Assembly (NCBI GenBank): GCA_963826535.1
Contig: CAWGXL010000011.1
Coordinates: 803,521 to 867,520, forward strand
Direction of reading: 5' to 3'
DNA: 64,000 bases
Source: an uncultured bacterium
GTDB taxonomy: Bacteria; Patescibacteriota; Microgenomatia; Levybacterales; UBA12049
Made by a program: the position numbers and the translations under genes
Notes under the pieces: generated by a model
The model's input: the letters and a program-made list of their open reading frames with translations, nothing else
Told to the model about the DNA's origin: nothing
The model's database searches: none
Part shown: positions 1 to 64,000 of the stretch, piece after piece
Layout: each line of letters starts with the position of its first letter
How positions within the stretch are numbered: position 1 is the stretch's first letter

Positions 1-2230
1 TGAAAGGAAGCATTAAGATAAATTCTTCCTCCTTTTCTCCGGGTAATCTCATAATCATATGACGGGGAGACATGACTGAAGCCGATTCGCCTTCGCTTAC
101 GGCAGAATCCGGCTGTTCCTGGGCAATTGATGGTATTTCCCATTGATCTTCTTTGTTGTAAAAGATTTGAGGGTCTTCCATATGATATGTGGTGTAGATT
201 GCTGTTTGTAACGTGAAGATATCTTCAGGGTAACGCACATGAGACATTAGGCTTTTTGGCATCTGGGAGATCGGACGGAAGGTTTTTGGGAAAATTTTAG
301 CATATGTTTTGATGATGGGGTCATCGGGATCTGCAAGATACAGTGTTACTTTTCCATCATAGGCGTCCACAACCGCTTTGACTGAATTTCTTATATAGTT
401 GACATCATTATCCTGAAGTGAAAGAGGTTGTGAATAGGGATAGCGGTCAGAGGATGTGTAGGCATCGACAATCCAATAGAGCTTACCTTCGGCAACTACG
501 AGATACGGATCGCGATCGTAAGTCAGAAATGGCGCAATTTTTGCTACTCTTTTTTTAATCTCCCGGTTATAGAGGATTCTGCTCGCGGAGGTTACATCGC
601 CGGACAAAAAGATTTTCATTGAGCTAAAATGCAAGGTGAAAAAGAGCCGTTTGAGTAAAGAGTCTATTTGCACTCCGCCGCTGCCTTTATAGTCGGAATA
701 AACGTTTTCTTCTCCTTTGGGGTAATCAAATTCTTTGGAGTTGGATTTAACTATTATAAAATCGTTGGCTAATTCTCCAAAGTAAATCTCAGGTCGCTTG
801 ACATCAAGTTCTTTGACAGTTGATTTCGGAGGTAAGTCTTTGACAAATAATACAGGTAAGCCTTCGGGTGTGACCTGGTTTACCGGACCAGCGGTAATAC
901 CGTAGCCGTGTGTAAAGGTCAGATGTTCATTGATCCAATTTTTGTTGGGAAGGCTTTCTGCGGCGAGTTCTCTTGGGGAAAGCATAATTTGGCGAATTTC
1001 CCCGTTGAGCGTGTAACGGTCATTATCAACAGAGGCAAATTCATAGTATGTTCTGATTTCCTGAATTTGTGAGAAAGTTGAGAGAAGCGGATCTCTATCC
1101 CAGAGACGGACATTTTTAATGGTCAGATTATTTGCCGCAATATCTGCTGCTGTGAGAGGCTTGTCCGAGTTTATGCCTCGTTTTTCTATATTTTCCAGGC
1201 TATATGCTTGCCTGGTTGCAGCTATATTGTGTTTAATAAACGGGGTTTCTTTGACTAATTCGTTTGGGGCAACAATTAATCTTTGAAAGATGGAGGGGAT
1301 TATAGCAGTGGCAGCTCCTATTAAAAACACCAGAAAGATTGTTCCGAATAGCGGCGAAAGCTTACCACTAATTCCGTAGAACAACGCCATAAGAGCTGCT
1401 ACGATATAAACAATGACTGAAATATGTATTAAGGGGATCATTACGTTTGCATCAGTAAAAGTAGCGCCGGATACCGGGCCGCTTTGAGCGGTTAGGAGAT
1501 CATATAAAGAGAGTTGGGTACCTATTGCAACCAGGGCAATGAACAGAAATAAAAGTATAGCAATATGCAGTCTGGCTCCCGGGTCAGTAATTTTGGACCT
1601 ATCAGGTTTAAGAAGTGAGTGGCCATTTTTACCAGACATATTGCTCAGATTAAATTTGGCTAATAATTCCGATAAATTTAATTTGCCCCGTAAAATATAG
1701 ATAATTCCGCAGCCTATAAGAGCGAGGAGGCATAGAAACTTGGCTATTCCTAATATCAGTGAATAAATCGGTAGTGAAAAGACATAGAATCCTATATCTA
1801 ATCCAAATAATGGATCCTTTTCTCCAAAAGGTACTGCTTCCATAAATTTCAAAATATCATGCCAAGCTGAGGAGACGATTAGTCCAATTAGGAATGCAAT
1901 TAATAAGCTTAGGATTATGCAAAGTCTTTTTACTAACCGACCACTTAGGCTTACGGGTTGGCCGGTGAGAGATGGCGGTAAAACCATAACCCATGGGATT
2001 TTCGAGCTGGCAGACAAAAGAAAATTTATTAGGAGGAATGTTAAAGCTACTATGGCGGCTATGATGCCAATAACAACTTTGACAGTTAATGATTTGATGA
2101 AAATTTCAGTGAATCCGACTTCGGAAAACCACCACCAATCTGTAACAAGGTCAACGATAGCAGAGGAGAAAATAAGAATTGCAATTATTATTCCTATGAA
2201 TGCCCATAAGAAGAGATTTGTAATTTTCAT
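1..2230 (-). CDS. Large polytopic membrane protein, probable UPF0182 family; C-terminal part runs off the window start
   Basis: Reverse-strand ATG at 2230..2228 (MKITNLFLWAFIGIIIAIL...). Read by eye, the frame appears open to position 1. Hydrophobic N-terminal segments precede a long soluble region. Absent from the ORF track because it leaves the window; overlapping + ORFs (e.g. 1917..2315) are shadow ORFs. Confidence 0.5.
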   Translation of the reverse strand, partial: MKITNLFLWAFIGIIIAILIFSSAIVDLVTDWWWFSEVGFTEIFIKSLTVKVVIGIIAAIVALTFLLINFLLSASSKIPWVMVLPPSLTGQPVSLSGRLVKRLCIILSLLIAFLIGLIVSSAWHDILKFMEAVPFGEKDPLFGLDIGFYVFSLPIYSLILGIAKFLCLLALIGCGIIYILRGKLNLSELLAKFNLSNMSGKNGHSLLKPDRSKITDPGARLHIAILLFLFIALVAIGTQLSLYDLLTAQSGPVSGATFTDANVMIPLIHISVIVYIVAALMALFYGISGKLSPLFGTIFLVFLIGAATAIIPSIFQRLIVAPNELVKETPFIKHNIAATRQAYSLENIEKRGINSDKPLTAADIAANNLTIKNVRLWDRDPLLSTFSQIQEIRTYYEFASVDNDRYTLNGEIRQIMLSPRELAAESLPNKNWINEHLTFTHGYGITAGPVNQVTPEGLPVLFVKDLPPKSTVKELDVKRPEIYFGELANDFIIVKSNSKEFDYPKGEENVYSDYKGSGGVQIDSLLKRLFFTLHFSSMKIFLSGDVTSASRILYNREIKKRVAKIAPFLTYDRDPYLVVAEGKLYWIVDAYTSSDRYPYSQPLSLQDNDVNYIRNSVKAVVDAYDGKVTLYLADPDDPIIKTYAKIFPKTFRPISQMPKSLMSHVRYPEDIFTLQTAIYTTYHMEDPQIFYNKEDQWEIPSIAQEQPDSAVSEGESASVMSPRHMIMRLPGEKEEEFILMLPF

Positions 2231-2317
2231 TAATGTAGAAACGAACTATACTATATCAAATTTTTTATATATTGACAAGTTATCTAAATTAGGTTACTGT
2301 TATTGTAGAGAATAAAT

Positions 2318-2794
2318 ATGAGTGAAACACACCCACATCCTACGCATCCAAAAGAGCACTTGAATCAATTGGAGACCTGGTTGGATCAATATCTGGTTAA
2401 AAAGGCTCCGGCATTACCAAAAGGAGGGAAAGAGTTTATTGTTAAGATTGCGCCCTGGCTTGTAATAGTAGGTGCTGTTTTATCGATTCCGGCAATTTTT
2501 GCGATATTTGGAGTTACTTCTATGATGTCAGCAGCTCCCGGAGGAACGGCAGTTGCAGTTGCGCTTGGCCCAACATATTATTTATCAATTATTTTATTGA
2601 TCGTAGTTATCGTCATGGAATTATTCGCGTTGCCAGGTTTGTTCGCACGGACGAAATCAGGTTGGAATTTAGTTTTTTATGCTACTCTAATTAGCGCTGT
2701 TTCTTCCCTGGTGTCGATGAATTTAGGAGCGTTGATAATAGGTACATTATTATCTTTATATCTTCTTTTCCAAGTGAGAGAATACTATAAGTAG
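2318..2794 (+). CDS. Hypothetical integral membrane protein
   Basis: 158 aa ORF with 4 predicted hydrophobic helices (VIVGAVLSIPAIFAIFGV, YLSIILLIVVIVMELFALPGLF...); no recognisable catalytic motif. Confidence 0.45.
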   Translation: MSETHPHPTHPKEHLNQLETWLDQYLVKKAPALPKGGKEFIVKIAPWLVIVGAVLSIPAIFAIFGVTSMMSAAPGGTAVAVALGPTYYLSIILLIVVIVMELFALPGLFARTKSGWNLVFYATLISAVSSLVSMNLGALIIGTLLSLYLLFQVREYYK

Positions 2795-2926
2795 TCCATT
2801 TCCACAGTAAAAATTAATAAAATTCTTACATTCTAATTAAACTTTTCACATTATATTCATATCATGTTAACCTATTGTTGAATTATAGTTATATGAATAG
2901 TAAGCGAATTATTGTAACAATTACAT

Positions 2927-3361
2927 ATGAATACTACAGGCAAGATAGAAGAATCAAAGAAAGAGCTAGTAGCTTTTGAAGCTACCAAGAGGGAGATAAT
3001 CCGGGGGCTTTTTATTTTCTTATTAGTGGGTGAAGTTTTCCTTTTTTTAAGGATTATTTTTAGGGCAATTGGAGCAAATCCCGGAACAGCGTTCGGGGGT
3101 TTTATTTATACAATTAGCGGTTTTTTTTTGTTACCGTTTTTTGGGATCTTTCCACAGTTACAAGATGAAATTGTGGCAGGAAAATCGGCATTGGATGCGC
3201 AAGCATTTCTTGCTTTTTTCTGTTACCTTGTTTTAATACCCCTGGCAATGGCAGTTGTTTCAATAGTTATAAATATGCTTAAAACCAGAAAACAAGCGGA
3301 CGAAATAATTGAGAAAGATAATCCTGTTGATCCTTCAGAAATTGATAATATGGTAAAGTAA
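2927..3361 (+). CDS. YggT-like integral membrane protein (weak)
   Basis: 144 aa; motif FLRIIFRAIGANP...FIYTISGFFLLPFFGIFP resembles the YggT/Ycf19 repeat (R..L.W...P.N....FIY.IT.P.L.PFR.I.P). Confidence 0.35.
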   Translation: MNTTGKIEESKKELVAFEATKREIIRGLFIFLLVGEVFLFLRIIFRAIGANPGTAFGGFIYTISGFFLLPFFGIFPQLQDEIVAGKSALDAQAFLAFFCYLVLIPLAMAVVSIVINMLKTRKQADEIIEKDNPVDPSEIDNMVK

Positions 3362-3375
3362 GGGAAAATGAACAT

Positions 3376-3957
3376 TCAAAAAGACCTTTTGTATGCTAAG
3401 CGTTTTTTGAGAAGATTTTCTCTATATCCGCCTTCTTTTTGATGTTTTAATTCAACGGCATTTATTTGGCGATCCAGTAGAAATCCACTTCTTTTAAGAA
3501 GATCAATGAGGTAGTTTACTGTCGCTTCTAATCCTTCCCGTCCTTCTAATCCCCCTAATTCTTTGGTGACAGAGGTGGTAGAGGGAATAGGGGGATTAGA
3601 AGGACTAGAATACCAAGAGGGATAACCTTCAAAAATTTGGTGGAGTTTGTAGAGTCGTGGATCATTCTTGCTCCAATAAGATAATCTTTCAATGCGGACT
3701 ATGTCTTCAAAGTCTTCCAAAGCTTCCATGCCTGACGCCTTTGCCACATCATATAGCTTGAGCTTAGAAGAGAGACTTCTTTCGGAAGAACCTTCTACAA
3801 TATTTTGTTTGTGAGATCTTAGGGCTTGTTTTATTTGGTCGCGTTGGCGTGAGTCCTCAAATTTTCTATAATATTTCGGTACAAAATCCCAGCCTAAATC
3901 AAAGGCAATTTGAGCCAGTTTGTAACTGATAAGACTTTTGTAACCAGCTTCTGCCAC
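3376..3957 (-). CDS. Four-helix-bundle protein (23S rRNA IVS / bAvd-like family) with ~90 aa C-terminal extension
   Basis: N-terminal 100 aa follow the pattern YKLA..I......FVPKY...RQ.DQI..A.RS...NIVEG......S.KLKL....A.AS..E...DFEDI, typical of TIGR02436 four-helix-bundle proteins. Confidence 0.45.
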   Translation of the reverse strand: MAEAGYKSLISYKLAQIAFDLGWDFVPKYYRKFEDSRQRDQIKQALRSHKQNIVEGSSERSLSSKLKLYDVAKASGMEALEDFEDIVRIERLSYWSKNDPRLYKLHQIFEGYPSWYSSPSNPPIPSTTSVTKELGGLEGREGLEATVNYLIDLLKRSGFLLDRQINAVELKHQKEGGYRENLLKKRLAYKRSF

Positions 3958-4024
3958 GTATTTAGAATAGCATATTTTAACTATTGTTTATTGTAGGAGT
4001 AAAAGTTGGTGTATAATAAAAACT

Positions 4025-4441
4025 ATGAATATGTTCAAAAAAACTACAGCAAAGACACCGGGTGAATATATTGCAGGTTTGGAAGAGCCTAGGAAAGGTC
4101 AAATTAAAAAGTTGCATGAGTTGATTGTCGCGACGGTGCCGAAATTGAAGCCTTTTATTATTGTTGGGATGATCGGTTATGGAACGTACCACTATAAATA
4201 CGCGAGCGGGCGGGAAGGGGATTGGGCTATTATTTCACTTGCGTCACAAAAGAATTATATTTCTTTGTATGTTTGCGGTGTAAAGAACGGAAAGTATATT
4301 GCTGAGGGTTATAAGGATAAACTTCCGAAAGCGAATATCGGAAAGAGTTGTATCAGGTTTAAAAAAGTGGAAGATATTGATCTAAATATTATTAAAACTA
4401 TTTTGCGGGAAGCAGAAAAAGCTCCGGCGTATTCGGCATGA
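4025..4441 (+). CDS. DUF1801 (YdhG-like) domain protein
   Basis: 138 aa; architecture of small DUF1801 proteins (PGEYIAGLEEPRKGQIKKLHELI...GMIGYGTYHY...ISLASQKNYISLY). Confidence 0.5.
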   Translation: MNMFKKTTAKTPGEYIAGLEEPRKGQIKKLHELIVATVPKLKPFIIVGMIGYGTYHYKYASGREGDWAIISLASQKNYISLYVCGVKNGKYIAEGYKDKLPKANIGKSCIRFKKVEDIDLNIIKTILREAEKAPAYSA

Positions 4442-4455
4442 AACGCCTTTTATTT

Positions 4456-4597
4456 TGCCCGGGGTCCTGTCGCTCTCTCGTCCCGTCCGATGTCCTCGGT
4501 CGCAAGCTCCCTGCGGGCACTCGACGGGCCCCTTCCACGCCTGTCAAGCAGGCGAGCTCCTTCGTCCGCTCCCTCCGGTCGCGCCACCCCTCGCGCT
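4456..4597. repeat. GC-rich intergenic element; longer copy of the element inserted in-frame in ychF at 27307-27398
   Basis: About 75 bp (ggggtcctgtcgctc[t/c]ctcgtcccgtccgatgtcctcggtcgca[a/g]gctccctgcgggcactcgacggg) match the ychF insert with 2 mismatches, plus a shared 3' tail ccctccggtcgcgccacccct. GC about 70% in an AT-rich genome; contains internal inverted repeats (gtcccgtc/gacgggac, gcagg/cctgc). ORFs 4438..4644 and 4490..4696 are just its translation. Confidence 0.6.
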
Positions 4598-4752
4598 ATT
4601 TTGAATTTTGTGGCTGGGATTCACCAAGTATTGAATATTGTTGAGTTTTGGTGGATAATATCGGCAAGGCCCTCCACATCTTACTACTCGCCTTAGTTCA
4701 TTTGAACTGCGGCTTGAAGAGCGATTGTTGGCGGGTAAAGGGGGTGGGAATT

Positions 4753-5178
4753 ATGATAGAAGTAAATTATTTGGCAGTTTTGGTTGCAGCGGTGGTTTCG
4801 ATGGCAATTGGTTTTCTATGGTATCATCCGGTTTTATTTGGAAAGCAATGGATGAAATTGAAAGGCTACACGTCTGAAAGTCTGAAAAAGGTTCAAAAGG
4901 AGATGGGGAAGTTATATGCGTTGAGCTTTGTTGTCGCATTAGTGACAGCATATGTCTTGTCACATGTAATGACATTTTCAGAGAACTATTTTGGTTATCC
5001 AATGTTGCAGACGGGGTTGACGACGGCTTTTTGGATGTGGCTTGGATTTATGATGCCGGTGCAGATTACAGCAACCATTTTTGGAGACAAAAAGTGGAAA
5101 CTTTTTGCTATTGATACAGGATACCAGCTTGTGTCGGTACTCGCGATGGGTGTTGTATTAGGCTTAATGATGAGTTAA
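4753..5178 (+). CDS. DUF1761 family membrane protein
   Basis: MIEVNYLAVLVAAVVSMAIGFLWYHPVLFGKQW... matches the N-terminal signature of DUF1761; start moved to the internal ATG after the GC-rich element. Confidence 0.5.
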   Translation: MIEVNYLAVLVAAVVSMAIGFLWYHPVLFGKQWMKLKGYTSESLKKVQKEMGKLYALSFVVALVTAYVLSHVMTFSENYFGYPMLQTGLTTAFWMWLGFMMPVQITATIFGDKKWKLFAIDTGYQLVSVLAMGVVLGLMMS

Positions 5179-5183
5179 TCCGC

Positions 5184-5876
5184 TTGCAATTGCAGAAGAG
5201 TGATTATATAATGATTTTAGGAATGAATAAAAATCTTCTTATCGGTATTGTAATTGTTTTGTTGATCCTAATTGGTGGGGGATATATGTTCCTAAACCGT
5301 TCTCAAAATCCTCAACCTTCTACAATTGAAACAACTGAAACTACCCAGGTTACAAATACAGCCGGGGTTGTAGAGAAAAAATCAATTAAGAGTCTTTTAG
5401 CTCTAGGCAGCAATCAAACATGTACTTTTGAAGATAAAGAGACAGGAAGTTCAGGTACGGTTTTTATAGACTCCGGAAAATTTAGAGGGGATTTTTCGTC
5501 AAATGTAAACAATGTTGTATCGAATTCGCATATGATCGCTGACGGTAAGGATGTCTATGTTTGGACGGATAATTCTAAAGAGGGATTTAAAATGTCTGTA
5601 GATTCTATAGAGAAAATTAATGAAGGCGGACCGAAGACTGTTGATATAAATAAAGAGGTTGATTATTCATGTACTCCGCAGGGAGCTGAAGTTTCAAAAT
5701 TTGTCTTACCAACAGACGTAGTGTTCTCTGACTTTAGCAAAATGATTGAGGATGCAGCAAAATTGAAGCAGAATGGCACCAGCAATACTACTCAGAGTCC
5801 ACAATCAAATTGCGGCGTGTGCGATAGTGTTCCGGCAGAATCTCAGGCGCAATGCAGAGAAGCGCTAAGGTGTTAA
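5184..5876 (+). CDS. Hypothetical membrane-anchored / secreted protein with Cys-rich C-terminus
   Basis: N-terminal TM/signal helix (LLIGIVIVLLILIGGGYMF), Thr/Gln-rich linker, C-terminal CGVCDSVPAESQAQCREALRC. Confidence 0.4.
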   Translation: MQLQKSDYIMILGMNKNLLIGIVIVLLILIGGGYMFLNRSQNPQPSTIETTETTQVTNTAGVVEKKSIKSLLALGSNQTCTFEDKETGSSGTVFIDSGKFRGDFSSNVNNVVSNSHMIADGKDVYVWTDNSKEGFKMSVDSIEKINEGGPKTVDINKEVDYSCTPQGAEVSKFVLPTDVVFSDFSKMIEDAAKLKQNGTSNTTQSPQSNCGVCDSVPAESQAQCREALRC

Positions 5877-5893
5877 TTATGCTCTATTCAATT

Positions 5894-6553
5894 TTATACC
5901 GTAACTTTTTTTAGCTTCTTAAAAGATCTTCGTTTGTAGTAGAACCATCCAATAATAATTAATAGAAGCGTGAAAATTCCTATTTGTATAAACGACTCAG
6001 TACTTTCTAATCCTCCAAGAATTGATTGATAATTGGATATACCGGTATAGCCAAAATATAGAAAAAGTAGGTTTCGGATTATAGAACCTGCAAAAGTTGC
6101 TATTAAGTAAGTAACAATGCTGAGTTTAATAATCCCGCAGCTTATAGAAAGTGGTGCACTGGGGATTATTGGTGTGGCCCTGGCAACAAAAAGTAATAAA
6201 TAATTTTTCCATCCGGTTCCAAATTTCTTGCCTAAATATTCAGTGTCCTCTTGTGTTAGAAAGAGTATTTTTCCATATTTACTGGTCACAATATTTTTTG
6301 TTTTTAGCGCAACAGCATAAAGCACCCAAGCTCCGCCTGTTTTACCAATTGCTCCGAGAATAGCCAGCAAGCAGATAGTTATTAGGGCGTGTTCCTGTGC
6401 TTTAGCAATTGAACCTGAGAGTGTTAAAACAAGAGGCGAAGGGATAGGCGCTATGACTTCTTCAATAAATGAACCGAAAAGTACGAATGGCTGCAGGGGT
6501 ATAGTTGTTGAAAAAGCTATGAATAATTCTGCTATGTCTTTAAATATTTGCAT
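5894..6553 (-). CDS. DedA/SNARE-associated family membrane protein
   Basis: 219 aa; DedA core motifs (GKTGGAWVLYAV..., FVARATPIIPSAPLSISCGIIKLS). Confidence 0.6.
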   Translation of the reverse strand: MQIFKDIAELFIAFSTTIPLQPFVLFGSFIEEVIAPIPSPLVLTLSGSIAKAQEHALITICLLAILGAIGKTGGAWVLYAVALKTKNIVTSKYGKILFLTQEDTEYLGKKFGTGWKNYLLLFVARATPIIPSAPLSISCGIIKLSIVTYLIATFAGSIIRNLLFLYFGYTGISNYQSILGGLESTESFIQIGIFTLLLIIIGWFYYKRRSFKKLKKVTV

Positions 6554-6639
6554 TGTTCACGTAAATTATATCAAATTCAGGTTTTTAGTTTTTTTGAGTT
6601 CTTGACCTTGACTTTGGAAATGTAATAGAATTAAATTAT

Positions 6640-7794
6640 ATGTTAAAAGCGGAACAACGAAAGTGGGTTGAGTCTACCGGGTGGTCGGAACCAATAGGCG
6701 GGAAACTAGGGTCAAGTCCACAGTTGGTATTTGTTTTTGGTGGCAGTTCCATTGTTAGTCTTCCTAAAACTTATGATGATTTAAAAGTCTTATATCCACA
6801 ATCTCATATTTTACTATGTTCAACAGCGGGGGAAATTCTTAATACTACTGTTACTGATAACTCGCTAGTTGCAACAGCAGTGTATTTTGAAAAAACAACT
6901 TTACAATTTAGCCAAACTGATGTTACGCAAGCCGAAGAGAGCTATGACGCGGGAGTCAAGTTGGCGACACAACTAGCTCATGAAGGATTAGTTCATTCTA
7001 TGGTGTTTTCAGATGGTTTACGCGTTAATGGTACTGCTTTAGTTAAAGGCTTGATTGAACACCTGCCGGTTAATGTTTCTGTAACGGGTGGTTTGGTTGG
7101 TGATGGAAGCGACTTCAAGCATACATATGTCGGATTAGATTCTGTGGCTCAGGAAGGAAAGATCATATTAATTGGTTTCTATGGCCAATCTTTAAAAGTG
7201 GGATACGGTTCAAAGGGAGGGTGGGATCCGTTTGGTGTTGAGCGATTAATTACTAAATCGAAAAATAATATACTTTATGAGCTAGATGGGAAACCCGCGC
7301 TGGCTTTATATAAAGAATATTTAGGCGAATTAGCGTCAGGCTTGCCCGGTACCGGCTTGCTTTTTCCTTTAAACTTAAGACTGAGTGATGATACCACAGG
7401 TAAGAATGTGGTGGTGAGAACTCTGCTGGCTATTGATGAGAAAGATCAGAGTATGACTTTTGCCGGAGATATGCCTGAGGGTGCTTTTACAAAACTTATG
7501 AAGGCAAACTTTGAACGGTTAGTTGACGGCGCATCTGAGGCGGCAAGTTTAAGTACTGAATCTATAGGTAGTCATAAATCAGAGTTGGCTCTATTAATCA
7601 GTTGCATTGGCCGTAAATTAGTGTTGAAGGAAAGGATTGAAGAAGAAACCGAATCAGTCCGGTCTTTACTTGGGGATCAAGCAGTAATAACTGGGTTTTA
7701 CTCTTATGGCGAGATATGTCCGACAGCTCCTAGCGAAAAGCAATGCCGTTTACATAATCAAACAATGACAATAACTACTTTCAGAGAAGATTAA
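6640..7794 (+). CDS. FIST domain sensor protein (FIST-N + FIST-C)
   Basis: 384 aa; length and composition typical of FIST proteins; immediately precedes a histidine kinase (1-nt gap). Confidence 0.55.
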   Translation: MLKAEQRKWVESTGWSEPIGGKLGSSPQLVFVFGGSSIVSLPKTYDDLKVLYPQSHILLCSTAGEILNTTVTDNSLVATAVYFEKTTLQFSQTDVTQAEESYDAGVKLATQLAHEGLVHSMVFSDGLRVNGTALVKGLIEHLPVNVSVTGGLVGDGSDFKHTYVGLDSVAQEGKIILIGFYGQSLKVGYGSKGGWDPFGVERLITKSKNNILYELDGKPALALYKEYLGELASGLPGTGLLFPLNLRLSDDTTGKNVVVRTLLAIDEKDQSMTFAGDMPEGAFTKLMKANFERLVDGASEAASLSTESIGSHKSELALLISCIGRKLVLKERIEEETESVRSLLGDQAVITGFYSYGEICPTAPSEKQCRLHNQTMTITTFRED

Positions 7795-7795
7795 T

Positions 7796-9199
7796 ATGCT
7801 GCATAAAATACTTCTTAGGCAATTAATTAAGCAGTATGGCTCGGAAGATCGCATTCCTACCGAATTAAATACTTTATTTGAATCGGTAAGCGCTGTATAT
7901 CAACATGCGGATGAAGACCGTAAGCTTATTGAAAGATCTTTAGATATCAGTTCGCGAGAATTAGAAGCTATTAATTTGCAGTTGCGATCCGAGCATGATC
8001 TGATAGAAAGTGAGGTTATAAAACGCACCCAAGAATTAGTAGCTGAAAGAAACAGGATTTCACTTACTTTAGCAAGTATTACCGATGCTGTTATTGCGTT
8101 AGATTTAGAGAATCGTATTATAATTTTTAATAAGGCAGCTGAAGTATTGTTGAATAAATCTTCTAAAGAAGTTCTGGGGCGAAAAATAGGGGAGATTATT
8201 AGAGTATATGATAATCATATAGAGATCACACCAGATGAGTATGCCCGATCAGTTGCCGAAAAGGTTACAGGCATTGTTTTTACGAAAAAAGCTTTGAAAT
8301 ATGTAAGTGGAGATAAAGTAGGGTATGTTAATTTTATAAGTGGCAATATAACGGATGGTCAACAGGCAAATATGGGTTGTATTATCAGTATGCATGATGT
8401 TTCTGAAGAAAGACAACTCGAAGAAATGAAAATCGATTTTGTTTCAATGGCGGCTCATGAACTTCGCACACCGTTGACAGTAATTCGCGGTTATGCTTCA
8501 ATGCTGCAAGATAAAAAGACACAAAATCTTTCCGCAGACCAGGAAAAATTTGTAGACCGGCTGGCAGTCAGTGCTGATACGCTGTCAAATTTAATCGATA
8601 ATTTGTTAAATGTCTCACGTATTGAGCATAATTTATTGAGATTAGACTTGAAAGTAGTTGATCTGGAAAAAAATATACATAAAATTATTGATGATTTAAG
8701 TAATTCTGCCAGAACTAAGGGACAAAGTTTAACATTTGTAAAAGAGAAAGAAAGTTTTCCATTAGTAAAAGTCGATAATTTTAGGATTGGGGAGGTGTTA
8801 ATAAATCTTATCGGTAACGCAATAACATACACAGAGGCCGGCGGGAGCATTGAAGTAAAGTTGGAACAAAAAGATAATATGCTCATAGTTTCTATAAAAG
8901 ATACCGGTCCGGGTATACCTCCAGAGGCGATTCCAAAATTATTTTCTAAATTTTTCCGGGTCGGGGGGGCTCTGGAACGAGGGTCAAAGGGAACAGGACT
9001 GGGATTATATATTTCGAAATCAATTGTTGAAATGCATGGTGGTCAAATAGGAGTTGAAAGTGAACCTGGCCATGGTGCGCGGTTTTATTTTAAGTTACCC
9101 ATAACGACTGAGAAAGAAGTAGCTCATGGAGAGGGGGGCTCTGTGGTCTTAACAGAAAGATCGGGATTTGTTTTAAACAATGAAAGACAAAACAGATAA
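7796..9199 (+). CDS. Sensor histidine kinase (coiled coil / PAS / HisKA / HATPase_c)
   Basis: H-box MAAHELRTPLTVIRGY, N-box LINLIGNAITYT, G-boxes DTGPGIP and GTGLGLYISKSIVEMHGG. Confidence 0.85.
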   Translation: MLHKILLRQLIKQYGSEDRIPTELNTLFESVSAVYQHADEDRKLIERSLDISSRELEAINLQLRSEHDLIESEVIKRTQELVAERNRISLTLASITDAVIALDLENRIIIFNKAAEVLLNKSSKEVLGRKIGEIIRVYDNHIEITPDEYARSVAEKVTGIVFTKKALKYVSGDKVGYVNFISGNITDGQQANMGCIISMHDVSEERQLEEMKIDFVSMAAHELRTPLTVIRGYASMLQDKKTQNLSADQEKFVDRLAVSADTLSNLIDNLLNVSRIEHNLLRLDLKVVDLEKNIHKIIDDLSNSARTKGQSLTFVKEKESFPLVKVDNFRIGEVLINLIGNAITYTEAGGSIEVKLEQKDNMLIVSIKDTGPGIPPEAIPKLFSKFFRVGGALERGSKGTGLGLYISKSIVEMHGGQIGVESEPGHGARFYFKLPITTEKEVAHGEGGSVVLTERSGFVLNNERQNR

Positions 9200-9214
9200 C
9201 TTGAATAAAAATTT

Positions 9215-9610
9215 ATGAAAAAGATTCTAATTGTCGAGGATGATTTTTATATTAGTGATATTTATGAAAGATCATTTAAAGCCGCAAGTTATGATGTCGA
9301 TACAGCCGGTGACGGAGAAGTAGCAATACAAAAAGCCAAGAATAATGAGTATGATTTAATATTGCTTGATATTATGTTGCCAAAGATTACAGGCATTGAG
9401 GTACTCCGGACGCTTAGATTAAAGGGCGCAAATACAGAAGAAACACTAATTTTTATGATTACCAATTTGGGTCAGGATAATATTATTAGTGAAGCATTTA
9501 AGATAGGCGCTGACGGGTATTTTATTAAAGCTCGACTTAATCCAAATGAAATAGTAAATGAAATTAACAAAATCTTTCAAGATAAGGAAATCTCCAGTAA
9601 ATCGCATTAA
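9215..9610 (+). CDS. Response regulator, stand-alone receiver (CheY-like) domain
   Basis: MKKILIVEDD...LILLDIMLPKITG...; phospho-acceptor Asp in LLDIMLP; no output domain. Confidence 0.8.
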   Translation: MKKILIVEDDFYISDIYERSFKAASYDVDTAGDGEVAIQKAKNNEYDLILLDIMLPKITGIEVLRTLRLKGANTEETLIFMITNLGQDNIISEAFKIGADGYFIKARLNPNEIVNEINKIFQDKEISSKSH

Positions 9611-9780
9611 AATAATGATTCTTCAAGACTTGATATATTCTAATAAAATAAAATTGTGGACAAAAAAGTAAATTGTAATTGATGTAAAATGTTGCCATTC
9701 TGTAAGATTTTATCTTCTTAATCAATTCTTACCTAACAATATTGATTTACACACGTCTACGTTGTTAGAATAGGAATCGT

Positions 9781-10611
9781 ATGAGCAAACAGTGGTTGGT
9801 GGGGGTTGTGATAATTATTATAGTTGTCGGTGTGGGGTATGTTCTGCTTCAAAATCAATCCAGTACTGTAGATCAGCCAAAAGAGACTGCTGATCCTCAA
9901 GTTACAAATGCGGCTGCGCTGGATGAGGGTGGAGATATTGCAGTGACTACGGAAGATGTGGGGTATTTTGAAAACAGCAAAGGGTTTTATGCTAGGCCGA
10001 CGGAAGAGGGAGATTATCCGGGTGTGGTCATGATTCATGAAAATCGTGGGTTGAGGCCGGAAATCAAGCAAACCGCCGAGCAGCTTGCGCGACAGGGTTA
10101 TTTGGTGCTGGCGGTAGATCTTTATAAAGGAAAAGTTGCGGAAGAACAGACTGAAGCCAGGGCGTTAACAACTAATTTTAAGCAGGAAACTGGAGTTGAG
10201 AATATGCGTGCCGCAGCAGCATATTTGCGCGCGCAGGGAGCTGATAAGTTAGCTTCCCTTGGATGGTGTTTTGGCGGAAGACAGTCTGTAGAGCTTGCAA
10301 TTTCGGGGGAACCACTTGATGCGACTGTGGTGTATTATGGTGGTAATATGGCGACGACTACAGACAGATTAGCTCCTATAAAGTGGCCAGTCCTTGGTAT
10401 TTTCGGTGATCAGGATCAGGCTATCCCGGTTACTACTGTGCGCGAGTTTGAGTCATCGCTCAACACACTTGGCGTTGAAAACGAAATTTATATATACCCT
10501 GGTGTGGGGCATGCGTTTGCGAATCCGTCGGGGCAAAATTATGCGCCGGCGGAAACAAAAGATGCATGGGGTAAAACCATCACATTTCTAGAAAAGCATT
10601 TGAAGAGTTAA
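9781..10611 (+). CDS. Dienelactone hydrolase family protein
   Basis: N-terminal TM anchor then DLH fold (PGVVMIHENRGL...GYLVLAVDLY...GWCFGGRQS...GVGHAF). Confidence 0.7.
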   Translation: MSKQWLVGVVIIIIVVGVGYVLLQNQSSTVDQPKETADPQVTNAAALDEGGDIAVTTEDVGYFENSKGFYARPTEEGDYPGVVMIHENRGLRPEIKQTAEQLARQGYLVLAVDLYKGKVAEEQTEARALTTNFKQETGVENMRAAAAYLRAQGADKLASLGWCFGGRQSVELAISGEPLDATVVYYGGNMATTTDRLAPIKWPVLGIFGDQDQAIPVTTVREFESSLNTLGVENEIYIYPGVGHAFANPSGQNYAPAETKDAWGKTITFLEKHLKS

Positions 10612-10624
10612 TATTAATATGGTC

Positions 10625-11377
10625 CTAAAAAATGATAGTATTGAGAGAAATTTTTTCTGCAAGATCAGGATGTGCCTGGCATATGGACTCCCTTAAAAAA
10701 GATTGGAATGTCATGGGGAATATCCCACTCCCGTTATAGCTTTGTTCTGTTATGTGTATTCTCTTGTTGGAATGTTGTTCTCGATACTTTCTTGTCATTA
10801 GTCTGCCTTTTTCGCTTTTAAGCGCATCAACGCCTGACGCAAAAATTGCATGCAGTTTAGGTTGAAGCCCATGTATTCTAACAATTTGATTTAATACTTC
10901 TCCGAGTTCTTCAAATTCTTCAGTGGGGTAAATATGCGAGTGGTTTAGATATCCATATTTATCTATGTGGACATCTATTTTTTTCTGAGGGATAATTGTG
11001 GCAAAGGCTATCATTTGATAAAGGGCAAATCCTCTTGTCTTATTCCAATGTTCATGCAATGTTTCATCAGAAATGTTAAATATCCCTGTCGCTGTACTTC
11101 TACTTGGTATGTCGAAAGCGGCATGTGTACGATCCATTGCAGTTTTGATATGTGAAAGTTGGCCGATGTTCAATTCGGAAAGAGCAAATTCTTTTGCGTC
11201 AAAATCCGGATCCCTGGTGAGGGCTTCAGCGGTGAGAAATGTTTTAGCACCAAAAGTTAGCGGGATAAGAGAATTTGCTTCTAAGTCAGCACGAAACCAG
11301 GTGTCTTTTACTACTGGTCTAGGATTTTCGATTTTTGCTCCTCGTGGAGGATTTTCGATTTCTAGCAATTGTTTCAT
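10625..11377 (-). CDS. Hypothetical protein
   Basis: 250 aa ORF with good coding look; N-terminus has duplicated IENP(P)RGAK motif matching a 22-bp DNA direct repeat at 11300-11370; no confident family assignment. Confidence 0.45.
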   Translation of the reverse strand: MKQLLEIENPPRGAKIENPRPVVKDTWFRADLEANSLIPLTFGAKTFLTAEALTRDPDFDAKEFALSELNIGQLSHIKTAMDRTHAAFDIPSRSTATGIFNISDETLHEHWNKTRGFALYQMIAFATIIPQKKIDVHIDKYGYLNHSHIYPTEEFEELGEVLNQIVRIHGLQPKLHAIFASGVDALKSEKGRLMTRKYREQHSNKRIHITEQSYNGSGIFPMTFQSFLRESICQAHPDLAEKISLNTIIF

Positions 11378-11459
11378 AGTCTTTATGTTTCAATCGCGCT
11401 TGTTATCTGCTCGCTTTCAGAATTCTTCTCAACTCTCCTTTCTTTGGTGTCTATCCCGC

Positions 11460-12635
11460 AATTATAACATAGGTTGTGTTGCCAGGTTTTTAGTGTTGTT
11501 TGTATAAGTTACGAAACATTTTAGACATTTCGTAACTATGGATCATTACGCAAAAGCATACCCAATCTTTAGTAGAATCAAAGGCATTGAGGAGGTGAAA
11601 GAGATGCTCAAAAGCCTTAAACGGTTCTCTAGGGATGAAGTCGCACAAGAACGATTACGCATCATTGAGTTTTATGACGAGTATGGAGAGCGTGCAACGA
11701 AAAAAGCTTTTCGAGTTGGAAGGAATACCCTTTGGGTTTGGAAGCAACGATTAAAAAACAATAAAAACAAACTATCGTCACTTATTCCTGATTCCACAAC
11801 GCCTAAATCCAAAAGACAAATGCAAACTCATCCAAAAGTACTTTCATATATCCGTTACTTGCGGGAGAAACATCCCCGTCTGGGAAAGGAAAAGATAAAA
11901 CCACTTTTAGATCAATATTGCAAGAAAGAAGAGCTAGTAGCAATAGGAGAATCAACTATCGGAAAGGTCATTAAAAGAAATAATTTCTATTTCCAAAAGA
12001 GTGGCAAGATCTATCATAATCCTTCACATAAATTTGCTAAGGCAAAAAGAAAGAAGCGGGACAGGATCAAGAAGCCGCCAAGACCGCAGTCTTTTGGCTA
12101 TATTGAAATGGATACAGTCATTAAATTTGTTGATGGAATAAAAGTATATTTTTTAACAGCCATAGATGTGAAGCTTAAATTTGCATTCAGCCTGCCCTAT
12201 GGCAAACTCAATAGCCGTAATACTGTTGATTTCTTCAAGAAGCTCCATTCAGTATATCCAATAACAATTATCACTGTGCAAACAGACAATGGCTTAGAGT
12301 TTCTTGGAGAATTTGAAGAATACCTTGAAAAACAAAATATACCACATGTTTTTATATATCCCAGATGCTGCAAAATCAACGGCACTATTGAACGGTTCAA
12401 TAGAACCATCCAAGAAGACTTTATTGATGAAAACTTACATATTATTGCAGACCGAAAACTATTCTCTTCCAAATTAATCGAATATTTGTTATTCTACAAT
12501 ACAGAGCGACCACATAAATCCTTGGGATTACAATCCCCATTGGGATATTTATTAAAACATGGAGGTATGTCTAAAAACTCCGTAACTTATACATTGTTTT
12601 GAATTAATAATTCTTTCTGTTATAATTCCCAATAA
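11460..12635 (+). mobile_element. IS481-family insertion sequence (single transposase ORF)
   Basis: DDE integrase-core transposase ORF flanked by imperfect inverted repeats: aattataacatagg at about 11463 and its complement ctgttataatt at about 12621. Confidence 0.55.
11538..12602 (+). CDS. IS481-family DDE transposase (rve integrase core)
   Basis: N-terminal HTH region, then DTV...TDNGLEF...YPRCCKINGTIERFNRTI...YNTERPHKSLG (rve-domain catalytic residues). Confidence 0.8.
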   Translation: MDHYAKAYPIFSRIKGIEEVKEMLKSLKRFSRDEVAQERLRIIEFYDEYGERATKKAFRVGRNTLWVWKQRLKNNKNKLSSLIPDSTTPKSKRQMQTHPKVLSYIRYLREKHPRLGKEKIKPLLDQYCKKEELVAIGESTIGKVIKRNNFYFQKSGKIYHNPSHKFAKAKRKKRDRIKKPPRPQSFGYIEMDTVIKFVDGIKVYFLTAIDVKLKFAFSLPYGKLNSRNTVDFFKKLHSVYPITIITVQTDNGLEFLGEFEEYLEKQNIPHVFIYPRCCKINGTIERFNRTIQEDFIDENLHIIADRKLFSSKLIEYLLFYNTERPHKSLGLQSPLGYLLKHGGMSKNSVTYTLF

Positions 12636-12662
12636 AGTAAATAGATTACTTGTTACCAACGA

Positions 12663-14253
12663 ATGTCAGTAGAATATATCAGTACCCGAGGAGGGGGTGA
12701 GAGGTGCCAATTTACCGAAACTCTTTTGAAAAGTACCGCTGGTGATGGCGGGTTATATGTGCCGGAAACTTTTCCACGGTTTTCTCCCGAAGATTTACAA
12801 AGTCTTACACCTTTTACTTATAGCGAGCGGGCAGCAATTATTATTAGTCGTTTACAGCCTAATTTGGACAAGGGGGCAATACTTGCGGATACGCGACTCG
12901 CATATGGCAATAATTTTGATCATCCAAGCATTGCACCGGTTGTTCAATTGAATTCCAATCCAAATAATTCTCTAAGTTACCTTCAGTATATTCAGGAATT
13001 GCATCACGGACCAACTTCGGCGTTTAAAGATATGGGGCTGCAATTGAAGCCCCGATTATTTTCTCGTGCAGTAGAACAAGTTAATTTAAGAAGAGACAGT
13101 GAAGGGAGGGCACCTCTACATTATCTAATTTTGGTGGCGACTTCGGGCGATACAGGGAAAGCAGCGCTTGAGGGGTATAGAGATATTCCAGGGTGTTCGG
13201 TTATAGTCTATTTTCCTGATAATGGTGTGTGGGATACAAAAATTATCAATGACTACTCAAGAAGGTGGAAATGTTTCGGTTCATCCAATGAGTGGGAATT
13301 TTGATCAAATACAAAAACGTGTGAAAGAAATGTTTAAAGATAAAAAAGCAGAATCGGAGTTAAAAGATAGAAACGTAGTATTGTCATCGGCAAATTCGAT
13401 TAATTGGGGAAGAATTGCTCCTCAAGTAGTGTATCACATAAACGCGTATGTAGAGCTTATGCGTCAAGGTGCGGTTCGTCCAGGGGATATGATTGATATT
13501 GCTGTGCCAACAGGTAATTTTGGTAATGCACTTGCAGCTTTTTATGCAAAGCAGATGGGGCTGCCGGTGGACAAGTTTATTTGTGCGACAAACGAAAATA
13601 ACGTTGTGACTCAATTTCTCAAAACCGGTGTCTATGACTTGAGAAATCGAGAGATTGTACCAACCCATTCTCCATCAATGGATATTTTAGTTGCTAGTAA
13701 TATTGAAAGGTTACTATATTCACTTACCGGTGATCCACAAAAGATAAGTAAGTGGATGCAAGAACTTGAGGCAAGCAATTATTTTGCTGTAGATCCTGAA
13801 ACAGCAGCCAGGCTCAAGGAAGAATTTTATACTGGATCAGTAAACAATAATAAAAGTTTAACAAATATCAAACGCGTCGTCGAAAAGACCGGGTATTTAA
13901 TGGATACACATTCTTCTGTTGCGCAAGCAGTTGCAGAAGAATATTTAGAAGTGACCGGATCTAATAAACCGGTTGTTGTTGCATGTACCGCACATTGGGC
14001 AAAGTTTGGCCCAAATGTACAGCGCGCTTTGACCGGGCGGCCGGGATTGTCAAAAGATGAAGCTCGCGCAGTTAATTTGGAAGATGAATTTGGGGCGATA
14101 GAATCGGTGATAGGAATGGTTCCCGGTGCATCTGTGCCAATAAATATTTTGGAGCTTGCACGAAAACCAGAGATACATCAAACTGTATTTGATACCACTT
14201 TGGCTGGTGTTAAAGAATCTGTGGATGTATACTTAAAGAGAAAAAAATTATGA
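12663..14253 (+). pseudogene. thrC: Threonine synthase (ThrC, long form with Thr_synth_N) interrupted by a frameshift near 13225
   Basis: ORF 12663..13304 (MSVEYISTRG...AFKDMG PLP-lysine motif...IVYFPDNGV) and ORF 13222..14253 (...IQKLSMTTQEGGNVSVHPMSGNFDQIQ...) are consecutive ThrC segments in frames 0 and +1. The shift falls inside the run ggtgtgtggg. Confidence 0.7.
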
Positions 14254-14283
14254 GAGGTTATTTAAGTTAGGGTTTTGCCGGAG

Positions 14284-14730
14284 TTATTTTTCTGATAGTT
14301 CTTTTAGTTTTTGTAGGGCTTTAGGCCATGTTTTTTGAAAGTAGGGTTTGAATTCGTCGTTTGATTCCATATCCACAGACAATTCAGTCTGATCACCTTG
14401 AGTTTTAAAAGAATAGTTTTCAAACCCAACCCAATTTTTGGCTTCCTTGCTTGTAGTATCTTCAACTCCGTTACTGACGACTCCTAGATGTTTTATGGAG
14501 ATGAAGTCATTTGGTGTGCTTTCCGCGATGGTGCTTACCATGCCACCTTCTTTACCTTTTTCATCAGGACCGAGAAATAGTATTTTACTACCCTTTTCCC
14601 AGTTTCCAACATAATATGATCCCGGCATAAATATTGCAGACCATTCACGATAGGACTTGTCATCAAACATTGTGTCCCAAACCTTTTCTTTAGGGGCGTT
14701 GATTTTTATTGAAAAATGTACTTTTTGCAT
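14284..14730 (-). CDS. SRPBCC / AHSA1-like (activator of Hsp90 ATPase homologue) family protein
   Basis: 148 aa; KEKVWDTMFDD..YREW pattern of AHSA1/START-like fold proteins. Confidence 0.55.
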   Translation of the reverse strand: MQKVHFSIKINAPKEKVWDTMFDDKSYREWSAIFMPGSYYVGNWEKGSKILFLGPDEKGKEGGMVSTIAESTPNDFISIKHLGVVSNGVEDTTSKEAKNWVGFENYSFKTQGDQTELSVDMESNDEFKPYFQKTWPKALQKLKELSEK

Positions 14731-14808
14731 GTGTGCTAATTATAACATTTGCTGGCAAATCTGAAAATGTGGTTGACTTTTGGAGTGTTATAAGATTTAA
14801 TATGGTTT

Positions 14809-15342
14809 ATGGAAGAGAAGAGTAAAGCTGCTGATACTGCTGCTCAGAGTAGTAAAGGCGGCATAGGTTGTTTTGGGACATTTCTCATTGGTCTTATTGT
14901 TTTACTGGCTTTGGGATTTGGCGGTAATGCAGCGATAGGTTTTTATTTTGAGGAGTGTGACGGTGATGAAGATATTATTGAATGTATAATGAGTTTGGGT
15001 GAGGACGAGCCGGAGCCTGAAGGAGCGGTTGTTGCAACAGGGACGTACAGCTATAAGGATTATTCTGTTGAGGTAACAGCTAATATTCCAATGGAAGGAG
15101 GAGCGGTGACAGGTTCTATAACGGGCGCATGTGATGGGAAGGTGAAAGGAAAATTCGATGGACAAAATAATGGAGTTATAAGTGGTAAGATAACCGGAAC
15201 TTGCGATCCTTTTGTCGTTAAAGTTCCGGCTAGCGCAGATTTTAGCGGGACAGTAAATAAAGATAATAAAAATGTGCCGATTCGTTTTACAGGTCGCGGT
15301 CCAGGATTTACACACGAGGGCTCAATGTCACTATCTTATTAG
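14809..15342 (+). CDS. Hypothetical membrane-anchored Gly-rich protein
   Basis: N-terminal TM helix (GTFLIGLIVLLALGF), acidic linker, repetitive GxITGxCDGKV segments. Confidence 0.4.
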   Translation: MEEKSKAADTAAQSSKGGIGCFGTFLIGLIVLLALGFGGNAAIGFYFEECDGDEDIIECIMSLGEDEPEPEGAVVATGTYSYKDYSVEVTANIPMEGGAVTGSITGACDGKVKGKFDGQNNGVISGKITGTCDPFVVKVPASADFSGTVNKDNKNVPIRFTGRGPGFTHEGSMSLSY

Positions 15343-15404
15343 TGTGTATTAAGATAAATCAACTTTAATGAATAATAGCTTCTAATGAAAGGGGGTGGAA
15401 ATTT

Positions 15405-15833
15405 ATGAAAATGAATCCAGTTGTACATTTTGAAATGCCGTATAAAGACCGAAAGCGTATGGCCGATTTCTATGCTAAATCTTTTGGTTGGAAGCCACAA
15501 ATGCTTGGTTCTGAAATGGGAAACTATGTGGTAGTTTCTACTTCCGAGATGGATGCGAAGACGCAATTTCCTAAAAAACCCGGAATGATCAATGGAGGTT
15601 TTTATAAGAGGACGAAGAAATCGCAATATCCTTCGGTGGTAATCGCAGTTGATGACATTCGGGTTGCGATGAAACAAGTAAAAAAAACAGGTGGTAAAGT
15701 ACTTGGCGGCCAGAAGCCCGGAGAGCCGGACGATATTCCCGGCATTGGATTGTATGTGGCATTTGTGGATACTGAAGGCAATCGAGTCGGTATGTTGCAG
15801 CCATCGCCAATGATGAAAGCGGGGTCTAAATAA
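15405..15833 (+). CDS. VOC (glyoxalase/bleomycin-resistance) family protein
   Basis: 142 aa; VHFEMPYKDRKRMADFYAKSFGW...GLYVAFVDTEGNRVGM typical of VOC fold. Confidence 0.6.
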   Translation: MKMNPVVHFEMPYKDRKRMADFYAKSFGWKPQMLGSEMGNYVVVSTSEMDAKTQFPKKPGMINGGFYKRTKKSQYPSVVIAVDDIRVAMKQVKKTGGKVLGGQKPGEPDDIPGIGLYVAFVDTEGNRVGMLQPSPMMKAGSK

Positions 15834-15883
15834 AAATAGTTTTGCACTGCTTGCTAGATTCTTTTTGGGCAATCTGGTAAAAT

Positions 15884-16123
15884 ATGTTTATGAAAAAGCA
15901 GATTAATCAAGATATTGTTGTTGATCCAAAAGTCCGATTCGGTAAGCCTGTTATTGCTGGTACCCGAGTGCCGGTTGAATTGATAGTTGGTAAAATTGCG
16001 GGAGGCATGACATTTGAAGAAGTTGCGAAAGAGTATGATCTAACAAATAAACAAATTCGGGCAGCGCTTCGATATGCGGCGGACGTTATTGCATCAGAAG
16101 GAGTCATTAGTATAGTAAACTGA
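15884..16123 (+). CDS. DUF433 domain protein (antitoxin-like)
   Basis: 79 aa; PVIAGTRVPVELIVGKIAGGMTFEEVAKEY matches the DUF433/COG2442 core. Confidence 0.55.
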   Translation: MFMKKQINQDIVVDPKVRFGKPVIAGTRVPVELIVGKIAGGMTFEEVAKEYDLTNKQIRAALRYAADVIASEGVISIVN

Positions 16124-16127
16124 AGAT

Positions 16128-16304
16128 ATGGGGAAAAGAGATAAAACAAAATTAGTAAAAGCATATACAAAATACCGCACAGCAAAGAAAAAACGTAATG
16201 TGTTGGAGGTTTTTCGTTCTTTTATGCCGGAGATAATTTTTCGTACTACAAAGCTTGAAGGGGAGTCGGTTACTCGTAAAATGATTTCCTCATTATTCAA
16301 GTAA
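16128..16304 (+). CDS. Small protein carrying a Fic inhibitory-helix motif (VbhA-like antitoxin candidate)
   Basis: 58 aa (MGKRDKTKLVKAYTKYRTAKKKRNVLEVFRSFMPEIIFRTTKLEGESVTRKMISSLFK). Contains [ST]xxxE[GN] (TTKLEG); ends 3 nt before the Fic gene in a different frame; below the ORF-track length cut-off. Confidence 0.4.
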   Translation: MGKRDKTKLVKAYTKYRTAKKKRNVLEVFRSFMPEIIFRTTKLEGESVTRKMISSLFK

Positions 16305-16307
16305 TAC

Positions 16308-16934
16308 ATGTACAATTCATCCACAAGACCTAAAAGCGCAACTTCATATAAGGAAACAGTATTTGGTATTATTCCACGATCAAAATTGCTAATACTTGAA
16401 ATTGAGGGAACGAAAAAAGGGCTTGAATATATAGGTGAATTGGTTAAAGAAGATAAAAATACTCCGATTACACCTGAACTGATTTGTAAATTGCATAATG
16501 TTTCCTTTGGTTGGATTTTTCCCGATTGGGCAGGGCAGTATAGGAAAATACAAGTTACATTTTCTGATAAAGAAGCTCCGCAATATTTTCAAGTATCTGA
16601 GCTTGTGACAAATCTGTGCGCAGACATAGCGGAGCGAATAAAACATTTGCCTGCTAAAGAAAAAGAGGAATATATTATTGATGTTGTTATGCTGCTTGCA
16701 TGGTTTCAGCATCGGTTTGTATTCATTCATCCATTTCAGGACTATAACGGACGAACGGCCCGGATGTTGACTATTCATATTTTGTTAAAACTCAATTTGC
16801 CGCCAATCGAGCTAAAAGCTGAAACTGAGGCAGACAGAGAACAATATCTTACTGCAATGCAAAAAGCTGATAAAGGGGATTTTGCTCTTTTAGAACAGTT
16901 GATAAGTACTGCACTTTCGGAGGCTTTGCAATAA
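16308..16934 (+). CDS. Fic family protein (AMPylation / filamentation induced by cAMP)
   Basis: Canonical Fic motif HPFQDYNGRTARML (HPFx[DE]GNGRxxR). Confidence 0.8.
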   Translation: MYNSSTRPKSATSYKETVFGIIPRSKLLILEIEGTKKGLEYIGELVKEDKNTPITPELICKLHNVSFGWIFPDWAGQYRKIQVTFSDKEAPQYFQVSELVTNLCADIAERIKHLPAKEKEEYIIDVVMLLAWFQHRFVFIHPFQDYNGRTARMLTIHILLKLNLPPIELKAETEADREQYLTAMQKADKGDFALLEQLISTALSEALQ

Positions 16935-16939
16935 CAAAT

Positions 16940-18172
16940 TTATTTCTTTGCGGTTATTGCGAGAATTGAAGGTTGATTGTTGTAAGATTTCCAATATTCA
17001 TTGCCATATTTTTTTATCCCTTCCTCTGAAACATTAGGTTCGGTAAAATCGACTGATGAAAATCCGGCTTGTAAAAGTGTTTTTGAGAGAGTTTCTTTTC
17101 CCCATCTAAAATTATAGAAGTGAAGGACCTCTTTAAAATTATTAAATAAAGATTGATAAATGGATATTCTGCGCGGTGCACCATCGGAATCCGGGATAAC
17201 GCCTTCATCAAAGCTTATACCAACTCCATATTTGGGGTCGGTAGGTACATGAATGTTTGGATGATCAAGTAGCGCGAAAAATACCGCGTTTTTCGAGAGT
17301 AGTTTGTATATATTTTGTGTGACAATTGTTAGTTCATCAATATTCATTGCGTGGTCAAGGAGAAATGCACCCAAAACAACGTCTGTATTGCCAATCAAAT
17401 TTGAGGGAATAGTCGAAAGAAAATCTTTGGAGTATGGATCGAGATTGAAAAACTCAATACCCATAGGATTTTGTAATTCTTCCATGCGGGCGATCTGAGT
17501 TTGTTTGTAGGAAATGTCAAAACTTGCTACTTTTGCGACCCCAATTTTTTTTGCCAGACGGGCACGATATCCACTACCGCCGTGAAGAACTATTGTATAA
17601 TCTTCTTTTGCGTGTTTTTTCAATGCGCTTATAACTGCAGGATCATAGATGTAAATTTGCGCCGGTGTTTGTTCGACTAATTTATATTCTATGGCTATTG
17701 GATCGTATTGCATTCTATTAATATCTCGAAAACGCAGTTTTCCCGAGAAATCTTCTTTAATTTTTTGAAATGTTTCTTCAAATGTGTCAAATATATAGTC
17801 GCAGTAGAAACGAACCCATGGATGTTTTTTTCTTGCCTTGTCCGGGATCACAGCGTAAGTTTTTTTATCAAAAAGTTCTTTTGCTATGGTAAGTTCGCAA
17901 GCGGCTCCTAATGAGATTTGAGAAAGATCAATGACAAATGCGTCAGCATCTTTAATAAAGTTTTTGTCTTTAGCCAGAATGAAGGATGGGTTGTAGTCCG
18001 GATTTTCAAAATCTTCTTTACCTTCATAGCCGATAAACTGTTCAACAATTTCCAAATTAAATGTATTTGCAAGGGCGTGTAAACTTTCACGTTCTTTTAT
18101 AACCTGCTCCCAAGTTTTTCCGGTGAAGGCTGCAGAAACAAATATTTTTGGAATTTGTAATGATTTTGACAT
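16940..18172 (-). CDS. Fusion: nucleoside 2-deoxyribosyltransferase-like (SLOG-fold) N-domain + class I SAM-dependent methyltransferase
   Basis: N-terminus PKIFVSAAFTG...DADAFVIDLSQISLGAACELTIAKELFDKKTYAV resembles NDT/LOG-like Rossmannoid proteins; C-terminal half has MTase motif I VLHGGSGYRARLA. Confidence 0.45.
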   Translation of the reverse strand: MSKSLQIPKIFVSAAFTGKTWEQVIKERESLHALANTFNLEIVEQFIGYEGKEDFENPDYNPSFILAKDKNFIKDADAFVIDLSQISLGAACELTIAKELFDKKTYAVIPDKARKKHPWVRFYCDYIFDTFEETFQKIKEDFSGKLRFRDINRMQYDPIAIEYKLVEQTPAQIYIYDPAVISALKKHAKEDYTIVLHGGSGYRARLAKKIGVAKVASFDISYKQTQIARMEELQNPMGIEFFNLDPYSKDFLSTIPSNLIGNTDVVLGAFLLDHAMNIDELTIVTQNIYKLLSKNAVFFALLDHPNIHVPTDPKYGVGISFDEGVIPDSDGAPRRISIYQSLFNNFKEVLHFYNFRWGKETLSKTLLQAGFSSVDFTEPNVSEEGIKKYGNEYWKSYNNQPSILAITAKK

Positions 18173-18295
18173 TTATTAAAATTATTTAAAATAGTTTATC
18201 ATAACCAATAAAGTTTTGCCTTGTGGTAAATTCATTGCCGGCTAAAATTTGAAGATTTGGTATAATAATATAGAATTCTTTTTAAGAACAAAAGC

Positions 18296-18673
18296 ATGAA
18301 TCCAAATAAGGAAAAACCAAAAAATATTAGCGAATATATAAATGCTGCGCCCGAAGAGGCTCAGGATAAACTGCGTGAAATGCTTGCCAGTCTACGTAAA
18401 GCGGCTCCTGGAGCCGAGGAAAGTTTGAAATGGGGACAACCGGCTTTATCTTACGAATGGATACTGTTCCAGTTTGCCGCTTTCAAGCATCATATAAGTT
18501 TATATCCAACACCGTCAGCAGTGAAAGCCTTTGCAAAAGATCTTTCGGGCTTTAAAACATCCAGCAGTACAATTCAGTTTCCATTGGATAAACCGCTGCA
18601 GTTATCTCTAATTCGCAAGATTGCTCTTTTTCGAGTTCGGGAAAGTGAGGAGAAAGGTGTGAAGTGGATGTGA
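18296..18673 (+). CDS. DUF1801 domain protein (second copy in window)
   Basis: 125 aa; same architecture as 4025..4441 (ISEYINAAPEEAQDKLREML...ISLYP). Confidence 0.5.
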   Translation: MNPNKEKPKNISEYINAAPEEAQDKLREMLASLRKAAPGAEESLKWGQPALSYEWILFQFAAFKHHISLYPTPSAVKAFAKDLSGFKTSSSTIQFPLDKPLQLSLIRKIALFRVRESEEKGVKWM

Positions 18674-18700
18674 CGAATTAGGGGGCACTTTGCTTGTTGA

Positions 18701-19855
18701 TTGATTTATTTACCCTTCGAATGTATAATTTGCTCCATGAATGAACTCCCAAGAATTTCTGCAGATCAAACAGGAGCTTTACAAAGGCCTGGAGCTGACA
18801 GTGGTAGACAAGAACAACGGTCAATTGCATTAGAGATTGTTGTTCTTAATGAACATACACTGGGAAATATTTTGAGTGATCCGTCCCGAGGCGTGAGCTT
18901 ATTTCGCAGTTTAGTTTTTTCTCCTTATAGCTTAGAGGGATTCGCAGATAATCCGGACGGACAGCAACATTTAGCTGACTTTTATATTAATACATTTGGT
19001 CTTAACAGACGCGGAGATTTATTGGATGTGGGTTTTGGAACGAATATCCATATTCCATATAGATTCGCAAAAAGGGGAATTACTGCATATGCACTCGATA
19101 GATATACGGTTGAACCTAAAGCGGAAACATGGCATGCTCCGCACGAAGAGACTTTAAATGTTCATGGTATTAGGCTGGTAAGCGGAGACATAGCCGGATT
19201 AGGGGAAAGAGATTCTACTCTTCGTGATCATAGATTTGGTACTATACTTTTCAATGGATCATGGGATGCAAGTGGAAATAATTTTACTGTTGGAGGAGAA
19301 GTTGCAGATTTTAAAAGAATGGAGCTTGGTGTAGAAGAGCCTTTTTTTGATTTTGTTGATCGCGAAAGGTCTACTATTTTACAGACATGTCGTGAACATT
19401 TAACAGATACTGGTATGATAGGGGTGGTTTCTCCCCGCTACGCATTTCATGGATCAGGGTATGACTTTGATCAATTACCCGAGGAAAAACTTACATTTAT
19501 TGATCTTTTTGGGAAATTCAAAGATCTTGGCGCAAAAAGAATCAATGTAATAGGGCTTTCACAGCAAGGCTTTGATCAACTAATGACTGTAGCACAAACT
19601 CAACTTGCTGATTATATAGCAAAGCATGGACAATCTGTGTTTTTTCAGCCAATTAAAAGAGGGGAGCAGCAGCTAGTAAGAGATCAATTGCTATCACCTT
19701 TACAAATTGACATTCAAGATCAATATAAAAATTGGCCTAAAGACTCAAATCCTCAAGGACAAGTGGAGCGAATAAGGTCATCAGTGCAAACTGCCGAACA
19801 ATTTCCAGCTTTTAGTCAAGTCGCACGCATTGATGCAATGTTTGCTGAGTTTTAA
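18701..19855 (+). CDS. Hypothetical protein with SAM-methyltransferase-like motif
   Basis: LLDVGFGTNIHIPYRFAKRGITAYALD resembles MTase motif I; start uncertain (internal ATG at 18737). Confidence 0.35.
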   Translation: MIYLPFECIICSMNELPRISADQTGALQRPGADSGRQEQRSIALEIVVLNEHTLGNILSDPSRGVSLFRSLVFSPYSLEGFADNPDGQQHLADFYINTFGLNRRGDLLDVGFGTNIHIPYRFAKRGITAYALDRYTVEPKAETWHAPHEETLNVHGIRLVSGDIAGLGERDSTLRDHRFGTILFNGSWDASGNNFTVGGEVADFKRMELGVEEPFFDFVDRERSTILQTCREHLTDTGMIGVVSPRYAFHGSGYDFDQLPEEKLTFIDLFGKFKDLGAKRINVIGLSQQGFDQLMTVAQTQLADYIAKHGQSVFFQPIKRGEQQLVRDQLLSPLQIDIQDQYKNWPKDSNPQGQVERIRSSVQTAEQFPAFSQVARIDAMFAEF

Positions 19856-19871
19856 CTGATATAATTTCTTT

Positions 19872-20450
19872 ATGATTATAGGTAAAGATGATTTGGTTTT
19901 GATTTTTGAGACTTCTGAGGAATTTTCCCAATGGCTGGAAAAGCATCATAAAACTGTATCAAGCATTTGGCTTCGGATGTATAAAAAGAAATCCGGGAAG
20001 AAATCTATAAATTATGGTCAGGCTCTGGACGAAGCACTTTGTTATGGATGGATAGATGGTATTGTAAAGAAATATGATGGGGACTCTTATGTGCAGCGTT
20101 TTACTCCGAGACGGCCAAAGGGGAATTGGTCTAAGAGAAATACAGAGCATATTGCGCGCTTACTAAAGGAGGGAAGAATGAAGCCATCGGGAATTGCAGA
20201 GGTTGAGGCTGCAAAGAAGGATGGAAGATGGGAGGCTTCGTATCCCTCTCCTGCAAACGCAAAAATTCCGGAGGATTTTCTTGACGAAATTGCGAAGAAT
20301 AAAAAAGCAAAAGCTTTTTTTGATACACTTAGCAAAACTAATCTTTATTTTATTGCGTATAGGTTGCTGACGGCTAAAAGGCCGGAGACTTTGGAGAGAA
20401 GGAAAGAGGTTATTTTGAAGATGTTAGAAAGGGGTGAGAAGTTTTATTGA
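19872..20450 (+). CDS. YdeI/OmpD-associated family protein (DUF1905-like)
   Basis: 192 aa; QWLEKHHKTVSSIWLRMYKKKSGKKSINYGQALDEALCYGWIDG signature. Confidence 0.55.
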   Translation: MIIGKDDLVLIFETSEEFSQWLEKHHKTVSSIWLRMYKKKSGKKSINYGQALDEALCYGWIDGIVKKYDGDSYVQRFTPRRPKGNWSKRNTEHIARLLKEGRMKPSGIAEVEAAKKDGRWEASYPSPANAKIPEDFLDEIAKNKKAKAFFDTLSKTNLYFIAYRLLTAKRPETLERRKEVILKMLERGEKFY

Positions 20451-20508
20451 GAAATTACATATCCTGGTATTATTTCTCTTGGTATAACCTCTTCATATAA
20501 AATTTTTT

Positions 20509-20730
20509 ATGCCGATTAAATTTTCTGTTCACGCAAAAAACCAATTAAAGAGACGGAGAATTCCTCAAAAGTTAGTAGTTGATACAATTCGCAATCCGGA
20601 AAATAAAAGTTCAAGTTTTAATAATAGAATATTGCGACGAAAGTCAGTTGGTGGTAAGATATTGGAAGTAGTAACCAAGACCGAAGGACAGAAAATTACT
20701 GTAATTACTGGTTATTATATAATAGAATAA
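20509..20730 (+). CDS. DUF4258 domain protein (putative toxin of DUF4258/DUF2283 pair)
   Basis: 73 aa; FSVHAKNQLKRRRIPQKLVVDTIRNPE; 3 nt before a DUF2283 gene. Confidence 0.5.
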   Translation: MPIKFSVHAKNQLKRRRIPQKLVVDTIRNPENKSSSFNNRILRRKSVGGKILEVVTKTEGQKITVITGYYIIE

Positions 20731-20732
20731 AT

Positions 20733-20933
20733 ATGAAAATTAAATATGATTCAAAAGTTGATGCTGTTTATATTGAATTGGCAAAGGGAAGGTACAAGGT
20801 TAGCCGAGAAATTTCGGACGCGGTTGTTGTGGATGAGGACAGACATGGAAAAGTATTAGGAATTGAAATTTTGGATGCTACGGAAAATATTCCTTCGTTT
20901 GATCCTAAAAAGATTTCAATTCAAACTGCTTAA
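20733..20933 (+). CDS. DUF2283 domain protein (putative antitoxin)
   Basis: 66 aa; YDSKVDAVYIELAKG...VVVDEDRHGKVLGIEILDA matches DUF2283. Confidence 0.55.
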   Translation: MKIKYDSKVDAVYIELAKGRYKVSREISDAVVVDEDRHGKVLGIEILDATENIPSFDPKKISIQTA

Positions 20934-21101
20934 TTTGATATAATTTCTTCATGAATTTGAGTGTTGGGGAATTCAGGTTATTTATCCAATTTTACAAGTT
21001 AGATTCAAATTAAAGGAAAATACAACTTATCGATAGCAGCATTTTTATATGGCTAAGATAAATAAAAACTATATAAAAAGTATAGAGGAGAATTTAAAAA
21101 T

Positions 21102-22406
21102 ATGAAATCTACTGTAAGCCATATGATTGAAATATTGCCTGATGAAAAAATTTCAGTTTTTAAATCAATTGCTGAAAAATTCGGAACACCGCTGTATGTT
21201 TATTTTGAAGATGAACTTATCAAAAAATTAGAGATATTTAAAGCCATTCCGGCTCCGTATGGTTTGATTGTGCGATACGCTATCAAAGCAAATTCGACAG
21301 CCGCGATAATAAGTTTGTTTGAAAAACAGGGAGCGCATTTTGATGCGAGTACTTTTAACGAATGTAGTCGTTTGATAAAAGGTGCGGGAATAACCGGTGC
21401 AAAAATTCGCTTAACCAGTCAGGAAGTACAGTCACCAGAACAGCTTAAATTTATCGCAAAAAATGGAATTCTCTACACAGCCTGTTCACCACTGCAGCTT
21501 GAGACATACGGAAAAGTAATGCCAAATACAGTGGTAGGCGTACGGTTCAATATCGGCATCGGATCGGGTCACATTCCACAAGTGTCAACAGGGGGAACTA
21601 ATTCATCATTTGGTATTTATCAGCAAAGAGATGAGATTGATGAGCTGCTTAAAAAATATAAACTAACAATCACTACTGCACATTTTCATATCGGTTCAGG
21701 GAGTGATCCTGAGAAACAGAAAATAGCAATTGAGTTGGGATTAAAAATTGTAAAAAACTATCCAACAGTTGACACCATTAATATGGGTGGTGGATTTAGA
21801 GTTGCGATAATGAATTATGAGAAAGCGACTGACGTTGAGGAGGTCGGGGAGAAAATGTGTAGTTCGCTTTCAAATTTTGAAAAAGAAACGGGAAGAAAAA
21901 TCAAGCTTGAAGTCGAGCCGGGGAAAGCTCTTGTGATGAACCCAGGATATATTGTTACAACTGTTGTAGATAAAGTTAGTACAGGGCCTAAAGGAGAAGA
22001 ATTTCTTAAAGTAAATGGAGGGATGAATATGAACGCGCGAATTCCAATGCATGGAGCTGCGCATCCGTTTGTTGTTATTCCAAAAAAAGATAATAAAAAT
22101 GTGCGAAAATATGTAGTAAACGGTATATGTTGTGAAAGCTCTGATATTTTGACAATACGTCCGCGGGAGACGGAAATTATTGAGCCTAGGGCAATGAAGG
22201 AAGCTGAGGTCGGGGATTTATTTATTGTTGGAGGGGCAGGTGGATATTGCTCTTCTATGGCTCCCGTAAATTACAATTCCCAGCAAATTCATCCGGAAAT
22301 TCTGGTAAGAAGTAATGGTAAACTTGATCTTATCAGGAGAAGACAACCCATTGCAGATATTTGGAAATATGAAAGAGTTCCGGAAGATCTTAAATTAAAT
22401 TTATGA
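21102..22406 (+). CDS. PLP-dependent Orn/DAP/Arg decarboxylase family protein (diaminopimelate decarboxylase-like)
   Basis: 434 aa; TPLYVYFEDELIKKL, RYAIKAN (PLP Lys), fold-type III decarboxylase length and order. Confidence 0.65.
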   Translation: MKSTVSHMIEILPDEKISVFKSIAEKFGTPLYVYFEDELIKKLEIFKAIPAPYGLIVRYAIKANSTAAIISLFEKQGAHFDASTFNECSRLIKGAGITGAKIRLTSQEVQSPEQLKFIAKNGILYTACSPLQLETYGKVMPNTVVGVRFNIGIGSGHIPQVSTGGTNSSFGIYQQRDEIDELLKKYKLTITTAHFHIGSGSDPEKQKIAIELGLKIVKNYPTVDTINMGGGFRVAIMNYEKATDVEEVGEKMCSSLSNFEKETGRKIKLEVEPGKALVMNPGYIVTTVVDKVSTGPKGEEFLKVNGGMNMNARIPMHGAAHPFVVIPKKDNKNVRKYVVNGICCESSDILTIRPRETEIIEPRAMKEAEVGDLFIVGGAGGYCSSMAPVNYNSQQIHPEILVRSNGKLDLIRRRQPIADIWKYERVPEDLKLNL

Positions 22407-22966
22407 AAAATGCATTTATTATTCATGGAGCATATGGAAATCCGGAAGAAAACTGGATTACGTGGCTAAAGCAGGAACTGGAAAATATTGGTATCGCAAC
22501 AATTGTCCCCAAATTTCCAACTCCCGAAGGGCAGAATCTTGAAAACTGGATGAAGGCTTTTGAACCTTTCAAAAAACAATTAAACCATGAGTCCATTATC
22601 ATAGGACATAGTATTGGAGTAGCATTTATCTTGAGAGTTTTGGAGAGTATCGACGTTAAAATTAAGGCAGCATTTTTAGTTGCGGGGTTTTTAAAGGGAA
22701 TAGGGGATGCGGAATTGGATGCTATGAACGAAACTTTTTACGGAAAACCTTTTGATTGGAAAAAAATCAGGAAAAATTGTCGAGAGTTTGTGTGCTACAG
22801 TTCGGATAATGATCCTTTTGTACCGCTGTGGCAGGGGCAGGAAGTGGCGGACGGGGTGGGAGTAGAAATATCACTGGTTAAAGGCGCGGGACATTTTAAT
22901 ACGAAAGCAGGATATACGAAGTTTCCGCTTTTGCTTGAGAGAATAAGGTCATTATGGAAGGAATAG
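22403..22966 (+). CDS. YdeN/RBBP9-like alpha/beta serine hydrolase
   Basis: 187 aa; FIIHGAYGNPEENW...IGHSIG (nucleophile elbow) ...GAGHFN. Confidence 0.55.
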   Translation: MKNAFIIHGAYGNPEENWITWLKQELENIGIATIVPKFPTPEGQNLENWMKAFEPFKKQLNHESIIIGHSIGVAFILRVLESIDVKIKAAFLVAGFLKGIGDAELDAMNETFYGKPFDWKKIRKNCREFVCYSSDNDPFVPLWQGQEVADGVGVEISLVKGAGHFNTKAGYTKFPLLLERIRSLWKE

Positions 22967-23021
22967 TAGGATGTGAGTCTTTTTGTTGTACTTACACCAG
23001 ATAAATTGTAGACTATACTAT

Positions 23022-23342
23022 ATGTCCCTTGGAGTCGTGGCTTCAAAGAATAAAGTCCCTATTCGTTTAACCGAAGAACGGTGGATTCATATAACTACAG
23101 CTCATCCGGAAATCGATCCTTCTGAGTCAACTTTTGCATTAGATATTGTTAAAAGTCCGGAGGCGGTTTTAGCAGGTGATAGAGATGAATTACTTGCCGT
23201 TAAGAAGAAGAATAGAAAGAAAGTATGGTTTGTGGTAGTATATAAGGAGATTAATAGTAAAGATGGGTTTATTTTGACAGCTTATTTAACTACTGATGAG
23301 AGGTGGTTGTTTAAGAGAAAGGTTGTATGGAGCAGAACATAA
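23022..23342 (+). CDS. Putative toxin-like small protein (DUF4258-like), upstream partner of DUF2283
   Basis: 107 aa from internal ATG; IRLTEERWIHITTAHPEI resembles the 20509 DUF4258 protein; overlaps next gene by 16 nt. Confidence 0.3.
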   Translation: MSLGVVASKNKVPIRLTEERWIHITTAHPEIDPSESTFALDIVKSPEAVLAGDRDELLAVKKKNRKKVWFVVVYKEINSKDGFILTAYLTTDERWLFKRKVVWSRT

Positions 23343-23569
23343 TTAAATCAACTACTGGCGTGATAAGTAATATTCTGGGTTTGGCGAAACTTGGGGATTC
23401 TAAGTTGTGGATTGATTATGATAAAGATGCGGATGTTTTGTATGTAAGTTTTGGTAAACCTCAAAAGGCTGATGATTCTATTCAAGGTGAGGATGGAATT
23501 GTCCGCAGGAAAAAGAAGAATAAGTTGATTGGTTTAACTTTCCTCAACGCAAGTAGGTTTGCAAAGTAA
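23327..23569 (+). CDS. DUF2283 domain protein (second copy)
   Basis: 80 aa; KLWIDYDKDADVLYVSFGKP...IGLTFLNAS. Confidence 0.5.
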   Translation: MEQNIIKSTTGVISNILGLAKLGDSKLWIDYDKDADVLYVSFGKPQKADDSIQGEDGIVRRKKKNKLIGLTFLNASRFAK

Positions 23570-23628
23570 TATGTATTAGTACTTTTTAGTTTTGTTTTTT
23601 TCACCCTTTTGGTATAATTAGCTCAACT

Positions 23629-23916
23629 ATGTTTAATAAAGAAAGCAAGAAGAATTGTCCGTATTGCGATTATGAAGATTCAGTAAAAAATTTTATGACT
23701 TGGGAAAACGATAACGAGAGAGGCGCGCTTGGTAAGACTCCAGATGGCTTCATAATGATTCTTTGTCCAAAATGCAAAAATCATATCAAATATGATACTT
23801 TGGGAAATTCTTTTTTGAAAAAAAATCAAAGAGCAAATAGTACTCTTGTATTCAATTCAATTTTCGTATTAGTAATATTGCTCGTACTTTATTTTCTAAT
23901 AAAAGTATTTTTTTAA
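23629..23916 (+). CDS. Zinc-ribbon membrane-anchored hypothetical protein
   Basis: CPYC...CPKC zinc ribbon plus C-terminal TM helix (VFNSIFVLVILLVLYFLIKVFF). Confidence 0.4.
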   Translation: MFNKESKKNCPYCDYEDSVKNFMTWENDNERGALGKTPDGFIMILCPKCKNHIKYDTLGNSFLKKNQRANSTLVFNSIFVLVILLVLYFLIKVFF

Positions 23917-23989
23917 ATATAATATTATTTTTCGGGTGGGATAGGTTGCCATTTCATTTTATTTCGTACTATTCCTAAATCTGATATAA

Positions 23990-24220
23990 TTGCACGAAAT
24001 GAAAAGTAATAAACTCATCCGTTGCCCAGCAGGACTTAGATTTCTTTATGGGGCGCTAATAACTTTTATTGAAGAGAAAAATATATTACGGAAAAATATT
24101 GCCGATTACCCTGAAAGACAATCTTCGAAATACAATAAAGTTACTATTGAAAAGCTTGATAGGGTAATCAAAAAGACAGAAATTTTAATAAAAGAAACTG
24201 AAAAAGATTTGAAAACGTAG
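23990..24220 (+). CDS. Hypothetical small protein
   Basis: 76 aa ORF; no homology recognised. Confidence 0.25.
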   Translation: MHEMKSNKLIRCPAGLRFLYGALITFIEEKNILRKNIADYPERQSSKYNKVTIEKLDRVIKKTEILIKETEKDLKT

Positions 24221-24249
24221 CTCTGTTCATTTCTTGGTAAAATCACATC

Positions 24250-24336
24250 TATGAATCTATCTGTGGGAATTGTTGGGTTGCCGAATGTTGGGAAGTCGAC
24301 TTTGTTTAATGCTATTGAAGAAGTAGGCGGGACTTG
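24250..24336 (+). pseudogene. Displaced/decayed copy of the ychF 5' end (first 28 codons, then stop)
   Basis: atgaatctatctgtgggaattgttgggttgccgaatgttgggaagtcgactttgtttaatgc encodes [21 protein letters not shown], identical in protein to the ychF N-terminus at 27117. About 75% nt identity with mostly synonymous changes; has its own TAAAAT -10 box 8 nt upstream. Confidence 0.65.
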
Positions 24337-24388
24337 ACAGGATAGCTAATAAGTTATAACATTGTTATAATATAATTTTGGAGGTGAT

Positions 24389-24628
24389 ATGCAGCAGAAG
24401 GTAATACAAATAGGGAATTCGTCAGGAATCACCTTACCGCGATCTATAAGACAGAATGCGGGATTGAAACCTGGAGATAAAGTCGAGGTCAATACAAAGG
24501 GCTCGGATATTATTATTTCTCCTGTTAAGAAGGTAAAAGTGGCGGGTGTAAACGCGAAATTTGTGAAAATGGTTGATGAGTTTATTAATGAACATGAAGA
24601 TGTACTCCGGGAACTCGCCAATAGATGA
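24389..24628 (+). CDS. AbrB/MazE/SpoVT-family antitoxin
   Basis: VIQIGNSSGITLPRSIRQNAGLKPGDKVEV swapped-hairpin motif; GGAGG RBS; overlaps the Doc gene by 4 nt (ATGA). Confidence 0.7.
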   Translation: MQQKVIQIGNSSGITLPRSIRQNAGLKPGDKVEVNTKGSDIIISPVKKVKVAGVNAKFVKMVDEFINEHEDVLRELANR

Positions 24629-25008
24629 AATACCTTACTCCTCAGCGTGTATTGGCGATTCATGATCAATTAATCAAGAGATTCGGAGGGTCATTTGGGT
24701 TGCGAGATTTGGGTCTGCTTGAGTCTGCGGTTGCAAGACCGAGGGCAAGTTATGGAGGGGAAGATCTCTACCGGACAATTTTTGATAAAGCCGCTGCTCT
24801 TCTTCATTCGCTTTTAAAAAATCATATGTTCGTAGATGGGAATAAGCGGACAGCTCTTGCTTCAGCGGGTGTATTTTTGAAATTGAATGGATACAAGCTT
24901 ATAAATAAACATAATGAAGAGTTGGAATTTGCACTTAAAGTGGAAAGTGAAAGTTTGTCTTTGGAGGAAATTGCGGAGTGGCTTGAGAAGAATAGTACTG
25001 AGGTTTGA
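24625..25008 (+). CDS. Doc (death-on-curing) / Fic-fold toxin
   Basis: Doc motif HMFVDGNKRTALASAGVFL (HxFx[DN]GNKR). Confidence 0.75.
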   Translation: MKYLTPQRVLAIHDQLIKRFGGSFGLRDLGLLESAVARPRASYGGEDLYRTIFDKAAALLHSLLKNHMFVDGNKRTALASAGVFLKLNGYKLINKHNEELEFALKVESESLSLEEIAEWLEKNSTEV

Positions 25009-25154
25009 AGCTGGGGGTTTAATGAGGTAGTATGCGTTGCGGCCAGTCCTACTGTCATCACCCAAGTCAAAAGACTAATTTAATCCTCAAATTAATCTTT
25101 TAATACACTTTGCCACTTGACAGCTTCATATACATGTGATATAAAAAGATTATC

Positions 25155-25994
25155 ATGATTAATGAATCCGTACAGTCAGATAAAAAGGAAACTCAAAGCG
25201 TAACTAATGCCTCATCACCTCAGAAAAGAAAGCGGGGAGCATTTCCTCGACTATCTCTTAAAAAGAGTTTGGAACTTTCTAAGGCTATATATAAGCTTGG
25301 ACAAGGTGAGCCAATTAGAAGGTTAAACATTTTTGATAGTTTAGGAAAATCGGCAGAAAGTGGTTCAAGCAGGAGTTTAGTCACTAATTCAAGCGCTTAT
25401 GGTTTAACAAAAGGAGGCTATCAAGCTGATTATTTGGAGCTGACAGAAAAAGGGAAAATGCTAATTTCTATCAATGAAGAAAGGAAGAAATATGAAGTCG
25501 CATACGATATTTTATTTGCCAATGATCTTTTTTCAGGTTTTATTGAATATTGGAAAAATAAACAGCTTCCGTCAGATGAAATAGCTCCAGATTGGTTTGT
25601 GAGAAATTTTCAACTTACAGCCTCAGATGCAAAAGCAGCTTGGGATGTAATAAAAGAGAATATAGACGATTGGAAGCTTACAGAATTGCTTTCGGGTAAA
25701 CAGGTAATTCTTTCTAAAGATATTGCTTCAGAGAGCTTGAAGAAAATATTTGGAAATTTACATGAAGCAGAAATACTTGAGGCAACCAGAGGTATCTCTG
25801 AGACGCTTACAAAAGTAGAAGAGAAAGAACCATCTCTGGTGCAGTCTAATACTATTGAACAAGGGTTAGCTGGATTTGAGAGAAAATATACATATGGCAC
25901 AGCCCGTATGATTTTTCCTGCAAAAATGAAACAAACAGAATTGGATAAGATGAAAATGGCAATTGATGGACTAGTAGAAGTTGTAGAACCATAA
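25155..25994 (+). CDS. Hypothetical protein (orphan) inside island block
   Basis: 279 aa ORF in an AT-rich region; preceded by TTGACA-17nt-TATAAA promoter at about 25108-25140; no recognised domain. Confidence 0.5.
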   Translation: MINESVQSDKKETQSVTNASSPQKRKRGAFPRLSLKKSLELSKAIYKLGQGEPIRRLNIFDSLGKSAESGSSRSLVTNSSAYGLTKGGYQADYLELTEKGKMLISINEERKKYEVAYDILFANDLFSGFIEYWKNKQLPSDEIAPDWFVRNFQLTASDAKAAWDVIKENIDDWKLTELLSGKQVILSKDIASESLKKIFGNLHEAEILEATRGISETLTKVEEKEPSLVQSNTIEQGLAGFERKYTYGTARMIFPAKMKQTELDKMKMAIDGLVEVVEP

Positions 25995-26001
25995 TTAATT
26001 G

Positions 26002-26122
26002 GGGAGCGTATCCAACGAGGCCGAAGGTAAGTAGTGTCCAAAGCTACTACGTCGATGCGATATATTTTGATATCAATATGCTCTGAGGCGTTCCGTCACA
26101 GGTTCGAATCCTGTCCTCCCCA
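26002..26122 (+). ncRNA. tRNA-like element (canonical T-arm + acceptor 3' strand; aberrant or fragmentary body)
   Basis: 3' end acaggTTCGAATcctgt-cctcccc-a gives a perfect T-stem/T-loop and an acceptor strand pairing with 5' ggggagc (1 mismatch). The intervening about 85 nt cannot be folded into D/anticodon arms by eye. Followed by a terminator. Confidence 0.35.
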
Positions 26123-26195
26123 GTGCTAAATCTATTAATAGTTGAAATTTTAGCTTCAATTTGCTATTATGATTGTGATATCAAAATGTACTAGC

Positions 26196-26218
26196 AAACA
26201 ACCTCCTTCTGGAGGTTT
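26196..26218 (+). terminator. Rho-independent terminator
   Basis: cctcc-ttct-ggagg followed by tttttt. Confidence 0.5.
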
Positions 26219-26246
26219 TTTGTGGGTAAAATTGCTATAATCCTAT

Positions 26247-26297
26247 TTATGAACTTATCGGTGGGGATTGTGGGATTGCCGAATGCGTGGGGGAGTT
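26247..26297 (+). pseudogene. Second decayed copy of the ychF 5' end (13 codons, then stop)
   Basis: atgaacttatcggtggggattgtgggattgccgaatgcg encodes [13 protein letters not shown]; own TATAAT box (gctataat) 8 nt upstream. Confidence 0.55.
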
Positions 26298-26356
26298 GAC
26301 TTTCTCTTATAAGATTATTACATGATATTGGAAATGTTCTATGGTATACTACAACT

Positions 26357-26821
26357 ATGGATAAGGTATCAATTTCTGTTCGAAAACTTAGAAGTAATCT
26401 TGAGAAAATTTTAGGCCTTAAAATTTCTATAGCTTGGAAAGGTTTTGGTTCTGCACTTTTTCTAGAATTGGGGAATCTTCATGAAGAATTAGCATGGGAA
26501 AAAGGAGGGAAAATTACTACTGCTAAAGTGGGCGAATGGACTTTATCAAGTGCTGGCGCCTGGAAATTACTTAGAAATGGAAGGATGTTGCTAGATGCTG
26601 AAAAAGCAAAAGAGTCTCAAATTGAAAAAGTGATTAAAGGTTTTGAAAATCTTACTATAAAGTCAGTAGATATCAGTGATAAGCTAGTATTGCGTTTATT
26701 AAATAATGAGATTATTGAGTTTAATAAAGCAGAATATGGGTTTTTCAATTTGTTATTAAATGAAAAGACGAATATAGGTTATGAGAATGATAAGCCGTAT
26801 ATTCAGCAGTTAAGTCTATAA
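26357..26821 (+). CDS. Hypothetical protein
   Basis: 154 aa ORF between the second ychF-fragment copy and ychF; no homology recognised. Confidence 0.4.
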   Translation: MDKVSISVRKLRSNLEKILGLKISIAWKGFGSALFLELGNLHEELAWEKGGKITTAKVGEWTLSSAGAWKLLRNGRMLLDAEKAKESQIEKVIKGFENLTIKSVDISDKLVLRLLNNEIIEFNKAEYGFFNLLLNEKTNIGYENDKPYIQQLSL

Positions 26822-26828
26822 ATAATAT

Positions 26829-27035
26829 TTATCTTCTTTTCGTTTTTTTAACGTCACCAGCTACTTCTAAAAATTCATTACCCTTTTCTAAAAGTTCCCG
26901 GAAAGAAAAGCTATTTGATTCCTTTTGGTAATATTTTCCAAGGTATCGATGGAATTTGTTCTTTTGACTTAGATCGGTAATGCCTAGCTTTTTGCAAATA
27001 CTCTCAAAATCTTTATTTTTATCTCTATTTGTCAT
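26829..27035 (-). CDS. Hypothetical small basic protein
   Basis: 68 aa; convergent with 26357 gene. Confidence 0.35.
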   Translation of the reverse strand: MTNRDKNKDFESICKKLGITDLSQKNKFHRYLGKYYQKESNSFSFRELLEKGNEFLEVAGDVKKTKRR

Positions 27036-27116
27036 AGTGAAACATTTTTAATTTGTCCTCATTATATCAAAGTTTTTTTATTTCGTTTCTTTTTGTAACT
27101 TGGTATAATCAGATGT

Positions 27117-28346
27117 ATGAATCTTTCTGTTGGGATAGTCGGATTACCAAACGTAGGAAAATCTACTTTGTTTAATGCGCTTTTGAAGAAGCAGCAGGCG
27201 TTGGCGGCGAATTATCCGTTTGCTACTATTGAGCCGAATGTGGGTGTGGTGGCGGTGGCGGATTCGCGGTTGGAGAGGTTGGCGGAGATTGTGGCAGAGG
27301 AGATGCGGGGTCCTGTCGCTCCCTCGTCCCGTCCGATGTCCTCGGTCGCAGGCTCCCTGCGGGCACTCGACGGGACACCCTCCGGTCGCGCCACCCCTTC
27401 TTTACCTCCGATAAAGCCGGCGATGATTTCTTTTGTGGATATTGCGGGGCTTGTGAAGGGGGCTTCGGAGGGGGCGGGGTTGGGGAATAAGTTTTTGTCG
27501 CATATTCGGGAGGTTAGGATTATTGCGCATGTTGTGCGGGCTTTTTCAGACGCGGATGTGGTGCGGGAGGGGAGTGTGGATCCTCAGAATGATTATATAA
27601 CTATAGGGACAGAGTTGATTCTTGCGGATTTGCAGACGGTTGAGAAGCAGCGGAAGAGTAAGGCGGTGAAGACTGATGTGGTGAAGAAGTTGGCGATTGA
27701 GAAATTGTATAAGGCATTAAATCAGGGAAATGCTGCGAGGGAAGTTGTATTGACAGATGAAGAAAAAGAATCAATTAGTGATTTATTTTTGTTATCAGGT
27801 AAGGCGGAAGTTATTGTTCTTAATGTTTCGGAGCAGGATTATACAAAAGATAAAATTCCTGAGATTATAAAAAAATATTCTGAATATTTTCAAGGTGGTA
27901 GTTCGTCGACCTCACCCCAACACTCTCCTAATAGGAGAGGGAGTAATTCTATGATTGTCATATGCGCGAAAATTGAGTCGGAACTTTCGGAGTTGTCGGA
28001 GGAGGAACAGAAGGAATATTTAAAAGGATTGGGTCTCACGCAATCGGGATTGGAGCGATTGATTCAAAAGGCTTATGAAACTTTGGGACTTATATCTTTT
28101 TTGACAGCGGGGGAGAAAGAGGTGAGAGCTTGGACTATAAGAAAAGGTATAAGCGCGCAAATGGCGGCGGGGGAGATTCATACGGATTTTATTAAGAAGT
28201 TTATTAAGGCGGAAGTTGTGGGATATGATGACTTTGTTGAAGTAGGCGGGTGGAAGAAGGCAAGGGAGCAAGGGAGGGCGAGGCAAGAGGGAAGGGATTA
28301 TTTGATGAAGGACGGGGATGTAGTGGAGTTTAAAATAGGAACTTAG
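27117..28346 (+). CDS. ychF: Ribosome-binding ATPase YchF (Obg-like GTPase family) with in-frame insertions
   Basis: G1 [18 protein letters not shown]3 [28 protein letters not shown]-terminal TGS domain. 409 aa versus about 363 typical: extra GC-rich segment 27307-27398 and palindromic segment around 27923-27939. Confidence 0.85.
27307..27398. repeat. GC-rich RPE-like element inserted in-frame within ychF
   Basis: Near-identical to 4461-4535 (2 mismatches over about 75 bp). Encodes [34 protein letters not shown] between conserved YchF segments EEMRG and [11 protein letters not shown]; no stop codons. Confidence 0.6.
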
Positions 28347-28717
28347 GGAGTTTGTCTAGATATAAGTCTTCTAAAAATTTGCCTTACCCTTCTTTCTCTT
28401 TTTGGAGTTTCTGCTTGAGGAGTTATTGCTGGAGGCTTGTCTAATTCTATGACTGTTGGTTTTCTTAACCCAGGCCATGCTCTTTCAATTTCGCTTCTAA
28501 CTAAGTTGAAATAGAAGTTTTTAGTTCTTTCGGAATATAGTCCTTCAAGTCCTCGCACAGCCTCATTTATTTGCTCTTCAGACAAGCCATGACCCTTTTC
28601 TCCATATATTTTTATCACGTCTTCCTTTTCGCGTGGTGATAGATGATTTAGTGCTGTAGGGGTATCTCTTTGTTCTGCTGACATAAGTTTTGGTATGATG
28701 CAAATATTATAATTCAA
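28343..28717 (-). CDS. Hypothetical protein
   Basis: 124 aa ORF convergent with ychF (4-nt overlap); likely start at internal MSAEQRD. Confidence 0.35.
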   Translation of the reverse strand: MNYNICIIPKLMSAEQRDTPTALNHLSPREKEDVIKIYGEKGHGLSEEQINEAVRGLEGLYSERTKNFYFNLVRSEIERAWPGLRKPTVIELDKPPAITPQAETPKRERRVRQIFRRLISRQTP

Positions 28718-28798
28718 ATATTTATAGTGTCAAGCTGGTGTGTCTTATAGTACAATTCCTCTTGAGAGCAAACGCGAGTCTATGTTACAATAGCAGAC

Positions 28799-29077
28799 AT
28801 GAGAAGTTATGATTTGGTAGTTGTTTTGCGGCCGTCATTGGATGATAAACTGAGAAAGAAATTGATTGATGGGTTTAAGACAATACTTAAGGACATGAAG
28901 TTTACCAAAGAGGAAGAGTGGGGACAGAAGCCTCTGGCATATGTTATAAAAAAAGAAGTTGCAGGTTATTATTACCTTTATAAATTTGAGACTGAGAACA
29001 CAATCCCGGCGGGGTTTGAGCAAAAGCTCATGGCGCAGGATAATATATTGAGACACTTATTATTGAGGACAAAATAG
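28799..29077 (+). CDS. rpsF: 30S ribosomal protein S6
   Basis: MRSYDLVVVLRPSLDD... canonical S6 N-terminus; rpsF-ssb-rpsR order. Confidence 0.85.
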   Translation: MRSYDLVVVLRPSLDDKLRKKLIDGFKTILKDMKFTKEEEWGQKPLAYVIKKEVAGYYYLYKFETENTIPAGFEQKLMAQDNILRHLLLRTK

Positions 29078-29196
29078 TTAAAAGTTCAAAGTGCAAAGTT
29101 AAAAGTTAAGGAATATTTTATAAACAGTCTTTCATTAATAATAATTTTGAATTTTTCACTTTTAATTTTGAATTTGAGCGACTGAAAGGAGCGATT

Positions 29197-29748
29197 ATGG
29201 CTAAGAGTTTGAATAGGGCACAGTTGATCGGGAATTTGACACGGGATCCGGAGTTGAGATATACGCCTAACGGAAAGGCGGTTTGTAGTTTTGCGATTGC
29301 AACCAATAGATCTTGGACAACAGAGACGGGTGAGAAAAGGGATGAAGTGGATTTTCATAATATTGTTGCTTGGGGTAAGTTGGCCGAGATTTGTAGTCAA
29401 TATCTTGTCAAAGGACGAAAAGCATATGTTGAGGGTAGATTGACCACGCGGTCATGGGCAGGACAGGACGGTCAACAGAAAACGCGCACGGAAATTGTTA
29501 TTAATGATATGCTTATTTTAGATAATAAGGGAGGGGCTGTCACAGGTCAGGGCACCGAAAGCCCCCCACAACGCCCACGCTCCGAGGGGCAAGCCGGTGA
29601 GGCGAGGCCCGCTTCCGCTAAAAGCATTGGCGATGCGAAGAAGAAAACTGTGAGTAAGCAGAAGGCTGAATCCGAAGAACAAGGCGAGGAGCAAGCTCCG
29701 GCTGAGAAATCGGAGGAAGAAGTGTCACCAGAGGATATACCTTTTTAA
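29197..29748 (+). CDS. ssb: Single-stranded DNA-binding protein
   Basis: LNRAQLIGNLTRDPELRYTPNGKAVCSFAIATNR... OB fold; acidic C-terminal tail ending DIPF. Confidence 0.85.
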   Translation: MAKSLNRAQLIGNLTRDPELRYTPNGKAVCSFAIATNRSWTTETGEKRDEVDFHNIVAWGKLAEICSQYLVKGRKAYVEGRLTTRSWAGQDGQQKTRTEIVINDMLILDNKGGAVTGQGTESPPQRPRSEGQAGEARPASAKSIGDAKKKTVSKQKAESEEQGEEQAPAEKSEEEVSPEDIPF

Positions 29749-29898
29749 ACAAATTTTAAGCACGAATATCGAAGCACGAAATTCGAAACAATGACAAAAA
29801 TATAAATGACCAAATTCTCGAAACGTTTTTGTTATTTGTATTTTGAACATTTGAATTTGTTTCGGATTTCGATATTCGAATTTCGAATTTTTTAGAAT

Positions 29899-30147
29899 AT
29901 GGCAGAGAGAACTAGGCAGACAAAAAGAAGAAGAGTTGTATCAGTACCACAGGAATGTTATTTCTGTAAAGAAAAAATAGTTCCTCTATATTCCGATATT
30001 TCTGTTTTGCAACGGTATACCACTGATCGTGGAAAAATTATGGGGCGGTCACGGAGTGGTACTTGCGCAAAACACCAGAGAAGGCTCACTTCGAACATTA
30101 AATATGCGCGTCATCTGGCTCTTCTACCATTCGTTGGAGGAGAATAA
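29899..30147 (+). CDS. rpsR: 30S ribosomal protein S18
   Basis: 82 aa; CYFCKEKI...DYKNVSLLQRY-type S18 core. Confidence 0.85.
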   Translation: MAERTRQTKRRRVVSVPQECYFCKEKIVPLYSDISVLQRYTTDRGKIMGRSRSGTCAKHQRRLTSNIKYARHLALLPFVGGE

Positions 30148-30235
30148 ATAAATTCAAAATTCAAAATTACAAATTCCAAATAATATCAAAATTCTAATTT
30201 CCAAAATTCAAAACGTTTTGGATTTATGAATTTAA
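30136..30235. repeat. AT-rich repeat shared with 51921-52015 (about 90 bp), part of a large imperfect palindrome centred on AAAACGTTTT
   Basis: aataaattcaaaattcaaa..aaattccaaataatatcaaaattc.aat...aaaacgtttt is near-identical at both loci; the 30250-30330 arm is the reverse complement. Confidence 0.6.
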
Positions 30236-30332
30236 ATATTTGTCCCGCAAGGGGATCAAGAAATTTATTGGAATTTGGTGCTTTGGATTTGAGATTTATA
30301 AGTTGGTTTATTTTTGAATTGTAAATTGAATC

Positions 30333-30890
30333 ATGACTTCCCTGCCTGTTATTCTTTCTTCCGGTGTTGAATCTATTGTCAAAGCAGGTGATATTGTCAA
30401 TGCAGGGCAGATAATCGCTAAGAAAGCAACTCGGACAGATTATATTGTTAATCTTGCTCACGAATTTTCCTCCTCTATAGAAAAAGTACGGAAAACCTTA
30501 CGAAAAAACCCGGGGGATAACGTAAAAGAGGGAGATGTACTGGCTGTCAAAAAGAATTTTTTTAACTTGAGTGAGGAAAAGCTGTTAAGTCGCGTTTCAG
30601 GAACCATTTTAAGATATGAGCGCGATACCGGTAATTTAATCATTTCCCGAATTCCTCAGGGAAATTTTCCGGATATAGTTTCACCTGTTGATGGAACTGT
30701 TAGTATATGCGATAATGATAAAATTGTCATAAGCACTGACAAAGATGTTTATTCAGGGAGAAAGGGTAGCGGAGGTAGTGTGACCGGCGAAGTTTTTATT
30801 CTGGATGGCGCTTTCTCGAAAGACGGGGATTCGGGGGGAGCGCGATATCTTTGTACTATGATTTGGATAGCCGCGCGGTTGAAAAAATAG
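30333..30890 (+). CDS. Hypothetical protein
   Basis: 185 aa ORF; overlaps next ORF (TTG start) in another frame - possibly one frameshifted gene. Confidence 0.3.
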   Translation: MTSLPVILSSGVESIVKAGDIVNAGQIIAKKATRTDYIVNLAHEFSSSIEKVRKTLRKNPGDNVKEGDVLAVKKNFFNLSEEKLLSRVSGTILRYERDTGNLIISRIPQGNFPDIVSPVDGTVSICDNDKIVISTDKDVYSGRKGSGGSVTGEVFILDGAFSKDGDSGGARYLCTMIWIAARLKK

Positions 30891-31123
30891 TTATTGGAAG
30901 AAATTTTCGCCGCGATCTACTAATTAAGTGCATTGGGATGGGAGCGATTGGAATAGTTGGTACCGAGATCAGAGATGAAGATATTGAATATCTAATTCAA
31001 CGTAACATGCGGGTACCCATCATAGAGGTAGACAATAATACAATAGAACAGACAATACAATGGAAAGGCAAGAGATTTTACCTGAACAGCCAAGAAAAAG
31101 TAATAATATTCCTTCACGCTTAA
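30851..31123 (+). CDS. Hypothetical protein (TTG start)
   Basis: 90 aa; GMGAIGIVGTE glycine-rich motif. Confidence 0.25.
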   Translation: MYYDLDSRAVEKIVIGRNFRRDLLIKCIGMGAIGIVGTEIRDEDIEYLIQRNMRVPIIEVDNNTIEQTIQWKGKRFYLNSQEKVIIFLHA

Positions 31124-32376
31124 GAGTGTTTCTTTTGGTTGTTATAGCAGGATTAATCGGGTATTATCTTGGTGTAACAAAGATAGCGATAGACCTCCGA
31201 AATTATCAGCCACATATTGAAGTCACCAGTAAAGCACCACCACCTTCTGCGAGTAATGTTGATTTTGGCCGCGTTTGGGCAGTTATGCAGAAATTGGAGT
31301 CTACCTACTATGATAAAAAAGCAATAGATGGGGAGAGGTTTCTTAATGGTGCGGTAGAGGGGGTAGTAAATAGTTTGGATGATCCATATACTGTGTATTT
31401 GCCGCCTGCGAAAAATAATGATTTCAAACAAGGGTTAGCAGGAAAGTTTGAGGGGATTGGCGCAGAACTTGGCATGAAAGGAAAACAGATTATTGTAGTC
31501 GCTCCGCTTGACGGCAGTCCTGCCCAAAAAGCAGGTTTGCAGCCCGGGGATGCGATTCTTAAAGTAAACGCGGAATTTACAAATGGTTGGACACTAAGCC
31601 AGGCGGTAGATAAGATCAGAGGTGAGAAGGGGACAGAGGTGACTTTAACTATTTTGCATCAGTCAGATGCAAAACCGAAAGAGATTAAATTGACCCGGGA
31701 TACTATAACTATCAAAAGTGTTACCACTTGGGTTAAAAGCGTAAAGGATATTGATGGAATAAAACCACAGGCAGCTGGGCTTAAGAATTTTCAGGATACA
31801 AAAGTTGTATATATTCGATTGTCACAATTTGGGGATAGCACAAATAAGGAATGGCAAAATGTAGCGACACAAGTTGACCGCACTCTTAAGGCAGATAAAG
31901 ATATTAGAGGTGTTATTTTGGACTTGAGGAATAATCCGGGAGGATATCTTACAGATTCTGTTTATATAGCATCTGAATTTATCCGGGACGGGACAGTTGT
32001 CAGTCAAGAAGACCGGAACGGAGATAGAACTTCGTATAAAGTAACAGGCCGCGGATTATTATTAGATGTACCGTTGATAGTTCTTGTTAATAAAGGATCG
32101 GCATCAGCAAGTGAGATTGTAGCAGGTGCTATGCAGGATCATACACGTGCAAAGTTGATCGGAGAGATTACTTTTGGAAAAGGAACTATCCAGCAAGCAG
32201 AGGATCTGGGTGGAGGGGCCGGTCTTCATATCACAATCGCGAAATGGCTCACGCCGGACGGAAACTGGGTACACTTGAAAGGCCTCACGCCGGATATCTT
32301 GGTCGATCCGGATAGTAAAGATCCATCTCATGATATACAGCTTGAGAAAGCAGTTGAGGAATTGGTGAAAGAATAG
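31060..32376 (+). CDS. S41 family C-terminal processing peptidase (CtpA-like) with PDZ domain
   Basis: N-terminal TM anchor; PDZ (GIGAELGMKGKQIIVVAPLDGSPAQKAGLQPGDAILKVN); S41 core (LDLRNNPGG, catalytic SASASE...GKGT). Confidence 0.8.
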   Translation: MERQEILPEQPRKSNNIPSRLRVFLLVVIAGLIGYYLGVTKIAIDLRNYQPHIEVTSKAPPPSASNVDFGRVWAVMQKLESTYYDKKAIDGERFLNGAVEGVVNSLDDPYTVYLPPAKNNDFKQGLAGKFEGIGAELGMKGKQIIVVAPLDGSPAQKAGLQPGDAILKVNAEFTNGWTLSQAVDKIRGEKGTEVTLTILHQSDAKPKEIKLTRDTITIKSVTTWVKSVKDIDGIKPQAAGLKNFQDTKVVYIRLSQFGDSTNKEWQNVATQVDRTLKADKDIRGVILDLRNNPGGYLTDSVYIASEFIRDGTVVSQEDRNGDRTSYKVTGRGLLLDVPLIVLVNKGSASASEIVAGAMQDHTRAKLIGEITFGKGTIQQAEDLGGGAGLHITIAKWLTPDGNWVHLKGLTPDILVDPDSKDPSHDIQLEKAVEELVKE

Positions 32377-32513
32377 TTTAAAGTTCAAAATGCAAAGTTC
32401 AAAATTAAAGTTAATAATTTAAAGTTATCCATCAATTTTGAATTTTAAATTGCAACATTTCATTTTAACTTTGAAGTTTAGATCCCCATTGGGGACACTA
32501 TTAATTTGTTTCT

Positions 32514-33671
32514 ATGCGAAGACTTATTATTTTAATTGTTATTCTTGTACTTATTTTAGGTGCAACGAGTGTGGTACAGAGGTATGTTCCTGCTTTGAAT
32601 AATTTAATCCGGGATAATTCAAAGATTGTTATACCTCAGAGAGAGGCTGTAAAAATAGTTTCCGAGGAATCGATAACCATTGGCATTGTCAAGAAAGCGG
32701 GTGAGTCGGTTGTGACTATTTCAGAAGAGCGCGAACCCAGTTCAAATTTAAATCCTTATTTTGATTTCGGTCCTTTTGGTTTTCAGATTCCCGGTCAAGA
32801 AGAACTGCAACCGCAACAACCACAGAGCATTGGTTCAGGATTTGTTATTTCAAAGGAAGGGATGATTGTGACAAATAAGCATGTTGTAAGTGACTTACAA
32901 GTGAAGTATTTTATTATCACAAGTAGTGATAAAAAATATACAGTGCAGAAAATTTACCGTGATCCATTAAATGATGTCGCGCTTATACAAATTGACCTTA
33001 ATGAAAACCCGGGAGCAATTCTTAAGCCCATTGATTTGGGCGACTCTACTGATTTACAGGTTGGTCAATATGTTGCGGCAATTGGTACAGCGCTTGGTGA
33101 ATTCCGTAATACAGTTACAACCGGGATAATTTCAGGTTTGGGGCGGGGGATTACAGCAGGTAGTTTTTATGAAGGATCTGTTGAGCGGCTTGATAATGTT
33201 ATACAAACCGATGCGGCAATCAATCCAGGTAATAGCGGAGGACCACTTTTGAATTCTACAGGTCAGGTGATTGGAGTGAATACAGCGGTTTCGGCTAGCG
33301 GACAGAATATTGGTTTCGCGATTCCTATAAATGTTATTAAGGATTCGCTGAATAATTTCAATCAGACAGGACAATTTAACAGGCCGTATTTAGGTATTGC
33401 ATATAGATTTATTTCCAAAGATATTGCAATATTAAATGATCTGCCTGAGGGAGCGTATGTCCAGAATGTCGTGCAGAGTTCGGCAGCGGATAAAGCCGGT
33501 GTGGAAACAGGAGATATAATTACTAAGATTGATGGGCAACAGATTGATGTGAGTAATCAGCTGTCATCTATTATTGCGAAGAAAAAAGTAGGAGACAGGA
33601 TAGCAATTTCTCTTTTCCGCGATGGAGAAATACAAGATATTCAAGTAGTGCTTGAATCGGTCACGGAATAA
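32514..33671 (+). CDS. HtrA/DegP family serine protease (trypsin-like + PDZ)
   Basis: TNKHVV (His), D in NDVALI, GNSGGPL (Ser), C-terminal PDZ (GDIITKIDGQQI). Confidence 0.85.
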   Translation: MRRLIILIVILVLILGATSVVQRYVPALNNLIRDNSKIVIPQREAVKIVSEESITIGIVKKAGESVVTISEEREPSSNLNPYFDFGPFGFQIPGQEELQPQQPQSIGSGFVISKEGMIVTNKHVVSDLQVKYFIITSSDKKYTVQKIYRDPLNDVALIQIDLNENPGAILKPIDLGDSTDLQVGQYVAAIGTALGEFRNTVTTGIISGLGRGITAGSFYEGSVERLDNVIQTDAAINPGNSGGPLLNSTGQVIGVNTAVSASGQNIGFAIPINVIKDSLNNFNQTGQFNRPYLGIAYRFISKDIAILNDLPEGAYVQNVVQSSAADKAGVETGDIITKIDGQQIDVSNQLSSIIAKKKVGDRIAISLFRDGEIQDIQVVLESVTE

Positions 33672-33737
33672 CAATTATTGATGGGTCTTGCAATTTTAGA
33701 TACTTAATATATAATAATATATAAGAAAGATATATAG

Positions 33738-33761
33738 ATTCCCGCCTTCGCGGGAATGACA
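33738..33761. repeat. 28-bp-family palindromic element, solo copy (ATTCCC-N8-GGGAAT core)
   Basis: attcccgccttcgcgggaatgaca; immediately upstream of the RBS of the 33772 gene. Confidence 0.6.
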
Positions 33762-33771
33762 GGGAAGGAAT

Positions 33772-34512
33772 ATGCCGAGAAAAACTGTAAACAATAATAC
33801 TACTAAAGAATCTAAAGCCGTATCTTCGAGTAAAGCTAAGAACTCAACCAATACTTTTGCAAGATCATCTCAGAAGCAACCGGTAAATAGTCAAGACAGT
33901 GAAAAAGCAACCGGTGGCAGGCGAGCAATAAGGGTTCATAGATCGTCTATTATTGTCGCCCTGGTTATTATTCTTTTGGGCGTGCTTTTGTATTTCGGGC
34001 GCGGATTTATAATCGCCGCGGTTGTGAACGGGCAGCCAATCAGCAGGTTCTCATTAATACAAGAGACAGAGAAAGCAAGCGGAAGACAAGCATTAGCTTC
34101 ATTGATCAGGAATGCATTGGTTGAACAGGAGGCTAGAAAACAAAATGTGACGATTAGTGAAAAGCAAATTAACGATCAAATTAAAACTATAGAAAATAAT
34201 TTATCAAAGCAGGGCCAGAAGATTGATCAGATGTTGGCTTTGGAGGGAATGACCAGGGATGATTTGCGCCGAATAATCCGTCTTGATTTATTAGTTACCA
34301 AACTGATTGAAAAAGATATTAAAATAACCGACAAGCAAGTTAATGATTATATTGAGAAAAATAAAGAAACATTACCCAAAGATAAAAGTGAAGCTCAATT
34401 GAAAAAAGAAGTTGCTGAGCAATTGAAAAAGGAGCAGCTTCCTCAGAAGGCGCAAGCATGGTTCGCGGAGCTTGAAAAAAAGGCAAATATTATGAAGTTT
34501 GTTGATTATTGA
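33772..34512 (+). CDS. SurA N-terminal-domain-like periplasmic chaperone (no PPIase domain recognised)
   Basis: N-terminal basic region + TM anchor, then LIRNALVEQEARKQNVTISEKQINDQIKTI... resembling SurA_N / PrsA N-domain. Confidence 0.45.
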   Translation: MPRKTVNNNTTKESKAVSSSKAKNSTNTFARSSQKQPVNSQDSEKATGGRRAIRVHRSSIIVALVIILLGVLLYFGRGFIIAAVVNGQPISRFSLIQETEKASGRQALASLIRNALVEQEARKQNVTISEKQINDQIKTIENNLSKQGQKIDQMLALEGMTRDDLRRIIRLDLLVTKLIEKDIKITDKQVNDYIEKNKETLPKDKSEAQLKKEVAEQLKKEQLPQKAQAWFAELEKKANIMKFVDY

Positions 34513-34588
34513 TTGAAGATTGAGTTATTTGTAATTTTTCCTCTAAGAATGTATACCCGAATAAAATCCAGTTGCCCTCACTCTTTTG

Positions 34589-34614
34589 TAATTCCCGCGA
34601 ACGCGGGAATCCAG
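34589..34614. repeat. Palindromic element, left copy flanking GIY-YIG gene
   Basis: taattcccgcgaacgcgggaatccag. Confidence 0.65.
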
Positions 34615-34637
34615 TAGAATATAAATAATTTTACCCT

Positions 34638-34922
34638 ATGTATTATATCTATATACTTGCATCAGCGAGAAATGGTACTTTATATATTGGCGTTACGAAT
34701 GACATAGTCCGTAGGGTTTGGGAACATAAAAATAATCTTGTTGAAGGTTTTACCAAAAAATATAGGATTCATACCCTTGTCTATTATGAATCTGTTGAAA
34801 ATAGTATAAGCGCTATTACACGGGAGAAACAACTTAAGAAATGGAATCGGTACTGGAAAATTAAATTAATCGAAGAAAACAATCCTGAATGGAAAGATCT
34901 TTATGATGAAATTATCAAATAA
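34638..34922 (+). CDS. Small stand-alone GIY-YIG nuclease family protein (UPF0213/YhbQ-like)
   Basis: YYIYILASARNGTLYIGVTNDIVRRVWEHK... GIY...YIG motif with Arg and Glu catalytic positions. Confidence 0.8.
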   Translation: MYYIYILASARNGTLYIGVTNDIVRRVWEHKNNLVEGFTKKYRIHTLVYYESVENSISAITREKQLKKWNRYWKIKLIEENNPEWKDLYDEIIK

Positions 34923-34944
34923 GAGGTTTGAATTATTATACCTT

Positions 34945-34972
34945 CTGGATTCCCCTGTCCAGGGGAATGACA
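34945..34972. repeat. Palindromic element, right copy flanking GIY-YIG gene (inverted relative to left copy)
   Basis: ctggattcccctgtccaggggaatgaca = reverse complement of the 39579 copy. Confidence 0.65.
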
Positions 34973-35015
34973 ATCTATTTGCTGCAAGCAGTGAGGAATT
35001 AAACTTTAAAATAGA

Positions 35016-35228
35016 TTAAACATGATGATGCCTATCGGTGTCCCAGGGATCCCGAGGCTTGTCTCCGGGTTCAAAAGGCTTAAGTTTTACTTTCGTGACT
35101 GGTTTAATTGGTGTCATTTCTTGTTGAGTTTTATGAGCGGTAACTGAAGGTAGAATATCTTTCCCGCGAGCCGCCTGACCTCTATCGGTTATGTGTCTAT
35201 CCATACCTGTTCTTCTTCCCGTTTCCAT
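35016..35228 (-). CDS. Hypothetical small protein
   Basis: 70 aa ORF, basic and His-rich C-terminus; weak. Confidence 0.25.
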   Translation of the reverse strand: METGRRTGMDRHITDRGQAARGKDILPSVTAHKTQQEMTPIKPVTKVKLKPFEPGDKPRDPWDTDRHHHV

Positions 35229-35416
35229 AATTGAAGAGAATATATCATAGATACAATCTGATTGTCAAACAATTTTTTATACTGTGATGCTATAGAGCAG
35301 GTTAGAATATATCAGACATCTTATTGCTTTTTATAAGCTCAAAGTGGTTTTTTAATTTGGTCTCTTGACAAAGCTCGGGTTGTTTTGTGTATTATATATA
35401 GAGAGGTGGTGATAGG

Positions 35417-35578
35417 ATGAAAAAAAAGAGAACGGTAAAATCAAATAGAGTTAAAAACGTTAAGAGTTATGCGCTGGGAGGAAGTAAAAAAAAGTTATAT
35501 GGAATAGATCATGATTTTATTTTAATTGTAGGAGGGGCATTTGTGCTGGTTATACTTGGTTTAATGTTTCTTTCTTGA
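35417..35578 (+). CDS. Small basic membrane peptide (53 aa)
   Basis: MKKKRTVKSNRVKNVKSYALGGSKKKLYGIDHDFILIVGGAFVLVILGLMFLS. Preceded by TTGACA-17nt-TATTAT promoter (35367-35397) and GAGAGGTGGTG RBS; below ORF-track cut-off; 3' end overlaps the convergent nuclease gene. Confidence 0.4.
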   Translation: MKKKRTVKSNRVKNVKSYALGGSKKKLYGIDHDFILIVGGAFVLVILGLMFLS

Positions 35579-37094
35579 GTTGAGGTTGAGTCAACCAATT
35601 CGCGGATAGGGTTTCTGTTGAGGTTATTTGATCTGAATTCAGAATCCTGACTTTTTTGTAATTTTGGGGTTGAGAGAGATATTGTTTGATAATTTTATAT
35701 ATATCCAGGTCAAAAGTGTAATCATTGCCCCATTGTTCGATTGCCCCATTGTTAAATAATTCAGCTAATGATTGATTTGATGGGTTATTAATATTTGTAT
35801 CTTCCTGTTCTATTTTTACATTACCTAAATAACACCATTTGTTAATTAAGATATATTCTTTTTTATGAACGTCGCTTTCTTCTATAATTATTTGTCCAGG
35901 AAAAGGCCAAGGTTTTATTTTTGAAGATGCGAATGCGGTTATAAATTTTAGATTGTGAACAATCGGCTTTTCGGTGCCAATACATGCGCCTTTGCATCTT
36001 CCCAGTCTGTTAGCAAAACAGCCATTTTTGGAACGAGAGAGACCGGTTGATTCCAGTCCTAGTAATTTTTCGCAAAGTGAATATTTTTTTACAATATCTG
36101 CAAGAAATGATTTTGCTTGTTTTCGGGATCTAAAAAAACCTAGAAAAGAGTCTAACATTGTAGGATCAATGATAGTGATTGCCTCAAGAAAACATTCCCG
36201 GTATCCATTTTTGTTTAATTTGCTTTTTAGCGCAATTAGTTCATGTTTGACGCGGGATTTTTTATTATATAGTGGCAGAAGTTTTTTTATCAGTTCTGAT
36301 TCCAGAAAAAGTGCTCCGAGTTCTCCTGCTGTGGGAATGGTTTCAATATGTTCAATTTGTTGAGAAATTTTCATCTCAGTCGAAGAGTGGATGTCGGATG
36401 CGAAGTGTGACAGCACGCGGTCTCTGATATTTTTGCTTTTGCCAATGTAAAGAGGGATGCCATTTTCTGAATAAAAAATATAGACTCCAGGCTGTTCAGG
36501 TAAAGTATCAATTTCAGCGTGGGGGATTTTCAAAGGTAGGGAAGGTTTTTTGAGTGCTTTTTTAACGGCATTCTCAACGTGCTCGAGCGGGAAATCCTGG
36601 AGAATTTTATTGTAAAAGCTGACGAGTACTTTCGCATCATCGAGTGCTCGGTGACGTTTAACGCAGGTAAAGCCATGTCGTTCAATAAGGCTATCTAAAT
36701 TGTGATGCAGAAACTGAGGATAAAGAAGGCGTGAGAGACGGACTGTGCAAAAGTGCTTGGAGGAGAAAGAGATGTCACGTCTAAGGAATTCATTTTTCAG
36801 AAAACTATAGTCGAAGCGGACATTGTGGGCAATGAATATGCAGTCATTAAGTATGTCGAGTATGTCGGTTTGGATTTGACGGAATGTCGGTGCTTTTTCC
36901 AGATCTTGCTGTGTGATGCCCGTTAGTTGAGTGATCTCAGGTGCAAAACGCGTCTGCGGGTCGATGAGTGAGTGGAATGATTTTGTGATTTTATTGTCTT
37001 CTACGCGAAGAATACCGATCTCAATAACCCGGTCATAGAGAGAGTGCATTCCGGTTGTTTCGATGTCGACGAAAGCGAGTTTGGATGGCAGCAT
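35550..37094 (-). CDS. DnaQ-like 3'-5' exonuclease (DEDDh) fused to UvrC/Cho-like GIY-YIG nuclease domain
   Basis: Exo I FVDIETTG, Exo II IAHNVRFD, Exo III HRALDDA; then GVYIFYSENGIPLYIGKSKNIRDRV (GIY-YIG). Same architecture as mycobacterial Rv2191-type proteins. Confidence 0.75.
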   Translation of the reverse strand: MLPSKLAFVDIETTGMHSLYDRVIEIGILRVEDNKITKSFHSLIDPQTRFAPEITQLTGITQQDLEKAPTFRQIQTDILDILNDCIFIAHNVRFDYSFLKNEFLRRDISFSSKHFCTVRLSRLLYPQFLHHNLDSLIERHGFTCVKRHRALDDAKVLVSFYNKILQDFPLEHVENAVKKALKKPSLPLKIPHAEIDTLPEQPGVYIFYSENGIPLYIGKSKNIRDRVLSHFASDIHSSTEMKISQQIEHIETIPTAGELGALFLESELIKKLLPLYNKKSRVKHELIALKSKLNKNGYRECFLEAITIIDPTMLDSFLGFFRSRKQAKSFLADIVKKYSLCEKLLGLESTGLSRSKNGCFANRLGRCKGACIGTEKPIVHNLKFITAFASSKIKPWPFPGQIIIEESDVHKKEYILINKWCYLGNVKIEQEDTNINNPSNQSLAELFNNGAIEQWGNDYTFDLDIYKIIKQYLSQPQNYKKVRILNSDQITSTETLSANWLTQPQLKKETLNQV

Positions 37095-37233
37095 AATTTA
37101 GCAAATGGCTAATAGTTTATCAGATGTTGATTTTAGACTATTTTGGCTTGATATTCAATGAGGCGAAATTTATAAAGTTTCTTTTGATGCTCTCTTTTGA
37201 TGTCTTGATCGGTATTTAGGATAATGTTAGAAT

Positions 37234-37584
37234 ATGATCATGAATAAGTTAATTCCGATTAGTAAATTTTATAAAAACGCGAAACAGATTACCCATCTTT
37301 CTCAAACGTCCGTAGTTATAGATGAAAAAGGTAATCCAATAGGCTTTGTTTTCGGAAGAGACGCATTTATATCCGCCTTGGAGCATTTTGATGAAGCTTT
37401 TGAAGAAATGGTAAAAGACCAAAAATTGGCATATAATAATCCGGCGGGAAAATTAATTGACATTATTGAGGAAAAACTTCCTTTAAACCCTAATTTTGTG
37501 AAGGGGCTTAAAAAAACTGTAAAAGAGACAAAAAAGCATGAGTGGATTCCTTTTGAGGAAGTCGTGCGTTCTTTACATGTATAA
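37234..37584 (+). CDS. Putative antitoxin of RelE/ParE pair
   Basis: 116 aa; directly upstream of and overlapping (8 nt) a RelE/ParE toxin gene. Confidence 0.5.
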   Translation: MIMNKLIPISKFYKNAKQITHLSQTSVVIDEKGNPIGFVFGRDAFISALEHFDEAFEEMVKDQKLAYNNPAGKLIDIIEEKLPLNPNFVKGLKKTVKETKKHEWIPFEEVVRSLHV

Positions 37585-37834
37585 TGTTGTATTTACACCT
37601 CACGCAAAAAAGGATTTGATAAAGCTCCCCAAAAATGTTCAAAATAGAATAATCAAAAAAATTAAATTTTTTACAAATAGCGAAAATCCGTTAGCATTTT
37701 CAAAACCATTGATAAATTTGCCTCCTCTTACCCACCGTTTCAGAGTCGGAGATTACAGAGTTGCCTTTTATATTACGGAAAATATCATAACAATTGACCG
37801 AATCGAGCATAGAAAAGATGTCTATTTGAATTAA
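37577..37834 (+). CDS. RelE/ParE family toxin
   Basis: MYNVVFTPHAKKDLIKLPKNVQNRIIKKI...FRVGDYRVAFYITENIITIDRIEHRKDVY - classic RelE/ParE core. Confidence 0.7.
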   Translation: MYNVVFTPHAKKDLIKLPKNVQNRIIKKIKFFTNSENPLAFSKPLINLPPLTHRFRVGDYRVAFYITENIITIDRIEHRKDVYLN

Positions 37835-37836
37835 GC

Positions 37837-39540
37837 ATGGAAAAAATATTTTTTGAAATAACTGTAGTTATATGTATTGCTGCGGCACTAGCTATTGTAT
37901 TCAGGTTTTTTAAACAGTCTGAGATTCTTGCTTATATATTGACCGGGATTATTCTGGGGCCACTTGCATTTGTCAAACTTGATAGCGGGGAAGTGATGCA
38001 TTCTTTGGGACAAATCGGGATTACTTTACTACTATTCATGTTGGGTTTGGAGCTTCGGGTGAGTGAGATCCGGTCGGTTGGGAAAGTGGCTCTAATAACC
38101 GGGACAGGGCAGATAATTTTTACTACCGGCGTTGGTTTTCTGCTGTGTATTGTTTTGGGCTTTTCGTCTTTGACTTCGTTATATATGGCTATTGCATTGA
38201 CATTTTCAAGTACGATTATTATTGTAAAACTTCTTTCAGATAAGAAAGATCTGAATAGCCTTTATGGGAAAATATCAATTGGAATTTTACTCGTTCAAGA
38301 TTTTGTGGCGATTATGGCTCTTATTTTTCTTTCGGGATTTCAGAATGGCGGTGAGTCCGGCCTGCCTGCCGGCAGGCAGGTCTCTCCCCTCAGTTTCGGA
38401 TTTTTAATACTTAAAACAGTTGTGCTTTTTGGAGTGGTTATTCTTTTAAGTAATACGATTTTGCCAAAACTTATTAATAAAATTGCGAGGTCTTCGGAAA
38501 TACTTTTCTTATTCAGTCTGGCATGGGCTTTTGGCATGTCAGCGCTTGTCAGTTCGCCTCTAATTGGATTTTCTATAGAAATAGGAGGATTCTTGGCCGG
38601 GCTTGCGCTGGCTAATTCAATGGTGAATTTTCATATTGTGGCAAAAGTAAAAGCGCTTAGGGATTTTTTCATCACAATCTTTTTTGTTACTTTGGGTATG
38701 AGTCTGGTTTTTGATGATATATCCAGAATTTGGATCCCTGCAGTTATATTGGCACTTTATGTACTTATTGGAAATCCAATTATCATGACGTGTATTTTGG
38801 GTTTTTTGGGATACAGAAAAAGGACATCGTTTCTAGTCGGATTGACAATTGCGCAAATTTCAGAGTTCAGTATGATCTTGGTTTTTATGGGAAGTAAATT
38901 AAATCATGTAAGTGACGAGATTGTATCTATTATTACATTAGCCGGGACAATTACATTTGTATTTTCACCTTATATGATTATGAACGGTAATTTAATTTAT
39001 AAAAAAATGTCTCCATATTTATCCATTTTTGAACGGAAAAAAACGCAGGAGCAAACTATTGAAACAGAAAATTTTAATAATCATGTTATTATGGTCGGAG
39101 CTAATAGAATGGGGGAAAGTATTCTGGATGCATTTATAAAGAATGGAACGGATGTACTAGTTGTAGATTTTGATCCAGATGTGATCTCGCGCTTATCTAA
39201 GAAAAAAGTCCGTAGTCTTTACGGAGACATTGTGGACATTGAGATTCAGGAAAAAATAAATCTTAACAAAGCCCGGCTTGTTGTTTCAACCGTTCCTGAT
39301 GTTGATGATAATTTAATTCTGCTTGAAAGTCTACGGATCCAGAATAAAAAGGCACTGGTTGTGCTTTGCGCTATGGAGAAGGAAGATGCAACGGTTTTGT
39401 ATAAAGCAGGCGCGGATTATGTTGTATTACCGCATTTGGCGGGCGGGAGGCATTTGGCAAAAATATTGGTTGATAAGAATCATCTTGAGATTATTGAGGA
39501 CTATAAAGCCCGAGACCGTTCGGTTCTTCTAACGGGGTAA
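37837..39540 (+). CDS. Monovalent cation:proton antiporter (CPA2) with C-terminal RCK/TrkA-N domain
   Basis: 12-13 TM helices then Rossmann HVIMVGANRMGESILDAF; contains a perfect GC palindrome in-frame at 38361-38380. Confidence 0.8.
   Translation: MEKIFFEITVVICIAAALAIVFRFFKQSEILAYILTGIILGPLAFVKLDSGEVMHSLGQIGITLLLFMLGLELRVSEIRSVGKVALITGTGQIIFTTGVGFLLCIVLGFSSLTSLYMAIALTFSSTIIIVKLLSDKKDLNSLYGKISIGILLVQDFVAIMALIFLSGFQNGGESGLPAGRQVSPLSFGFLILKTVVLFGVVILLSNTILPKLINKIARSSEILFLFSLAWAFGMSALVSSPLIGFSIEIGGFLAGLALANSMVNFHIVAKVKALRDFFITIFFVTLGMSLVFDDISRIWIPAVILALYVLIGNPIIMTCILGFLGYRKRTSFLVGLTIAQISEFSMILVFMGSKLNHVSDEIVSIITLAGTITFVFSPYMIMNGNLIYKKMSPYLSIFERKKTQEQTIETENFNNHVIMVGANRMGESILDAFIKNGTDVLVVDFDPDVISRLSKKKVRSLYGDIVDIEIQEKINLNKARLVVSTVPDVDDNLILLESLRIQNKKALVVLCAMEKEDATVLYKAGADYVVLPHLAGGRHLAKILVDKNHLEIIEDYKARDRSVLLTG
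38361..38380. repeat. Perfect 20-bp GC palindrome inserted in-frame in the antiporter gene
   Basis: cctgcctgccggcaggcagg (encodes ...LPAGRQ...) within a locally GC-rich about 45-bp patch in an AT-rich gene; related gcctgccggcaggc at 58019-58032. Confidence 0.6.
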
Positions 39541-39578
39541 TAAATGGAATAAGTTACTCAAGTTATAAAAAAATGATT

Positions 39579-39606
39579 TGTCATTCCCCTGGACAGGGGA
39601 ATCCAG
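39579..39606. repeat. Palindromic element, left copy of an empty pair
   Basis: tgtcattcccctggacaggggaatccag. Confidence 0.65.
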
Positions 39607-39661
39607 AAGATATAAATATTTCTACATTAAAAAAGTAAATGGAAAAACTTATTTTTACCTA

Positions 39662-39689
39662 CTGGGTTCCCGCGTTCGCGGGAATGACA
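39662..39689. repeat. Palindromic element, right copy of an empty pair
   Basis: ctgggttcccgcgttcgcgggaatgaca; reverse complement of the 34589 copy type; 55-bp AT-rich spacer between the two. Confidence 0.65.
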
Positions 39690-39712
39690 ATAAACTGGGT
39701 AGCACGAGCAAG

Positions 39713-40585
39713 TTATTTCTCTTCGAATGGGTGTTCGTTGGGGATTTCGCCGTCCAGTATATTCGGGAGGTTTTTCCAGGATTTGTTGATGCGGTGGTCG
39801 GTGAGGCGGTCTTGGGGGAAGTTGTAGGTTTTAATTTTTTCTGAGCGCATACCACGGCCTACTTGTGTAGCTCTGAGAGAAGCGATTTGGGTCTGCTGTT
39901 TTTCGAGTTCTATTTCCCAGAGTTTGGCGCGGAGTAATTTCATAGCGATTTCGCGATTTTGTATTTGTGAACGCTCGGCTTGGGCTGTTACAACAAGACC
40001 GCTGGGTTTATGACGGATGCGCACGGCAGTTGAGACTTTGTTTACATTTTGCCCGCCATGGCCTCCGCTACGAAATGCTTCGAACTCAATGTCATCGGGG
40101 TTAATATGTAAATCTATATCTTCAAGTTCAGGGAGAATAGAAACAGTGCTGGTTGAAGTATGAATGCGGCCTTTTTTTTCGGTTGCAGGTGTTCTTTGGA
40201 CTCGATGGACACCTGCTTCAAATTTAAATATATTAAATGCGCCTTTCCCTAATATTTTAATTATGTATTCATCCAGTCTTTCGACTGTGAAGCCTTTTTT
40301 TTGCGCGAAACGGGTGTACATACGCAGGAGTTCTTCCGCCCATAATTTGGCCTCGTCACCGCCGGCTGCGCCTTTGACTTCAAGAATGATATTGCGTTCA
40401 TCGAAATTATCCTGCGCCTTTGTTTGGGAATTTTTTAGACTATCTTCAATCACTTTTTTTTCTTCTTCAAGATTAGTTAGTTCTTGCTGGGCTAAGGTTA
40501 TTAATGCAGGATCGGAAAGTAAGGTTTTTGTTTCCTCGATTTTTTGTTCAAGCTCCTGAAGTTGTATTAATCGGTAGTCGGACAT
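39713..40585 (-). CDS. prfA: Peptide chain release factor 1 (short form)
   Basis: GGQ motif [12 protein letters not shown]; PAT tripeptide ([14 protein letters not shown]) marks RF1 rather than RF2; no frameshift site. Confidence 0.8.
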
Positions 40586-40588
40586 TTG

Positions 40589-40888
40589 CTATTTTAGGCC
40601 TATGAGCATTTCTCGGAGTGTTTTGGGGCCTTCTTGTGATTTTTTCTTTTCTTCAATTTTTTTCACTTTTTTCTGTTGGTATTTTTGAGCATTTTCTTGT
40701 TTGGTCTGGAATTTTTTAATTAATGATCCGGAGTCTACAAATTTTTGCTGTCCGGTGTAGAATGGATGGCAATCGCTGCAGAGTTCTATGTGAATTGTTT
40801 CCCGGGTAGATCCGGTGGTAAAACGATTACCACAGACACAAATGACTTGAGCGTTGTCGTAAAATTTAGGATGAATATTTGCTTTCAT
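40589..40888 (-). CDS. rpmE: 50S ribosomal protein L31 with C-terminal Lys-rich extension
   Basis: MKANIHPKFYDNAQVICVCGNRFTTGST...HIELCSDCHPFYTGQQK. Confidence 0.85.
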   Translation of the reverse strand: MKANIHPKFYDNAQVICVCGNRFTTGSTRETIHIELCSDCHPFYTGQQKFVDSGSLIKKFQTKQENAQKYQQKKVKKIEEKKKSQEGPKTLREMLIGLK

Positions 40889-41012
40889 TATACTTATTAT
40901 AGCCTAATTTTGAATGCTTAGCAAGTGAAAAGTAGGAAGATTATTCTGCACAGATGTAAAAATCTCATTAAAAATATCTAGCGAGCTTCTGCGCGTCAGT
41001 GCAAAATAGTGT

Positions 41013-42395
41013 TTATTGAGTTTGGGGTAGTTCGGCTTTGATAAGCTCTTCGGTTCCTTTCGTAGTAGTTTCAATTGCAGCAGCAGCAATTGCCCCCAAT
41101 AAAAATAGTAACACTTTGCCCAAAGTCAATTTATTTTTTTCTTCTGGCGTTAGATTGTCTCCTTTATTTTCAAGTTGATTTATTTCTTGTTTAAGATTGT
41201 TTTGTTCTGTTGAAATATTTTCAGGTTTAATATTTTTTAATGTATCTGCTGTTGAAATAATCGTATCTGGATTTTGGCTTAATTTTTTAATAATCTCCGC
41301 TCTTTTATCCGGAGATACTTTCATATCGGCCAATTGTGCTCCGATTTCACCCATAGCATTTAACTGTTTTTGTTCTTGGGATAATTCATTTTTCTCGGCA
41401 GATTCTGCAGGAGGTTGTGCTTCCGTTGCTTGCGTAGCAGGCTTATCTTCAATTTTCGTTGTAGGTTCAATTGCTTGAACTTGAGGTTGCTCGGGAGCCG
41501 GGTGTTCAACCTTGGCCGTGTCCGGTAGTGGTGATTCACCAGAGGGTGGGGGAGAACTTGATTCAGCAGTTACAGGTTGGGATCGTTCTCCGCCTGATGA
41601 TTGGTTTTTAGTTGCCAGGCGTGCTGCTTTTTTCATATCTAGTTCCGCGTTTTTGTCCTTGACCCATTTAGCCTTTCTGTCAGCTAGTTGTTGGGCTGAT
41701 TCCGTAACAGGCTTCTCAACTCTGGTAGTATCTGCATTTGGCGTTTCGGAAACGGGTGGAGGTTTGGGTTGTCCGGATTTCGCTTTTCCTAACTTGCCTT
41801 GGACCCAGGCTTTCAAGTTCTTTTTGTAATTTTCTGCCCGGGTACGCTCATCATTTTGTAAGGCTTGTTCAGTAACAGGAAGTTTAACATTAGCTTGTTC
41901 GGCATTCGGTGTTTCGGCAGTTTGTGGGGGAGAGGTTGCTTCTGCTGTTGGAGTAGTTTGTTCGGGAGCCGTCTGTGTTGTTTTAGTTTCTGTTTGTTGT
42001 TCCTGCGATGGTTTTGGAACAGAGGGTTCAACTTGGACCGTATCGAGTTTTGTTACTTCATCTGGTTGTCGGGACGATTTTGCTTCAGCTAAAGGCTTAA
42101 CACTTGCAGCCGCTTTTGTATCTAGGGTGTCTTGATTTTTGCTATTGTCGGTGGATGCATTTTGTTTGTATTCTATCTGCGGTTTATCTTTGCCTGTCTT
42201 AAAAAACATTTCCATTATACCCCTAGCATCTTTGCCTTGGCCTATTTTAATAGTGTCAAGTACTCCTTGTGCTTGTGCATCTTTTGGCTTAGGAGTTTCC
42301 GCTGGTTTTACAGACTGACTCATCTCTGCTCCTTTTTCCCGTATTGATGGAGTTGTTTCACTGCTTGTCGTATTCATTATTAGTACTTTTACCAA
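41013..42395 (-). CDS. Low-complexity Pro/Thr/Glu/Lys-rich protein with single C-terminal TM helix (tail-anchored)
   Basis: 460 aa, PEQTTPTAEATSPPQTAETP repeats; C-terminal LGKVLLFLLGAIAAAAI. Confidence 0.45.
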   Translation of the reverse strand: MVKVLIMNTTSSETTPSIREKGAEMSQSVKPAETPKPKDAQAQGVLDTIKIGQGKDARGIMEMFFKTGKDKPQIEYKQNASTDNSKNQDTLDTKAAASVKPLAEAKSSRQPDEVTKLDTVQVEPSVPKPSQEQQTETKTTQTAPEQTTPTAEATSPPQTAETPNAEQANVKLPVTEQALQNDERTRAENYKKNLKAWVQGKLGKAKSGQPKPPPVSETPNADTTRVEKPVTESAQQLADRKAKWVKDKNAELDMKKAARLATKNQSSGGERSQPVTAESSSPPPSGESPLPDTAKVEHPAPEQPQVQAIEPTTKIEDKPATQATEAQPPAESAEKNELSQEQKQLNAMGEIGAQLADMKVSPDKRAEIIKKLSQNPDTIISTADTLKNIKPENISTEQNNLKQEINQLENKGDNLTPEEKNKLTLGKVLLFLLGAIAAAAIETTTKGTEELIKAELPQTQ

Positions 42396-42462
42396 GTCAT
42401 GCTTTTATGATTTTTTTATTCTTAATAAACATTTATTTAAAATATTTATTTTATATTTGGCT

Positions 42463-43437
42463 TTAGATGTTTTCGGTTTTTTGGTGATCAATAACATTTA
42501 TGTTCTGATTGGCGATTTGCGCTTGTGGTCTGGGTCTTAATAGATGGAAGGGGTGGTAGTGGATGCGGCCTTCGGAGATGAAGATGCCTATAAATATTAG
42601 CGCTGCGCCCAAAAGAAATGTGGTTGTAATAGTTTCTCCCAGTAAAGGTTTGGCAATGAGTATGGCGATAAGCGGATCAGCATAGGAGAAGACAGCGACT
42701 TGATTGGCAGATATATATTTCATGGCAAATGTGTGAAGAGTATAGGCAACTGTTGAACAAAGTACGGCACCAAATAAAATGCCTATAATGCTTTTTAAGT
42801 CAAAGCTGAGTAGTTGGCTTGTATTTCCGGCTTCAAGAAAAACTAGAGGCAGGAAACTGATAGAAGTTATAGTAAAAATCCAGAATGTTAAGGTCAATGG
42901 ATTATATTTGGGAGCAATTTCTTTAAGCATAAGTGTGTAAAAAACCGAAAGTCCCATTGAGACAATGAATAATAAATTGCCAATTAGCGAGCTGTCCATG
43001 CCGTTTTCAAACAGTGGACGCATAACAATTATTACGACCCCAATGAGGCTGATAATTGTACCTTGGACCATTTTTTTCTTCAATTTTTCATGTAGAAAGA
43101 TTGTTGAACCAATGATTAAGAAGATTGGGGCAGCTGATGCTATTACAGGTACATTAATACTTGGTGAGAACTTTAGTCCAACATAATAATAGGCGATATG
43201 GAAGGTTAGTCCGATTACCGATATAAACATGAGTATTGGCCAATCCGCGCTATGTATTTTAAGTTTTTTGCGGATAAAGGGATAAAGAATAGCTGCAGCA
43301 AGCGAAAAGCGAAGAAAAGCGAGAGTAAAAGGTTGGATTTCGTCTAAAGACCATTTAAAAATAGGCGGCGCCGCGCCCCAAATAAGGTTGGCAACGATTA
43401 AGGAGAGTACTGCGAGTTGAATCTTGGACAGTTTCAT
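42463..43437 (-). CDS. EamA/DMT superfamily transporter
   Basis: 10 TM helices, two EamA repeats (LIVANLIWGAAPPIFK...). Confidence 0.7.
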   Translation of the reverse strand: MKLSKIQLAVLSLIVANLIWGAAPPIFKWSLDEIQPFTLAFLRFSLAAAILYPFIRKKLKIHSADWPILMFISVIGLTFHIAYYYVGLKFSPSINVPVIASAAPIFLIIGSTIFLHEKLKKKMVQGTIISLIGVVIIVMRPLFENGMDSSLIGNLLFIVSMGLSVFYTLMLKEIAPKYNPLTLTFWIFTITSISFLPLVFLEAGNTSQLLSFDLKSIIGILFGAVLCSTVAYTLHTFAMKYISANQVAVFSYADPLIAILIAKPLLGETITTTFLLGAALIFIGIFISEGRIHYHPFHLLRPRPQAQIANQNINVIDHQKTENI

Positions 43438-43470
43438 TGTGTAGACTTATTCTACTATATCATATTTTTA

Positions 43471-44745
43471 TTACTTGAGCGCTTCCAGGAGTTTTTCGAG
43501 GGTGTATTGTTTTTGCAGACGGGTTTTTAGGTTTTTTAGGGTTACTACATTTTTTTCTAATTCTTCAGGACCAATTATAATCACATTTGGAATTCCTTTT
43601 TGGTCTGCATATTTGAGTTGTTTTTCCAGAGGATTTTTTTCTTTTATTTCACCGAGATATATTTCAGTGTTGATATTGTCCGAACGAAGAATGGAGGCGA
43701 TTTGTAGAGATTGTTTCATGAGTTTTTCATTAAACACTGTTATCAGTACTTGAGCTACTTTTGCTTTTATATCAGGAATTTTATTGAATTGTTTGAGCAA
43801 TTCTTGTATAGGCATATCTCCCGGCGCCATTCCAACTCCGGGAATTCTTTCTCCCCCAATTGTTGCTGTTAAATTATCAAACCTGCCACCACCAAAAATT
43901 GCCCTTTTCAATCCTTGAGTTTTATCCCATGCTTCAAAGACAGTACGAGTATAGTAGTCAAAACCTCTAAATATTTTGGGATCAAATTCTATATATTGCT
44001 TAATATCAGAGTAATTTTCTAATGAATTAAATACTTTTTTCAGCCATTCGGATTTTGTGTAATCCTTGTTATCTATGAATTCAAATAGTGATTCTATTTG
44101 ATTTTCAGATAAGTCAGAGGTCTTTTTTATTTTTGCTAACAATTCAACTCTAGGAAGTTTATCAATTTTGTCGAGTAATCTAATTAATGTAGGACGATCC
44201 TTTATGGCAATATTTTGTTTATCACAAAAATCTTCAAAGAATGATCTGTCGCTTACTTTGATTACTACTTCATCAGGCGTAAGATTCAGTTCTTTAAAAA
44301 ATTCGGCTGCAATTGCCAGGATTTCTGCGTCGGCTTCCGGTGTTTCGGGACCTAAGATATTGATTTCCCATTGGAAGAATTCCCGGCCTCTCCCTTTTTG
44401 GGGCTGTTCATATCTCCAACCGCGGCCAAACATAAACCATCTAATTGGTTTTAATAGTTCCTGAGATTTTTGAGCGACCATACGAGCGACAGTGGGGGTG
44501 AGCTCGGGACGCAAGACAAGCAGATTGTTGTCTTTGTCTTTTAGTGTAAAGACTTGTTCTTTCAAAATTTCTTCATTTGTTTTATTTGCGTATAAGTCAA
44601 GATATTCAATTTCCGGTCCGTCATATTCTTGATAACCAAATTTTTCAGATACTTTTTTCATTTTTTGGTACAACCAATTGCGGAGCGCTAAATCATCCGG
44701 GTAAAAATCTCTGGTTCCTTTAACTGGCGATATTGTTTTATTCAT
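43471..44745 (-). CDS. hisS: Histidine--tRNA ligase
   Basis: Class II motifs: KGTRDFYP (motif 1 region), FRYEQPQKGRGREFFQ (motif 2), GGGRFD (motif 3); C-terminal anticodon-binding domain present, so HisS rather than HisZ. Confidence 0.8.
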   Translation of the reverse strand: MNKTISPVKGTRDFYPDDLALRNWLYQKMKKVSEKFGYQEYDGPEIEYLDLYANKTNEEILKEQVFTLKDKDNNLLVLRPELTPTVARMVAQKSQELLKPIRWFMFGRGWRYEQPQKGRGREFFQWEINILGPETPEADAEILAIAAEFFKELNLTPDEVVIKVSDRSFFEDFCDKQNIAIKDRPTLIRLLDKIDKLPRVELLAKIKKTSDLSENQIESLFEFIDNKDYTKSEWLKKVFNSLENYSDIKQYIEFDPKIFRGFDYYTRTVFEAWDKTQGLKRAIFGGGRFDNLTATIGGERIPGVGMAPGDMPIQELLKQFNKIPDIKAKVAQVLITVFNEKLMKQSLQIASILRSDNINTEIYLGEIKEKNPLEKQLKYADQKGIPNVIIIGPEELEKNVVTLKNLKTRLQKQYTLEKLLEALK

Positions 44746-44827
44746 AATGGTGTTTAATCATGAGTTTATTATACATTGAAAAGTTGAAAGTTTAAAGCGC
44801 AGCTAAAAATATAAAAATTGTACCTCA

Positions 44828-45538
44828 CTACATCAGTCTCCTTTTTTGTTGGGCGATAGTTATTTTATCTCTTATATCATCAAGAATCTGCTTGTCTCTT
44901 TGGCTCATTTTTTCTTCAGATTCAATCAGCCGTGTAGCGACTTGGTGAAATCTTTCAAGTTCTATAATATTGTTTGCCGCAATTGTCCGGCCTGAATCAA
45001 CCACATCAATTATTCCGACACAATCGTTAAATACATACTGTATTGCTTCTGTTTTTCCGGGAGATTCAAATATCGTAATTTCTTTTACACCTCTTTCATT
45101 TAAAGTTTCTTTGGAGATATTGGGAAATTTTGTGACAACCATTTTATTTTTTAAATCAATTACTCCAATTGATCCGTTTCTTATTCTTGTTTCTTGTTCA
45201 AATCGTTTAGTTACGCCTATAAAAAGAGCAGGTCTAGTTATGTCTGGGAAGAGTTCGTATATCGGAAGTGCTTCGCCTGCATTGGCGTTGAGTCCGGCTT
45301 CCCATAAGATGTCACTTCCGGTTATCCCTGCTTTTAAATTTGAGCGGGTGTCTTTTAGAATGCGCGGTATATCGCTTGCCCGCATAACGATAAGATCAAG
45401 CGGCATATTTTTTACCGGAACAAGATACTGCTTGCCGCAGTCCGTAAAATCCAGACCAACTGCTTTTAACAGTTTGTTAACATTTGTTTGTAGTTCTCCG
45501 CCGGGAAGAGCTATTCTTGTACGTTCGATATCTTTCAT
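44828..45538 (-). CDS. hisG: ATP phosphoribosyltransferase (HisG-like)
   Basis: TRIALPGGEL (cf. RIAIPSKGRL), DIPRILKD...GITGSDIL, C-terminal DVVDSGRTIAANNI (cf. DLVSTGATLRANGL). Confidence 0.65.
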   Translation of the reverse strand: MKDIERTRIALPGGELQTNVNKLLKAVGLDFTDCGKQYLVPVKNMPLDLIVMRASDIPRILKDTRSNLKAGITGSDILWEAGLNANAGEALPIYELFPDITRPALFIGVTKRFEQETRIRNGSIGVIDLKNKMVVTKFPNISKETLNERGVKEITIFESPGKTEAIQYVFNDCVGIIDVVDSGRTIAANNIIELERFHQVATRLIESEEKMSQRDKQILDDIRDKITIAQQKRRLM

Positions 45539-45639
45539 AAAAAAACATTTTTTTCAACAAAAAAACCTCACGTTCGTTATTTACCATTTGGCCTATATGA
45601 ATAGGTAATGGTGAAATAAGGAACGAGAGGTATTCGACG

Positions 45640-45900
45640 AGCTCATACTCATGAGCAATATCCTCCATACCTTAGCATTCGCCTTTTAGTACTATTCGTA
45701 CACGGCTCATGCTGCGGTATTCGGAGGATGATGAGATCGTTGTCCCATCAAAAAAGGACCTCTCGCGGTCCCATCCTTGATTCCTAAAGGCATTTTTCCT
45801 TTAGGCTCTTCGGCCGACTCCGCGTTACGACATCGACTGTTGTAGTTTACGGTTCAACTTCCGTAAGGCATTTTTGCCTTCAGCTTCCGGATCGTGACTC
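45640..45900 (-). promoter_or_regulatory. Candidate T-box riboswitch leader (tRNA-His-sensing) upstream of hisG-hisS
   Basis: On the minus strand: strong stem cctaaagg-aaaaatg-cctttagg (Stem III-like), then aaucaAGGAUGGGACCGCGag matching the T-box consensus AGGGUGGNACCGCG (12/13). Bulge UGGG implies discriminator C73 (tRNA-His). Then ggacc-gcgaga-ggtcc + UUUUUU terminator. Confidence 0.45.
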
Positions 45901-46074
45901 CGGTCAGACGCTTTATAAATCTTTAATTGTTCTGTTATTTTAGCATAAAAGAATATTTTGTCAAATTTTGTAGGCTATTTTATCAGCTTTCGTAGAGGTT
46001 GTGAAGTGCTTTTGTTACTGGATACGTTTATTTGCTATTTGTTTAAAACCGATAGAAAATCAGCAATTTTAGTT

Positions 46075-46911
46075 TTATTTAGCTTGTATATATTCTTTTT
46101 GGGCAACTTGATTAAGTATTAGTCTAAAATCGCTAAATACTTCAAGTCCATTCTCCTTCCCAAATGATCCACTAGGGCCTCTAGCAACACCTAGTACTTT
46201 TCCTTCATTATCTACCAAAGGCCCACCGCTATTGCCTGGTAAAACTCTTCCATTATAGTAAAGATGTAGGTCTTTTGTCTCAGTTACCCCTTGCCTTTTC
46301 ATCAAAGCTTGCATATAAGGAGTGTGGTTGGGAGGCTCTTTAGTAGAAACTTTGCCTATACTTATTAAAGGTCTTTGAGAGTCAGCCCAAGCTTCTTTAA
46401 ATTCACCGGGAAACCTAATGGCTGCAGCATTTTGAGTTGTATCATGGCGCACATTCTGTTCGGATATCTCAACTCCTTCATTATCGCCTTCAAATGGAAA
46501 TATAGCTGCATCAGTTGCATGCATGCCATTAGATTTAGCGGTGATGCTATCATAAAGCAAATCAGGATTTTTCATCACCCCTTCTATCATTTCTCCTTTA
46601 TTATCTCTGTAGTGATACTTCAGTGATTTTTCAGGATGAGCTAACATTTCGTCTATTACATGTGTTGCTGTTACTAAATATTTATTCCCCTCATAGGAAA
46701 TGATTACTCCACTGCCACCAGGTTCTGAAGGGTTTTCACTTACAAGTACGGTTGCATTAACAGCTTGTTGTAATTCTGGAATAACACCTTGTTCAGATTT
46801 AAAATAATGAGTCCTATCTTGAAATGTAGGATTTTGGAATGTTGCTGTGTCTAATGAATCCCTAACTTCAGTAGCTGGTCTATACCCAGTTTCTATAAAA
46901 CCTGCATCCAT
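46075..46911 (-). CDS. Trypsin-like (S1 family) serine peptidase, no signal peptide
   Basis: His in YLVTATHVI, Asp in ATDAAIFPF, Ser in GNSGGPLVDNEGKVLGVA. Confidence 0.7.
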   Translation of the reverse strand: MDAGFIETGYRPATEVRDSLDTATFQNPTFQDRTHYFKSEQGVIPELQQAVNATVLVSENPSEPGGSGVIISYEGNKYLVTATHVIDEMLAHPEKSLKYHYRDNKGEMIEGVMKNPDLLYDSITAKSNGMHATDAAIFPFEGDNEGVEISEQNVRHDTTQNAAAIRFPGEFKEAWADSQRPLISIGKVSTKEPPNHTPYMQALMKRQGVTETKDLHLYYNGRVLPGNSGGPLVDNEGKVLGVARGPSGSFGKENGLEVFSDFRLILNQVAQKEYIQAK

Positions 46912-47076
46912 ATTTATTATTAGTATATCAAAAATGTGGCAAAGAAGAATGCTATTGTTTAGCTTTAATTTCGGATTGAGGGAGTTATTAGATTTCTATA
47001 AGTTGTTTTGGGGATTTTTTGTTAGCTATTGAGATGCATGGGTAAATAAGGAAGATTTTATTATTTTGATATGTAT

Positions 47077-47883
47077 TTATTCTTTTTGGGCAACTTGTTT
47101 AAGTATCTGTCTAAAATCGCTAAATATATTATTCTCACCAAATCCACTAGGGCCTTCAGCAACACCTAGTACTTTTCCTTCATTATCTACCAAAGGCCCA
47201 CCACTATTGCCTCGTGTAATTTTTCCATTATAGTAAAAATATAGATCTTCTATCTCATTTACCGTTTGTATTTCCAAAGCATGCATGTAAGTATTGTATA
47301 TAAGAGGCTTGTTAGGAAAGGCATTTCCTATACTAATTAAGGGTCTTTGAGATTCAACCCAAGCATGTTTAAATGCACCAGGAAATCCTATGGCTGCAGT
47401 ATTTTGGGTTACATTATGTAGCAAACTCTTTTCAGATATTTCAACTCCTTCATTGCCGCCTTCAAATGGAAATATAGCTGCATCAGTAGATCGCAGACCT
47501 TTAGATATAGCTGTAATGCTATCATAAAGCAAATCAGGATTTTTCATCACCCCTTCTTTTATCTCTCCTTTACTATCTCTGTAGTGATATTTAAGTGACG
47601 TTTCAGGATGAGCTAACATTTCACCAATCACATGTGTTGCTGTTACTAAATATTTATTCCCCTCATAGGAAATGATTACTCCACTGCCACCAGGTTCTGA
47701 AGGGTTTTCACTTACAAGTACGGTTGCATTAACAGCTTGTTGTAATTCTGGAATAACACCTTGTTCAGATTTAAAATAGATAATTCTATCTAAAGGTGTA
47801 GGATTTTGGAATGTTGCTGTGTCTAATGATCTCCTTACCTCAGAAGTTTGTCTATATAGAGCTTCTACAGCATTTGAAACCAT
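47077..47883 (-). CDS. Trypsin-like (S1 family) serine peptidase, tandem paralogue
   Basis: Same triad motifs. About 150 bp (47640-47790) are 100% identical to 46661-46810 of the neighbour, with identical upstream catatttattattagt; C-terminal halves diverge. Confidence 0.7.
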   Translation of the reverse strand: MVSNAVEALYRQTSEVRRSLDTATFQNPTPLDRIIYFKSEQGVIPELQQAVNATVLVSENPSEPGGSGVIISYEGNKYLVTATHVIGEMLAHPETSLKYHYRDSKGEIKEGVMKNPDLLYDSITAISKGLRSTDAAIFPFEGGNEGVEISEKSLLHNVTQNTAAIGFPGAFKHAWVESQRPLISIGNAFPNKPLIYNTYMHALEIQTVNEIEDLYFYYNGKITRGNSGGPLVDNEGKVLGVAEGPSGFGENNIFSDFRQILKQVAQKE

Positions 47884-47990
47884 ATTTATTATTAGTGTAG
47901 CAAAAAAGTTTTGTAAATCAAGCTCATTTATTAAGATTGGCATTAACTAAGGAGAGGGTGGTTTGTATGAAATTTTGAGTGAGGGGAATA

Positions 47991-49109
47991 TTAAATTTCT
48001 ATAAGGTTTTTGGGGGATTTGGTTAGTTGGATAAGTTTATTGTTTTGGATTGTAAAGAGGTCTTCGGTGCGGACGCCGAATTTATCAGGCAGGTAAATTC
48101 CCGGCTCTATTGAGAAGACCATTCCATTTTGGAGTTTATCTTTTGATTTTGGTGAGAGTCTGGGGGCTTCGTGGACTTCAAGGCCAATCCCGTGTCCGAG
48201 TCCGTGGGGGTAGGCAGGATAACCCTTGGAAACTATATAAAATCTTGCAGCATTATCTAAATCTAGTGTTTTTATTACTCTAGATTGTTTTATTGTTTCA
48301 TTGTTATATTGTTCAATTGCTTTTTGTTGGGAGGCGAGGACGGTTTCATAGATACGTTTTTTTTCAGGTGAAACTTTTCCGAAATGTATTGTCCGCGTCA
48401 TGTCGGAGCAGTAATTTTCGTATTTTACGCCAAAGTCTAGAAGTATAAATTCGTTGTTTTTTAATTTGCGGGTTCCTGTTTTGTGGTGGGGAATGGCGGC
48501 GTTTTCTTCGAATGCAAGGATTGTCGCGAATGAAATGTCGGAACCTTGTTTTCTTATGAAATGTTCGAGCTCAAAAGCAATATCTTTTTCTGCCATTCCG
48601 ACTTTTATAAAGGACAGGATATGAGTGAAAGCCTTATCGCCAATCTGACATGCTTTTTTAATTTTTTTTATTTCTTTTTGAACTTTGATTATTCTGAGTG
48701 ACGATAGGTCGATGTGATTAATTTTTTTAATTAATTTTTTATTATTATTTAGGCGAGATAAAATTTTTTCATGCTCGTATACAGTGAGGTTATGTGCGTC
48801 AATTCCGAGGGACTTAATATTTTCTTGCTTTAAAATTTTTTCTAATTCTAATATTTTTTCATGACTTGTTGTTTCAGAACCTACTAAAAGTTTGAAGTCT
48901 TTAACATGTTTTTTTACAGCGTGCACGTACCTTCCATCGGTAATTATATAATTGTTATTTTTTGTAATAAGCAGAAAAGCTTCTCTTTCCATGTTTGAGA
49001 AATAAGAGAAATCTGTTAGATAGATAATATCTGGGACAGAGGAGATGAGGGCCGCGTCTAAAGACTTAGTAGAAAGTAATTTTTTAAATTTTGATAGACG
49101 AGTGTTCAT
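47991..49109 (-). CDS. M24 family Xaa-Pro aminopeptidase / prolidase
   Basis: HGLGHGIGLEVHEAPRL and other metal ligands (D...D...H...E...E pattern) of the creatinase/prolidase fold. Confidence 0.8.
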   Translation of the reverse strand: MNTRLSKFKKLLSTKSLDAALISSVPDIIYLTDFSYFSNMEREAFLLITKNNNYIITDGRYVHAVKKHVKDFKLLVGSETTSHEKILELEKILKQENIKSLGIDAHNLTVYEHEKILSRLNNNKKLIKKINHIDLSSLRIIKVQKEIKKIKKACQIGDKAFTHILSFIKVGMAEKDIAFELEHFIRKQGSDISFATILAFEENAAIPHHKTGTRKLKNNEFILLDFGVKYENYCSDMTRTIHFGKVSPEKKRIYETVLASQQKAIEQYNNETIKQSRVIKTLDLDNAARFYIVSKGYPAYPHGLGHGIGLEVHEAPRLSPKSKDKLQNGMVFSIEPGIYLPDKFGVRTEDLFTIQNNKLIQLTKSPKNLIEI

Positions 49110-50011
49110 TGTTTATATATTTTCAGAAAATTTTCCACTGCTTCGGCGGACATGGCTTCGTCGGCTTCTTTGGAGAAGCCGCCGATGTGGGGAGTTAGAA
49201 TAACGTTGGGAAGTCCAAGAAATTCTTTTTTGAAATTTGGTTCATTTTCAAAGGTGTCTAGTGCGGCGCCGTTTATGTCCCCGTTTTTTAGCGATTTAAT
49301 GAGATCTTCCTCATCGATAATGCCGCCGCGAGAGGTGTTGATAATACACGCACTTTTTTTGATTAAGGCAAGTTTTTCTTTATTAATTAAGCCGCGAGTT
49401 TCGGAATTTAGGGGGAGGTGGAGAGTAATAATATCAGAATTTTTCAATACTTCATCAAGTTCGCATTTGCGCGCGCGGCGCTCTTTTAAAGTTTTTTCGT
49501 CAAGGTATGGATCGTAGGCAATTATTTCTTTGATGCCAAAAGCGATTAGTTTTTCTATAGTTAATTTGCCGATCGCACCGCAACCTAAAAAGCCTATGGT
49601 TTTATTTTTTAGTTCGGAGCCTATTTTTTCTTGGCTTCGCCAGCTACCTTTTATCAGTAAGTCCATTTGTAGCGGAATTTTCCTGATCAGCAAAATCATA
49701 AAACAGACGACAAGTTCGGATACCGCGTTCGCATTTGAACCGGGGCTACTTATGACTTTTATCCCTCTTTTTTCGCAAGCTTTTATGTCAATATTTTCCA
49801 GTCCTACGCCTGCACGGAGAATATATTTTAGGTTGGGGTATTCATCGAGTAAAGTAGAAGTAACTTGTGTATAAGTTCGAATGAAAAATGCTCCGATTTC
49901 TTTTTTATTTCCTGCGTTTCGTATTTCTGTTTGTAACGTAAAGCCATTCTTTTTTAACAAAACTAGCGCCTTTGGATGGATTTCCGGGTCTTCGAAAATT
50001 AGGAATTTCAT
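49106..50011 (-). CDS. D-isomer-specific 2-hydroxyacid dehydrogenase family protein
   Basis: NAD-binding GFLGCGAIGK, catalytic RG...E...H arrangement. Confidence 0.75.
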   Translation of the reverse strand: MKFLIFEDPEIHPKALVLLKKNGFTLQTEIRNAGNKKEIGAFFIRTYTQVTSTLLDEYPNLKYILRAGVGLENIDIKACEKRGIKVISSPGSNANAVSELVVCFMILLIRKIPLQMDLLIKGSWRSQEKIGSELKNKTIGFLGCGAIGKLTIEKLIAFGIKEIIAYDPYLDEKTLKERRARKCELDEVLKNSDIITLHLPLNSETRGLINKEKLALIKKSACIINTSRGGIIDEEDLIKSLKNGDINGAALDTFENEPNFKKEFLGLPNVILTPHIGGFSKEADEAMSAEAVENFLKIYKQ

Positions 50012-50017
50012 ATGAAT

Positions 50018-50857
50018 TTATTCTATTGCGGGTTTAGTGGGAGTAATTTTTTTAGTAATATTTGGCGATGGAGATAAATCTTCAGTTATGGTTGGTTCGG
50101 GAATAATTATTTTCGGATTTGTGGGTAGTTCGGCTAGATCCAGAATTCGGCTGGCGACGAGAAGAGCAGGATCAATTTTATCCGGGAAACCTGTAACCAT
50201 GACCCTATCGCCAATATTTAATTTTGAAAAACCAAATTTGGTAACACCATCATCTTTGGTATATGAAGAGATATTTGTTATGGTTTGGATATCAACTTTT
50301 GTTTGTTTTTTATTATCGGAAATTACTGTAATAGTGAAATTTTTACTATCCAGCTCGGCAATCCGGCCTGAAAGATATGTTGGCGTGATTAGAGAATCAA
50401 TAAATCTAGCAAGGATTCTTTGGGATTGCTTATTGTAAAGGCCCAGGACGCTGATTTTTGTACCTTTTACTAGGTCAGATAATCCAAAGCTACTTTTTGC
50501 CGAAGGAGAGGAAAATTTGGTTATTTCATCCACATCTAAAAATCTGGTTTTTCCTGTCATATCGGTGAAAGTGACTTGGTTGCCAGAGGAATCGGTAACA
50601 TTGCCAATAATTCCTCTTTTTTCAACAAGATTTAATTCTGCTACACGTGAGGCGATGCGATCTTTGAGTTGATTTATCTGTTTGTTTAATTTTTCTCCTA
50701 CAATATTTTGGGTGGAAGATGAAGTCGCGGATGGGGCGGTCGTTGCTTGAATTTGCGCAGTTTTTTTGGTTGGGACTGGAGTAGCGGCTATTATTGGACT
50801 AACAATTAGATTTATTAAAAGTATTGCTGATAAAAATGCGAAAAATAATTTTTTCAT
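50018..50857 (-). CDS. Hypothetical secreted protein
   Basis: Signal peptide MKKLFFAFLSAILLINLIVSPIIAAT; no recognised domain. Confidence 0.45.
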   Translation of the reverse strand: MKKLFFAFLSAILLINLIVSPIIAATPVPTKKTAQIQATTAPSATSSSTQNIVGEKLNKQINQLKDRIASRVAELNLVEKRGIIGNVTDSSGNQVTFTDMTGKTRFLDVDEITKFSSPSAKSSFGLSDLVKGTKISVLGLYNKQSQRILARFIDSLITPTYLSGRIAELDSKNFTITVISDNKKQTKVDIQTITNISSYTKDDGVTKFGFSKLNIGDRVMVTGFPDKIDPALLVASRILDLAELPTNPKIIIPEPTITEDLSPSPNITKKITPTKPAIE

Positions 50858-50864
50858 ATTTTAC

Positions 50865-51299
50865 TTAAAAATTTTCTGTTGAGTAGGTTACTGTCCTTAT
50901 TACTTTCTTTTCTTCACCGTCCGGAAACACAGCAGTAATTTGAATCATATTTGTTCCATCACTTATCGTATCACTTAAAGTAAAGTCCCCATTGGATGCA
51001 GGGACTACAACTTGATCACTGGTTTCAGTGGAGACTATTATTGTAGCTTTGGGGCTTGTTTTTCCAGTTATAGTGATTGTTTTGGTATTTACGACTGATT
51101 CATCTTTTGGGTTTTCAACAGTTAAGAAATTTTCATTATTGGGTGTGGGTGTTGGAGTAATTTGGGTTTTGACGGTAAGTGGTTGGTTTTTTGCCAGGGG
51201 AACTGTTTTTGTCATTTGATAGAGGTAAAATGCCACTCCGGCAGCAATCAGACCTACGATTACCGCAACTAATGATAAGATAACTTTTTCCGCTTTCAT
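50865..51299 (-). CDS. Hypothetical membrane-anchored Thr-rich protein
   Basis: N-terminal TM (ILSLVAVIVGLIAAGVAFYLY), TPTPTP linker, beta-rich C-terminus. Confidence 0.45.
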   Translation of the reverse strand: MKAEKVILSLVAVIVGLIAAGVAFYLYQMTKTVPLAKNQPLTVKTQITPTPTPNNENFLTVENPKDESVVNTKTITITGKTSPKATIIVSTETSDQVVVPASNGDFTLSDTISDGTNMIQITAVFPDGEEKKVIRTVTYSTENF

Positions 51300-51315
51300 A
51301 AGATTCTATATAAAG

Positions 51316-51921
51316 ATGAGGCAAGTACGGCTTCATAATACGATAAAAGCAACCTCTTGTCAATATTGGCGCGCATATGCTAGGATGGGGTACATGGAAA
51401 TTGCTCTTCTCCCTAAAGACTCATTAAGAATAAAGGGGAAACGCGCGTCTTTCGCTGTGGATCCTCCCTCCTCGGAGGGCAAGCAAGATAAAAATCCGTA
51501 CTCTGCGGCAATTGTTTTAACACGATCAATTGATCAGTTACAAATCCAGCATGATGCTGTTGTTATTAATGGTCCAGGTGAATACGAGATTGGAGGAATA
51601 AAAATGAACTCCAGTAGCAGTGAAGAGGATATTATTTATAATCCGAATGTGGATGGGGTGGACATTCTTTTGGGAAAACTTACATCCATTGAGAAAATGC
51701 AGCATAAGTTAAAAGAACAACATATTATTTTAGTGTATGTTGATTCAATATCAAACGTTTCATTTGTAAATTCTCTTGCCTCTAATGTGGTTATATTTTA
51801 TGGAGAACTTGCCTCTAAACTTGTTGAGTCGTTGGGGAAAGGAAATGTTGCCACTATGTCGAAATATTCAGTTACACTTGATAAGCTTCCTCAGGAAGTT
51901 GTGACAGTGATACTTGAATAA
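51316..51921 (+). CDS. Hypothetical protein (start probably at internal ATG about 51376-51385)
   Basis: ORF upstream of dnaB; no homology recognised. Confidence 0.35.
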   Translation: MRQVRLHNTIKATSCQYWRAYARMGYMEIALLPKDSLRIKGKRASFAVDPPSSEGKQDKNPYSAAIVLTRSIDQLQIQHDAVVINGPGEYEIGGIKMNSSSSEEDIIYNPNVDGVDILLGKLTSIEKMQHKLKEQHIILVYVDSISNVSFVNSLASNVVIFYGELASKLVESLGKGNVATMSKYSVTLDKLPQEVVTVILE

Positions 51922-52015
51922 TAAATTCAAAATTCAAAGCACCAAATTCCAAATAATATCAAAATTCAAATAATTAAATCCAAAACGTTTTTAATTTAGA
52001 ATTTTGATATTGGGA
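51921..52015. repeat. AT-rich repeat, second copy of the 30136-30235 element
   Basis: ataataaattcaaaattcaaagcaccaaattccaaataatatcaaaattcaaataattaaatccaaaacgttttt. Confidence 0.6.
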
Positions 52016-52060
52016 TTTATTTGTGATTTGTTATTTTGGATTTGGAATTTGATTTTTATT

Positions 52061-53380
52061 ATGGCTATACGCACCCTTCCGCATAATGATACTGTAGAGC
52101 AGAATATTCTAGGCGCAATACTAATTGATAAAGACGCCATTATTTCGGTGTCGGAAATTCTTCTCCCAAAAGATTTCTATAGCGATATGAACGGTATTAT
52201 TTATGAGGCAATGCTTGTCTTGTATGAGCAGCGTGCGCCTATTGATCTTCTTACTTTAACTGAGGCACTTAAAAAGAAAAAACAACTTAAAAAAGTGGAT
52301 TCGGGATATTTAACCGACTTAGTTGAAAAAGTGATGACTGCAGTAAATGTGGAATCATATGCGAAAATTGTGAAAGAGAATGCCACAAAGCGAAATCTTA
52401 TTCATGCCGGAAATGAGGTAGCAGAGCTTGGGTATGCTGAGGAGAAGGAAGTGAAGGAGATTTTGGATAGGGCAGAAGGAGCAATTTTTTCCATTTCTCA
52501 AGGACATATGAAGGGCGGGTTTGTGCCGATTAAGTCTGCACTTACTGAGAGCTTTGACAGGATTGATGAGCTGCATAGAAAAGGGGAAGGAATGAGAGGT
52601 GTCAGAACCGGTTTTATTGATTTGGATAATATTCTGTCGGGAATGCAGAAGTCAAATCTTTTGATTTTGGCTGCCAGACCGGGACAGGGCAAGACAGCGC
52701 TTGTTTTAAATATTGCACAACATATTGCATTAAAAGACAAATTACCAGTCGGGATTTTTTCTTTGGAAATGAGTAAGGAGGAGCTTGTTGACAGGTTTCT
52801 AATCTCACAATCAGATGTGGATGCTTGGCGTCTGAAGACAGGACGTTTGTCGGAGGACGATTTTACTAAAATATCTCAAGCAATGGGGGAGTTGGCAGAA
52901 GCGCCTCTTTTTATTGATGATACACCCGGGCTTACAATTGTTGAGATGCGCAGTAAGGCACGAAGGTTGCAGATGGAGCACAATTTGGGTCTTTTGGTGG
53001 TTGATTATTTGCAGCTCGTCGATCCGGGTCGTAGATATGATAATAGAGTACAGGAAGTGTCGATGGTTTCGCAGGCTTTGAAGAATTTGGCGAGGGAGTT
53101 GAATGTACCGGTTCTTGCGGCTTCGCAGCTATCGCGGGCTGTTGAACATAGAGGGGAGAGACGGCCGCAACTCGCTGATTTGAGGGAGTCAGGTGCAATT
53201 GAGCAGGATGCTGATGTGGTGATGTTTATTTACCGGCCGGATAGTGAAGTGAGACAAGGGCAAATCCCGATAAAGATGCTTATTGCCAAGCATAGGAATG
53301 GTCCGACGGGGGAGATAGATATGTTGTTTTTTGGAAATAGGATTAGGTTTGGAAGTGTTGAGAGAGCTAGACAGGAGTGA
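52061..53380 (+). CDS. dnaB: Replicative DNA helicase DnaB
   Basis: N-terminal domain NDTVEQNILGAILID; Walker A ARPGQGKTALVL; Walker B/arginine finger region; no intein (normal length about 440 aa). Start set at MAIRTLPH. Confidence 0.85.
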   Translation: MAIRTLPHNDTVEQNILGAILIDKDAIISVSEILLPKDFYSDMNGIIYEAMLVLYEQRAPIDLLTLTEALKKKKQLKKVDSGYLTDLVEKVMTAVNVESYAKIVKENATKRNLIHAGNEVAELGYAEEKEVKEILDRAEGAIFSISQGHMKGGFVPIKSALTESFDRIDELHRKGEGMRGVRTGFIDLDNILSGMQKSNLLILAARPGQGKTALVLNIAQHIALKDKLPVGIFSLEMSKEELVDRFLISQSDVDAWRLKTGRLSEDDFTKISQAMGELAEAPLFIDDTPGLTIVEMRSKARRLQMEHNLGLLVVDYLQLVDPGRRYDNRVQEVSMVSQALKNLARELNVPVLAASQLSRAVEHRGERRPQLADLRESGAIEQDADVVMFIYRPDSEVRQGQIPIKMLIAKHRNGPTGEIDMLFFGNRIRFGSVERARQE

Positions 53381-53752
53381 ACTTTATTAAATTAAAATTT
53401 ATTAAGAGGTATCACTGATAATTATACTAAGGATGAGTAAGTTATTTTTGAGTTTGTTTTTAGTTCGAGATTCATAGCGTTTTTGAGTAGTTTGACAAGT
53501 TTCCCCTCAATTCTGAGATTTTTCATATTCATTAAGTTTTTCAAGATTAAATTTGAGAAGTAAAACATTGTATTTAGTAATAAAAAAGAGTTCTGTAAGT
53601 TGTCTTGGTTTGACAGGATAGTATTCATTATTTCAGTTCATTCGTATATTGCGCATTTTTAAAGTAATTGGTGAGGTATTTACTGATTGACAATTTTTGT
53701 AAAGTTTGCTGTACTTAGTTGTAGAGTTATATAAATCAGTGCTAAAAAGTTC

Positions 53753-55816
53753 TTGGAAGATAATGATTTTATGAATTTTAAGAAAACAATTCCAAATATT
53801 TATAAAAGTTGGGGTATGTACTTAGTAGTATTAATGTGTCTATTCTTCCTGGCGATTACTTTCTTTACTGTTAACTCACTGCAAAAAGAAAAAACTAATT
53901 ATATAAGTAAGGCTCAATCATCCTTGGTACTTACAGCCTTTCCGGGTGCTGAAGGATTTGGTGCTAAGGCAACGGGCGGACGCGGGGGGGCTGTCATCAA
54001 AGTTACTAATTTGAATACATCCGGAATGGGTAGTTTACAGTGGGCAGTCGATCAACCTGGAGCGCGTGTAATAGTTTTTGGGGTTTCGGGGGTTATTCCC
54101 GGTGATGTTCGTATTTCCCACGGCGATATCACTATTGCCGGCCAAACAGCACCCGGCGCGGGTATTACGATCAACGGGCATCTGTCTACCCAGTATGGAA
54201 CCACGTTTGGCAATATAATCGTTCGTCATATTCGCGTACGACCACCGGGATTATCAGCCAGTTGGCCTGCCGGTCAGCATGACTCTATTCAGTTTTCTAC
54301 GAACAATACTATGATCTTGGATCACGTTGACATGTCCTATGGCGTTGATGAGACGGTGGATATGTGGGGAGGAGCGCGGGATATTACTGTACAGTGGTCA
54401 GCGATCACTTTTCCCGATACAGCGAGTTCGCATAATGTCGGATTCATCAATGGACCGGGAGGAGGCCGAGTTTCTATCCACCACAATCTTTTTGCGCATA
54501 GCAGATCCCGCAATCCGGCGCTTTCAGATGGGCCTTCCGATACGGTCAATAATGTCGTATACAACTTCCGTGAAGGGTTCGTGCACCACAACCCTGTAGC
54601 CGGAGACTTCAACATTATCGGGAACTATTTTAAATCTGGAAGTAATGCAGCAACCTCACCATTATGGTTTGACCCGGAAAATACACCAACCTCGCGGTAT
54701 TTCGTCTCTGATAACTACGTCGATCATCCCGGGAAATTTGTGGGTATTGTCAATAATCCATACACAACAGCCGGCTTTAGCACGTACTCCTTTGCGTGCT
54801 GCGGCATAACCTCTGCTCACTTCAATTATTCTACCGCTTTCGATTACAGTAGTTTTACGGGGTATGCACCCCTTACCGTGAATTCGCCCCAGACGGCCTA
54901 TACTACTGTATTGGATAAAGCAGGTACGTGGCCGCGTGATATTGTAAATCGGTGGGCAGTGGATGATGTTAAGAACCGCACGGGAGTGTGGGGGGCGCGT
55001 CGGCCTGCAAATTTCATGGATGGGTTAAATCCCGGTGTATATCCTGCCGATGTGGACAATGATGGTATAGCGGATAGTTGGGAAGCATCTCACGGCCTCA
55101 GTTCTTCTAATCCTAATGATTATAATTCTCTCCGGCCTTCCGGGTATACGGCGATCGAAGAATACATTAATGAACTGGCTGATTCTTTGACCGGTGCTAC
55201 TACCACACCCCCTCCATCACCAAGCGAACCCACTCCTACCAGCATTACAACCCCTACTTCGACACCATTACCGACATTTACCCCTATCCCTACACCAACA
55301 CCGACTCCCATTTTTACACCAACACCTACTCCTACATCTGTGCCTACTCCAACTCCAACAAAGACTCCGACACCAACTCCCGTCCCCACAGGCAATGGAC
55401 TGACAGGCTTATACTTTCCCAATAGAACCCTAAGCGGTGCACCTACTCTTGCCAGGATTGATCCTGCAGTCAATTTCATTTGGGCAACCGGTGCGCCCTC
55501 TCCCGCTCTTCCCTCCAATAACTTCTCTGTACGCTGGACAGGATATGTAATGCCACAATACTCCCAGCAATATACCTTCTATACTCAAAGCGATGATGGA
55601 GTAAGAGTGTGGGTAAACGGAATAAGGATAATCAATAATTGGACTGATCATGGGTCAACAGAAAATAGCGGAAAAATAAACCTCACAGCCGGAGTAAAAT
55701 ACACAATCAAACTAGAGTACTATGAAAAACAGGGCAATGCTCTTATCCAATTACGCTGGAGCAGTCCCTCCCAAGCAAAAGTTATTATTCTTCAGAGCAG
55801 GTTATATAGTAATTGA
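53753..55816 (+). CDS. Secreted right-handed beta-helix (pectate-lyase-like) protein with Pro/Thr linker and C-terminal PA14 domain
   Basis: N-terminal TM/signal; GAEGFGAKATGGRGG...WAVDQPGARVIVFGVSG pectate-lyase-type start; PTPTPTP linker (55200-55390); PA14 signature GLYFPN...FSVRWTGYV...YTFYTQSDDGVRVWVNG...KYTIKLEYYE. Confidence 0.7.
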   Translation: MEDNDFMNFKKTIPNIYKSWGMYLVVLMCLFFLAITFFTVNSLQKEKTNYISKAQSSLVLTAFPGAEGFGAKATGGRGGAVIKVTNLNTSGMGSLQWAVDQPGARVIVFGVSGVIPGDVRISHGDITIAGQTAPGAGITINGHLSTQYGTTFGNIIVRHIRVRPPGLSASWPAGQHDSIQFSTNNTMILDHVDMSYGVDETVDMWGGARDITVQWSAITFPDTASSHNVGFINGPGGGRVSIHHNLFAHSRSRNPALSDGPSDTVNNVVYNFREGFVHHNPVAGDFNIIGNYFKSGSNAATSPLWFDPENTPTSRYFVSDNYVDHPGKFVGIVNNPYTTAGFSTYSFACCGITSAHFNYSTAFDYSSFTGYAPLTVNSPQTAYTTVLDKAGTWPRDIVNRWAVDDVKNRTGVWGARRPANFMDGLNPGVYPADVDNDGIADSWEASHGLSSSNPNDYNSLRPSGYTAIEEYINELADSLTGATTTPPPSPSEPTPTSITTPTSTPLPTFTPIPTPTPTPIFTPTPTPTSVPTPTPTKTPTPTPVPTGNGLTGLYFPNRTLSGAPTLARIDPAVNFIWATGAPSPALPSNNFSVRWTGYVMPQYSQQYTFYTQSDDGVRVWVNGIRIINNWTDHGSTENSGKINLTAGVKYTIKLEYYEKQGNALIQLRWSSPSQAKVIILQSRLYSN

Positions 55817-55891
55817 ATTAACTAAGCGCAAATTTAATTTGCCGGAATTTACCTCAACAAACACTGATTTCTGCTACAATTAGGGTAGAAA

Positions 55892-57217
55892 ATGATAGCG
55901 ATATTCAAAAAGTATTTATATTTTCCGGTTGCTTGGTATTTCCGGTTCTTTGCTGGTATTAGGTTGCGCCGTTGGTCTCCGCGGATTGTGGTTGTAACGG
56001 GTTCCAATGGAAAGACAACGCTGCTTCATTTGCTCGAGGCGCAATTTGGAAGTAAGGCTAAGTATTCACATCATGCCAATAGCAGCTTTGGGATTCCCTT
56101 TGATATTCTTGGTCTGCGAAGGACTAAATTATTTAAGTCGGAATGGATAGGATTATTTTTTCGGGCGCCATTTAGAGCTTTTTTATCTCCTTTTCAAGAA
56201 AAAATATATATAGTTGAAGCTGATGTTGACAGACCGGGAGAAGGGAAATTTCTTGCTTCATTTTTAAAACCTGAAGTTGTATTGTGGATTAGTTTGGGGA
56301 GGACACATGGCATGAATTTTGAAAAACTCGTAAGACAGAAAAAATTTCAAACTGTTGAGGAAGCTATTGCTTTTGAATTTGGATTTTTTTTGGAATATTG
56401 TCAAAAACTTGCGTTAATTAATGGAGATTCACCATTGATAGTTAAGCAAACTAAAAGATTAAGAGTTGATGCAAAAATAATTAAAAAAAATGAACGTTTT
56501 GTAAAATATGAAGTGGATCTGGCCGGAACAAATTTTCAAATTGATGGAAGTAGATATATATTTGAGGGATTACTACCGGAAGAGATATTTTATTCGATTG
56601 TTATGTGCAAAAGCGTACTGGAGTATTTTGATCTACCGTTTGATCAATCATTTTCAAAATTAGTATTACCACCTGGAAGAAGTTCGATTTTTCAAGGAAT
56701 TCGTGGGGTTACAATTGTGGATAGTAGTTATAACGCAAATCTCTCATCAATGAATACAATTTTGCTTATGTATGATAAATTTCTCGCAACTCATAAATGG
56801 GGAGTGCTTGGAGATATGTTGGAACAAGGAGAAGGTGAGCAGAAAGAACATGAGAGATTGGCTGAATTGATTGGGCTTTATGATTTTGAGAGAATTATTT
56901 TGATGGGGCCGAGGGTGAGTAAGTATACATATCCGGTATTAATTCAAAAGTCAAAAGTCAAAAGTCAAAATCACAACTCAAAAGTAAAAAGTGATAACGA
57001 CAAGAGGGAAGATCTAGTTATAGAGAAGTTTTTGGGGCCGAGGGAGACGTTGGATTATTTATTGGCGAATTTGCGAGGAGGGGAGACGATACTTTTTAAG
57101 GGTGCGAGATTTATGGAGGGAATTATTGAGAATTTATTGTTGGATAAAAAAGATAAAGTGAAGTTGTCCCGACGGGAAGAGGTTTGGGAGAAAAGGAGGA
57201 AGGGATGGGGATTATGA
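55892..57217 (+). CDS. Mur ligase family protein (MurF-like)
   Basis: P-loop VVTGSNGKTTLLHLLEAQFG; contains in-frame heptamer-repeat insert SKVKSQNHNSKVKSD (56946-56995). Confidence 0.65.
   Translation: MIAIFKKYLYFPVAWYFRFFAGIRLRRWSPRIVVVTGSNGKTTLLHLLEAQFGSKAKYSHHANSSFGIPFDILGLRRTKLFKSEWIGLFFRAPFRAFLSPFQEKIYIVEADVDRPGEGKFLASFLKPEVVLWISLGRTHGMNFEKLVRQKKFQTVEEAIAFEFGFFLEYCQKLALINGDSPLIVKQTKRLRVDAKIIKKNERFVKYEVDLAGTNFQIDGSRYIFEGLLPEEIFYSIVMCKSVLEYFDLPFDQSFSKLVLPPGRSSIFQGIRGVTIVDSSYNANLSSMNTILLMYDKFLATHKWGVLGDMLEQGEGEQKEHERLAELIGLYDFERIILMGPRVSKYTYPVLIQKSKVKSQNHNSKVKSDNDKREDLVIEKFLGPRETLDYLLANLRGGETILFKGARFMEGIIENLLLDKKDKVKLSRREEVWEKRRKGWGL
56946..56995. repeat. Heptamer tandem repeat (AAAAGTC x3 + degenerate units) inside Mur ligase gene
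   Basis: aaaagtcaaaagtcaaaagtcaaaatcacaactcaaaagtaaaaagtg. Confidence 0.6.
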
Positions 57218-57954
57218 TTAGTTCAAAGTTCAAAGTTCAAAGTTCAAAGTTAAAAAATGAAAAAATTTATATTTTGCATGGGTGGGCGTATACTACTGAT
57301 AAGTGGCAGCCGTTGATTGAAAAACTTAGGAAAGAGGGAATTGAGGCTGTAATGCTTAAGATACCCGGGCTTACTGCACCACTCAATGAGGTTTGGAATC
57401 TCGATAATTATGTTGGCTGGTTGAAGGAAATATTGGATAAAGAAAACGATAGGGTGATTTTACTTGGGCACTCAAATGGCGGACGTATAGCTCTTACTTT
57501 TACTGCTAAATATCCTGAAAAAGTAAAACAATTAATTCTTATCGACAGCGCCGGAATTTATCATAACGAACTACCTATACAGATAAAGCGGTTTGTATTT
57601 GGGAATATCGCTAGGGTAGGACGCAAATTTACTAATTCTCAAACTTTGCGAAAATTACTCTATAAATTGACAAGAGAAAGTGATTATGAGAGAGCTAATC
57701 CATTGCTTCGAAAGACTATGCAGAATTTAGTTCGTACAGATATATCGGATTTATTTCCGCATATTCACTTACCTGTAACGATTATTTGGGGTGAGCTGGA
57801 TGAAATGACATCACTCTCTGATGGGAAAATTATGCATCAGAGCTTAAAGAATTCGACATTTCATGTTATTCGTGGGGCAAGACATTCACCCATGTTTACC
57901 CATGTAGAAGAGGTGGGGGAGATAATAATAAAAGTATTAAGTATTAAGTATTAA
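57184..57954 (+). CDS. Alpha/beta hydrolase fold protein
   Basis: YILHGW...LLGHSNGG (nucleophile elbow GHSxG)...GARHSP; N-terminus has heptamer repeat SSKFKVQSSKLK; C-terminal 7 aa and stop are encoded by the GTATTAA repeat. Confidence 0.65.
   Translation: MGEKEEGMGIMISSKFKVQSSKLKNEKIYILHGWAYTTDKWQPLIEKLRKEGIEAVMLKIPGLTAPLNEVWNLDNYVGWLKEILDKENDRVILLGHSNGGRIALTFTAKYPEKVKQLILIDSAGIYHNELPIQIKRFVFGNIARVGRKFTNSQTLRKLLYKLTRESDYERANPLLRKTMQNLVRTDISDLFPHIHLPVTIIWGELDEMTSLSDGKIMHQSLKNSTFHVIRGARHSPMFTHVEEVGEIIIKVLSIKY
57220..57251. repeat. Heptamer tandem repeat (AGTTCAA x4) at 5' end of hydrolase gene
   Basis: agttcaaagttcaaagttcaaagttcaaagtt. Confidence 0.65.
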
Positions 57955-57974
57955 GTATTAAGTATTAAGTATTA
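57934..57974. repeat. Heptamer tandem repeat (GTATTAA x5.9) spanning stop codon of hydrolase gene and abutting DegT start
   Basis: gtattaagtattaagtattaagtattaagtattaagtatta followed directly by ATG of next gene. Confidence 0.8.
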
Positions 57975-59224
57975 TGGCGATTTTTAATTCATTGGGATCA
58001 AATTATAGTTTTGGCCTTGCCTGCCGGCAGGCGGGTTTTGCAATACTGAGTTTATTCGCGAATGACAGTAAGAAGTGTGGTTTAAAACTCAGTAAATTTT
58101 TGGAGGAAAAATATGGCGGGCAGGTTTTATTGACATATAAAGGGCGAGAAGCCCTTCGACTGGCTTTTAGGGCAATTAATCAGAAGGGTGCCGAGGTTGG
58201 TATTTGTGGATTTACTTGTTATGCGGTATACGAAGCGGTTACTTTGGAGGGTTACAAGGTACGGTATTTGGATATAGCAGAGGGAGATTTGAATTTTTCT
58301 TTTGCTAATCTCGTGCAAGGCATTAAAAAATATCCATTAATAAAAGTGATTATAATTCAGAATACTCTTGGTTATCCTTGCGAGATAGAGAAGATTGCGA
58401 AATATTGTAAAGAAAAAGGGATTATTTTAATTGAGGATTTGGCGCATTCGATTGGAGCAAAATATGAAGATGGAAGGGAAGTAGGAACTGTTGGTGATTT
58501 TACGGTGTTGTCTTTTAGTCAGGACAAGATGGTTGATGGAATTTCAGGGGGAGCGGTAATAGTTAAAAGTTCAAAGTTCAAAATTCCCCACAAGAGGACT
58601 ACCTTCTTCGAAGGGTCGCAAAGTTTGGAACTTGGAGAATTACCTATGAGTCAACAGACAAGGGATAGATTTTATCCGTTATTTACTTGGATTATTAGAA
58701 AGACTTATGAATTTGGATTGGGGAAATTGTTGCATGCTTTTCTAAAAAAATTTAATTTGCTTTCCCAGCCGATGAGCAATTTGGATAAAGACATAATTTA
58801 TGGATTGCCGGATTGGTATTGCTGTTTAATTTATAGGCAATTTAGAAGCATGGAAGGTGATTTGAATCATCGAAGAAAGATAGCATCAGTGTACGCGGAT
58901 AGACTCAAAAAGGATGTTTTGTCTAGTATACTAGTCAGAAAAATACCTAAGGCGGCGAATTTGCGTTTTCCGATTTTTGTTGCGAATAGGAGTAATCTTG
59001 TTGAATTTTTGAAGAAGAAATATATTTTCGTATCAGATATTTGGTATGATGCACCGATTGCGCCGAAAAAATATTTACATATGACAGATTATAAAAATCA
59101 GTGTCCAAATGCGGAAAAAATTTCTAAAGAGATATTAAATCTGCCGACACATAGGAATGTGAGCGAGATGGACGCGAAATTTATTGCTGAAAAAGTGAAT
59201 GAATGGGTGGAAGGAAAAACTTGA
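57974..59224 (+). CDS. DegT/DnrJ/EryC1/StrS-family PLP-dependent aminotransferase (divergent)
   Basis: IILIEDLAHSIGAKYEDGREVGTVGDFTVLSFSQDKMV (PLP-Lys region); contains GC palindrome gcctgccggcaggc (58019-58032) and AAAGTTC repeat (about 58560-58582) in-frame. Confidence 0.6.
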   Translation: MAIFNSLGSNYSFGLACRQAGFAILSLFANDSKKCGLKLSKFLEEKYGGQVLLTYKGREALRLAFRAINQKGAEVGICGFTCYAVYEAVTLEGYKVRYLDIAEGDLNFSFANLVQGIKKYPLIKVIIIQNTLGYPCEIEKIAKYCKEKGIILIEDLAHSIGAKYEDGREVGTVGDFTVLSFSQDKMVDGISGGAVIVKSSKFKIPHKRTTFFEGSQSLELGELPMSQQTRDRFYPLFTWIIRKTYEFGLGKLLHAFLKKFNLLSQPMSNLDKDIIYGLPDWYCCLIYRQFRSMEGDLNHRRKIASVYADRLKKDVLSSILVRKIPKAANLRFPIFVANRSNLVEFLKKKYIFVSDIWYDAPIAPKKYLHMTDYKNQCPNAEKISKEILNLPTHRNVSEMDAKFIAEKVNEWVEGKT

Positions 59225-60251
59225 AATGTCGAGTATAACTATAAAACCAGTAGAAAATGAGAAGGAGTGGGAAAATTTTCTTGATAAACATGATGAGGCT
59301 AATTTTCTTCAGTCATGGTATTGGGGCGAATTTCATAGGAAGTTGGGAAAAGATGTTGTCAGACGCGGATTTTATCGTGATAAGCAACTAGTTGGCGCGA
59401 TGCTTTCAATAGTTGAAAATGCTAAGAGGGGGAGATATTTGACTGTGCCGGGTGGGCCGATTATTGATTGGGAGGATGAGTTATTGGTTGATGCTGCATT
59501 TGTTGAAATGAAGCGGGAGGCACTCGAGATGGATTGTGTTTTTGTCCGTATACGGCCGCAGCTTGTCACAGATGATTCAGTAAAAAAGAAATTTAGGCAG
59601 TATGGATGCAAAGATTCGCCTATGCATTTACACGCAGAGCTTTCGAATATATTGGATATTACTAAATCAGAAGAGGAGTTGTCGGCACAGATGAGAAAGA
59701 CTACAAGATATGAAATAAGAAAGGCTCAAAATTTATCAATAATGATTGAGAAAAGTAAAGATGAAAAATCCATAAAAGCATTTTATGATCTACAGATTGA
59801 AACCGCCAAGCGGCAGAAGTTTGTGCCTTTTTCATTTTCTTTTTTTCGGGAGCAATTTAAGGTATTCTTTGAATCGGATCGCGGGCTTTTATACACTGCT
59901 TTATATGATGGGAAAGTATTGGCACAGGCATTTATTATTTTTTACGGTGCTGAGGCGGTTTATCATTATGGGGCGAGTACTGATGAGGGGAGGAAGTATC
60001 CGGGAGCTTATCTTCTCCAATGGGAAGCGATTAAAGAGGCGAAGCGGCGAGGGATGAGGCGATATAATTTTTGGGGAGTAGCTCCCCTTGAGGCAAAGGA
60101 TCACAGGTTTTATGGAGTGTCGGTGTTTAAGAGAGGGTTTGGAGGACAGGATGTTTCGTATTTGCACGCGCAGGATTTAGTAATTGATAAGTTTCGGTAT
60201 TTGATTAATTATTTGGTTGAGATGGTTAGGAAGAGAATAAGGAAGGTGTAA
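59199..60251 (+). CDS. FemAB-family peptidoglycan bridge aminoacyltransferase (FemX-like)
   Basis: 350 aa; WEEFL..H....FLQSWEW N-terminal pattern; tandem GNAT-like halves; TRYEIRKAQ motif. Confidence 0.65.
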   Translation: MNGWKEKLEMSSITIKPVENEKEWENFLDKHDEANFLQSWYWGEFHRKLGKDVVRRGFYRDKQLVGAMLSIVENAKRGRYLTVPGGPIIDWEDELLVDAAFVEMKREALEMDCVFVRIRPQLVTDDSVKKKFRQYGCKDSPMHLHAELSNILDITKSEEELSAQMRKTTRYEIRKAQNLSIMIEKSKDEKSIKAFYDLQIETAKRQKFVPFSFSFFREQFKVFFESDRGLLYTALYDGKVLAQAFIIFYGAEAVYHYGASTDEGRKYPGAYLLQWEAIKEAKRRGMRRYNFWGVAPLEAKDHRFYGVSVFKRGFGGQDVSYLHAQDLVIDKFRYLINYLVEMVRKRIRKV

Positions 60252-60266
60252 GTAGGCGTAAAATAT

Positions 60267-60737
60267 TTAATATAAATCGTCTTTTTCTTGAGCAGGTTGT
60301 TCTTTTTTGTTCATACATGTCATTGAAGCAAATCCTACTAAAAGTCCTCCTACAGCAAGGGCCGAATCTAATAGAAATCTAGGCATATTTTCTGATCTCG
60401 CTTTCGAAGATTCTCTGTCGTATGCTATAGTATCTCTTACTCTTTTTAGAATTCCACTTTTTTTAGTTTGTGATAAAACAGTTTCTTCGTGTGCCCCACC
60501 TGCGCATATTTCTAGTCCTTTTCCTAATTCTTTTGCAGAAAGTGGATCATATTCATTACGTAGTTCTATATCTCTATTGATAAGATTATTCGTAGTAATA
60601 ATGCTGTCAACTGTACCTCCTAGCGCAAGCGCTGCTCCTGCACCAAGAGTAATTTCTAAAAAATCCCTTCGGGATTGAGATTTCAATCCATTTGATTCGT
60701 TTGGATTGGGTTGTCTACCGCCTTCTGGATTTGACAT
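60267..60737 (-). CDS. Hypothetical Tat-signal protein with C-terminal TM helix
   Basis: SRRDFLEITLGAGAALALG twin-arginine motif; C-terminal ALAVGGLLVGFASMTC. Confidence 0.4.
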   Translation of the reverse strand: MSNPEGGRQPNPNESNGLKSQSRRDFLEITLGAGAALALGGTVDSIITTNNLINRDIELRNEYDPLSAKELGKGLEICAGGAHEETVLSQTKKSGILKRVRDTIAYDRESSKARSENMPRFLLDSALAVGGLLVGFASMTCMNKKEQPAQEKDDLY

Positions 60738-60839
60738 GATGAGATTTTAGACAATGGTTGTGTGTTTGTCAATGATTTATAGTTACTATTTTATTTAAGC
60801 GATTTTTGAAAAAATGATATGTAGTATAATGTTTTCTAT

Positions 60840-61433
60840 ATGAAATTGATTGTGCTTGCTTCTACATCTTCGAGAAGGAAAACTTTGTTGAAACAATTGG
60901 GTTTGGAATTTATTGTTATATCGAGTAAGGTTTCGGAAAAATTAAATCCGCGGTTGAAACCGAAAGGTCAGGCAGAGGCGTTGTCGCTGCAGAAGGCCAT
61001 GGCGGTCGCAGATATTTATAGACACACAAAAAATGGTGGGTCGCCGCTTATTATTGGGGCAGATACAATAGTTTCGATTGACGATGAAATATTGGGAAAA
61101 CCAAAATCCGCGCGAGAAGCAAAACGGATGCTTAAGAAACTAAGCGGAAAGATACATTGTGTTATTACGGGTTTTACAATTATTGATATGGGTTCTAGAA
61201 AAATAGTAACAAAGTCAATTGAAACTGTTGTGCATTTTAAAAAATTAAACGTGTTGGAAATTAGTGAATATATAAAAAAGGAGAAATTTTTGGATATAGC
61301 AGGTTCTTACGCGATACAGGGATTAGGTGCGGTTTTTGTTGAGAAAATAGATGGTGATTATTTTAATGTGGTTGGATTGCCACTGCATGCATTGACAGTG
61401 GAACTGCGGAAGTTTGGGGTGGAGGTTTTATAG
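60840..61433 (+). CDS. maf: Maf family nucleoside triphosphate pyrophosphatase
   Basis: LIVLASTSSRRKTLLKQLGLEF...GADTIV...E. Confidence 0.8.
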   Translation: MKLIVLASTSSRRKTLLKQLGLEFIVISSKVSEKLNPRLKPKGQAEALSLQKAMAVADIYRHTKNGGSPLIIGADTIVSIDDEILGKPKSAREAKRMLKKLSGKIHCVITGFTIIDMGSRKIVTKSIETVVHFKKLNVLEISEYIKKEKFLDIAGSYAIQGLGAVFVEKIDGDYFNVVGLPLHALTVELRKFGVEVL

Positions 61434-61464
61434 ACGTAAGACTTAAGACTATGATGTAAGATTT

Positions 61465-62235
61465 ATGATTGGTAAAAAGAAAGAATATAAGGCGTTGATG
61501 TTGGATTTGGATGGGACAACTATTCCTAATAAACGAGATGGGAGACCTTCTAAGAAAGTTATTGAGGCGGTTACGAAGGCACAAAGGAAACTTCATGTAG
61601 GGGTGGTAACTGGTAGGCCATTTCCTTATGCAAAGCAGATTGTTCGTGAATTGGGACTAACTGGGCCTTCAATAATGGCAAGCGGAGCAGAGATTATTGA
61701 TGTTGAAACGGGTAAGCTATTATGGTCGAGAAAGATTTCTGCGCAGGCAACTAAAGCAGTTCTAGATTTATTTGAGAAGAGGGCCTTGAAACTGTCTATC
61801 TATGATAGTGATCGCTATAAGAATCAAGAAGAGTTTGATCCGAGAAACCCTCCCAACGTTCCTTTTGTAATCTCTGTTCAAGATTTACCTTTATCATTGA
61901 GTGACAATATTTTTGCAGATCTAAATCATCTTACTGATATTGCAGTGCAAAAAATAGTTGGATGGAAGCCTGATACGGTTTGGTTATCAATTACTCATAT
62001 AGAGGCAACTAAGCAACTTGGTATTTTTGAGATTGCAAAAATATTGGAAATTGAGACGCATGAAATTATTGGAGTAGGTGAGGGATATAATGATTTTCCA
62101 TTACTGATGGCATGCGGATTGCGGGTCGCGATGGGGAATGCGGTTGAGGAGTTGAAAGAGATAGCGGATTATATAGCACCGTCTGTAATGGACGACGGAG
62201 TGGTTGATGTTATAAATAAATTTGTTTTGAGGTAG
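61465..62235 (+). CDS. HAD-IIB (Cof-type) hydrolase
   Basis: Motif I LMLDLDGTT; Cof-like cap; C-terminal GDGYNDFPLL (motif III-IV). Confidence 0.75.
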   Translation: MIGKKKEYKALMLDLDGTTIPNKRDGRPSKKVIEAVTKAQRKLHVGVVTGRPFPYAKQIVRELGLTGPSIMASGAEIIDVETGKLLWSRKISAQATKAVLDLFEKRALKLSIYDSDRYKNQEEFDPRNPPNVPFVISVQDLPLSLSDNIFADLNHLTDIAVQKIVGWKPDTVWLSITHIEATKQLGIFEIAKILEIETHEIIGVGEGYNDFPLLMACGLRVAMGNAVEELKEIADYIAPSVMDDGVVDVINKFVLR

Positions 62236-62258
62236 ACTATTGTAAATCAAATAAAGGT

Positions 62259-63842
62259 GTGGTAGAAGTGGAAGATATGAAGAAATCTATAATGATTACG
62301 GATTTGGATTTGATAAAGCAAGACGCGGCAAATATTGTAATGGACGCAATACGCGCTAATCTCGTTTCTTATGTTGATGTCAGAATAGAAGCATCGGAAG
62401 GGGCCGGTTCTTATGTTGAGGATGATAATCCACGGCAAACAAGTAAGGATTGGGGTTTGTCATTGGGCGTTCGGGTAATTGGCGGAGATAAGTTTCACTC
62501 GTCAGGATTTTATGGAAGAGGTTTAGGTGTTGTTGATTTTCAAAATTTTACTACTGTGCTGCTTGAGGCATTAGAGATTGCTAGAGATCGTGCGATTTTA
62601 AATGCGAAATATAAGAGTGTTTTTAAGGATTCATACAAACTTTTTGGGAAAACGGTTCAGGCAGTAAAGCTTGCTCCAATCGAAGTGAATCATACAGTCG
62701 TGGCTCCGGAATTTGAAATTGATCCGCGTAAGGTAACTCCAAAACAAATTACTGACTATGCTATGCAGGCGGCACAAGCAGCGAAAAACCATCATTCATT
62801 TGTGAAGAGGGTTGAAGTCGCGATAAATACCTCGATAAGCCGGCAAATGTTTATTTCTTCTGAGGGGGCAATGATTGATCAAGGCACATGTAGTAGTGGA
62901 GGGACAGTTTTTATTGTAAGCGCAAACGATTCGGGTGATAAGCCGGTTGATCTTTATCATCACACAGGTAATCAATTGGGATTTGAGGCATTAACAAAGG
63001 GGAAGAATGCACATGGACTGACATTTGAAAAATTTGCAAGACATATAGCAGATGAGACAGTACAGCTTTGTAATGCTAAACCCGCACCTGCGATAGATAA
63101 GCCTGCGACAGTTGTACTTGATCCTGATCTTGTAGCACTTTTTGCACATGAGATTATCGGGCATCCATCGGAATTGGATAGGGTACTTAAATGGGAAACA
63201 GGGTATGCAGGAAGGTCCTGGTTTTTTAAAGATTTAGAGAATAATATGATTGGTCAACAGGTCGGTTCTCCAATTCTCACTGCATTTTCCGATCCGACTC
63301 TAAAGGGTGGCTACGGACATTATCTTTATGATGATGAGGGAACTAAGGCAAAACGTGTGTATCATATAAATAATGGGGTATATCAGGATTTTATGAATAG
63401 CCGGCAGACAGCGGCAGTTTTGGATGTTGAGCCGAACGGGCATTATAAAGCGAATGATGCATCAGTAGTACCACTTATCCGTATGTCAGTATCGGCAATT
63501 GCAGCCGGTAAATCTGATCCAAAGAAAATTATCTCGGAAGTAGAACATGGATATTATGCAGTCGGTCATAGAATCCCATCTATTTCCGAGTCACGGGAGA
63601 ATTTCCAAATTGCGCCGCGTCTGATTTACGAGATCAAAAATGGACAAATTGGGCAGGTATACCGGAATGGTCGCATAACCTCCGATTCAAAAAACTTTTT
63701 TATGTCAATTGACGCGCTTGGAAATGACTTTAATATTTTTCCTATACCTAACTGCGGTAAAGGTCAGCCTATGCAAGCGAAGCAGGTCGGAAATGGGGGT
63801 CCGACAGCGAGGGGAAAAGCTAAAATCGCCAGAGGGGATTAG
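62259..63842 (+). CDS. tldD: TldD/PmbA family metallopeptidase
   Basis: 527 aa; HEIIGHPSELD HExxxH zinc site in the position conserved in TldD; next gene is its paralogue partner. Confidence 0.7.
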   Translation: MVEVEDMKKSIMITDLDLIKQDAANIVMDAIRANLVSYVDVRIEASEGAGSYVEDDNPRQTSKDWGLSLGVRVIGGDKFHSSGFYGRGLGVVDFQNFTTVLLEALEIARDRAILNAKYKSVFKDSYKLFGKTVQAVKLAPIEVNHTVVAPEFEIDPRKVTPKQITDYAMQAAQAAKNHHSFVKRVEVAINTSISRQMFISSEGAMIDQGTCSSGGTVFIVSANDSGDKPVDLYHHTGNQLGFEALTKGKNAHGLTFEKFARHIADETVQLCNAKPAPAIDKPATVVLDPDLVALFAHEIIGHPSELDRVLKWETGYAGRSWFFKDLENNMIGQQVGSPILTAFSDPTLKGGYGHYLYDDEGTKAKRVYHINNGVYQDFMNSRQTAAVLDVEPNGHYKANDASVVPLIRMSVSAIAAGKSDPKKIISEVEHGYYAVGHRIPSISESRENFQIAPRLIYEIKNGQIGQVYRNGRITSDSKNFFMSIDALGNDFNIFPIPNCGKGQPMQAKQVGNGGPTARGKAKIARGD

Positions 63843-63898
63843 TAGTTAGCTGTCAGCTTTCAGCTATCAGCAATTAGATTTTATTTTAAACGAAGTTT

Positions 63899-64000
63899 AT
63901 GGTTGATTTGAAAAATTTACAAAAAGTTACAAAAGAGGGATTGGATATTCTAAAGAAAGAAAAGGGATTGATAGAAGGTGTGGTTTATGCTTCGGCGAAT
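63899..64000 (+). CDS. TldD/PmbA family paralogue (PmbA/TldE-like), N-terminal fragment running off the window
   Basis: MVDLKNLQKVTKEGLDILKKEKGLIEGVVYASAN resembles PmbA/TldD N-termini; partner arrangement. Confidence 0.4.
   Translation, partial: MVDLKNLQKVTKEGLDILKKEKGLIEGVVYASAN

Follow-up and report, generated by a model that had tools for sequence, protein, structure and literature searches.

Foreign cargo blocks stacked before ychF in a candidate-phyla-radiation bacterium: a probable integration hot spot with a putative serine recombinase attL relic

The start of ychF is, in our reading, probably an integration hot spot at which foreign blocks have been stacked, with the outermost of three displaced ychF starts, relic C, being the attL relic of a large serine recombinase (LSR) element. 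In the window (the whole 64,000-nt stretch of DNA that was analysed), positions 20936-27116 would represent three foreign cargo blocks stacked before ychF, now decayed and devoid of an integrase, each block bounded on its left by a ychF promoter and first codons that would stem from a different ychF allele. The features are as follows.

20936..20968, + strand: relic C, with an extended -10 box TGATATAAT (20936-20944), a 6-nt spacer, and an ATG plus six ychF codons
20969..21010, + strand: element left-end arm (P' arm), GAATTCAGGTTATTTATCCAATTTTACAAGTTAGATTCAAAT, with a CCAAT/CCCAAC motif, following relic C
21011..24221, + strand: cargo block 1, between the element left-end arm and relic A
21102-22406, block 1: PLP-dependent Orn/DAP/Arg-type decarboxylase (Pfam)
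22403-22966, block 1: Ser_hydrolase-family alpha/beta hydrolase (Pfam)
23022-23342, block 1: first member of a two-gene pair, no Pfam match
23327-23569, block 1: second member of the pair, DUF2283 (Pfam)
23629-23916 and 23999-24220, block 1: two small orphan ORFs
24222..24337, + strand: relic A, with promoter TGGTAAAAT (24235-24243), ATG at 24251 and 21 intact ychF codons
24338..26213, + strand: cargo block 2, between relics A and B
24389-24628, block 2: MazE/AbrB-type antitoxin
24625-25008, block 2: Doc/Fic toxin
25155-25994, block 2: 279-aa tandem winged-helix protein
26002-26125, block 2: tRNA-like RNA
26200-26217, block 2: terminator-like hairpin and T run
26214..26303, + strand: relic B, with promoter TGCTATAAT (26233-26241), ATG at 26249 and 12 intact ychF codons
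26304..27064, both strands: cargo block 3, between relic B and the ychF promoter
26357-26821, + strand, block 3: 154-aa orphan
26829-27035, - strand, block 3: 68-aa orphan
27065..28346, + strand: functional ychF, with leaderless promoter TGGTATAAT (27101-27109), ATG at 27117 and Pfam YchF domains

A preliminary description of this DNA had reported extra copies of the ychF 5' end, and pattern searches and simulations place copies A and B far beyond chance; a degenerate pattern for the start of the YchF protein matched only at 24251, 26249 and 27117 in 64 kb, where 0 matches were expected. The borders given earlier required adjustment: copy A starts at 24251 (not 24250) and is protein-identical to YchF over 21 codons, and copy B starts at 26249 (not 26247) and is protein-identical over 12 codons. 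Over codons 1-21, copy A shares 49 of 63 nt with ychF and the differences comprise 14 synonymous and 0 nonsynonymous changes, while all 10 of the 10 differences in copy B are synonymous, so that the synonymous-only divergence described previously was borne out by counting. When substitutions were placed at random, an all-synonymous outcome was obtained in 0 of 200,000 simulations (P < 5e-6 for each copy), and the observed differences include switches between Leu and between Ser codon families. Gapped homology of copy A to ychF extends from -30 to approximately +86 (about codon 29), being frameshifted past codon 21, and its ORF runs to 24337 (stop at 24335-24337); in copy B, a 1-nt indel and decay follow codon 12, and homology can be traced to codon 18.

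Identity between relic and resident ychF is 75%, against a clade median of 75-77%, and over codons 6-21 relic A is closest to the L012 allele (94%), followed by the L010 and L027 alleles (90%) and the resident gene (75%). By these values, the source alleles of A and B appear as divergent as alleles of different orders, and the likely origin of the copies in divergent functional ychF alleles, rather than in local duplication, is supported. In all three copies a TGnTAWAAT box precedes the ATG by a 6-7 nt spacer, as is usual for the leaderless ychF genes of this clade; the promoter box that had been noted for each copy is therefore present, at a spacing shorter than the 8 nt first given. These active-looking leaderless promoters probably drive transcription of the cargo behind them. 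Copy C (20951-20968) consists of six codons (MNLSVG) with 14 of 18 nt identical to ychF, and taken alone would be a weak match; its standing as a third copy was validated by its downstream flank, which is homologous to the element left ends of loci L009 and L094.

Comparison with 168 related loci revealed synteny on the downstream side of ychF only; the downstream side was syntenic in approximately 60 of 80 loci and the upstream side in none. The window holds about 10 kb more between Fic and ychF than L001 does, and the closest genome in the collections searched shares 77% YchF identity, with none closer. A promoter plus MNLSVG relic, with the architecture of relic C, lies upstream of ychF on the same strand in 17 of 110 related loci. 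The opposite strand had 0 such relics and the 832 kb of sequence downstream likewise 0, and shuffled sequence gave about 0.05 per shuffle. The integrase that the window blocks lack was found in relatives: at least 12 carry an LSR gene or remnant that ends at the ychF start codon, the gene being intact, confirmed by Pfam (Resolvase, Recombinase and Zn_ribbon_recom domains) and adjoining the ychF ATG in L004, L057 and L166, with remnants in nine further loci. Relatives among the Levyibacteriota and other Microgenomates thus show what appears to be a family of LSR elements at ychF, and relics and LSR genes at the same site bear out the hot spot that had been proposed.

Occupied and empty sites could be compared directly. 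The L048/L107 pair is base-precise, with 103 of 104 nt identical to codon 8, after which the P' arm begins; L060/L117 and L062/L068 provide further pairs, and in L062 versus L068 a 152-nt insert brings a new Shine-Dalgarno sequence, an ATG and 13 codons at codon 13/14. Integrative elements with a replacement ychF start, and with the resident promoter and 5' codons at the far end, were recognized in L009 (where the native promoter is located on the relic), L060, L062/L068 and L048/L107. In L094, beside an LSR remnant, the left-end arm that also flanks relic C is joined to a recombinase-side arm, and the two arms are inverted repeats, the palindrome having its centre at nt +16 in the ychF ORF; this arrangement indicates a tandem junction, so that tandem accretion, proposed earlier for the cargo blocks, is seen directly. 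In these elements the recombinase-side arm of the att site contains a 5' leader, the ATG and about five ychF codons, and crossover would take place near nt +16 (codon 6). Integration would then give ychF a new start and strand the resident promoter and 6-8 codons at the far end, fused to the other arm of the element; later, the recombinase would be lost from elements and further units would stack at the site.

In the window, only relic C fits a recombinase-linked crossover at about codon 6, and only there, not at A or B, does a half-site of the target adjoin one of the element, with inverted-repeat arms. The stretch at 20969..21010 can be aligned to P' arms in L009, L094, L048, L134, L138, L060 and L164, and the relic C flank with those of 14 loci; because relic C continues into this conserved left-end arm, it is read as an attL relic, with 20936..20968 as the B arm. 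A probable, candidate attB lies around ychF codons 1-14, in which GTTGGG occupies codons 5-6, CCAAAC codons 11-12 and GTAGGA codons 13-14; other ychF alleles have CCCAAC at codons 11-12 and GTTGGG at codons 13-14. The recombinase-side arm (GARAARGTTGGGRTATGA) is absent from the window, and so is an LSR or LSR remnant in tblastn searches with the L004 and L057 LSRs. As stated in the preliminary description, the block proteins contain no integrase by Pfam, and a crude regular expression for tyrosine/serine recombinase motifs gave no match over the 64-kb window. The locus has the composition of an accretion array, with three integrase-less blocks and as many relics, every one of them on the + strand and ahead of ychF; a unit with functional attL and attR of a known recombinase is absent from the window. 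An integron was rejected on the grounds that no tyrosine recombinase motif or Pfam match was found, the blocks have their own promoters, and repeated attC-like hairpins are lacking.

Several cargo modules of the window recur upstream of ychF elsewhere (L008, L038, L162, L164 and a JGI contig). In L008 the 23022/23327 gene pair is found again, about 1 kb ahead of ychF, and L038 (upstream of ychF) and L161 share the cassette made up of the 279-aa gene, the tRNA-like RNA and the terminator; the stretch after the terminator of the L038 cassette is homologous to the relic B promoter. A search of the 279-aa and 154-aa proteins for recombinase folds had been proposed, and neither protein has a match in Pfam, NCBIfam or PADLOC; both block 3 orphans lack a family match in the same three resources. 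A PDB profile search with the 279-aa protein returned nothing relevant, and its AF2 model (residues 30-200 at pLDDT above 90) gave weak winged-helix matches only, to FokI/BspD6I recognition domains and BusR (E above 0.01). What had been taken for the 3' fragment of a tRNA-like sequence proves to be full length and is conserved in three genomes; this tRNA-like RNA has an acceptor stem, an anticodon-like stem and a T arm, together with an insert of about 50 nt and an aberrant D region. A true tRNA gene was rejected here, as ARAGORN predicted 0 tRNAs, Rfam returned tRNA-Sec only (17 bits versus a gathering score of 47), and there is no canonical cloverleaf.

Relics A and B would record two later events, in which block 2 and then block 3 were placed before ychF, each bringing a fresh promoter and 5' end and severing the one before it, near codon 29 and codon 18, respectively. 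The claim that an element restores ychF and displaces the resident fragment is supported in the relatives and fits C, whereas A and B end later and have no linked recombinase. For these two, integrase-independent recombination is slightly favoured over the action of another, unseen site-specific integrase. In this homology-facilitated illegitimate recombination, which may have followed DNA uptake, the highly conserved 5' region of ychF would serve as the anchor for one crossover, and the second join would be illegitimate. A non-site-specific origin is favoured because a recombinase is absent, the end points vary, the border of block 3 is internal to the L164 unit, and ychF is a mosaic along its length, both in composition and in nearest neighbour. 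Homologous recombination between short segments of about 75-90% identity is inefficient. Replacement anchored in ychF would explain A and B at least as well as a dedicated integrase.

It is possible, if doubtful, that all three relics are attL sites of classical site-specific elements, each with its own promoter and 5' codons as the preliminary description had it, moved by a second integrase family that acted in trans or has since been deleted. The crossover core would then lie around codons 17-21 (ACTTTGTTTAATGC) or in the CCCAAC|GTTGGG palindrome of codons 11-14. Copy A and functional ychF have an identical 14-mer, ACTTTGTTTAATGC, at the very point where the nature of their homology shifts, as expected of a crossover core; the codon 13/14 insert of L062 also speaks for this reading, and the codon 6 crossover in the same gene offers a precedent. 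Long relics number seven (A and B of the window, L050, L054, L062, L139 and the frameshifted L108); all end within the first 30 codons, a pattern recurring in five lineages, and these clustered end points look more site-specific than random illegitimate joining predicts. Published accretion and CIME models also fit (PMC5704250). Against this, no long relic, in any genome, has a recombinase of any kind next to it, the end points differ (codons 13-14, 18 and 21-29), and the A, B and L050 relics have no conserved element arm behind them. Moreover, the block 3 pair of L164 belongs to a unit that has an attL relic and a promoter repeat as its flanks; homology of L164 to block 3 starts at 26304, which sets the right border of relic B (26303), and the left border of block 3 falls within a larger element there, not at an element end.

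Less probable still is that a composite island, built by accretion in other genomes, was imported whole, through transformation or in the form of a composite element, to a position ahead of a native ychF that itself stayed untouched; this would make the relics passengers, uninformative about events at this ychF. The promoters of all three relics are unlike the lineage type 'tttatttcgttt', and 27065-27143 has its orthologue in the native relic that was displaced in L001, the closest relative (76% over 79 nt, E 4e-9); over codons 7-21, functional ychF matches L001 at 36 of 45 positions, whereas copy A matches L001 at 31 of 45. Owing to this orthology the promoter and 5' end of functional ychF look lineage-native and not obviously element-borne, which would fit a chronology in which the last element supplies the 5' end only with a relative as donor. 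Elsewhere, accreted elements have been documented to move as a composite (PMC5704250). However, block 3, promoter and ychF are contiguous in three lineages (the gene pair lying directly upstream of ychF also in L164 and the JGI contig), so the last junction, at least, is not a passenger; the blocks have so far been found only singly in other genomes, and insertion beside ychF would still be needed, the mechanism being relocated rather than replaced. Decayed local tandem duplications, or upstream ORFs or decoy promoters under selection, are very improbable. In favour, the extended -10 boxes and ATGs of the relics are intact, and in the hairpin class the stop of an upstream ORF coincides with the true ATG (ATGA or TAAnATG), suggesting translational coupling, but this explanation appears already contradicted by the 14 and 10 differences, all synonymous and with codon-family switches, as well as by between-order divergence, unduplicated flanks, and the frameshifts after codon 21 in A and codon 12 in B.

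Among known processes, homology-facilitated illegitimate recombination occurs in natural transformation of Acinetobacter and Streptococcus; to our knowledge it has never been documented in CPR bacteria. With one conserved anchor and one illegitimate join, it resembles what is proposed for A and B and explains the variable ends and missing integrase, but by itself would not predict that all relics stay within 30 codons. The tRNA/tmRNA 3'-end islands invoked in the preliminary description remain a fair analogy, in that an element restores the gene and leaves a displaced gene-end fragment at the far border; here, a dedicated integrase is not linked to A or B, the element targets a protein gene at its 5' end and has to provide a promoter and a start codon, and the divergence is synonymous, not structural. 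SXT/R391 ICEs reportedly integrate at the 5' end of prfC (Hochhut and Waldor 1999). As at this locus, the gene entered at its 5' end encodes a translational P-loop GTPase/ATPase, promoter and 5' coding sequence are supplied by the element, and tandem arrays arise. SXT is conjugative and uses a tyrosine recombinase with a 17-bp core, whereas here a serine recombinase is involved and no transfer genes were seen.

CIMEs are decayed cis-mobilizable elements that accrete at one att site, as in the ICESt1 type (PMC5704250). As in CIMEs, integrase-less blocks are stacked and separated by att-derived repeats of the target end, with the oldest relic farthest from the gene; CIMEs keep matched attL and attR sites of one recombinase, whereas here a recognisable element arm is found at relic C only, and relics A and B, with different end points, may not be att sites. 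Closest in target are the LSR elements at ychF itself: pipolins with LSRs integrate there (PMC11551731), and int of the S. pneumoniae prophage PPH005 adjoins ychF (PMC8637289); in pneumococcus, a defective prophage has been reported to control ychF expression. Both the target gene and the place of the recombinase gene, directly beside ychF, agree with this clade, but in the window the recombinase has been lost. In pneumococcus, attB lies between genes, with a DUF951 gene on one side and ychF on the other, whereas here crossover falls within the ORF near codon 6 and the start codon is part of the element arm itself. The known hosts are Actinobacteria and Firmicutes; ychF being an already published serine recombinase target, the present locus represents a known kind of process in a new lineage, that of a candidate-phyla-radiation bacterium.

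The intact ychF gene of the window is preceded by extra pieces of its promoter and first codons, referred to here as copies or relics A, B and C, each followed by a block of cargo:

27117-28346, + strand: ychF, 409 aa, with Pfam domains MMR_HSR1 and YchF-GTPase_C
24251-24337, + strand: copy A, a 28-codon ORF from the ATG at 24251
26249-26303, + strand: copy B, from the ATG at 26249 to the end of the relic
20951, + strand: copy C, MNLSVG only
right of relic C: block 1, with a PLP decarboxylase, Ser_hydrolase, a two-gene pair and two small orphans
right of relic A: block 2, with MazE/AbrB plus Doc, a 279-aa orphan, a tRNA-like RNA and a terminator
right of relic B: block 3, with a 154-aa orphan and a 68-aa orphan

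When the 64 kb were searched with a degenerate pattern for the first 12 codons of ychF, matches were obtained only at 24251, 26249 and 27117 (expected, 0), which confirmed the extra 5' copies noted in the preliminary description. Over codons 1-21, copy A encodes the same protein as ychF and is identical at 49/63 nt, with 14 synonymous and 0 nonsynonymous differences; allowing for gaps, its homology to ychF runs from -30 to about +86. Copy B encodes the same protein over codons 1-12, where 10/10 nucleotide differences are synonymous, and is followed by a 1-nt indel and decay. Randomly placed substitutions yielded an all-synonymous outcome in 0/200,000 trials, for A and for B. The TATAAT-like box ascribed to each copy is present in all of them as TGnTAWAAT, at 6-7 nt rather than 8 nt from the ATG, which is the usual leaderless ychF layout of the clade. 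Relics of this kind are short ORFs with strong promoters, and should not be annotated as genes.

Related ychF loci (L001-L168) were gathered from GTDB genomes and JGI metagenomes (160 loci) and via protein look-ups (8 more), and belong to Levyibacteriota and other Microgenomates. The closest, L001, has a YchF identity of 77%; no closer relative was found in either contig collection or in a search of 5.8 billion proteins, and searching the contig index for the window's own species gave no exact match to ychF or to the 279-aa gene. Over codons 6-21, copy A is 75% identical to the resident ychF, the clade-wide median being 75-77%, and its nearest alleles are those of L012 (94%) and of L010 and L027 (90%). 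Because this divergence matches the clade-wide median, the copies are pieces of foreign, once-functional ychF alleles and did not arise by local duplication, so that the early view of them as something other than tandem duplications stands.

Synteny downstream of ychF (rpsF, ssb, rpsR and beyond) was observed in about 60/80 loci; upstream, the most widely shared gene occurred in no more than 15/144. The Fic gene that adjoins ychF in L001 is the orthologue of window 16308-16934, and the Fic-ychF interval of the window is thus about 10 kb longer. Several of the window's cargo modules are also found ahead of ychF elsewhere: the 23022/23327 pair of block 1 in L008, the 279-aa gene with its tRNA-like RNA in L038, the 279-aa family with an NYN RNase in L162 and L163, and block 3 in L164 and a JGI contig. 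That the ychF start is a hot spot with stacked blocks is well supported, and the variable region ahead of ychF represents a store of toxin-antitoxin pairs, restriction-modification systems and orphan genes in these tiny genomes. Two smaller features were seen in this region: in L050, the motif TAACCYCGGCAAAAATCCCC precedes the promoter of each of three small genes (620-645, 1118-1140 and 1622-1645), as a possible cassette boundary or operator, and in L162 (3934-3990) and L163 (4465-4520) the interval from the NYN gene to ychF contains a small hairpin conserved in both, GGGAGGCG...GTTTCTCCC.

The 110 loci with at least 1 kb of upstream sequence were scanned for a -10 box followed by an ATG and an MNLSVG-like peptide. 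Short relics were detected in 17/110 loci, all upstream of ychF and on the same strand; none was found on the other strand or in 832 kb of downstream sequence, and shuffling produced about 0.05 per shuffle. After GTNGGRA, the short relics run into a conserved arm ending in CCCAAC(Y)TTT. Directly upstream of ychF in L004/L082, L057 and L166 lies a large serine recombinase (LSR; domains Resolvase, Recombinase and Zn_ribbon_recom) whose ORF reaches or overlaps the ychF ATG, and C-terminal LSR remnants occupy the same position in L007, L030, L046, L058, L087, L094, L101, L137 and L159. The L057 LSR was picked up by motif regexes; a Pfam scan of 148 upstream ORFs, read as the 25 commonest families among the matches listed, is blind to rare integrases. 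AAA_25 and HTH_17/excisionase-like genes are further components of these LSR elements. The L166 element (1-10059) has an intact serine recombinase of 544 aa whose gene extends over the ychF start; it is at least 10 kb long, with its left end beyond the 10-kb flank, and besides a complete type I restriction-modification system it encodes an HNH endonuclease and an excisionase-like HTH_17 protein. The site bears relics in about 15% of related genomes and, in at least 12, a recombinase or its remnant.

Four recombinase-linked loci (L030, L057, L101 and L127) share the start ATGRRCCTGAGCGTAGG after ARRTTGGGRT, and the other recombinase-linked loci have close variants of it; the ATG and about 5 ychF codons are therefore element-borne. 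Both ends are present in L058, with a relic at 751 and a recombinase remnant adjoining ychF at 9998. In L094 the recombinase-side arm, ATG, 5 codons and other arm are contiguous, forming a palindrome centred at nt +16 that adjoins a recombinase remnant and is followed by a further 1.4-kb unit and then ychF; this arrangement indicates a tandem junction. Since the flank of relic C (20969-21010) aligns with the element arms of L009 and L094, relic C was read as a relic of attL, a resident half-site plus element arm. Its probable origin by LSR recombination is supported by homology to these relatives. No attL of the L004, L057, L030 or L166 elements was found within the 10-kb flanks, and viral contigs scanned for the ychF 5' pattern and for the recombinase-arm-plus-ATG pattern of a free attP gave no match. 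A recombinase-type leader (GGAGGTTGGGT / GGAAAAGTTGGGAT) precedes ychF without a recombinase in L163, L167 and L168.

It had also been suggested that an element carries a replacement gene start and strands the resident fragment, and several relatives bear this out. The relic promoter of L009, ctgctataattagcttc, is the functional ychF promoter in L006, L011, L016 and L040. L107 is an empty site whose YchF is 99% identical to that of L048; the L048 relic plus 80 nt upstream matches it at 103/104 positions up to codon 8, after which come an arm and a 1851-bp insert. Relative to L117 (92%), the relic of L060 keeps the native MSLSVG and the working gene starts MNISCG; relative to L068 (81%), L062 holds a 152-nt insert consisting of a hairpin, a Shine-Dalgarno site, an ATG and 13 codons. 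These patterns show that, in relatives, the resident 5' end was displaced by an element-borne one. In the window itself, 27065-27143 is orthologous to the displaced relic of L001 (76% over 79 nt, E 4e-9), and over codons 7-21 the working ychF matches L001 at 36/45 nt versus 31/45 for copy A, so that the window's working 5' end looks lineage-native or derived from a related donor.

The GC3 of ychF steps from 0.25 to 0.70 at codon 20/21, the largest step among 136 genes. As a crossover footprint it was downgraded, since L001 has the same step and AT-rich 5' ends are general, leaving weak evidence of mosaicism. In a sliding-window nearest-neighbour comparison the 5' 45 codons were nearest L008 and L010, not L001, suggesting a gene that may be mosaic along its length, although this is confounded by composition. 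The gene (27117-28346) is odd for its genome, with GC3 0.49 and G3 0.43 versus about 0.3 and 0.2 in neighbouring genes; by segment, GC3 is 0.25 in codons 1-20, about 0.65 in 21-200 and about 0.2 in 201-260. It has two in-frame insertions (27303-27410 and 27897-27953), the first G+C-rich, with the inverted repeat GTCCCGTC...GACGGGAC, and common to L001 and L046; in the remaining relatives these loops are occupied by different inserts. Codons 25-27 (27189-27197), AAG CAG CAG, are kept in 72-88% of 129 ychF genes, in which G-ending Lys/Gln codons elsewhere reach only 30-40%. This nucleotide-level constraint is close to where the long relics end.

Consistent with the preliminary description, the blocks have no integrase: Pfam found no recombinase among the proteins of blocks 1-3, a crude tyrosine/serine recombinase motif regex gave no match across the 64-kb window, and neither an LSR remnant nor a recombinase-side arm was found in the window. 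The 279-aa protein, proposed for a recombinase search in the preliminary description, gave no recombinase fold and was instead a tandem winged-helix protein. In the small gene pair of block 1, the second member is DUF2283 and the first has no Pfam match. A consensus sigma-70 scan returned a count no higher than in shuffles; the relevant promoters are of the extended -10 type, without a -35 element.

The tRNA-like RNA lies directly 3' of the 279-aa gene and is conserved in three genomes (window 26002-26125, L038 9367-9487 and L161 6854-6980). It has a 6-7 bp acceptor stem, a GGTTCGAATCC T arm, an anticodon-like stem-loop in which UCCA is invariant (CCA 'anticodon') and, in place of the variable arm, an AT-rich insert of about 50 nt; 6 base pairs covary. 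ARAGORN was negative for it and Rfam returned only tRNA-Sec at 17 bits; across the whole 64-kb window ARAGORN found no tRNA gene and no Rfam family reached its gathering score. In L162 and L163, an NYN RNase is paired with the 279-aa-protein homologue instead of the tRNA-like RNA.

The long relics (window A and B, L050, and the hairpin class L054/L062/L139) end at codons 13-29, not at codon 6, and no recombinase was found near any of them. In L048 (40 bp; 8134-8173 and 9985-10024) and L164 (at least 28 bp; 1-28 and 3160-3187), cargo units lacking an integrase are flanked by perfect direct repeats of the native promoter and first codons. Such a structure corresponds to attL together with an intact attB and is not an outcome of canonical attP x attB recombination; repair by recombination with conspecific empty-site DNA is a possible source. 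The left border of block 3 in the window (26304) corresponds to an internal point of the larger L164 unit, in which no ychF relic above shuffle level was found left of block 3. In the hairpin class, 75-80-nt imperfect hairpins, GGTCCCAGTA...TACGGGACTSGMCAG, are inserted at codon 13/14 of the relic (L054 3436-3515, L062 9889-9968 and L139 7051-7125) with a Shine-Dalgarno site and a new start of ychF behind each; L062 has an empty-site relative in L068. Read from the old leaderless start, the ORF terminates at the new one as ATGA or TAAnATG, an arrangement suggestive of translational coupling.

A second insertion mechanism may lie behind the long relics and the perfect repeats that bracket units without an integrase. 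For relics A and B we lean slightly towards homology-facilitated recombination, with its anchor in the conserved 5' region of ychF, over a second site-specific system acting in trans, since the end points vary, no recombinase was found and the border of block 3 is internal in L164. Every long relic, however, is at most 30 codons long, and copy A and ychF have an identical 14-mer at the boundary, both of which count against homology. It is improbable, in our estimate, that the Microgenomates ychF start is a cassette-accretion platform, not a simple prophage site. Units of 1-5 genes without an integrase, each with its own promoter, would then duplicate or retain the complete landing site (promoter to about nt +42), as in the perfect 40-bp L048 and at least 28-bp L164 repeats; relics A and B, in which the predicted landing site is complete, would be preserved spare landing pads or would have arisen by an insertion reaction not yet described. 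If true, genes would be captured in an integron-like way, through either a serine recombinase or a mechanism that needs no recombinase. Readings as an integron, an IS200/IS605-type element or a tyrosine-integrase element were dropped, each being without any defining feature.

In candidate-phyla-radiation bacteria, whose mobile elements are poorly charted, the hot spot at the ychF start is a concrete and widespread site of integration, with its own family of serine recombinases and with predicted attachment sites; the latter could become a genetic tool for organisms that have none at present. SXT, which inserts at prfC, supplies that gene with a new 5' end and promoter. LSR-encoding pipolins have already been reported to target ychF (PMC11551731), a pneumococcal prophage has an int gene adjoining ychF (PMC8637289), and the model of decayed cis-mobilizable elements describes decay to integrase-less units and their accretion at one site (PMC5704250). 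No literature linking Patescibacteria with such elements was found. LSR targeting of ychF, element-supplied 5' ends and accretion of this type are thus of known kinds; they do not account for the hairpin inserts, nor for the long relics and perfect repeats.

What the first reader, a model, noticed from the sequence alone, without database searches (positions are those of the whole stretch)
26002..26218. tRNA-like element with perfect T-arm and acceptor strand but non-canonical body, followed by a terminator
GGGGAGC...ACAGGTTCGAATCCTGT-CCTCCCC-A has the hallmarks of a tRNA 3' half, but 120 nt total and no foldable D/anticodon arms by eye. It lies at the end of island block 1, just before a ychF-fragment boundary. 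It could be a tRNA 3' fragment left as an att remnant, a tRNA with an insertion, or a tRNA-like structural RNA.
Basis: seen in the sequence. Interest (0 to 1): 0.5.

Follow-up and report, generated by a model that had tools for sequence, protein, structure and literature searches.

The report
tRNA-shaped RNA with antisense partner
This is a conserved gene for a complete tRNA-Trp-shaped RNA that gene finders miss because a 43-base hairpin fills its variable loop; it sits behind a winged-helix gene and ahead of a tiny RNA complementary to that hairpin, and its function is unknown.

Summary
The T-arm, acceptor pairing and terminator are real. The body is not "non-canonical". Window 26001-26122 folds into a full cloverleaf with a canonical anticodon arm (loop GUCCAAA, anticodon CCA) and a 43-nt hairpin in the variable region. 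ARAGORN and Rfam miss it. ARAGORN calls tRNA-Trp(cca) once the hairpin is deleted or shortened in silico.

It is not an att remnant. Two more copies exist in unrelated contexts (L001, L042), each at the 3' end of a homologue of the upstream 279-aa gene (57% and 40% protein identity). Between W and L001 the RNA is 89% identical, against 44% at third codon positions. In L042, 5 of 6 acceptor pairs and one anticodon-stem pair changed on both sides.

The terminator belongs to a second unit: a conserved promoter (26142-26170) and a ~47-nt RNA (26177-26223). Its 5' end pairs with the top of the extra hairpin (14-17 bp). In L042 both partners changed together.

The upstream protein is BrxA-like. In sister loci the slot behind it holds nuclease genes (NYN, pP_pnuc_1), so a conflict-system cassette is plausible. 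Expression, charging and function are untested. The case rests on three distinct sequences.

The parts
25117..25145 (+). Promoter of the winged-helix gene: TTGACA (25117-25122), 17-nt spacer, TGA-TATAAA (-10 at 25140-25145). The ATG is only 9 nt after the -10, so the mRNA is leaderless or nearly so.
   Evidence: Read from the sequence. L001 has the same layout: TTGACA-N17-TGATATATT, with the ATG 9 nt later.
25155..25994 (+). 279-aa protein with a BrxA-like two-domain winged-helix N-terminal module (residues ~30-200), a disordered linker and a small C-terminal beta-beta-alpha unit.
26001..26122 (+). tRNA-Trp(CCA)-shaped RNA. Acceptor 26001-26006 pairs with 26116-26121, plus U26000-A26122. D arm is 26009-26029. 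Anticodon arm is 26031-26047, with anticodon CCA at 26038-26040. Giant variable arm is 26049-26091, followed by linker 26092-26097. T arm is 26098-26114. No CCA is encoded.
   Evidence: The full-length minimum-free-energy fold closes the acceptor and T arms. All 65 pair cells are paired across three homologues, and 6 pairs changed on both sides. ARAGORN calls tRNA-Trp(cca) after in-silico arm deletion. Identity is 89% against 44% at third codon positions.
26049..26091 (+). Extra hairpin occupying the variable region. Its upper part, 26061-26074 (UAUAUUUUGAUAUC), is the target of the downstream small RNA.
   Evidence: The arm is 43 nt in W and L001, with a C-G to U-A exchange at 26058:26080. 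It is 32 nt in L042. The loop nucleotides are mostly unpaired in the ensemble.
26142..26170 (+). Promoter of the small RNA: TTGAAA, 17-nt spacer, TGc-TATTAT (extended -10).
   Evidence: It is the best sigma-70 match in 25000-27200, with 10 of 12 positions plus TG. The hexamers are conserved in L001 (TTGACA/TATTAT) and L042 (TTGACT/TAATAT), while the spacers diverge.
26177..26223 (+). Predicted ~47-nt small RNA. The 5' segment GAUAUCAAAAUGUA (26177-26190) is complementary to the variable arm. Then come a conserved ACUAGCAAA tract, a terminator hairpin at 26200-26217 and a U-run.
   Evidence: It is 91% identical to L001. The inverted repeat 26061-26075/26176-26190 is 93% complementary. Duplex energy is -19.1 kcal/mol, reached by 0 of 1000 shuffles. 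No small ORF is shared with L001: the only candidate, the 23-codon ORF at 26169-26240, has no ATG at the matching place in the L001 sequence.

Best explanation
The locus is a three-part cassette.

(1) A winged-helix (BrxA-like) protein gene, with its own strong promoter and an almost leaderless start.

(2) Directly behind it (7 nt after the stop codon here; overlapping the last 11 codons in L042), a gene for a tRNA-shaped RNA. It has a complete cloverleaf: a covarying acceptor stem, a D arm with GG, a canonical anticodon arm with U33-CCA-A37, and a canonical T arm. Its variable loop is replaced by a 32-43-nt hairpin.

(3) A separate promoter-to-terminator unit that makes a ~40-47-nt RNA. Its 5' end base-pairs with the top of that extra hairpin.

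Inferred mechanism: the tRNA-shaped RNA is transcribed as the 3' tail of the protein's mRNA, since no terminator lies between them. It is probably cut out by the tRNA-processing enzymes (RNase P at the 5' end; RNase Z and CCA addition at the 3' end, as no CCA is encoded). The small RNA then binds the extra arm. A 14-19-bp duplex would be a substrate for RNase III, or would mask the arm. That would set the level or activity of the tRNA-shaped RNA.

In related loci the position behind this protein gene is filled by nuclease genes, or the protein carries a fused TIR-like domain. So the cassette most likely belongs to a family of mobile conflict (defence or toxin-antitoxin-like) modules in which the RNA pair takes the partner's place.

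Shown: the sequence anatomy, conservation, covariation, complementarity and linkage. Inferred: transcription, processing, pairing in vivo and any function. Whether the RNA is charged with tryptophan and decodes UGG is open.
For: Cloverleaf: all 65 pair cells are paired in three distinct homologues. Five of 6 acceptor pairs and anticodon-stem pair 26031:26047 changed on both sides. Slid controls reach at most 49% paired. ARAGORN calls tRNA-Trp(cca) for all three once the arm is removed or shortened. In the deletion scan, 85-94% of calls are Trp(cca).

Selection: the RNA is 89% and the small RNA 91% identical between W and L001. Third codon positions are 44% identical and the spacers 39-50%.

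Linkage: the same gene-RNA-small-RNA order occurs in three different neighbourhoods, with protein identity of 57% and 40%.

Small RNA: it has the best promoter in the region and a terminator. The hexamers are conserved while the spacers diverge. Duplex energies are -19.1 and -21.9 kcal/mol, reached by 0 of 1000 shuffles. The complementarity is one-sided and starts at about the predicted transcription start. In L042 the GAUAUCAAAA/UUUUGAUAUC part is missing from both partners, yet a 9-bp match (CUAGUAUAU/AUAUACUAG) remains at the homologous place; that energy is reached by 13 of 1000 shuffles.

Family context: the partner behind homologous genes is NYN (L002, L003), pP_pnuc_1 (L040, L041, L044) or a fused TIR-like domain (P0007-9; P0173 carries PF10137). 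The protein has a BrxA-like fold.
Against: There are only three distinct sequences, so the covariation rests on one divergent lineage (L042) plus a few changes in L001. There are no expression data; the promoter and terminator are consensus matches. Position 8 is not U, one extra C (26115) sits between the T and acceptor stems (or 7:66 is a C-C mismatch), and L001 has U at position 37. These depart from working tRNAs. The complementary segments share a near-palindrome (ATTTTGATATCAAAAT), which could instead be a pair of protein operators. Pattern scans of GTDB genomes, JGI metagenomes and IMG/VR found no further copies, though the patterns were strict. The defence/TA reading rests on gene neighbourhood alone, and PADLOC has no match.
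Confidence: 0.6

Rival explanations
1. It is a working decoding tRNA-Trp (an extra isoacceptor, or even the host's own) that merely tolerates a long variable arm. The small RNA is a regulator of its abundance.
For: The cloverleaf is complete, with U33, anticodon CCA, A37 in 2 of 3 copies and a canonical T loop. Both acceptor registers give a known Trp identity set: G73, or G1-C72 with A73 (PMC5370408). Engineered tRNAs with hairpins in the variable arm remain active in translation (PMC7590224 abstract).
Against: It travels with an accessory gene in three unrelated contexts rather than in a tRNA or rRNA operon. Position 8 is not U, the D loop is 12-13 nt, there is an extra nucleotide at the T/acceptor junction, position 32 is G and L001 has U37. 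Rfam tRNA models score far below threshold; the best is tRNA-Sec at 17 bits against a gathering score of 47. tRNA-Trp is normally class I, with a 4-5-nt variable loop (PMC7609411).
Confidence: 0.2
2. The tRNA shape is only a processing or stability signal for the upstream mRNA. It would act like the mascRNA element of MALAT1, or like tRNA punctuation: RNase P cleavage defines the mRNA 3' end. The released RNA would have no role of its own. The downstream complementary segment would modulate that cleavage.
For: The element starts 7 nt after the stop codon (W, L001) or inside the last 11 codons (L042), and no terminator lies between them. Homologues in L004 and L005 are followed at the same place by other closed, very stable structures, with z-scores of -5.7 and -5.1.
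Against: A processing signal needs only an acceptor/T minihelix. Here the anticodon loop (GUCCA) and D region are invariant, and the anticodon stem covaries. The extra arm and its dedicated partner are hard to explain as processing signals alone.
Confidence: 0.12
3. The 'complementarity' is a DNA feature. Two copies of a near-palindromic operator (ATTTTGATATCAAAAT) would be bound by the dimeric winged-helix protein, one inside the RNA gene and one at the downstream promoter. There would be no RNA-RNA pairing.
For: the repeat finder reports the two sites as a direct repeat as well (26064-26080 and 26172-26188, 88%), because the core is palindromic. The protein has a MarR/BrxA-like DNA-binding fold. 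A similar TGTGATATAAAAAG lies in the W gene's own -10 region.
Against: In L001 the match is 19 of 19 as an inverted repeat but only about 16 of 22 as a direct repeat, and it extends on one side only, into the transcribed part. In L042 the palindrome is gone from both sites, yet the complementarity persists. The motif in the gene's own promoter is not conserved in L001.
Confidence: 0.08
4. It is a decayed tRNA fragment or att-site scar left by an integrating element, with no function.
For: It lies at the edge of an accessory block, next to a duplicated ychF 5' fragment. In L040 a related cassette sits beside a normal tRNA-Gln and a serine recombinase.
Against: Both halves are present and covary. 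Identity is 89% where third codon positions are 44%. There is no second copy of the 3' end in 64 kb. No integrase is adjacent, and the element has a conserved position relative to one particular gene in three contexts.
Confidence: 0.02

Closest known systems
Class II tRNAs and tRNA-Sec/allo-tRNAs (tRNAs with long variable arms and odd cloverleaves)
   Same: A full cloverleaf with a helical variable arm emerging between the anticodon and T stems. Such RNAs are missed or mis-scored by standard finders. Rfam's best, sub-threshold hit is tRNA-Sec.
   Different: The variable region is 38-49 nt, against just over 10 to about 24 nt. The anticodon is CCA, and tRNA-Trp is normally class I. The acceptor/T layout is 7/5 (plus one extra nucleotide), not 8/5, 8/4 or 9/3. 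The arm has a dedicated antisense partner. No charging data exist.
mascRNA/MALAT1-type tRNA-like 3'-end elements, and tRNAs co-transcribed with mRNAs
   Same: A tRNA-shaped structure directly at the 3' end of a longer transcript. It is expected to be released by RNase P and RNase Z and to receive CCA.
   Different: This is bacterial. It has an intact anticodon arm with a conserved loop, a giant extra arm and an adjacent antisense RNA gene.
Antisense-RNA control modules and RNA-based toxin-antitoxin systems (type I such as txpA/RatA or par of pAD1, type III ToxIN, type VIII CreTA)
   Same: A short, terminator-ended RNA with a single-stranded 5' end complementary to a loop of a neighbouring RNA. 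The unit is compact and mobile and lies in an accessory region next to other TA genes (Phd/Doc at 24389-25008).
   Different: The target encodes no toxic peptide, and there are no repeats as in ToxI. The two RNAs lie on the same strand and are complementary through an inverted repeat rather than by overlap. Toxicity has not been shown.
Bacterial Y-RNA-like YrlA and the tmRNA tRNA-like domain
   Same: Non-decoding RNAs that copy the T-arm/acceptor (and D-loop) part of tRNA and work with a dedicated protein.
   Different: Neither has a normal anticodon arm. No TROVE/Rsr or SmpB gene is found here. ARAGORN's tmRNA mode finds nothing. In YrlA the RNA ends form a Ro-binding stem, not an acceptor stem.
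BrxA (BREX) and other winged-helix components of defence systems
   Different: There is no sequence-level match to DUF1819 or any PADLOC model, and no other intact BREX genes are adjacent. The RNA partner is unprecedented for this fold.

Membership tests
Canonical tRNA | 7-bp acceptor stem closing the 5' and 3' ends, plus a discriminator base | tested here: met
   26001-26006 pairs with 26116-26121 in 3 of 3 sequences, and 5 of 6 pairs changed on both sides. The seventh pair is either the conserved U26000-A26122 (then G73, with an extra C26115) or a C7:C66 mismatch (then A73).
Canonical tRNA | T arm: 5-bp stem with a 7-nt loop UUCRANY and G53-C61 | tested here: met
   ACAGG-UUCGAAU-CCUGU at 26098-26114 is identical in all three copies.
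Canonical tRNA | Anticodon arm: 5-bp stem, 7-nt loop, U33, purine 37 | tested here: met
   26031-26035 pairs with 26043-26047; G-C changes to A-U in L042 and U-G to U-A in L001 and L042. The loop is GUCCAAA. L001 has U at position 37, which is an exception.
Canonical tRNA | D arm with U8, A14 and G18G19, and a D loop of 7-11 nt | tested here: inconclusive
   A 4-bp stem UAUC/GGUA (26009-12 with 26026-29) or ARAGORN's 2-3-bp stem is possible. GG and A14-like bases are present. Position 8 is C or G, not U, and the loop is 12-13 nt. All these bases are invariant, so there is no covariation test.
Canonical tRNA | Variable region of 4-5 nt (class I) or roughly 10-24 nt (class II) | tested here: not met
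   The region is 49 nt in W and L001 and 38 nt in L042. Size classes are from PMC7609411.
Canonical tRNA | Detected by ARAGORN, or reaches the Rfam tRNA gathering score | tested here: not met
   ARAGORN finds 0 genes, including intron mode and lowered thresholds. Rfam finds nothing at gathering score, and the best clan hit is 17.1 bits. A normal tRNA-Gln in L040 is found, which serves as a positive control.
Canonical tRNA | Aminoacylated and used by the ribosome | not testable with these tools
   This needs TrpRS charging assays or acid-urea Northern blots.
tmRNA | tRNA-like domain plus an internal tag reading frame and pseudoknots | tested here: not met
   ARAGORN's tmRNA mode finds none. The RNA is 122 nt and has a normal anticodon arm instead.
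tRNA-Sec / allo-tRNA | A 13-bp or 12-bp acceptor branch in 8/5, 9/4, 8/4 or 9/3 layout; UCA or another anticodon with Ser identity | tested here: not met
   The acceptor/T layout is 7/5. The anticodon is CCA. The Rfam tRNA-Sec score is 17.1 against a gathering score of 47.
att-site tRNA remnant | Only the 3' part of a tRNA, repeated at the other island end, with an integrase nearby | tested here: not met
   The cloverleaf is full length. The 3' 25-mer is unique in the window even at 3 mismatches. The nearest ORFs carry no integrase domain.
Type I toxin-antitoxin / antisense pair | A short antisense RNA complementary to its target RNA | tested here: met
   Complementarity is 14 bp (W), 17-19 bp (L001) and 9 bp (L042). 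The duplex energies are reached by 0, 0 and 13 of 1000 shuffles respectively.
Type I toxin-antitoxin / antisense pair | The target encodes a small toxic (usually hydrophobic) peptide | tested here: not met
   The small ORFs across 25995-26360 were listed for the window only. None is shared with L001: for example, the 23-codon ORF at 26169 has no ATG at the matching place in the L001 sequence.
Y RNA / YrlA | Ends form a Ro-binding stem; encoded next to rsr (TROVE domain) | tested here: not met
   The ends form an acceptor stem. No TROVE domain occurs among the neighbouring proteins scanned. Rfam gives no hit.

The most novel reading that the evidence does not exclude
The RNA pair is the effector/antidote module of a mobile conflict system. 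A tRNA-Trp mimic would act as toxin, decoy or nuclease-resistant spare tRNA. Its activity would be gated by a dedicated antisense RNA that binds an arm added to the tRNA for this purpose. The pair is plugged into the slot that holds NYN or pPIWI-type nucleases in sister cassettes of the same BrxA-like winged-helix protein.
Probability: 0.2. Interest if true: 0.85.

Novelty: new variant of a known kind. Interest (0 to 1): 0.6.

Why it matters
tRNA-shaped RNAs that are not ordinary tRNAs (tmRNA, YrlA, mascRNA, allo-tRNAs) have each revealed new biology. This one combines three features that I did not find described in the literature searches made here:
- a complete tRNA-Trp-type cloverleaf;
- a variable arm about twice the length of any natural class II arm;
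- a neighbouring small RNA built to pair with that arm.

All three are fixed to one protein family whose other members pair with nucleases. If the RNA is charged, this would be a regulated, mobile extra decoder. If it is not, it would be a new kind of tRNA mimic in a conflict system.

The case also shows that standard tRNA finders silently miss such genes. Similar elements may therefore be under-counted in poorly sampled lineages.

Tried and rejected
- ARAGORN and Rfam on the native sequence found nothing usable.
- BLAST of the region, and of the L042 copy, against phage and plasmid collections gave no match.
- Pattern scans found no further copy. The GTDB genome scan gave 16 hits, all in high-G+C organisms; these were not read and were judged chance matches from the record titles alone. 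The JGI metagenome scan gave 0 hits. Of the four IMG/VR scans, two returned only ordinary tRNAs or intron-containing tRNAs when read, and two returned nothing. The first patterns required GGGGAG...CTCCCC, which the L042 copy later showed to be variable.
- Protein-based locus searches gave only two distant high-G+C loci in JGI and none in IMG/VR.
- An alternative fold from RNAalifold paired the 5' GGAGCGU with (G/A)CGUUCC. It was rejected because 3 of its 7 pairs break in L042, exactly where the acceptor stem covaries.
- A possible 3-bp contact between the D loop and the variable arm (26017-19 with 26081-83) shows one compensatory change. It is alignment-dependent and not significant, since 153 of 500 shuffles reach the same score.
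- A covariance model built from the three copies found no extra copy in the window or in the 13 loci searched. It found only a normal tRNA-Gln in L040.
- A search for a parent tRNA among annotated phage tRNAs matched only the generic T arm/3' end, across Arg, Met, Gln, Phe, Ser and Tyr genes.
- The organism could not be identified. Every protein tested is alone in its 90% cluster and carries no name.
- Literature searches found no description of such an element.

Full report
Abbreviations: W = the window; L001, L042 and so on = related loci fetched from public assemblies.

**1. The observation.** The sequence at 26001-26122 reads GGGGAGC ... ACAGG-TTCGAAT-CCTGT-C-CTCCCC-A. The 25-nt T-arm/acceptor string is unique in the window even with 3 mismatches allowed, and none is expected by chance. 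A hairpin with a T-run lies at 26200-26222. A 16-codon copy of the ychF start ([16 protein letters not shown]) lies at 26249-26299, ahead of the full ychF at 27117-28346. ARAGORN finds no tRNA or tmRNA anywhere in the 64 kb. Rfam finds nothing at gathering score. At a permissive threshold the best hit is tRNA-Sec at 17.1 bits, against a cut-off of 47.

**2. The body is a full cloverleaf.**
- 26031-26035 pairs with 26043-26047 around a 7-nt loop GUCCAAA (U33, CCA, A37), with A26030-U26048 stacked below.
- UAUC (26009-12) can pair with GGUA (26026-29) around a GG-containing loop.
- The excess length is a single imperfect hairpin (26049-91) plus a 6-nt linker in the variable region.
- The minimum-free-energy fold of the full 122 nt closes the acceptor and T arms.
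- I removed that hairpin, or shortened it to class II size, in silico. ARAGORN at default settings then called tRNA-Trp(cca) for this copy and both homologues.
- I also scanned all deletions of 20-55 nt. In that scan, 85-94% of the constructs that were called at all were called Trp(cca), and those deletions lie in the variable arm.
- ARAGORN's drawing uses U26000-A26122 as the first acceptor pair, G26123 as discriminator, and an extra C26115. The alternative register has G1-C72, a C7:C66 mismatch and A73. Published Trp identity sets are G73 in bacteria, and A73 with G1-C72 in archaea and some CPR bacteria (PMC5370408). Neither register can be excluded.

**3. It is conserved and linked to one gene.** The ORF that ends 7 nt upstream (25155-25994, 279 aa) has no Pfam, NCBIfam or PADLOC match, and the first search found few close relatives. 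I fetched the contigs of those relatives.
- L001 (protein 57% identical) carries the same RNA 3 nt after its stop codon. Its neighbourhood is otherwise unrelated: lysE upstream, and a ThrRS gene lacking the TGS domain downstream.
- L042, and the identical L043 (protein 40% identical), carry a more divergent copy that starts inside the last 11 codons of the gene.

Between W and L001 the gene is 63% identical at the DNA level, and only 44% at third codon positions. The RNA is 89% identical (109 of 122), and the spacer behind it 39%. That is strong purifying selection on the RNA.

Across the three sequences every pair of the cloverleaf is kept (65 of 65 cells). Six pairs changed on both sides:
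- five of the six acceptor pairs (GGGGAG/CUCCCC becomes GAAAGC/GCUUUC);
- anticodon-stem pair 26031:26047 (G-C becomes A-U).

Sliding the 3' partners by 1-3 columns gives at most 49% pairing and at most 2 such pairs. An alternative pairing of the 5' end that RNAalifold proposed from two sequences breaks in L042. The att-remnant reading is therefore rejected.

**4. A second RNA unit.** Between the tRNA-shaped RNA and the terminator lies the best sigma-70 match of the region: TTGAAA-17-TGcTATTAT at 26142-26170.
- The hexamers are conserved in L001 (TTGACA/TATTAT) and L042 (TTGACT/TAATAT), although the spacers differ.
- From the expected start (about 26177) to the terminator, the sequence is 91% identical to L001.
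- No small ORF is shared with L001. The 23-codon ORF at 26169-26240 has no ATG at the matching place in the L001 sequence.

The first 14 nt (GAUAUCAAAAUGUA) are complementary to 26061-26074 at the top of the extra hairpin. In L001 the match is 17-19 nt and perfect. Duplex energies of -19.1 and -21.9 kcal/mol were reached by none of 1000 dinucleotide shuffles.

In L042 the GAUAUCAAAA/UUUUGAUAUC part is absent from both partners. A 9-bp match (AUAUACUAG with CUAGUAUAU) remains at the homologous position, and 13 of 1000 shuffles reach its energy.

The shared core is a near-palindrome, so the two sites also read as a direct repeat and could be protein operators. However, the match is one-sided, begins at about the predicted start site and survives loss of the palindrome in L042. 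This favours RNA-RNA pairing. Pairing within one read-through transcript is equally compatible with the data.

**5. The protein and its family.**
- AlphaFold2 gives a confident two-domain winged-helix module for residues 30-200.
- A profile search without a word index shows a sizeable unannotated family: 1446 cluster representatives at E<=1e-3.
- Where I could read the context, the gene behind it is a NYN RNase (L002, L003), a pP_pnuc_1 nuclease (L040, L041, L044) or an unknown small protein (L039). Longer members carry a fused C-terminal domain, and one such member, P0173, has the TIR-like Pfam family PF10137.
- L002 and L003 are syntenic with the window: the cassette sits directly upstream of ychF, and the YchF proteins of W and L002 are 52% identical.

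A conserved nucleic-acid-binding component with interchangeable nuclease partners is the usual signature of defence or toxin-antitoxin modules. In W, L001 and L042 the RNA pair occupies the partner's place. This inference rests on neighbourhood only.

**6. Mechanism (inferred).** The winged-helix gene has a strong promoter whose -10 ends 9 nt before the ATG, in both W and L001. No terminator precedes the tRNA-shaped RNA, so the RNA is probably made as the mRNA's 3' tail. RNase P and RNase Z would then cut it out. No CCA is encoded, and a U follows the discriminator region in all three copies. In L042 such processing would remove the end of the coding sequence, which would couple RNA release to loss of the mRNA. 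The small RNA would bind the extra arm, and a 14-19-bp duplex could recruit RNase III or mask the arm.

What the tRNA-shaped RNA does is unknown. The options are:
- a regulated extra tRNA-Trp;
- a tRNA mimic acting as toxin, decoy or ligand of the winged-helix protein;
- only a processing signal.

I rank the cassette-with-antisense description at about 0.6. Within it, no specific function ranks above about 0.2-0.25.

**7. Comparison with known systems and novelty.** The nearest known kinds are:
- long-arm tRNAs (class II, tRNA-Sec, allo-tRNAs);
- tRNA-like 3'-end elements (mascRNA);
- tRNA-like domains of tmRNA and YrlA;
- antisense or RNA-based toxin-antitoxin modules.

The membership rows give the tests in full. 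In brief:
- It fails as a canonical tRNA on variable-region size and detection scores.
- It fails as tRNA-Sec/allo-tRNA on stem layout.
- It fails as tmRNA or YrlA on architecture.
- It fails as a type I toxin-antitoxin system for lack of a peptide.

Four literature searches found nothing equivalent. I file it as a new variant of a known kind (tRNA-shaped non-standard RNA genes).

The main weakness is sample size. There are three distinct sequences from poorly sampled organisms, and no expression data. Every host protein tested is alone in its 90% cluster. My early pattern scans assumed an invariant acceptor sequence and so wasted the single genome-wide scan.

Noticed in passing
window 26233-26299 and 27117-28346: The ychF start is present twice. 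An extended -10 (TGCTATAAT, 26233-41) is followed by a 16-codon ychF 5' fragment ending in a stop (26249-26299). The full ychF begins 0.8 kb later. Compared with the L002 orthologue, the full YchF (409 aa) carries two low-complexity inserts (about residues 61-100 and 258-276).
   Followed up: partly
window 26357-26821: A 154-aa ORF with no Pfam, NCBIfam or PADLOC match sits between the ychF fragment and the full ychF. It looks like a second insertion into the same hotspot.
   Followed up: partly
window 24389-25008: A Phd/AbrB-type antitoxin (79 aa, doc_partner) overlaps a Fic/Doc toxin gene (127 aa), immediately upstream of the cassette.
   Followed up: partly
L004 1255-1375; L005 955-1055: Two other close homologues of the 279-aa gene are followed, within about 10 nt of the stop codon, by different closed and very stable structures of ~110-125 nt (z-scores -5.7 and -5.1). 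These have long 5'/3' closing stems and no T-loop. In L005 a downstream segment (1070-1097) is 71% complementary to 971-998 of the structure. They could be analogous partner RNAs or unrelated MITE-like repeats.
   Followed up: partly
L002 3937-3990; L003 4466-4520: Between the NYN gene and ychF, both loci have GGGAGGCGU...CGUUUCUCCC. This is a hairpin that sequesters a perfect Shine-Dalgarno sequence and overlaps a 10-codon ORF ending in VSP*. Its ends and 3' flank (CUCCC-UAGUG) resemble the acceptor strands and flank of the tRNA-shaped RNA. The relation is unclear.
   Followed up: no
L042 861-893; protein P0017; window 25992-26030: In L042 (P0018) and P0017 the last residues of the protein (ESRIQEVEGK / ESRTQVVEGK) are encoded by the 5' half of the tRNA-shaped RNA. 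In the window the same frame continues after the stop codon as LIGERIQRGRR*. The gene/RNA overlap therefore seems ancestral or recurrent. P0017 probably marks a fourth copy whose DNA I could not fetch.
   Followed up: partly
window 25117-25157; L001 5960-6003: The winged-helix gene appears leaderless. A consensus TTGACA-N17-TGA-TATAWW promoter ends 9 nt before the ATG in both genomes, and there is no Shine-Dalgarno sequence.
   Followed up: partly
L001 7162-8811: The gene after the cassette in L001 is a threonyl-tRNA synthetase that lacks the N-terminal TGS domain. It starts at the tRNA_SAD editing domain, and Rfam detects no T-box leader in front of it.
   Followed up: partly
window 26017-26019 with 26081-26083: A possible 3-bp contact between the D loop and the 3' side of the variable arm (GAG/CUC in W, GCG/CGC in L001, GAG/UUC in L042). 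It shows one compensatory change but is not significant with three sequences.
   Followed up: yes
window 18296-18673 and 11538-12602: The 125-aa ORF gives a weak PglZ-like PADLOC hit (E 0.0012) and may be a BREX remnant. A 354-aa ORF carries rve integrase-core domains, so it is an IS transposase. Both lie in the accessory block upstream.
   Followed up: no

Follow-up and report, generated by a model that had tools for sequence, protein, structure and literature searches.

A GC-rich palindromic repeat, probably mobile, lies in frame in ychF and other genes of Patescibacteria

The window, the whole 64-kb stretch of DNA analysed here, carries on its forward strand the intact open reading frame (27117-28346) of the essential GTPase gene ychF, which encodes a redox-regulated/ribosome-binding ATPase of 409 amino acids, compared with 367 for insert-free orthologues. 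Directly after the residues LAEIVAEEM, the gene contains an insert of 31 codons (codons 64-94; 93 nt, 27306-27398) that keeps the reading frame and has a GC content of 74% against 38% for the window, so the GC-rich in-frame segment of the preliminary description is confirmed. The insert is the short copy of a repetitive element (+ strand; covariance-model score 88 bits, E 6e-19). Its closing stem, P1, is formed by GGGGT (27307-27311) and its partner ACCCC (27393-27397), with 96% of the cells paired. The closing stem of this copy may gain another 3 nt per side (27303-27401). The main imperfect hairpin (27326-27376, + strand), composed of P3/P4 and a variable tip, is paired in 98% of the cells and shows compensatory changes at 8 of its 17 pairs. 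It holds the conserved core motifs TCCGATGTCCTCG (27332-27344) and TGCGGGCACTCGA (27358-27370) on the same strand, together with two bulged C residues and one invariant T.G mismatch. The inverted repeats noticed earlier, gtcccgtc/gacgggac and gcagg/cctgc, are real and build this hairpin.

The nearest database relatives of the window YchF are YchF proteins of Patescibacteria, Levybacteria-like. The close orthologues are mostly 367 residues long without an insert, and the longer ones are extended at the same two places, after LAEITAxE (site 1) and after KYxxLL (site 2). The net gain at site 1 over insert-free orthologues is about 27-31 residues, and the remainder of the 42-residue excess of the window protein is a second, unrelated insert at site 2 (27894-27950); the figure of about 37 added residues given earlier therefore does not hold. 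A peptide clearly homologous to that of the window occurs at site 1 in three relatives (P0059, P0002, and P0004), all in the same narrow clade. The shared segment in other YchF proteins that the preliminary description named as refuting an insertion is confined to this clade. Other orthologues carry unrelated peptides at site 1 (SGQARMT, SPSLAMTE, and PRNDE) that resemble the translated product of a different small hairpin repeat.

When aligned with the solved YchF/OLA1 structures 2DBY, 1JAL, 8KIE, and 2OHF, the window YchF shows a gap at query residues of about 60-95 and matches on both sides. In an AlphaFold model (mean pLDDT 81), whose fold is otherwise confident, two stretches are coil and fall below a pLDDT of 50: residues 68-92, between the helix 50-64 and the strand 103-108, and residues 261-273 at site 2. 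Judged from the orthologues and structures that lack the segment and from the predicted coil, the ychF segment is a lineage-specific insertion in a putative surface loop of the G-domain, as had been proposed; YchF is the one host protein whose loop position was examined.

The long copy of the element lies between genes (4460-4591, + strand; 132 nt, 71% GC, covariance-model score 52 bits). It begins 18 nt past the stop of a DUF1801 gene (4025-4441), upstream of a DUF1761 gene; no intrinsic-terminator-like feature was found beside it. The two copies in the window have no common flanking sequence. They differ at two positions in the first 69 nt and at two in the last 24 nt, giving 4 mismatches over the 93 shared bases. 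The earlier reading of this copy as an intergenic repeat thus stands, with slightly different figures. The extra segment of the long variant (4529-4567, + strand) measures 39 nt instead of about 45 and forms a small hairpin of its own, CGCCTG-TCAAG-CAGGCG. The same 39 nt recur in L040, a copy from an unrelated metagenome within a DNA-ligase-like open reading frame, whose identity as a probable DNA ligase was assigned by eye. A search of the window with the 68-nt core hit exactly 2 sites, compared with 0 in 100 shuffles, and the covariance model detected no copy in the 64-kb window beyond these two. The window also contains an rve integrase-core (rve-type transposase) gene at 11538-12602.

Public genomes and metagenomes were searched for exact matches to the two most conserved blocks only, TCCGAYGTCCTCG N{0,30} TGCGGGCRCTCGA. 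The reference-genome scan gave 22 loci, of which 21 have the full flanks of the element, which are absent from the query; the 22nd, on a Mycobacterium contig with 65% GC, lacks these flanks and was rejected as a chance match. The metagenome scan gave 50 loci, every one a full-length match (35-101 bits) to the covariance model, which had been trained on the first 24 copies. The same pattern had no match in viral contigs, and there was no sign of a phage vehicle. Altogether, 75 copies were found outside the window, so the copy count proposed as a check in the preliminary description favours a dispersed repeat; all come from this one exact-match core pattern, so that the sample is biased to that core and the invariance of the core is partly by construction. 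With the 2 copies in the window the total is 77, in 68 distinct contexts after the removal of duplicates with a common flank. At the protein level, a phmmer search with the 33-residue element peptide returned 3 significant matches, a query too short for high scores and hence no measure of abundance, and a 5.8-billion-protein index returned 0 matches to three concatenated element translations and likewise missed the window's own YchF.

The copies lie almost all in low-GC, Levy-/Daviesbacteria-like Patescibacteria, and the records give Patescibacteria, Levyibacteriota, Daviesbacteria, and Saccharimonadales as hosts. A few host MAGs carry the record labels Gammaproteobacteria, Lysobacterales, or Pseudomonadales, as deposited; the loci in these MAGs have mostly 37-40% GC, and the Pseudomonadales one (L017) has 52%. 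MAG JAHIGH01 contains at least 4 copies, and sample Ga0213870 contains near-identical copies in 5 different genes. The subfamily of Ga0213870 is also present at the two sites in the window and in at least 5 other samples, and near-identical copies from several samples occupy at least 10 different genes as well as intergenic DNA.

All copies share a common architecture, consisting of the closing stem GGGGT/ACCCC, a covarying variable stem, the conserved imperfect core hairpin TCCGAYGTCCTCG...TGCGGGCRCTCGA, and a variable tip, with a length of about 85-105 nt, or about 130 nt in the long variant. The 5' flank, which was not selected by the search, reads (C)GGGGTCCTG, a variable stretch, and CCCCR ahead of the first block; the equally unselected 3' flank reads YGGGG after the second block, a C-rich run, the complement of the variable stretch, and CACCCCT(CGC). 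On the alignment of 68 sequences, 91% of the cells pair in this structure compared with 37-53% in controls slid by 1-3 columns, compensatory changes occur at 15 of the 30 pairs, and the covariation score was reached by none of 500 shuffles. The two degenerate (Y/R) positions of the query pair and covary, being C-G in 38 copies, U-A in 26, A-U in 1, U-G in 1, and C-A in 0, and the outermost pair of P1 is G-C in 39 copies and C-G in 17. Between the window and the site-1 DNA of P0059 and P0002 (L001 and L003), three hairpin pairs are doubly changed (G-C to A-T, T-A to C-G, and T-A to C-G). The secondary structure that had been suspected is therefore conserved through compensatory change. G.U and A.C occur about equally at the paired columns (34 vs 29), so the structure itself does not reveal which strand is active. 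No Rfam 15 family matched the window at gathering scores, and searches of the element at E up to 10 gave chance-level matches only (9-11 bits); the single-sequence MFE z-scores are unremarkable (-0.1 to -2.0).

In 43 of the 68 contexts (63%), the element lies inside a long open reading frame whose coding frame continues on both sides, and no frame is broken. The other 25 contexts are intergenic, in short gaps and often 1-30 nt past a stop codon. A Pfam scan of the host reading frames matched 19 of 20 and identified CarB, FolD, Tgt, TopA, the PolA 5'-3' exonuclease, Def, DnaX, GlmS, CysS, RecG, Prs, and Mur ligases, as well as a UvrD-like helicase-nuclease, glycosyltransferases, and an O-antigen-ligase-like membrane protein; ArgS and an ATP-dependent DNA ligase were named by eye. 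The Pfam domain matches of CarB, Tgt, the PolA 5'-3' exonuclease, and GlmS each come in more than one stretch, as expected if the insert interrupts the domain. An ancestral YchF domain, an intein, and an intron were rejected, given that the same DNA, 93 nt long with the frame kept, is found between genes and in more than 20 unrelated genes.

The genic copies are oriented in sense in 24 cases and in antisense in 19. The sense copies, from about 16 independent host sites, all use one phase (24/24), and the antisense copies are distributed over three phases in the ratio 9:6:2, in addition to two decayed copies. None of the six frames of the window element contains a stop codon, so the choice of phase is not explained by stops. 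The frames in use, +0, -1, and -2, are exactly the three without cysteine, while the frames that are hardly used, +1, +2, and -0, contain 1-3 Cys each; 39 of the 41 classifiable genic copies are read in a Cys-free frame. Retention of the frame and preference for Cys-free frames point to selection at the protein level, and the genic copies thus appear, from their sequences, to be translated together with the host protein. Genic and intergenic copies are not told apart by element length modulo 3 when it is counted from one P1 end to the other; the element really extends beyond P1 by a few variable bases. The antisense in-frame copies, the frame filter, and the strand bias described below were not foreseen in the preliminary description.

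Orthologous sites are occupied in several genomes: YchF in 3, PolA in 4, FolD in 4, Def in 3, and CarB in 2. The window and L001 share 66% amino acid identity in YchF and 91% nucleotide identity in the element, and the window and L003 share 81% and 75%, respectively. L009 and L064 have PolA proteins with 98% amino acid identity and elements with 86% nucleotide identity, including 4 compensatory pair differences; L064 is a mosaic, with a tip like that of L009 and the basal stems of the window subfamily. The similarity of the elements is decoupled from that of the host genes, which argues for a mobile element and not an ancestral domain. Where orthologous genes carry copies at the same site, replacement or conversion of the element outpaces divergence of the host gene. 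Decayed, AT-richer, in-frame remnants are found at the Def and membrane-protein sites of other genomes (L007, 7001-7099; L032, 4654-4750). At some sites, the insertions are old, renewed by re-insertion or gene conversion, and finally decay to ordinary-looking linkers; same-site occupancy could stem more from gene conversion of old insertions than from fresh transposition.

The GC skew of the flanks, read on the strand of the element, is positive in 44 of 52 loci (p = 4e-7); this set comprises the loci with at least 2.5 kb of flank, oriented by the element, with the element itself excluded. When only the host gene is considered, 40 of 43 copies (23/24 sense and 17/19 antisense) have a positive skew on the strand of the element, and the antisense copies, sharing the positive skew, therefore sit in genes on the C-rich strand. 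The top strand of the element thus tracks the G-rich DNA strand and not the direction of transcription. GC skew serves here as a proxy for the direction of replication, since richness in G is usually read as marking the leading strand, which templates lagging-strand synthesis. Some Microgenomates, however, keep the same strand rich in G over their entire chromosome (PMC7143001), and the G-rich and leading strands need not coincide in every host. The terminal complementarity of the element is only 5-8 bp, with P1 sometimes lengthened by 3-7 bp. No direct repeats or target-site duplications flank the 64 copies inspected, and no conserved target motif was found at the flanks beyond the bases that lengthen the closing stem. 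Phmmer searches with IS200 TnpA and RAYT queries gave no match in the 508 kb searched, and no recurrent gene family adjoins the copies, except for syntenic housekeeping genes.

Based on these observations, we consider it about 80% probable that the element is a mobile palindromic repeat that is translated in frame and filtered by selection. Such a repeat would be a non-autonomous GC-rich hairpin DNA element that has spread through the AT-rich genomes of Microgenomates, including Levybacteria, Daviesbacteria, and their relatives. Its genic copies would be transcribed and translated into an extra disordered loop of 28-35 residues rich in Gly, Pro, Ser, Ala, and Arg, and selection would retain only those insertions that keep the frame, have a harmless composition, and fall in surface loops that tolerate them, such as the predicted loop between helix α2 and strand β3 in the G-domain of YchF. 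The element would be mobilised in trans by a candidate enzyme, possibly an HUH/Y1-type transposase, acting on the lagging-strand template, where the conserved imperfect hairpin would be its recognition signal, as in IS200/IS605 and REP elements. The strand bias, the imperfect hairpin with its bulged C residues and invariant T.G, and the lack of target duplications and long terminal repeats together point to a single-strand pathway. However, the missing match to TnpA or RAYT in the 508 kb searched, the lack of a recurrent neighbour and of a fixed target, and the lack of a G.U excess count against it. We therefore propose mobility through a single-strand, replication-coupled pathway of the HUH/Y1 type only tentatively, giving this one step somewhat less than an even chance. 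We regard as unlikely the further-reaching view that the family is the first single-strand, replication-fork-coupled hairpin transposon, driven by an HUH-type or another enzyme, that is built for essential genes by its stop-free, Cys-free frames, and that it is a major ongoing source of loop insertions and protein-length variation in Patescibacteria. A bolder version holds that the hairpin is retained in situ because it serves the host as DNA or as RNA; if true, this would account for a structure maintained through compensatory changes at orthologous sites.

Some of the same features could be read differently. The size of the element is typical of MITEs, its ends show the short complementarity GGGGT/ACCCC (sometimes 3-7 bp longer), the window contains an rve integrase-core gene, and in-frame MITE insertions are known from Coxiella, Anabaena, and the ERIC elements (PMC10969869). 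It might thus be a classical cut-and-paste MITE whose source is a DDE insertion sequence, such as that of the rve-type gene at 11538-12602, with no single-strand mechanism involved. We find this improbable, as a target-site duplication was seen at 0 of 64 copies, the conserved part is the internal imperfect hairpin instead of the termini, and the strong strand bias holds whichever way the gene runs. The strong covariation, the conserved unpaired motifs, the invariant U.G wobble in the core, the GC-rich hairpin within an AT-rich genome, and the intergenic copies tight behind stop codons would all suit a functional structured RNA that is never translated, be it a cis-regulatory element, a ribozyme or intron-like segment removed from the mRNA, or a segment bypassed by the ribosome like yeast mitochondrial 'byp'. 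Removal or bypass would free both the frame and the composition of the peptide, yet the frame is kept in 43 of 43 genic copies and the Cys-free frames are used in 39 of 41. In 19 of the 43 genic contexts, moreover, the antisense orientation makes the transcript the complement of the structure, and the orientation follows the DNA strand and not transcription. With G.U not favoured over A.C, no Rfam family even at E up to 10, and the unremarkable MFE z-scores in addition, a functional RNA is very improbable.

The filled orthologous sites in divergent genomes (YchF x3, PolA x4, FolD x4, Def x3, and CarB x2), the mosaic copy L064, and the decayed remnants at the same sites raise another reading, in which the insertions are ancient and no longer transpose, and the copies resemble each other through ectopic gene conversion and horizontal exchange of gene segments. 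Near-identical copies in at least 10 genes and in intergenic DNA, however, need new insertion at some time, the copies in the window have no common flanks, and conversion alone leaves the strand bias unexplained; we give this reading the smallest chance of the three.

The reading of the element as RPE-like in the preliminary description is supported as a working analogy, with no claim that it belongs to the Rickettsia families. As summarised in PMC10969869, the Rickettsia palindromic elements RPE-1 to RPE-10 (Ogata et al. 2000, 2002) are, like the present element, palindromic repeats of ~100-150 bp without a transposase, dispersed in a small reduced genome; unusually many of them sit in unrelated housekeeping genes without breaking the frame and seem to yield an extra surface peptide. 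RPEs are known only from Rickettsia, whereas the hosts here are Patescibacteria and the element is GC-rich in an AT-rich host. Compared with RPEs, the element is also distinguished by its presence in genes in both orientations (24 sense and 19 antisense), its covarying stems, its imperfect core hairpin, and its DNA-strand bias. We have not filed it as an RPE, from which lineage and composition set it apart.

Like the REP/REPIN sequences mobilised by RAYT (Y1 HUH) enzymes, the element is a GC-rich imperfect hairpin whose mismatches or bulges are conserved while its copies vary by compensatory changes; both are non-autonomous, occur in many copies, and have intergenic copies just downstream of a coding sequence. 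However, REPs measure 20-40 nt and are extragenic by definition, while the element measures about 93 nt and is genic in 63% of its contexts; moreover, no counterpart of the GTAG/CGTC tag at a defined end of REPs was established. Integron attC sites were rejected, as no R'/R'' boxes were apparent by eye and there are no cassette arrays. Fungal mitochondrial GC clusters, including the double-hairpin and 'byp' elements, are likewise GC-rich palindromic mobile inserts in small AT-rich genomes and sometimes lie in coding genes. For byp elements, which the ribosome skips, retention of the frame is not required, whereas both the frame and the peptide composition of the element are constrained.

The MITEs derived from IS200/IS605 (PATEs) share with the element the lack of target duplications and a likely recognition through an imperfect hairpin (PMC5027513, PMC6006769). 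The active strand of IS200/IS605 is found on the lagging-strand template (PMC5027513), and the orientation bias of the element, with GC skew as the proxy, matches this. PATEs, however, carry separate subterminal hairpins at the left end and at the right and enter the DNA 3' of a fixed target of four or five nucleotides, while the element is one composite hairpin for which no fixed target was seen. Classical DDE MITEs are defined by terminal inverted repeats and a target-site duplication; the element has only its 5-8 bp of terminal complementarity, and none of the 64 copies inspected has flanking direct repeats. We conclude that the element represents a new family of a known, RPE/REP-like kind and not a new category, and it is apparently undescribed; full-text literature searches returned no account of such an element in CPR/Patescibacteria.

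The RPEs of Rickettsia have so far been the leading case of selfish DNA that settles in frame in essential protein-coding genes. A 2024 review of MITEs treats RPEs as the exceptional, extreme case of in-frame insertion and only speculates on equivalents in other prokaryotes (PMC10969869). The family described here would be an independent second case of selfish in-frame DNA in essential genes, in the Candidate Phyla Radiation, and its richer anatomy, with an imperfect hairpin, covarying stems, a frame filter, and a strand bias, makes the mechanism testable. Near-identical copies may cause chimeric contigs and gene calls in metagenome assemblies, of which P0121 is a candidate example, and the low-complexity loops from the family can confuse alignments and phylogenies. 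The family accounts for part of the odd length variation of CPR orthologues, such as that of YchF from 367 to 416 amino acids.

Two observations bear on the behavior of individual copies of the element, the apparently mobile GC-rich hairpin repeat of which a 93-nt copy lies in frame inside ychF. In the predicted database protein P0121, a MurE-like ligase N-terminus of the kind encoded at locus L046 is followed by a FolC-like ligase C-terminus matching locus L065 and protein P0123, and the junction falls exactly at the element. Such a chimera is either a metagenome misassembly induced by the repeat or the product of genuine recombination between element copies. In two loci encoding the PolA 5'-3' exonuclease, the proteins are 98% identical but their elements (L009, 4265-4366; L064, 1001-1103) share only 86% identity. 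The two elements have a tip in common and different basal stems, which indicates rapid turnover or mosaic conversion at a single site. In addition, L064 carries a further insert of ~18 residues directly upstream of its element.

Six element-bearing contigs (L006, L007, L011, L017, L019, and L024) belong to MAGs labelled as Gammaproteobacteria, Lysobacterales or Pseudomonadales. The GC content is 37-40% in five of the six and 52% in L017, and the host genes identified in L007 and L019 match hosts known from contigs of the Candidate Phyla Radiation (Patescibacteria). Either these MAGs are mislabelled or mis-binned, or the element is also present outside the Patescibacteria.

Upstream of ychF (27117-28346, + strand), its promoter and first ~28 codons occur once more at 24222-24336, in a partial copy that is terminated by a stop and shows 77% identity to 27088-27178. 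Between this partial copy and the real gene lies a block of ~2.8 kb (24337-27116), which contains a MazE-like antitoxin gene (24389-24628), a Fic/Doc toxin gene (24625-25008), and three further ORFs with no Pfam match. The block looks like an island whose insertion point was the start of ychF, with the 5' gene fragment either brought or displaced by the island. PIN or Fic genes are also found immediately upstream of ychF in relatives (the YchF loci L001 and L003, which carry the element).

Elsewhere in the window, an rve (integrase-core) DDE transposase gene (11538-12602) was the sole transposase-like gene noticed on incidental inspection. A tandem duplication (46028-46602 versus 47015-47574, 72-86% identity) covers two adjacent paralogous genes on the minus strand (46075-46911 and 47077-47943), the products of which, judged by eye, look like trypsin-like serine peptidases. 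Several intergenic stretches (29073-29121, 32372-32420, 57213-57272, and 58558-58585, and also 30147-30230 and 51920-51971) hold AT-rich repeats made up of units resembling AAAGTTCAAAGT and AAATTCAAAATTC; they may serve as binding sites or as elements of the promoter or UP type. The GC skew is strongly positive across nearly the whole of 1-64000 (mean about +0.18) and persists in 40000-51000, where the genes are mostly on the minus strand; a strand-wide G/C disparity is described for some Microgenomates (PMC7143001).

Separate from the hairpin element, ychF contains a further lineage-specific insert (27894-27950) with the hairpin CTCTCC-TAATA-GGAGAG and an AlphaFold pLDDT below 50 (residues 261-273). 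The window has just this one copy of the insert and none of the fetched loci carries it, and different, unrelated hairpin-like peptides occupy the same site in orthologues. Another family of short, GC-rich hairpin repeats (GATTCCCGCnnnGCGGGAATGACA) is also present in the window, with copies in either orientation at 33737-33761, 34587-34611, 34931-34980, 39571-39620, and 39641-39697; two of them lie between a convergent gene pair whose ends are at 39540 and 39713. Peptides of other YchF orthologues, SGQARMT and PRNDE among them, look like translated repeats of the GATTCCCGCnnnGCGGGAATGACA kind; thus, in-frame insertion in these genomes may involve more than a single family of hairpins.
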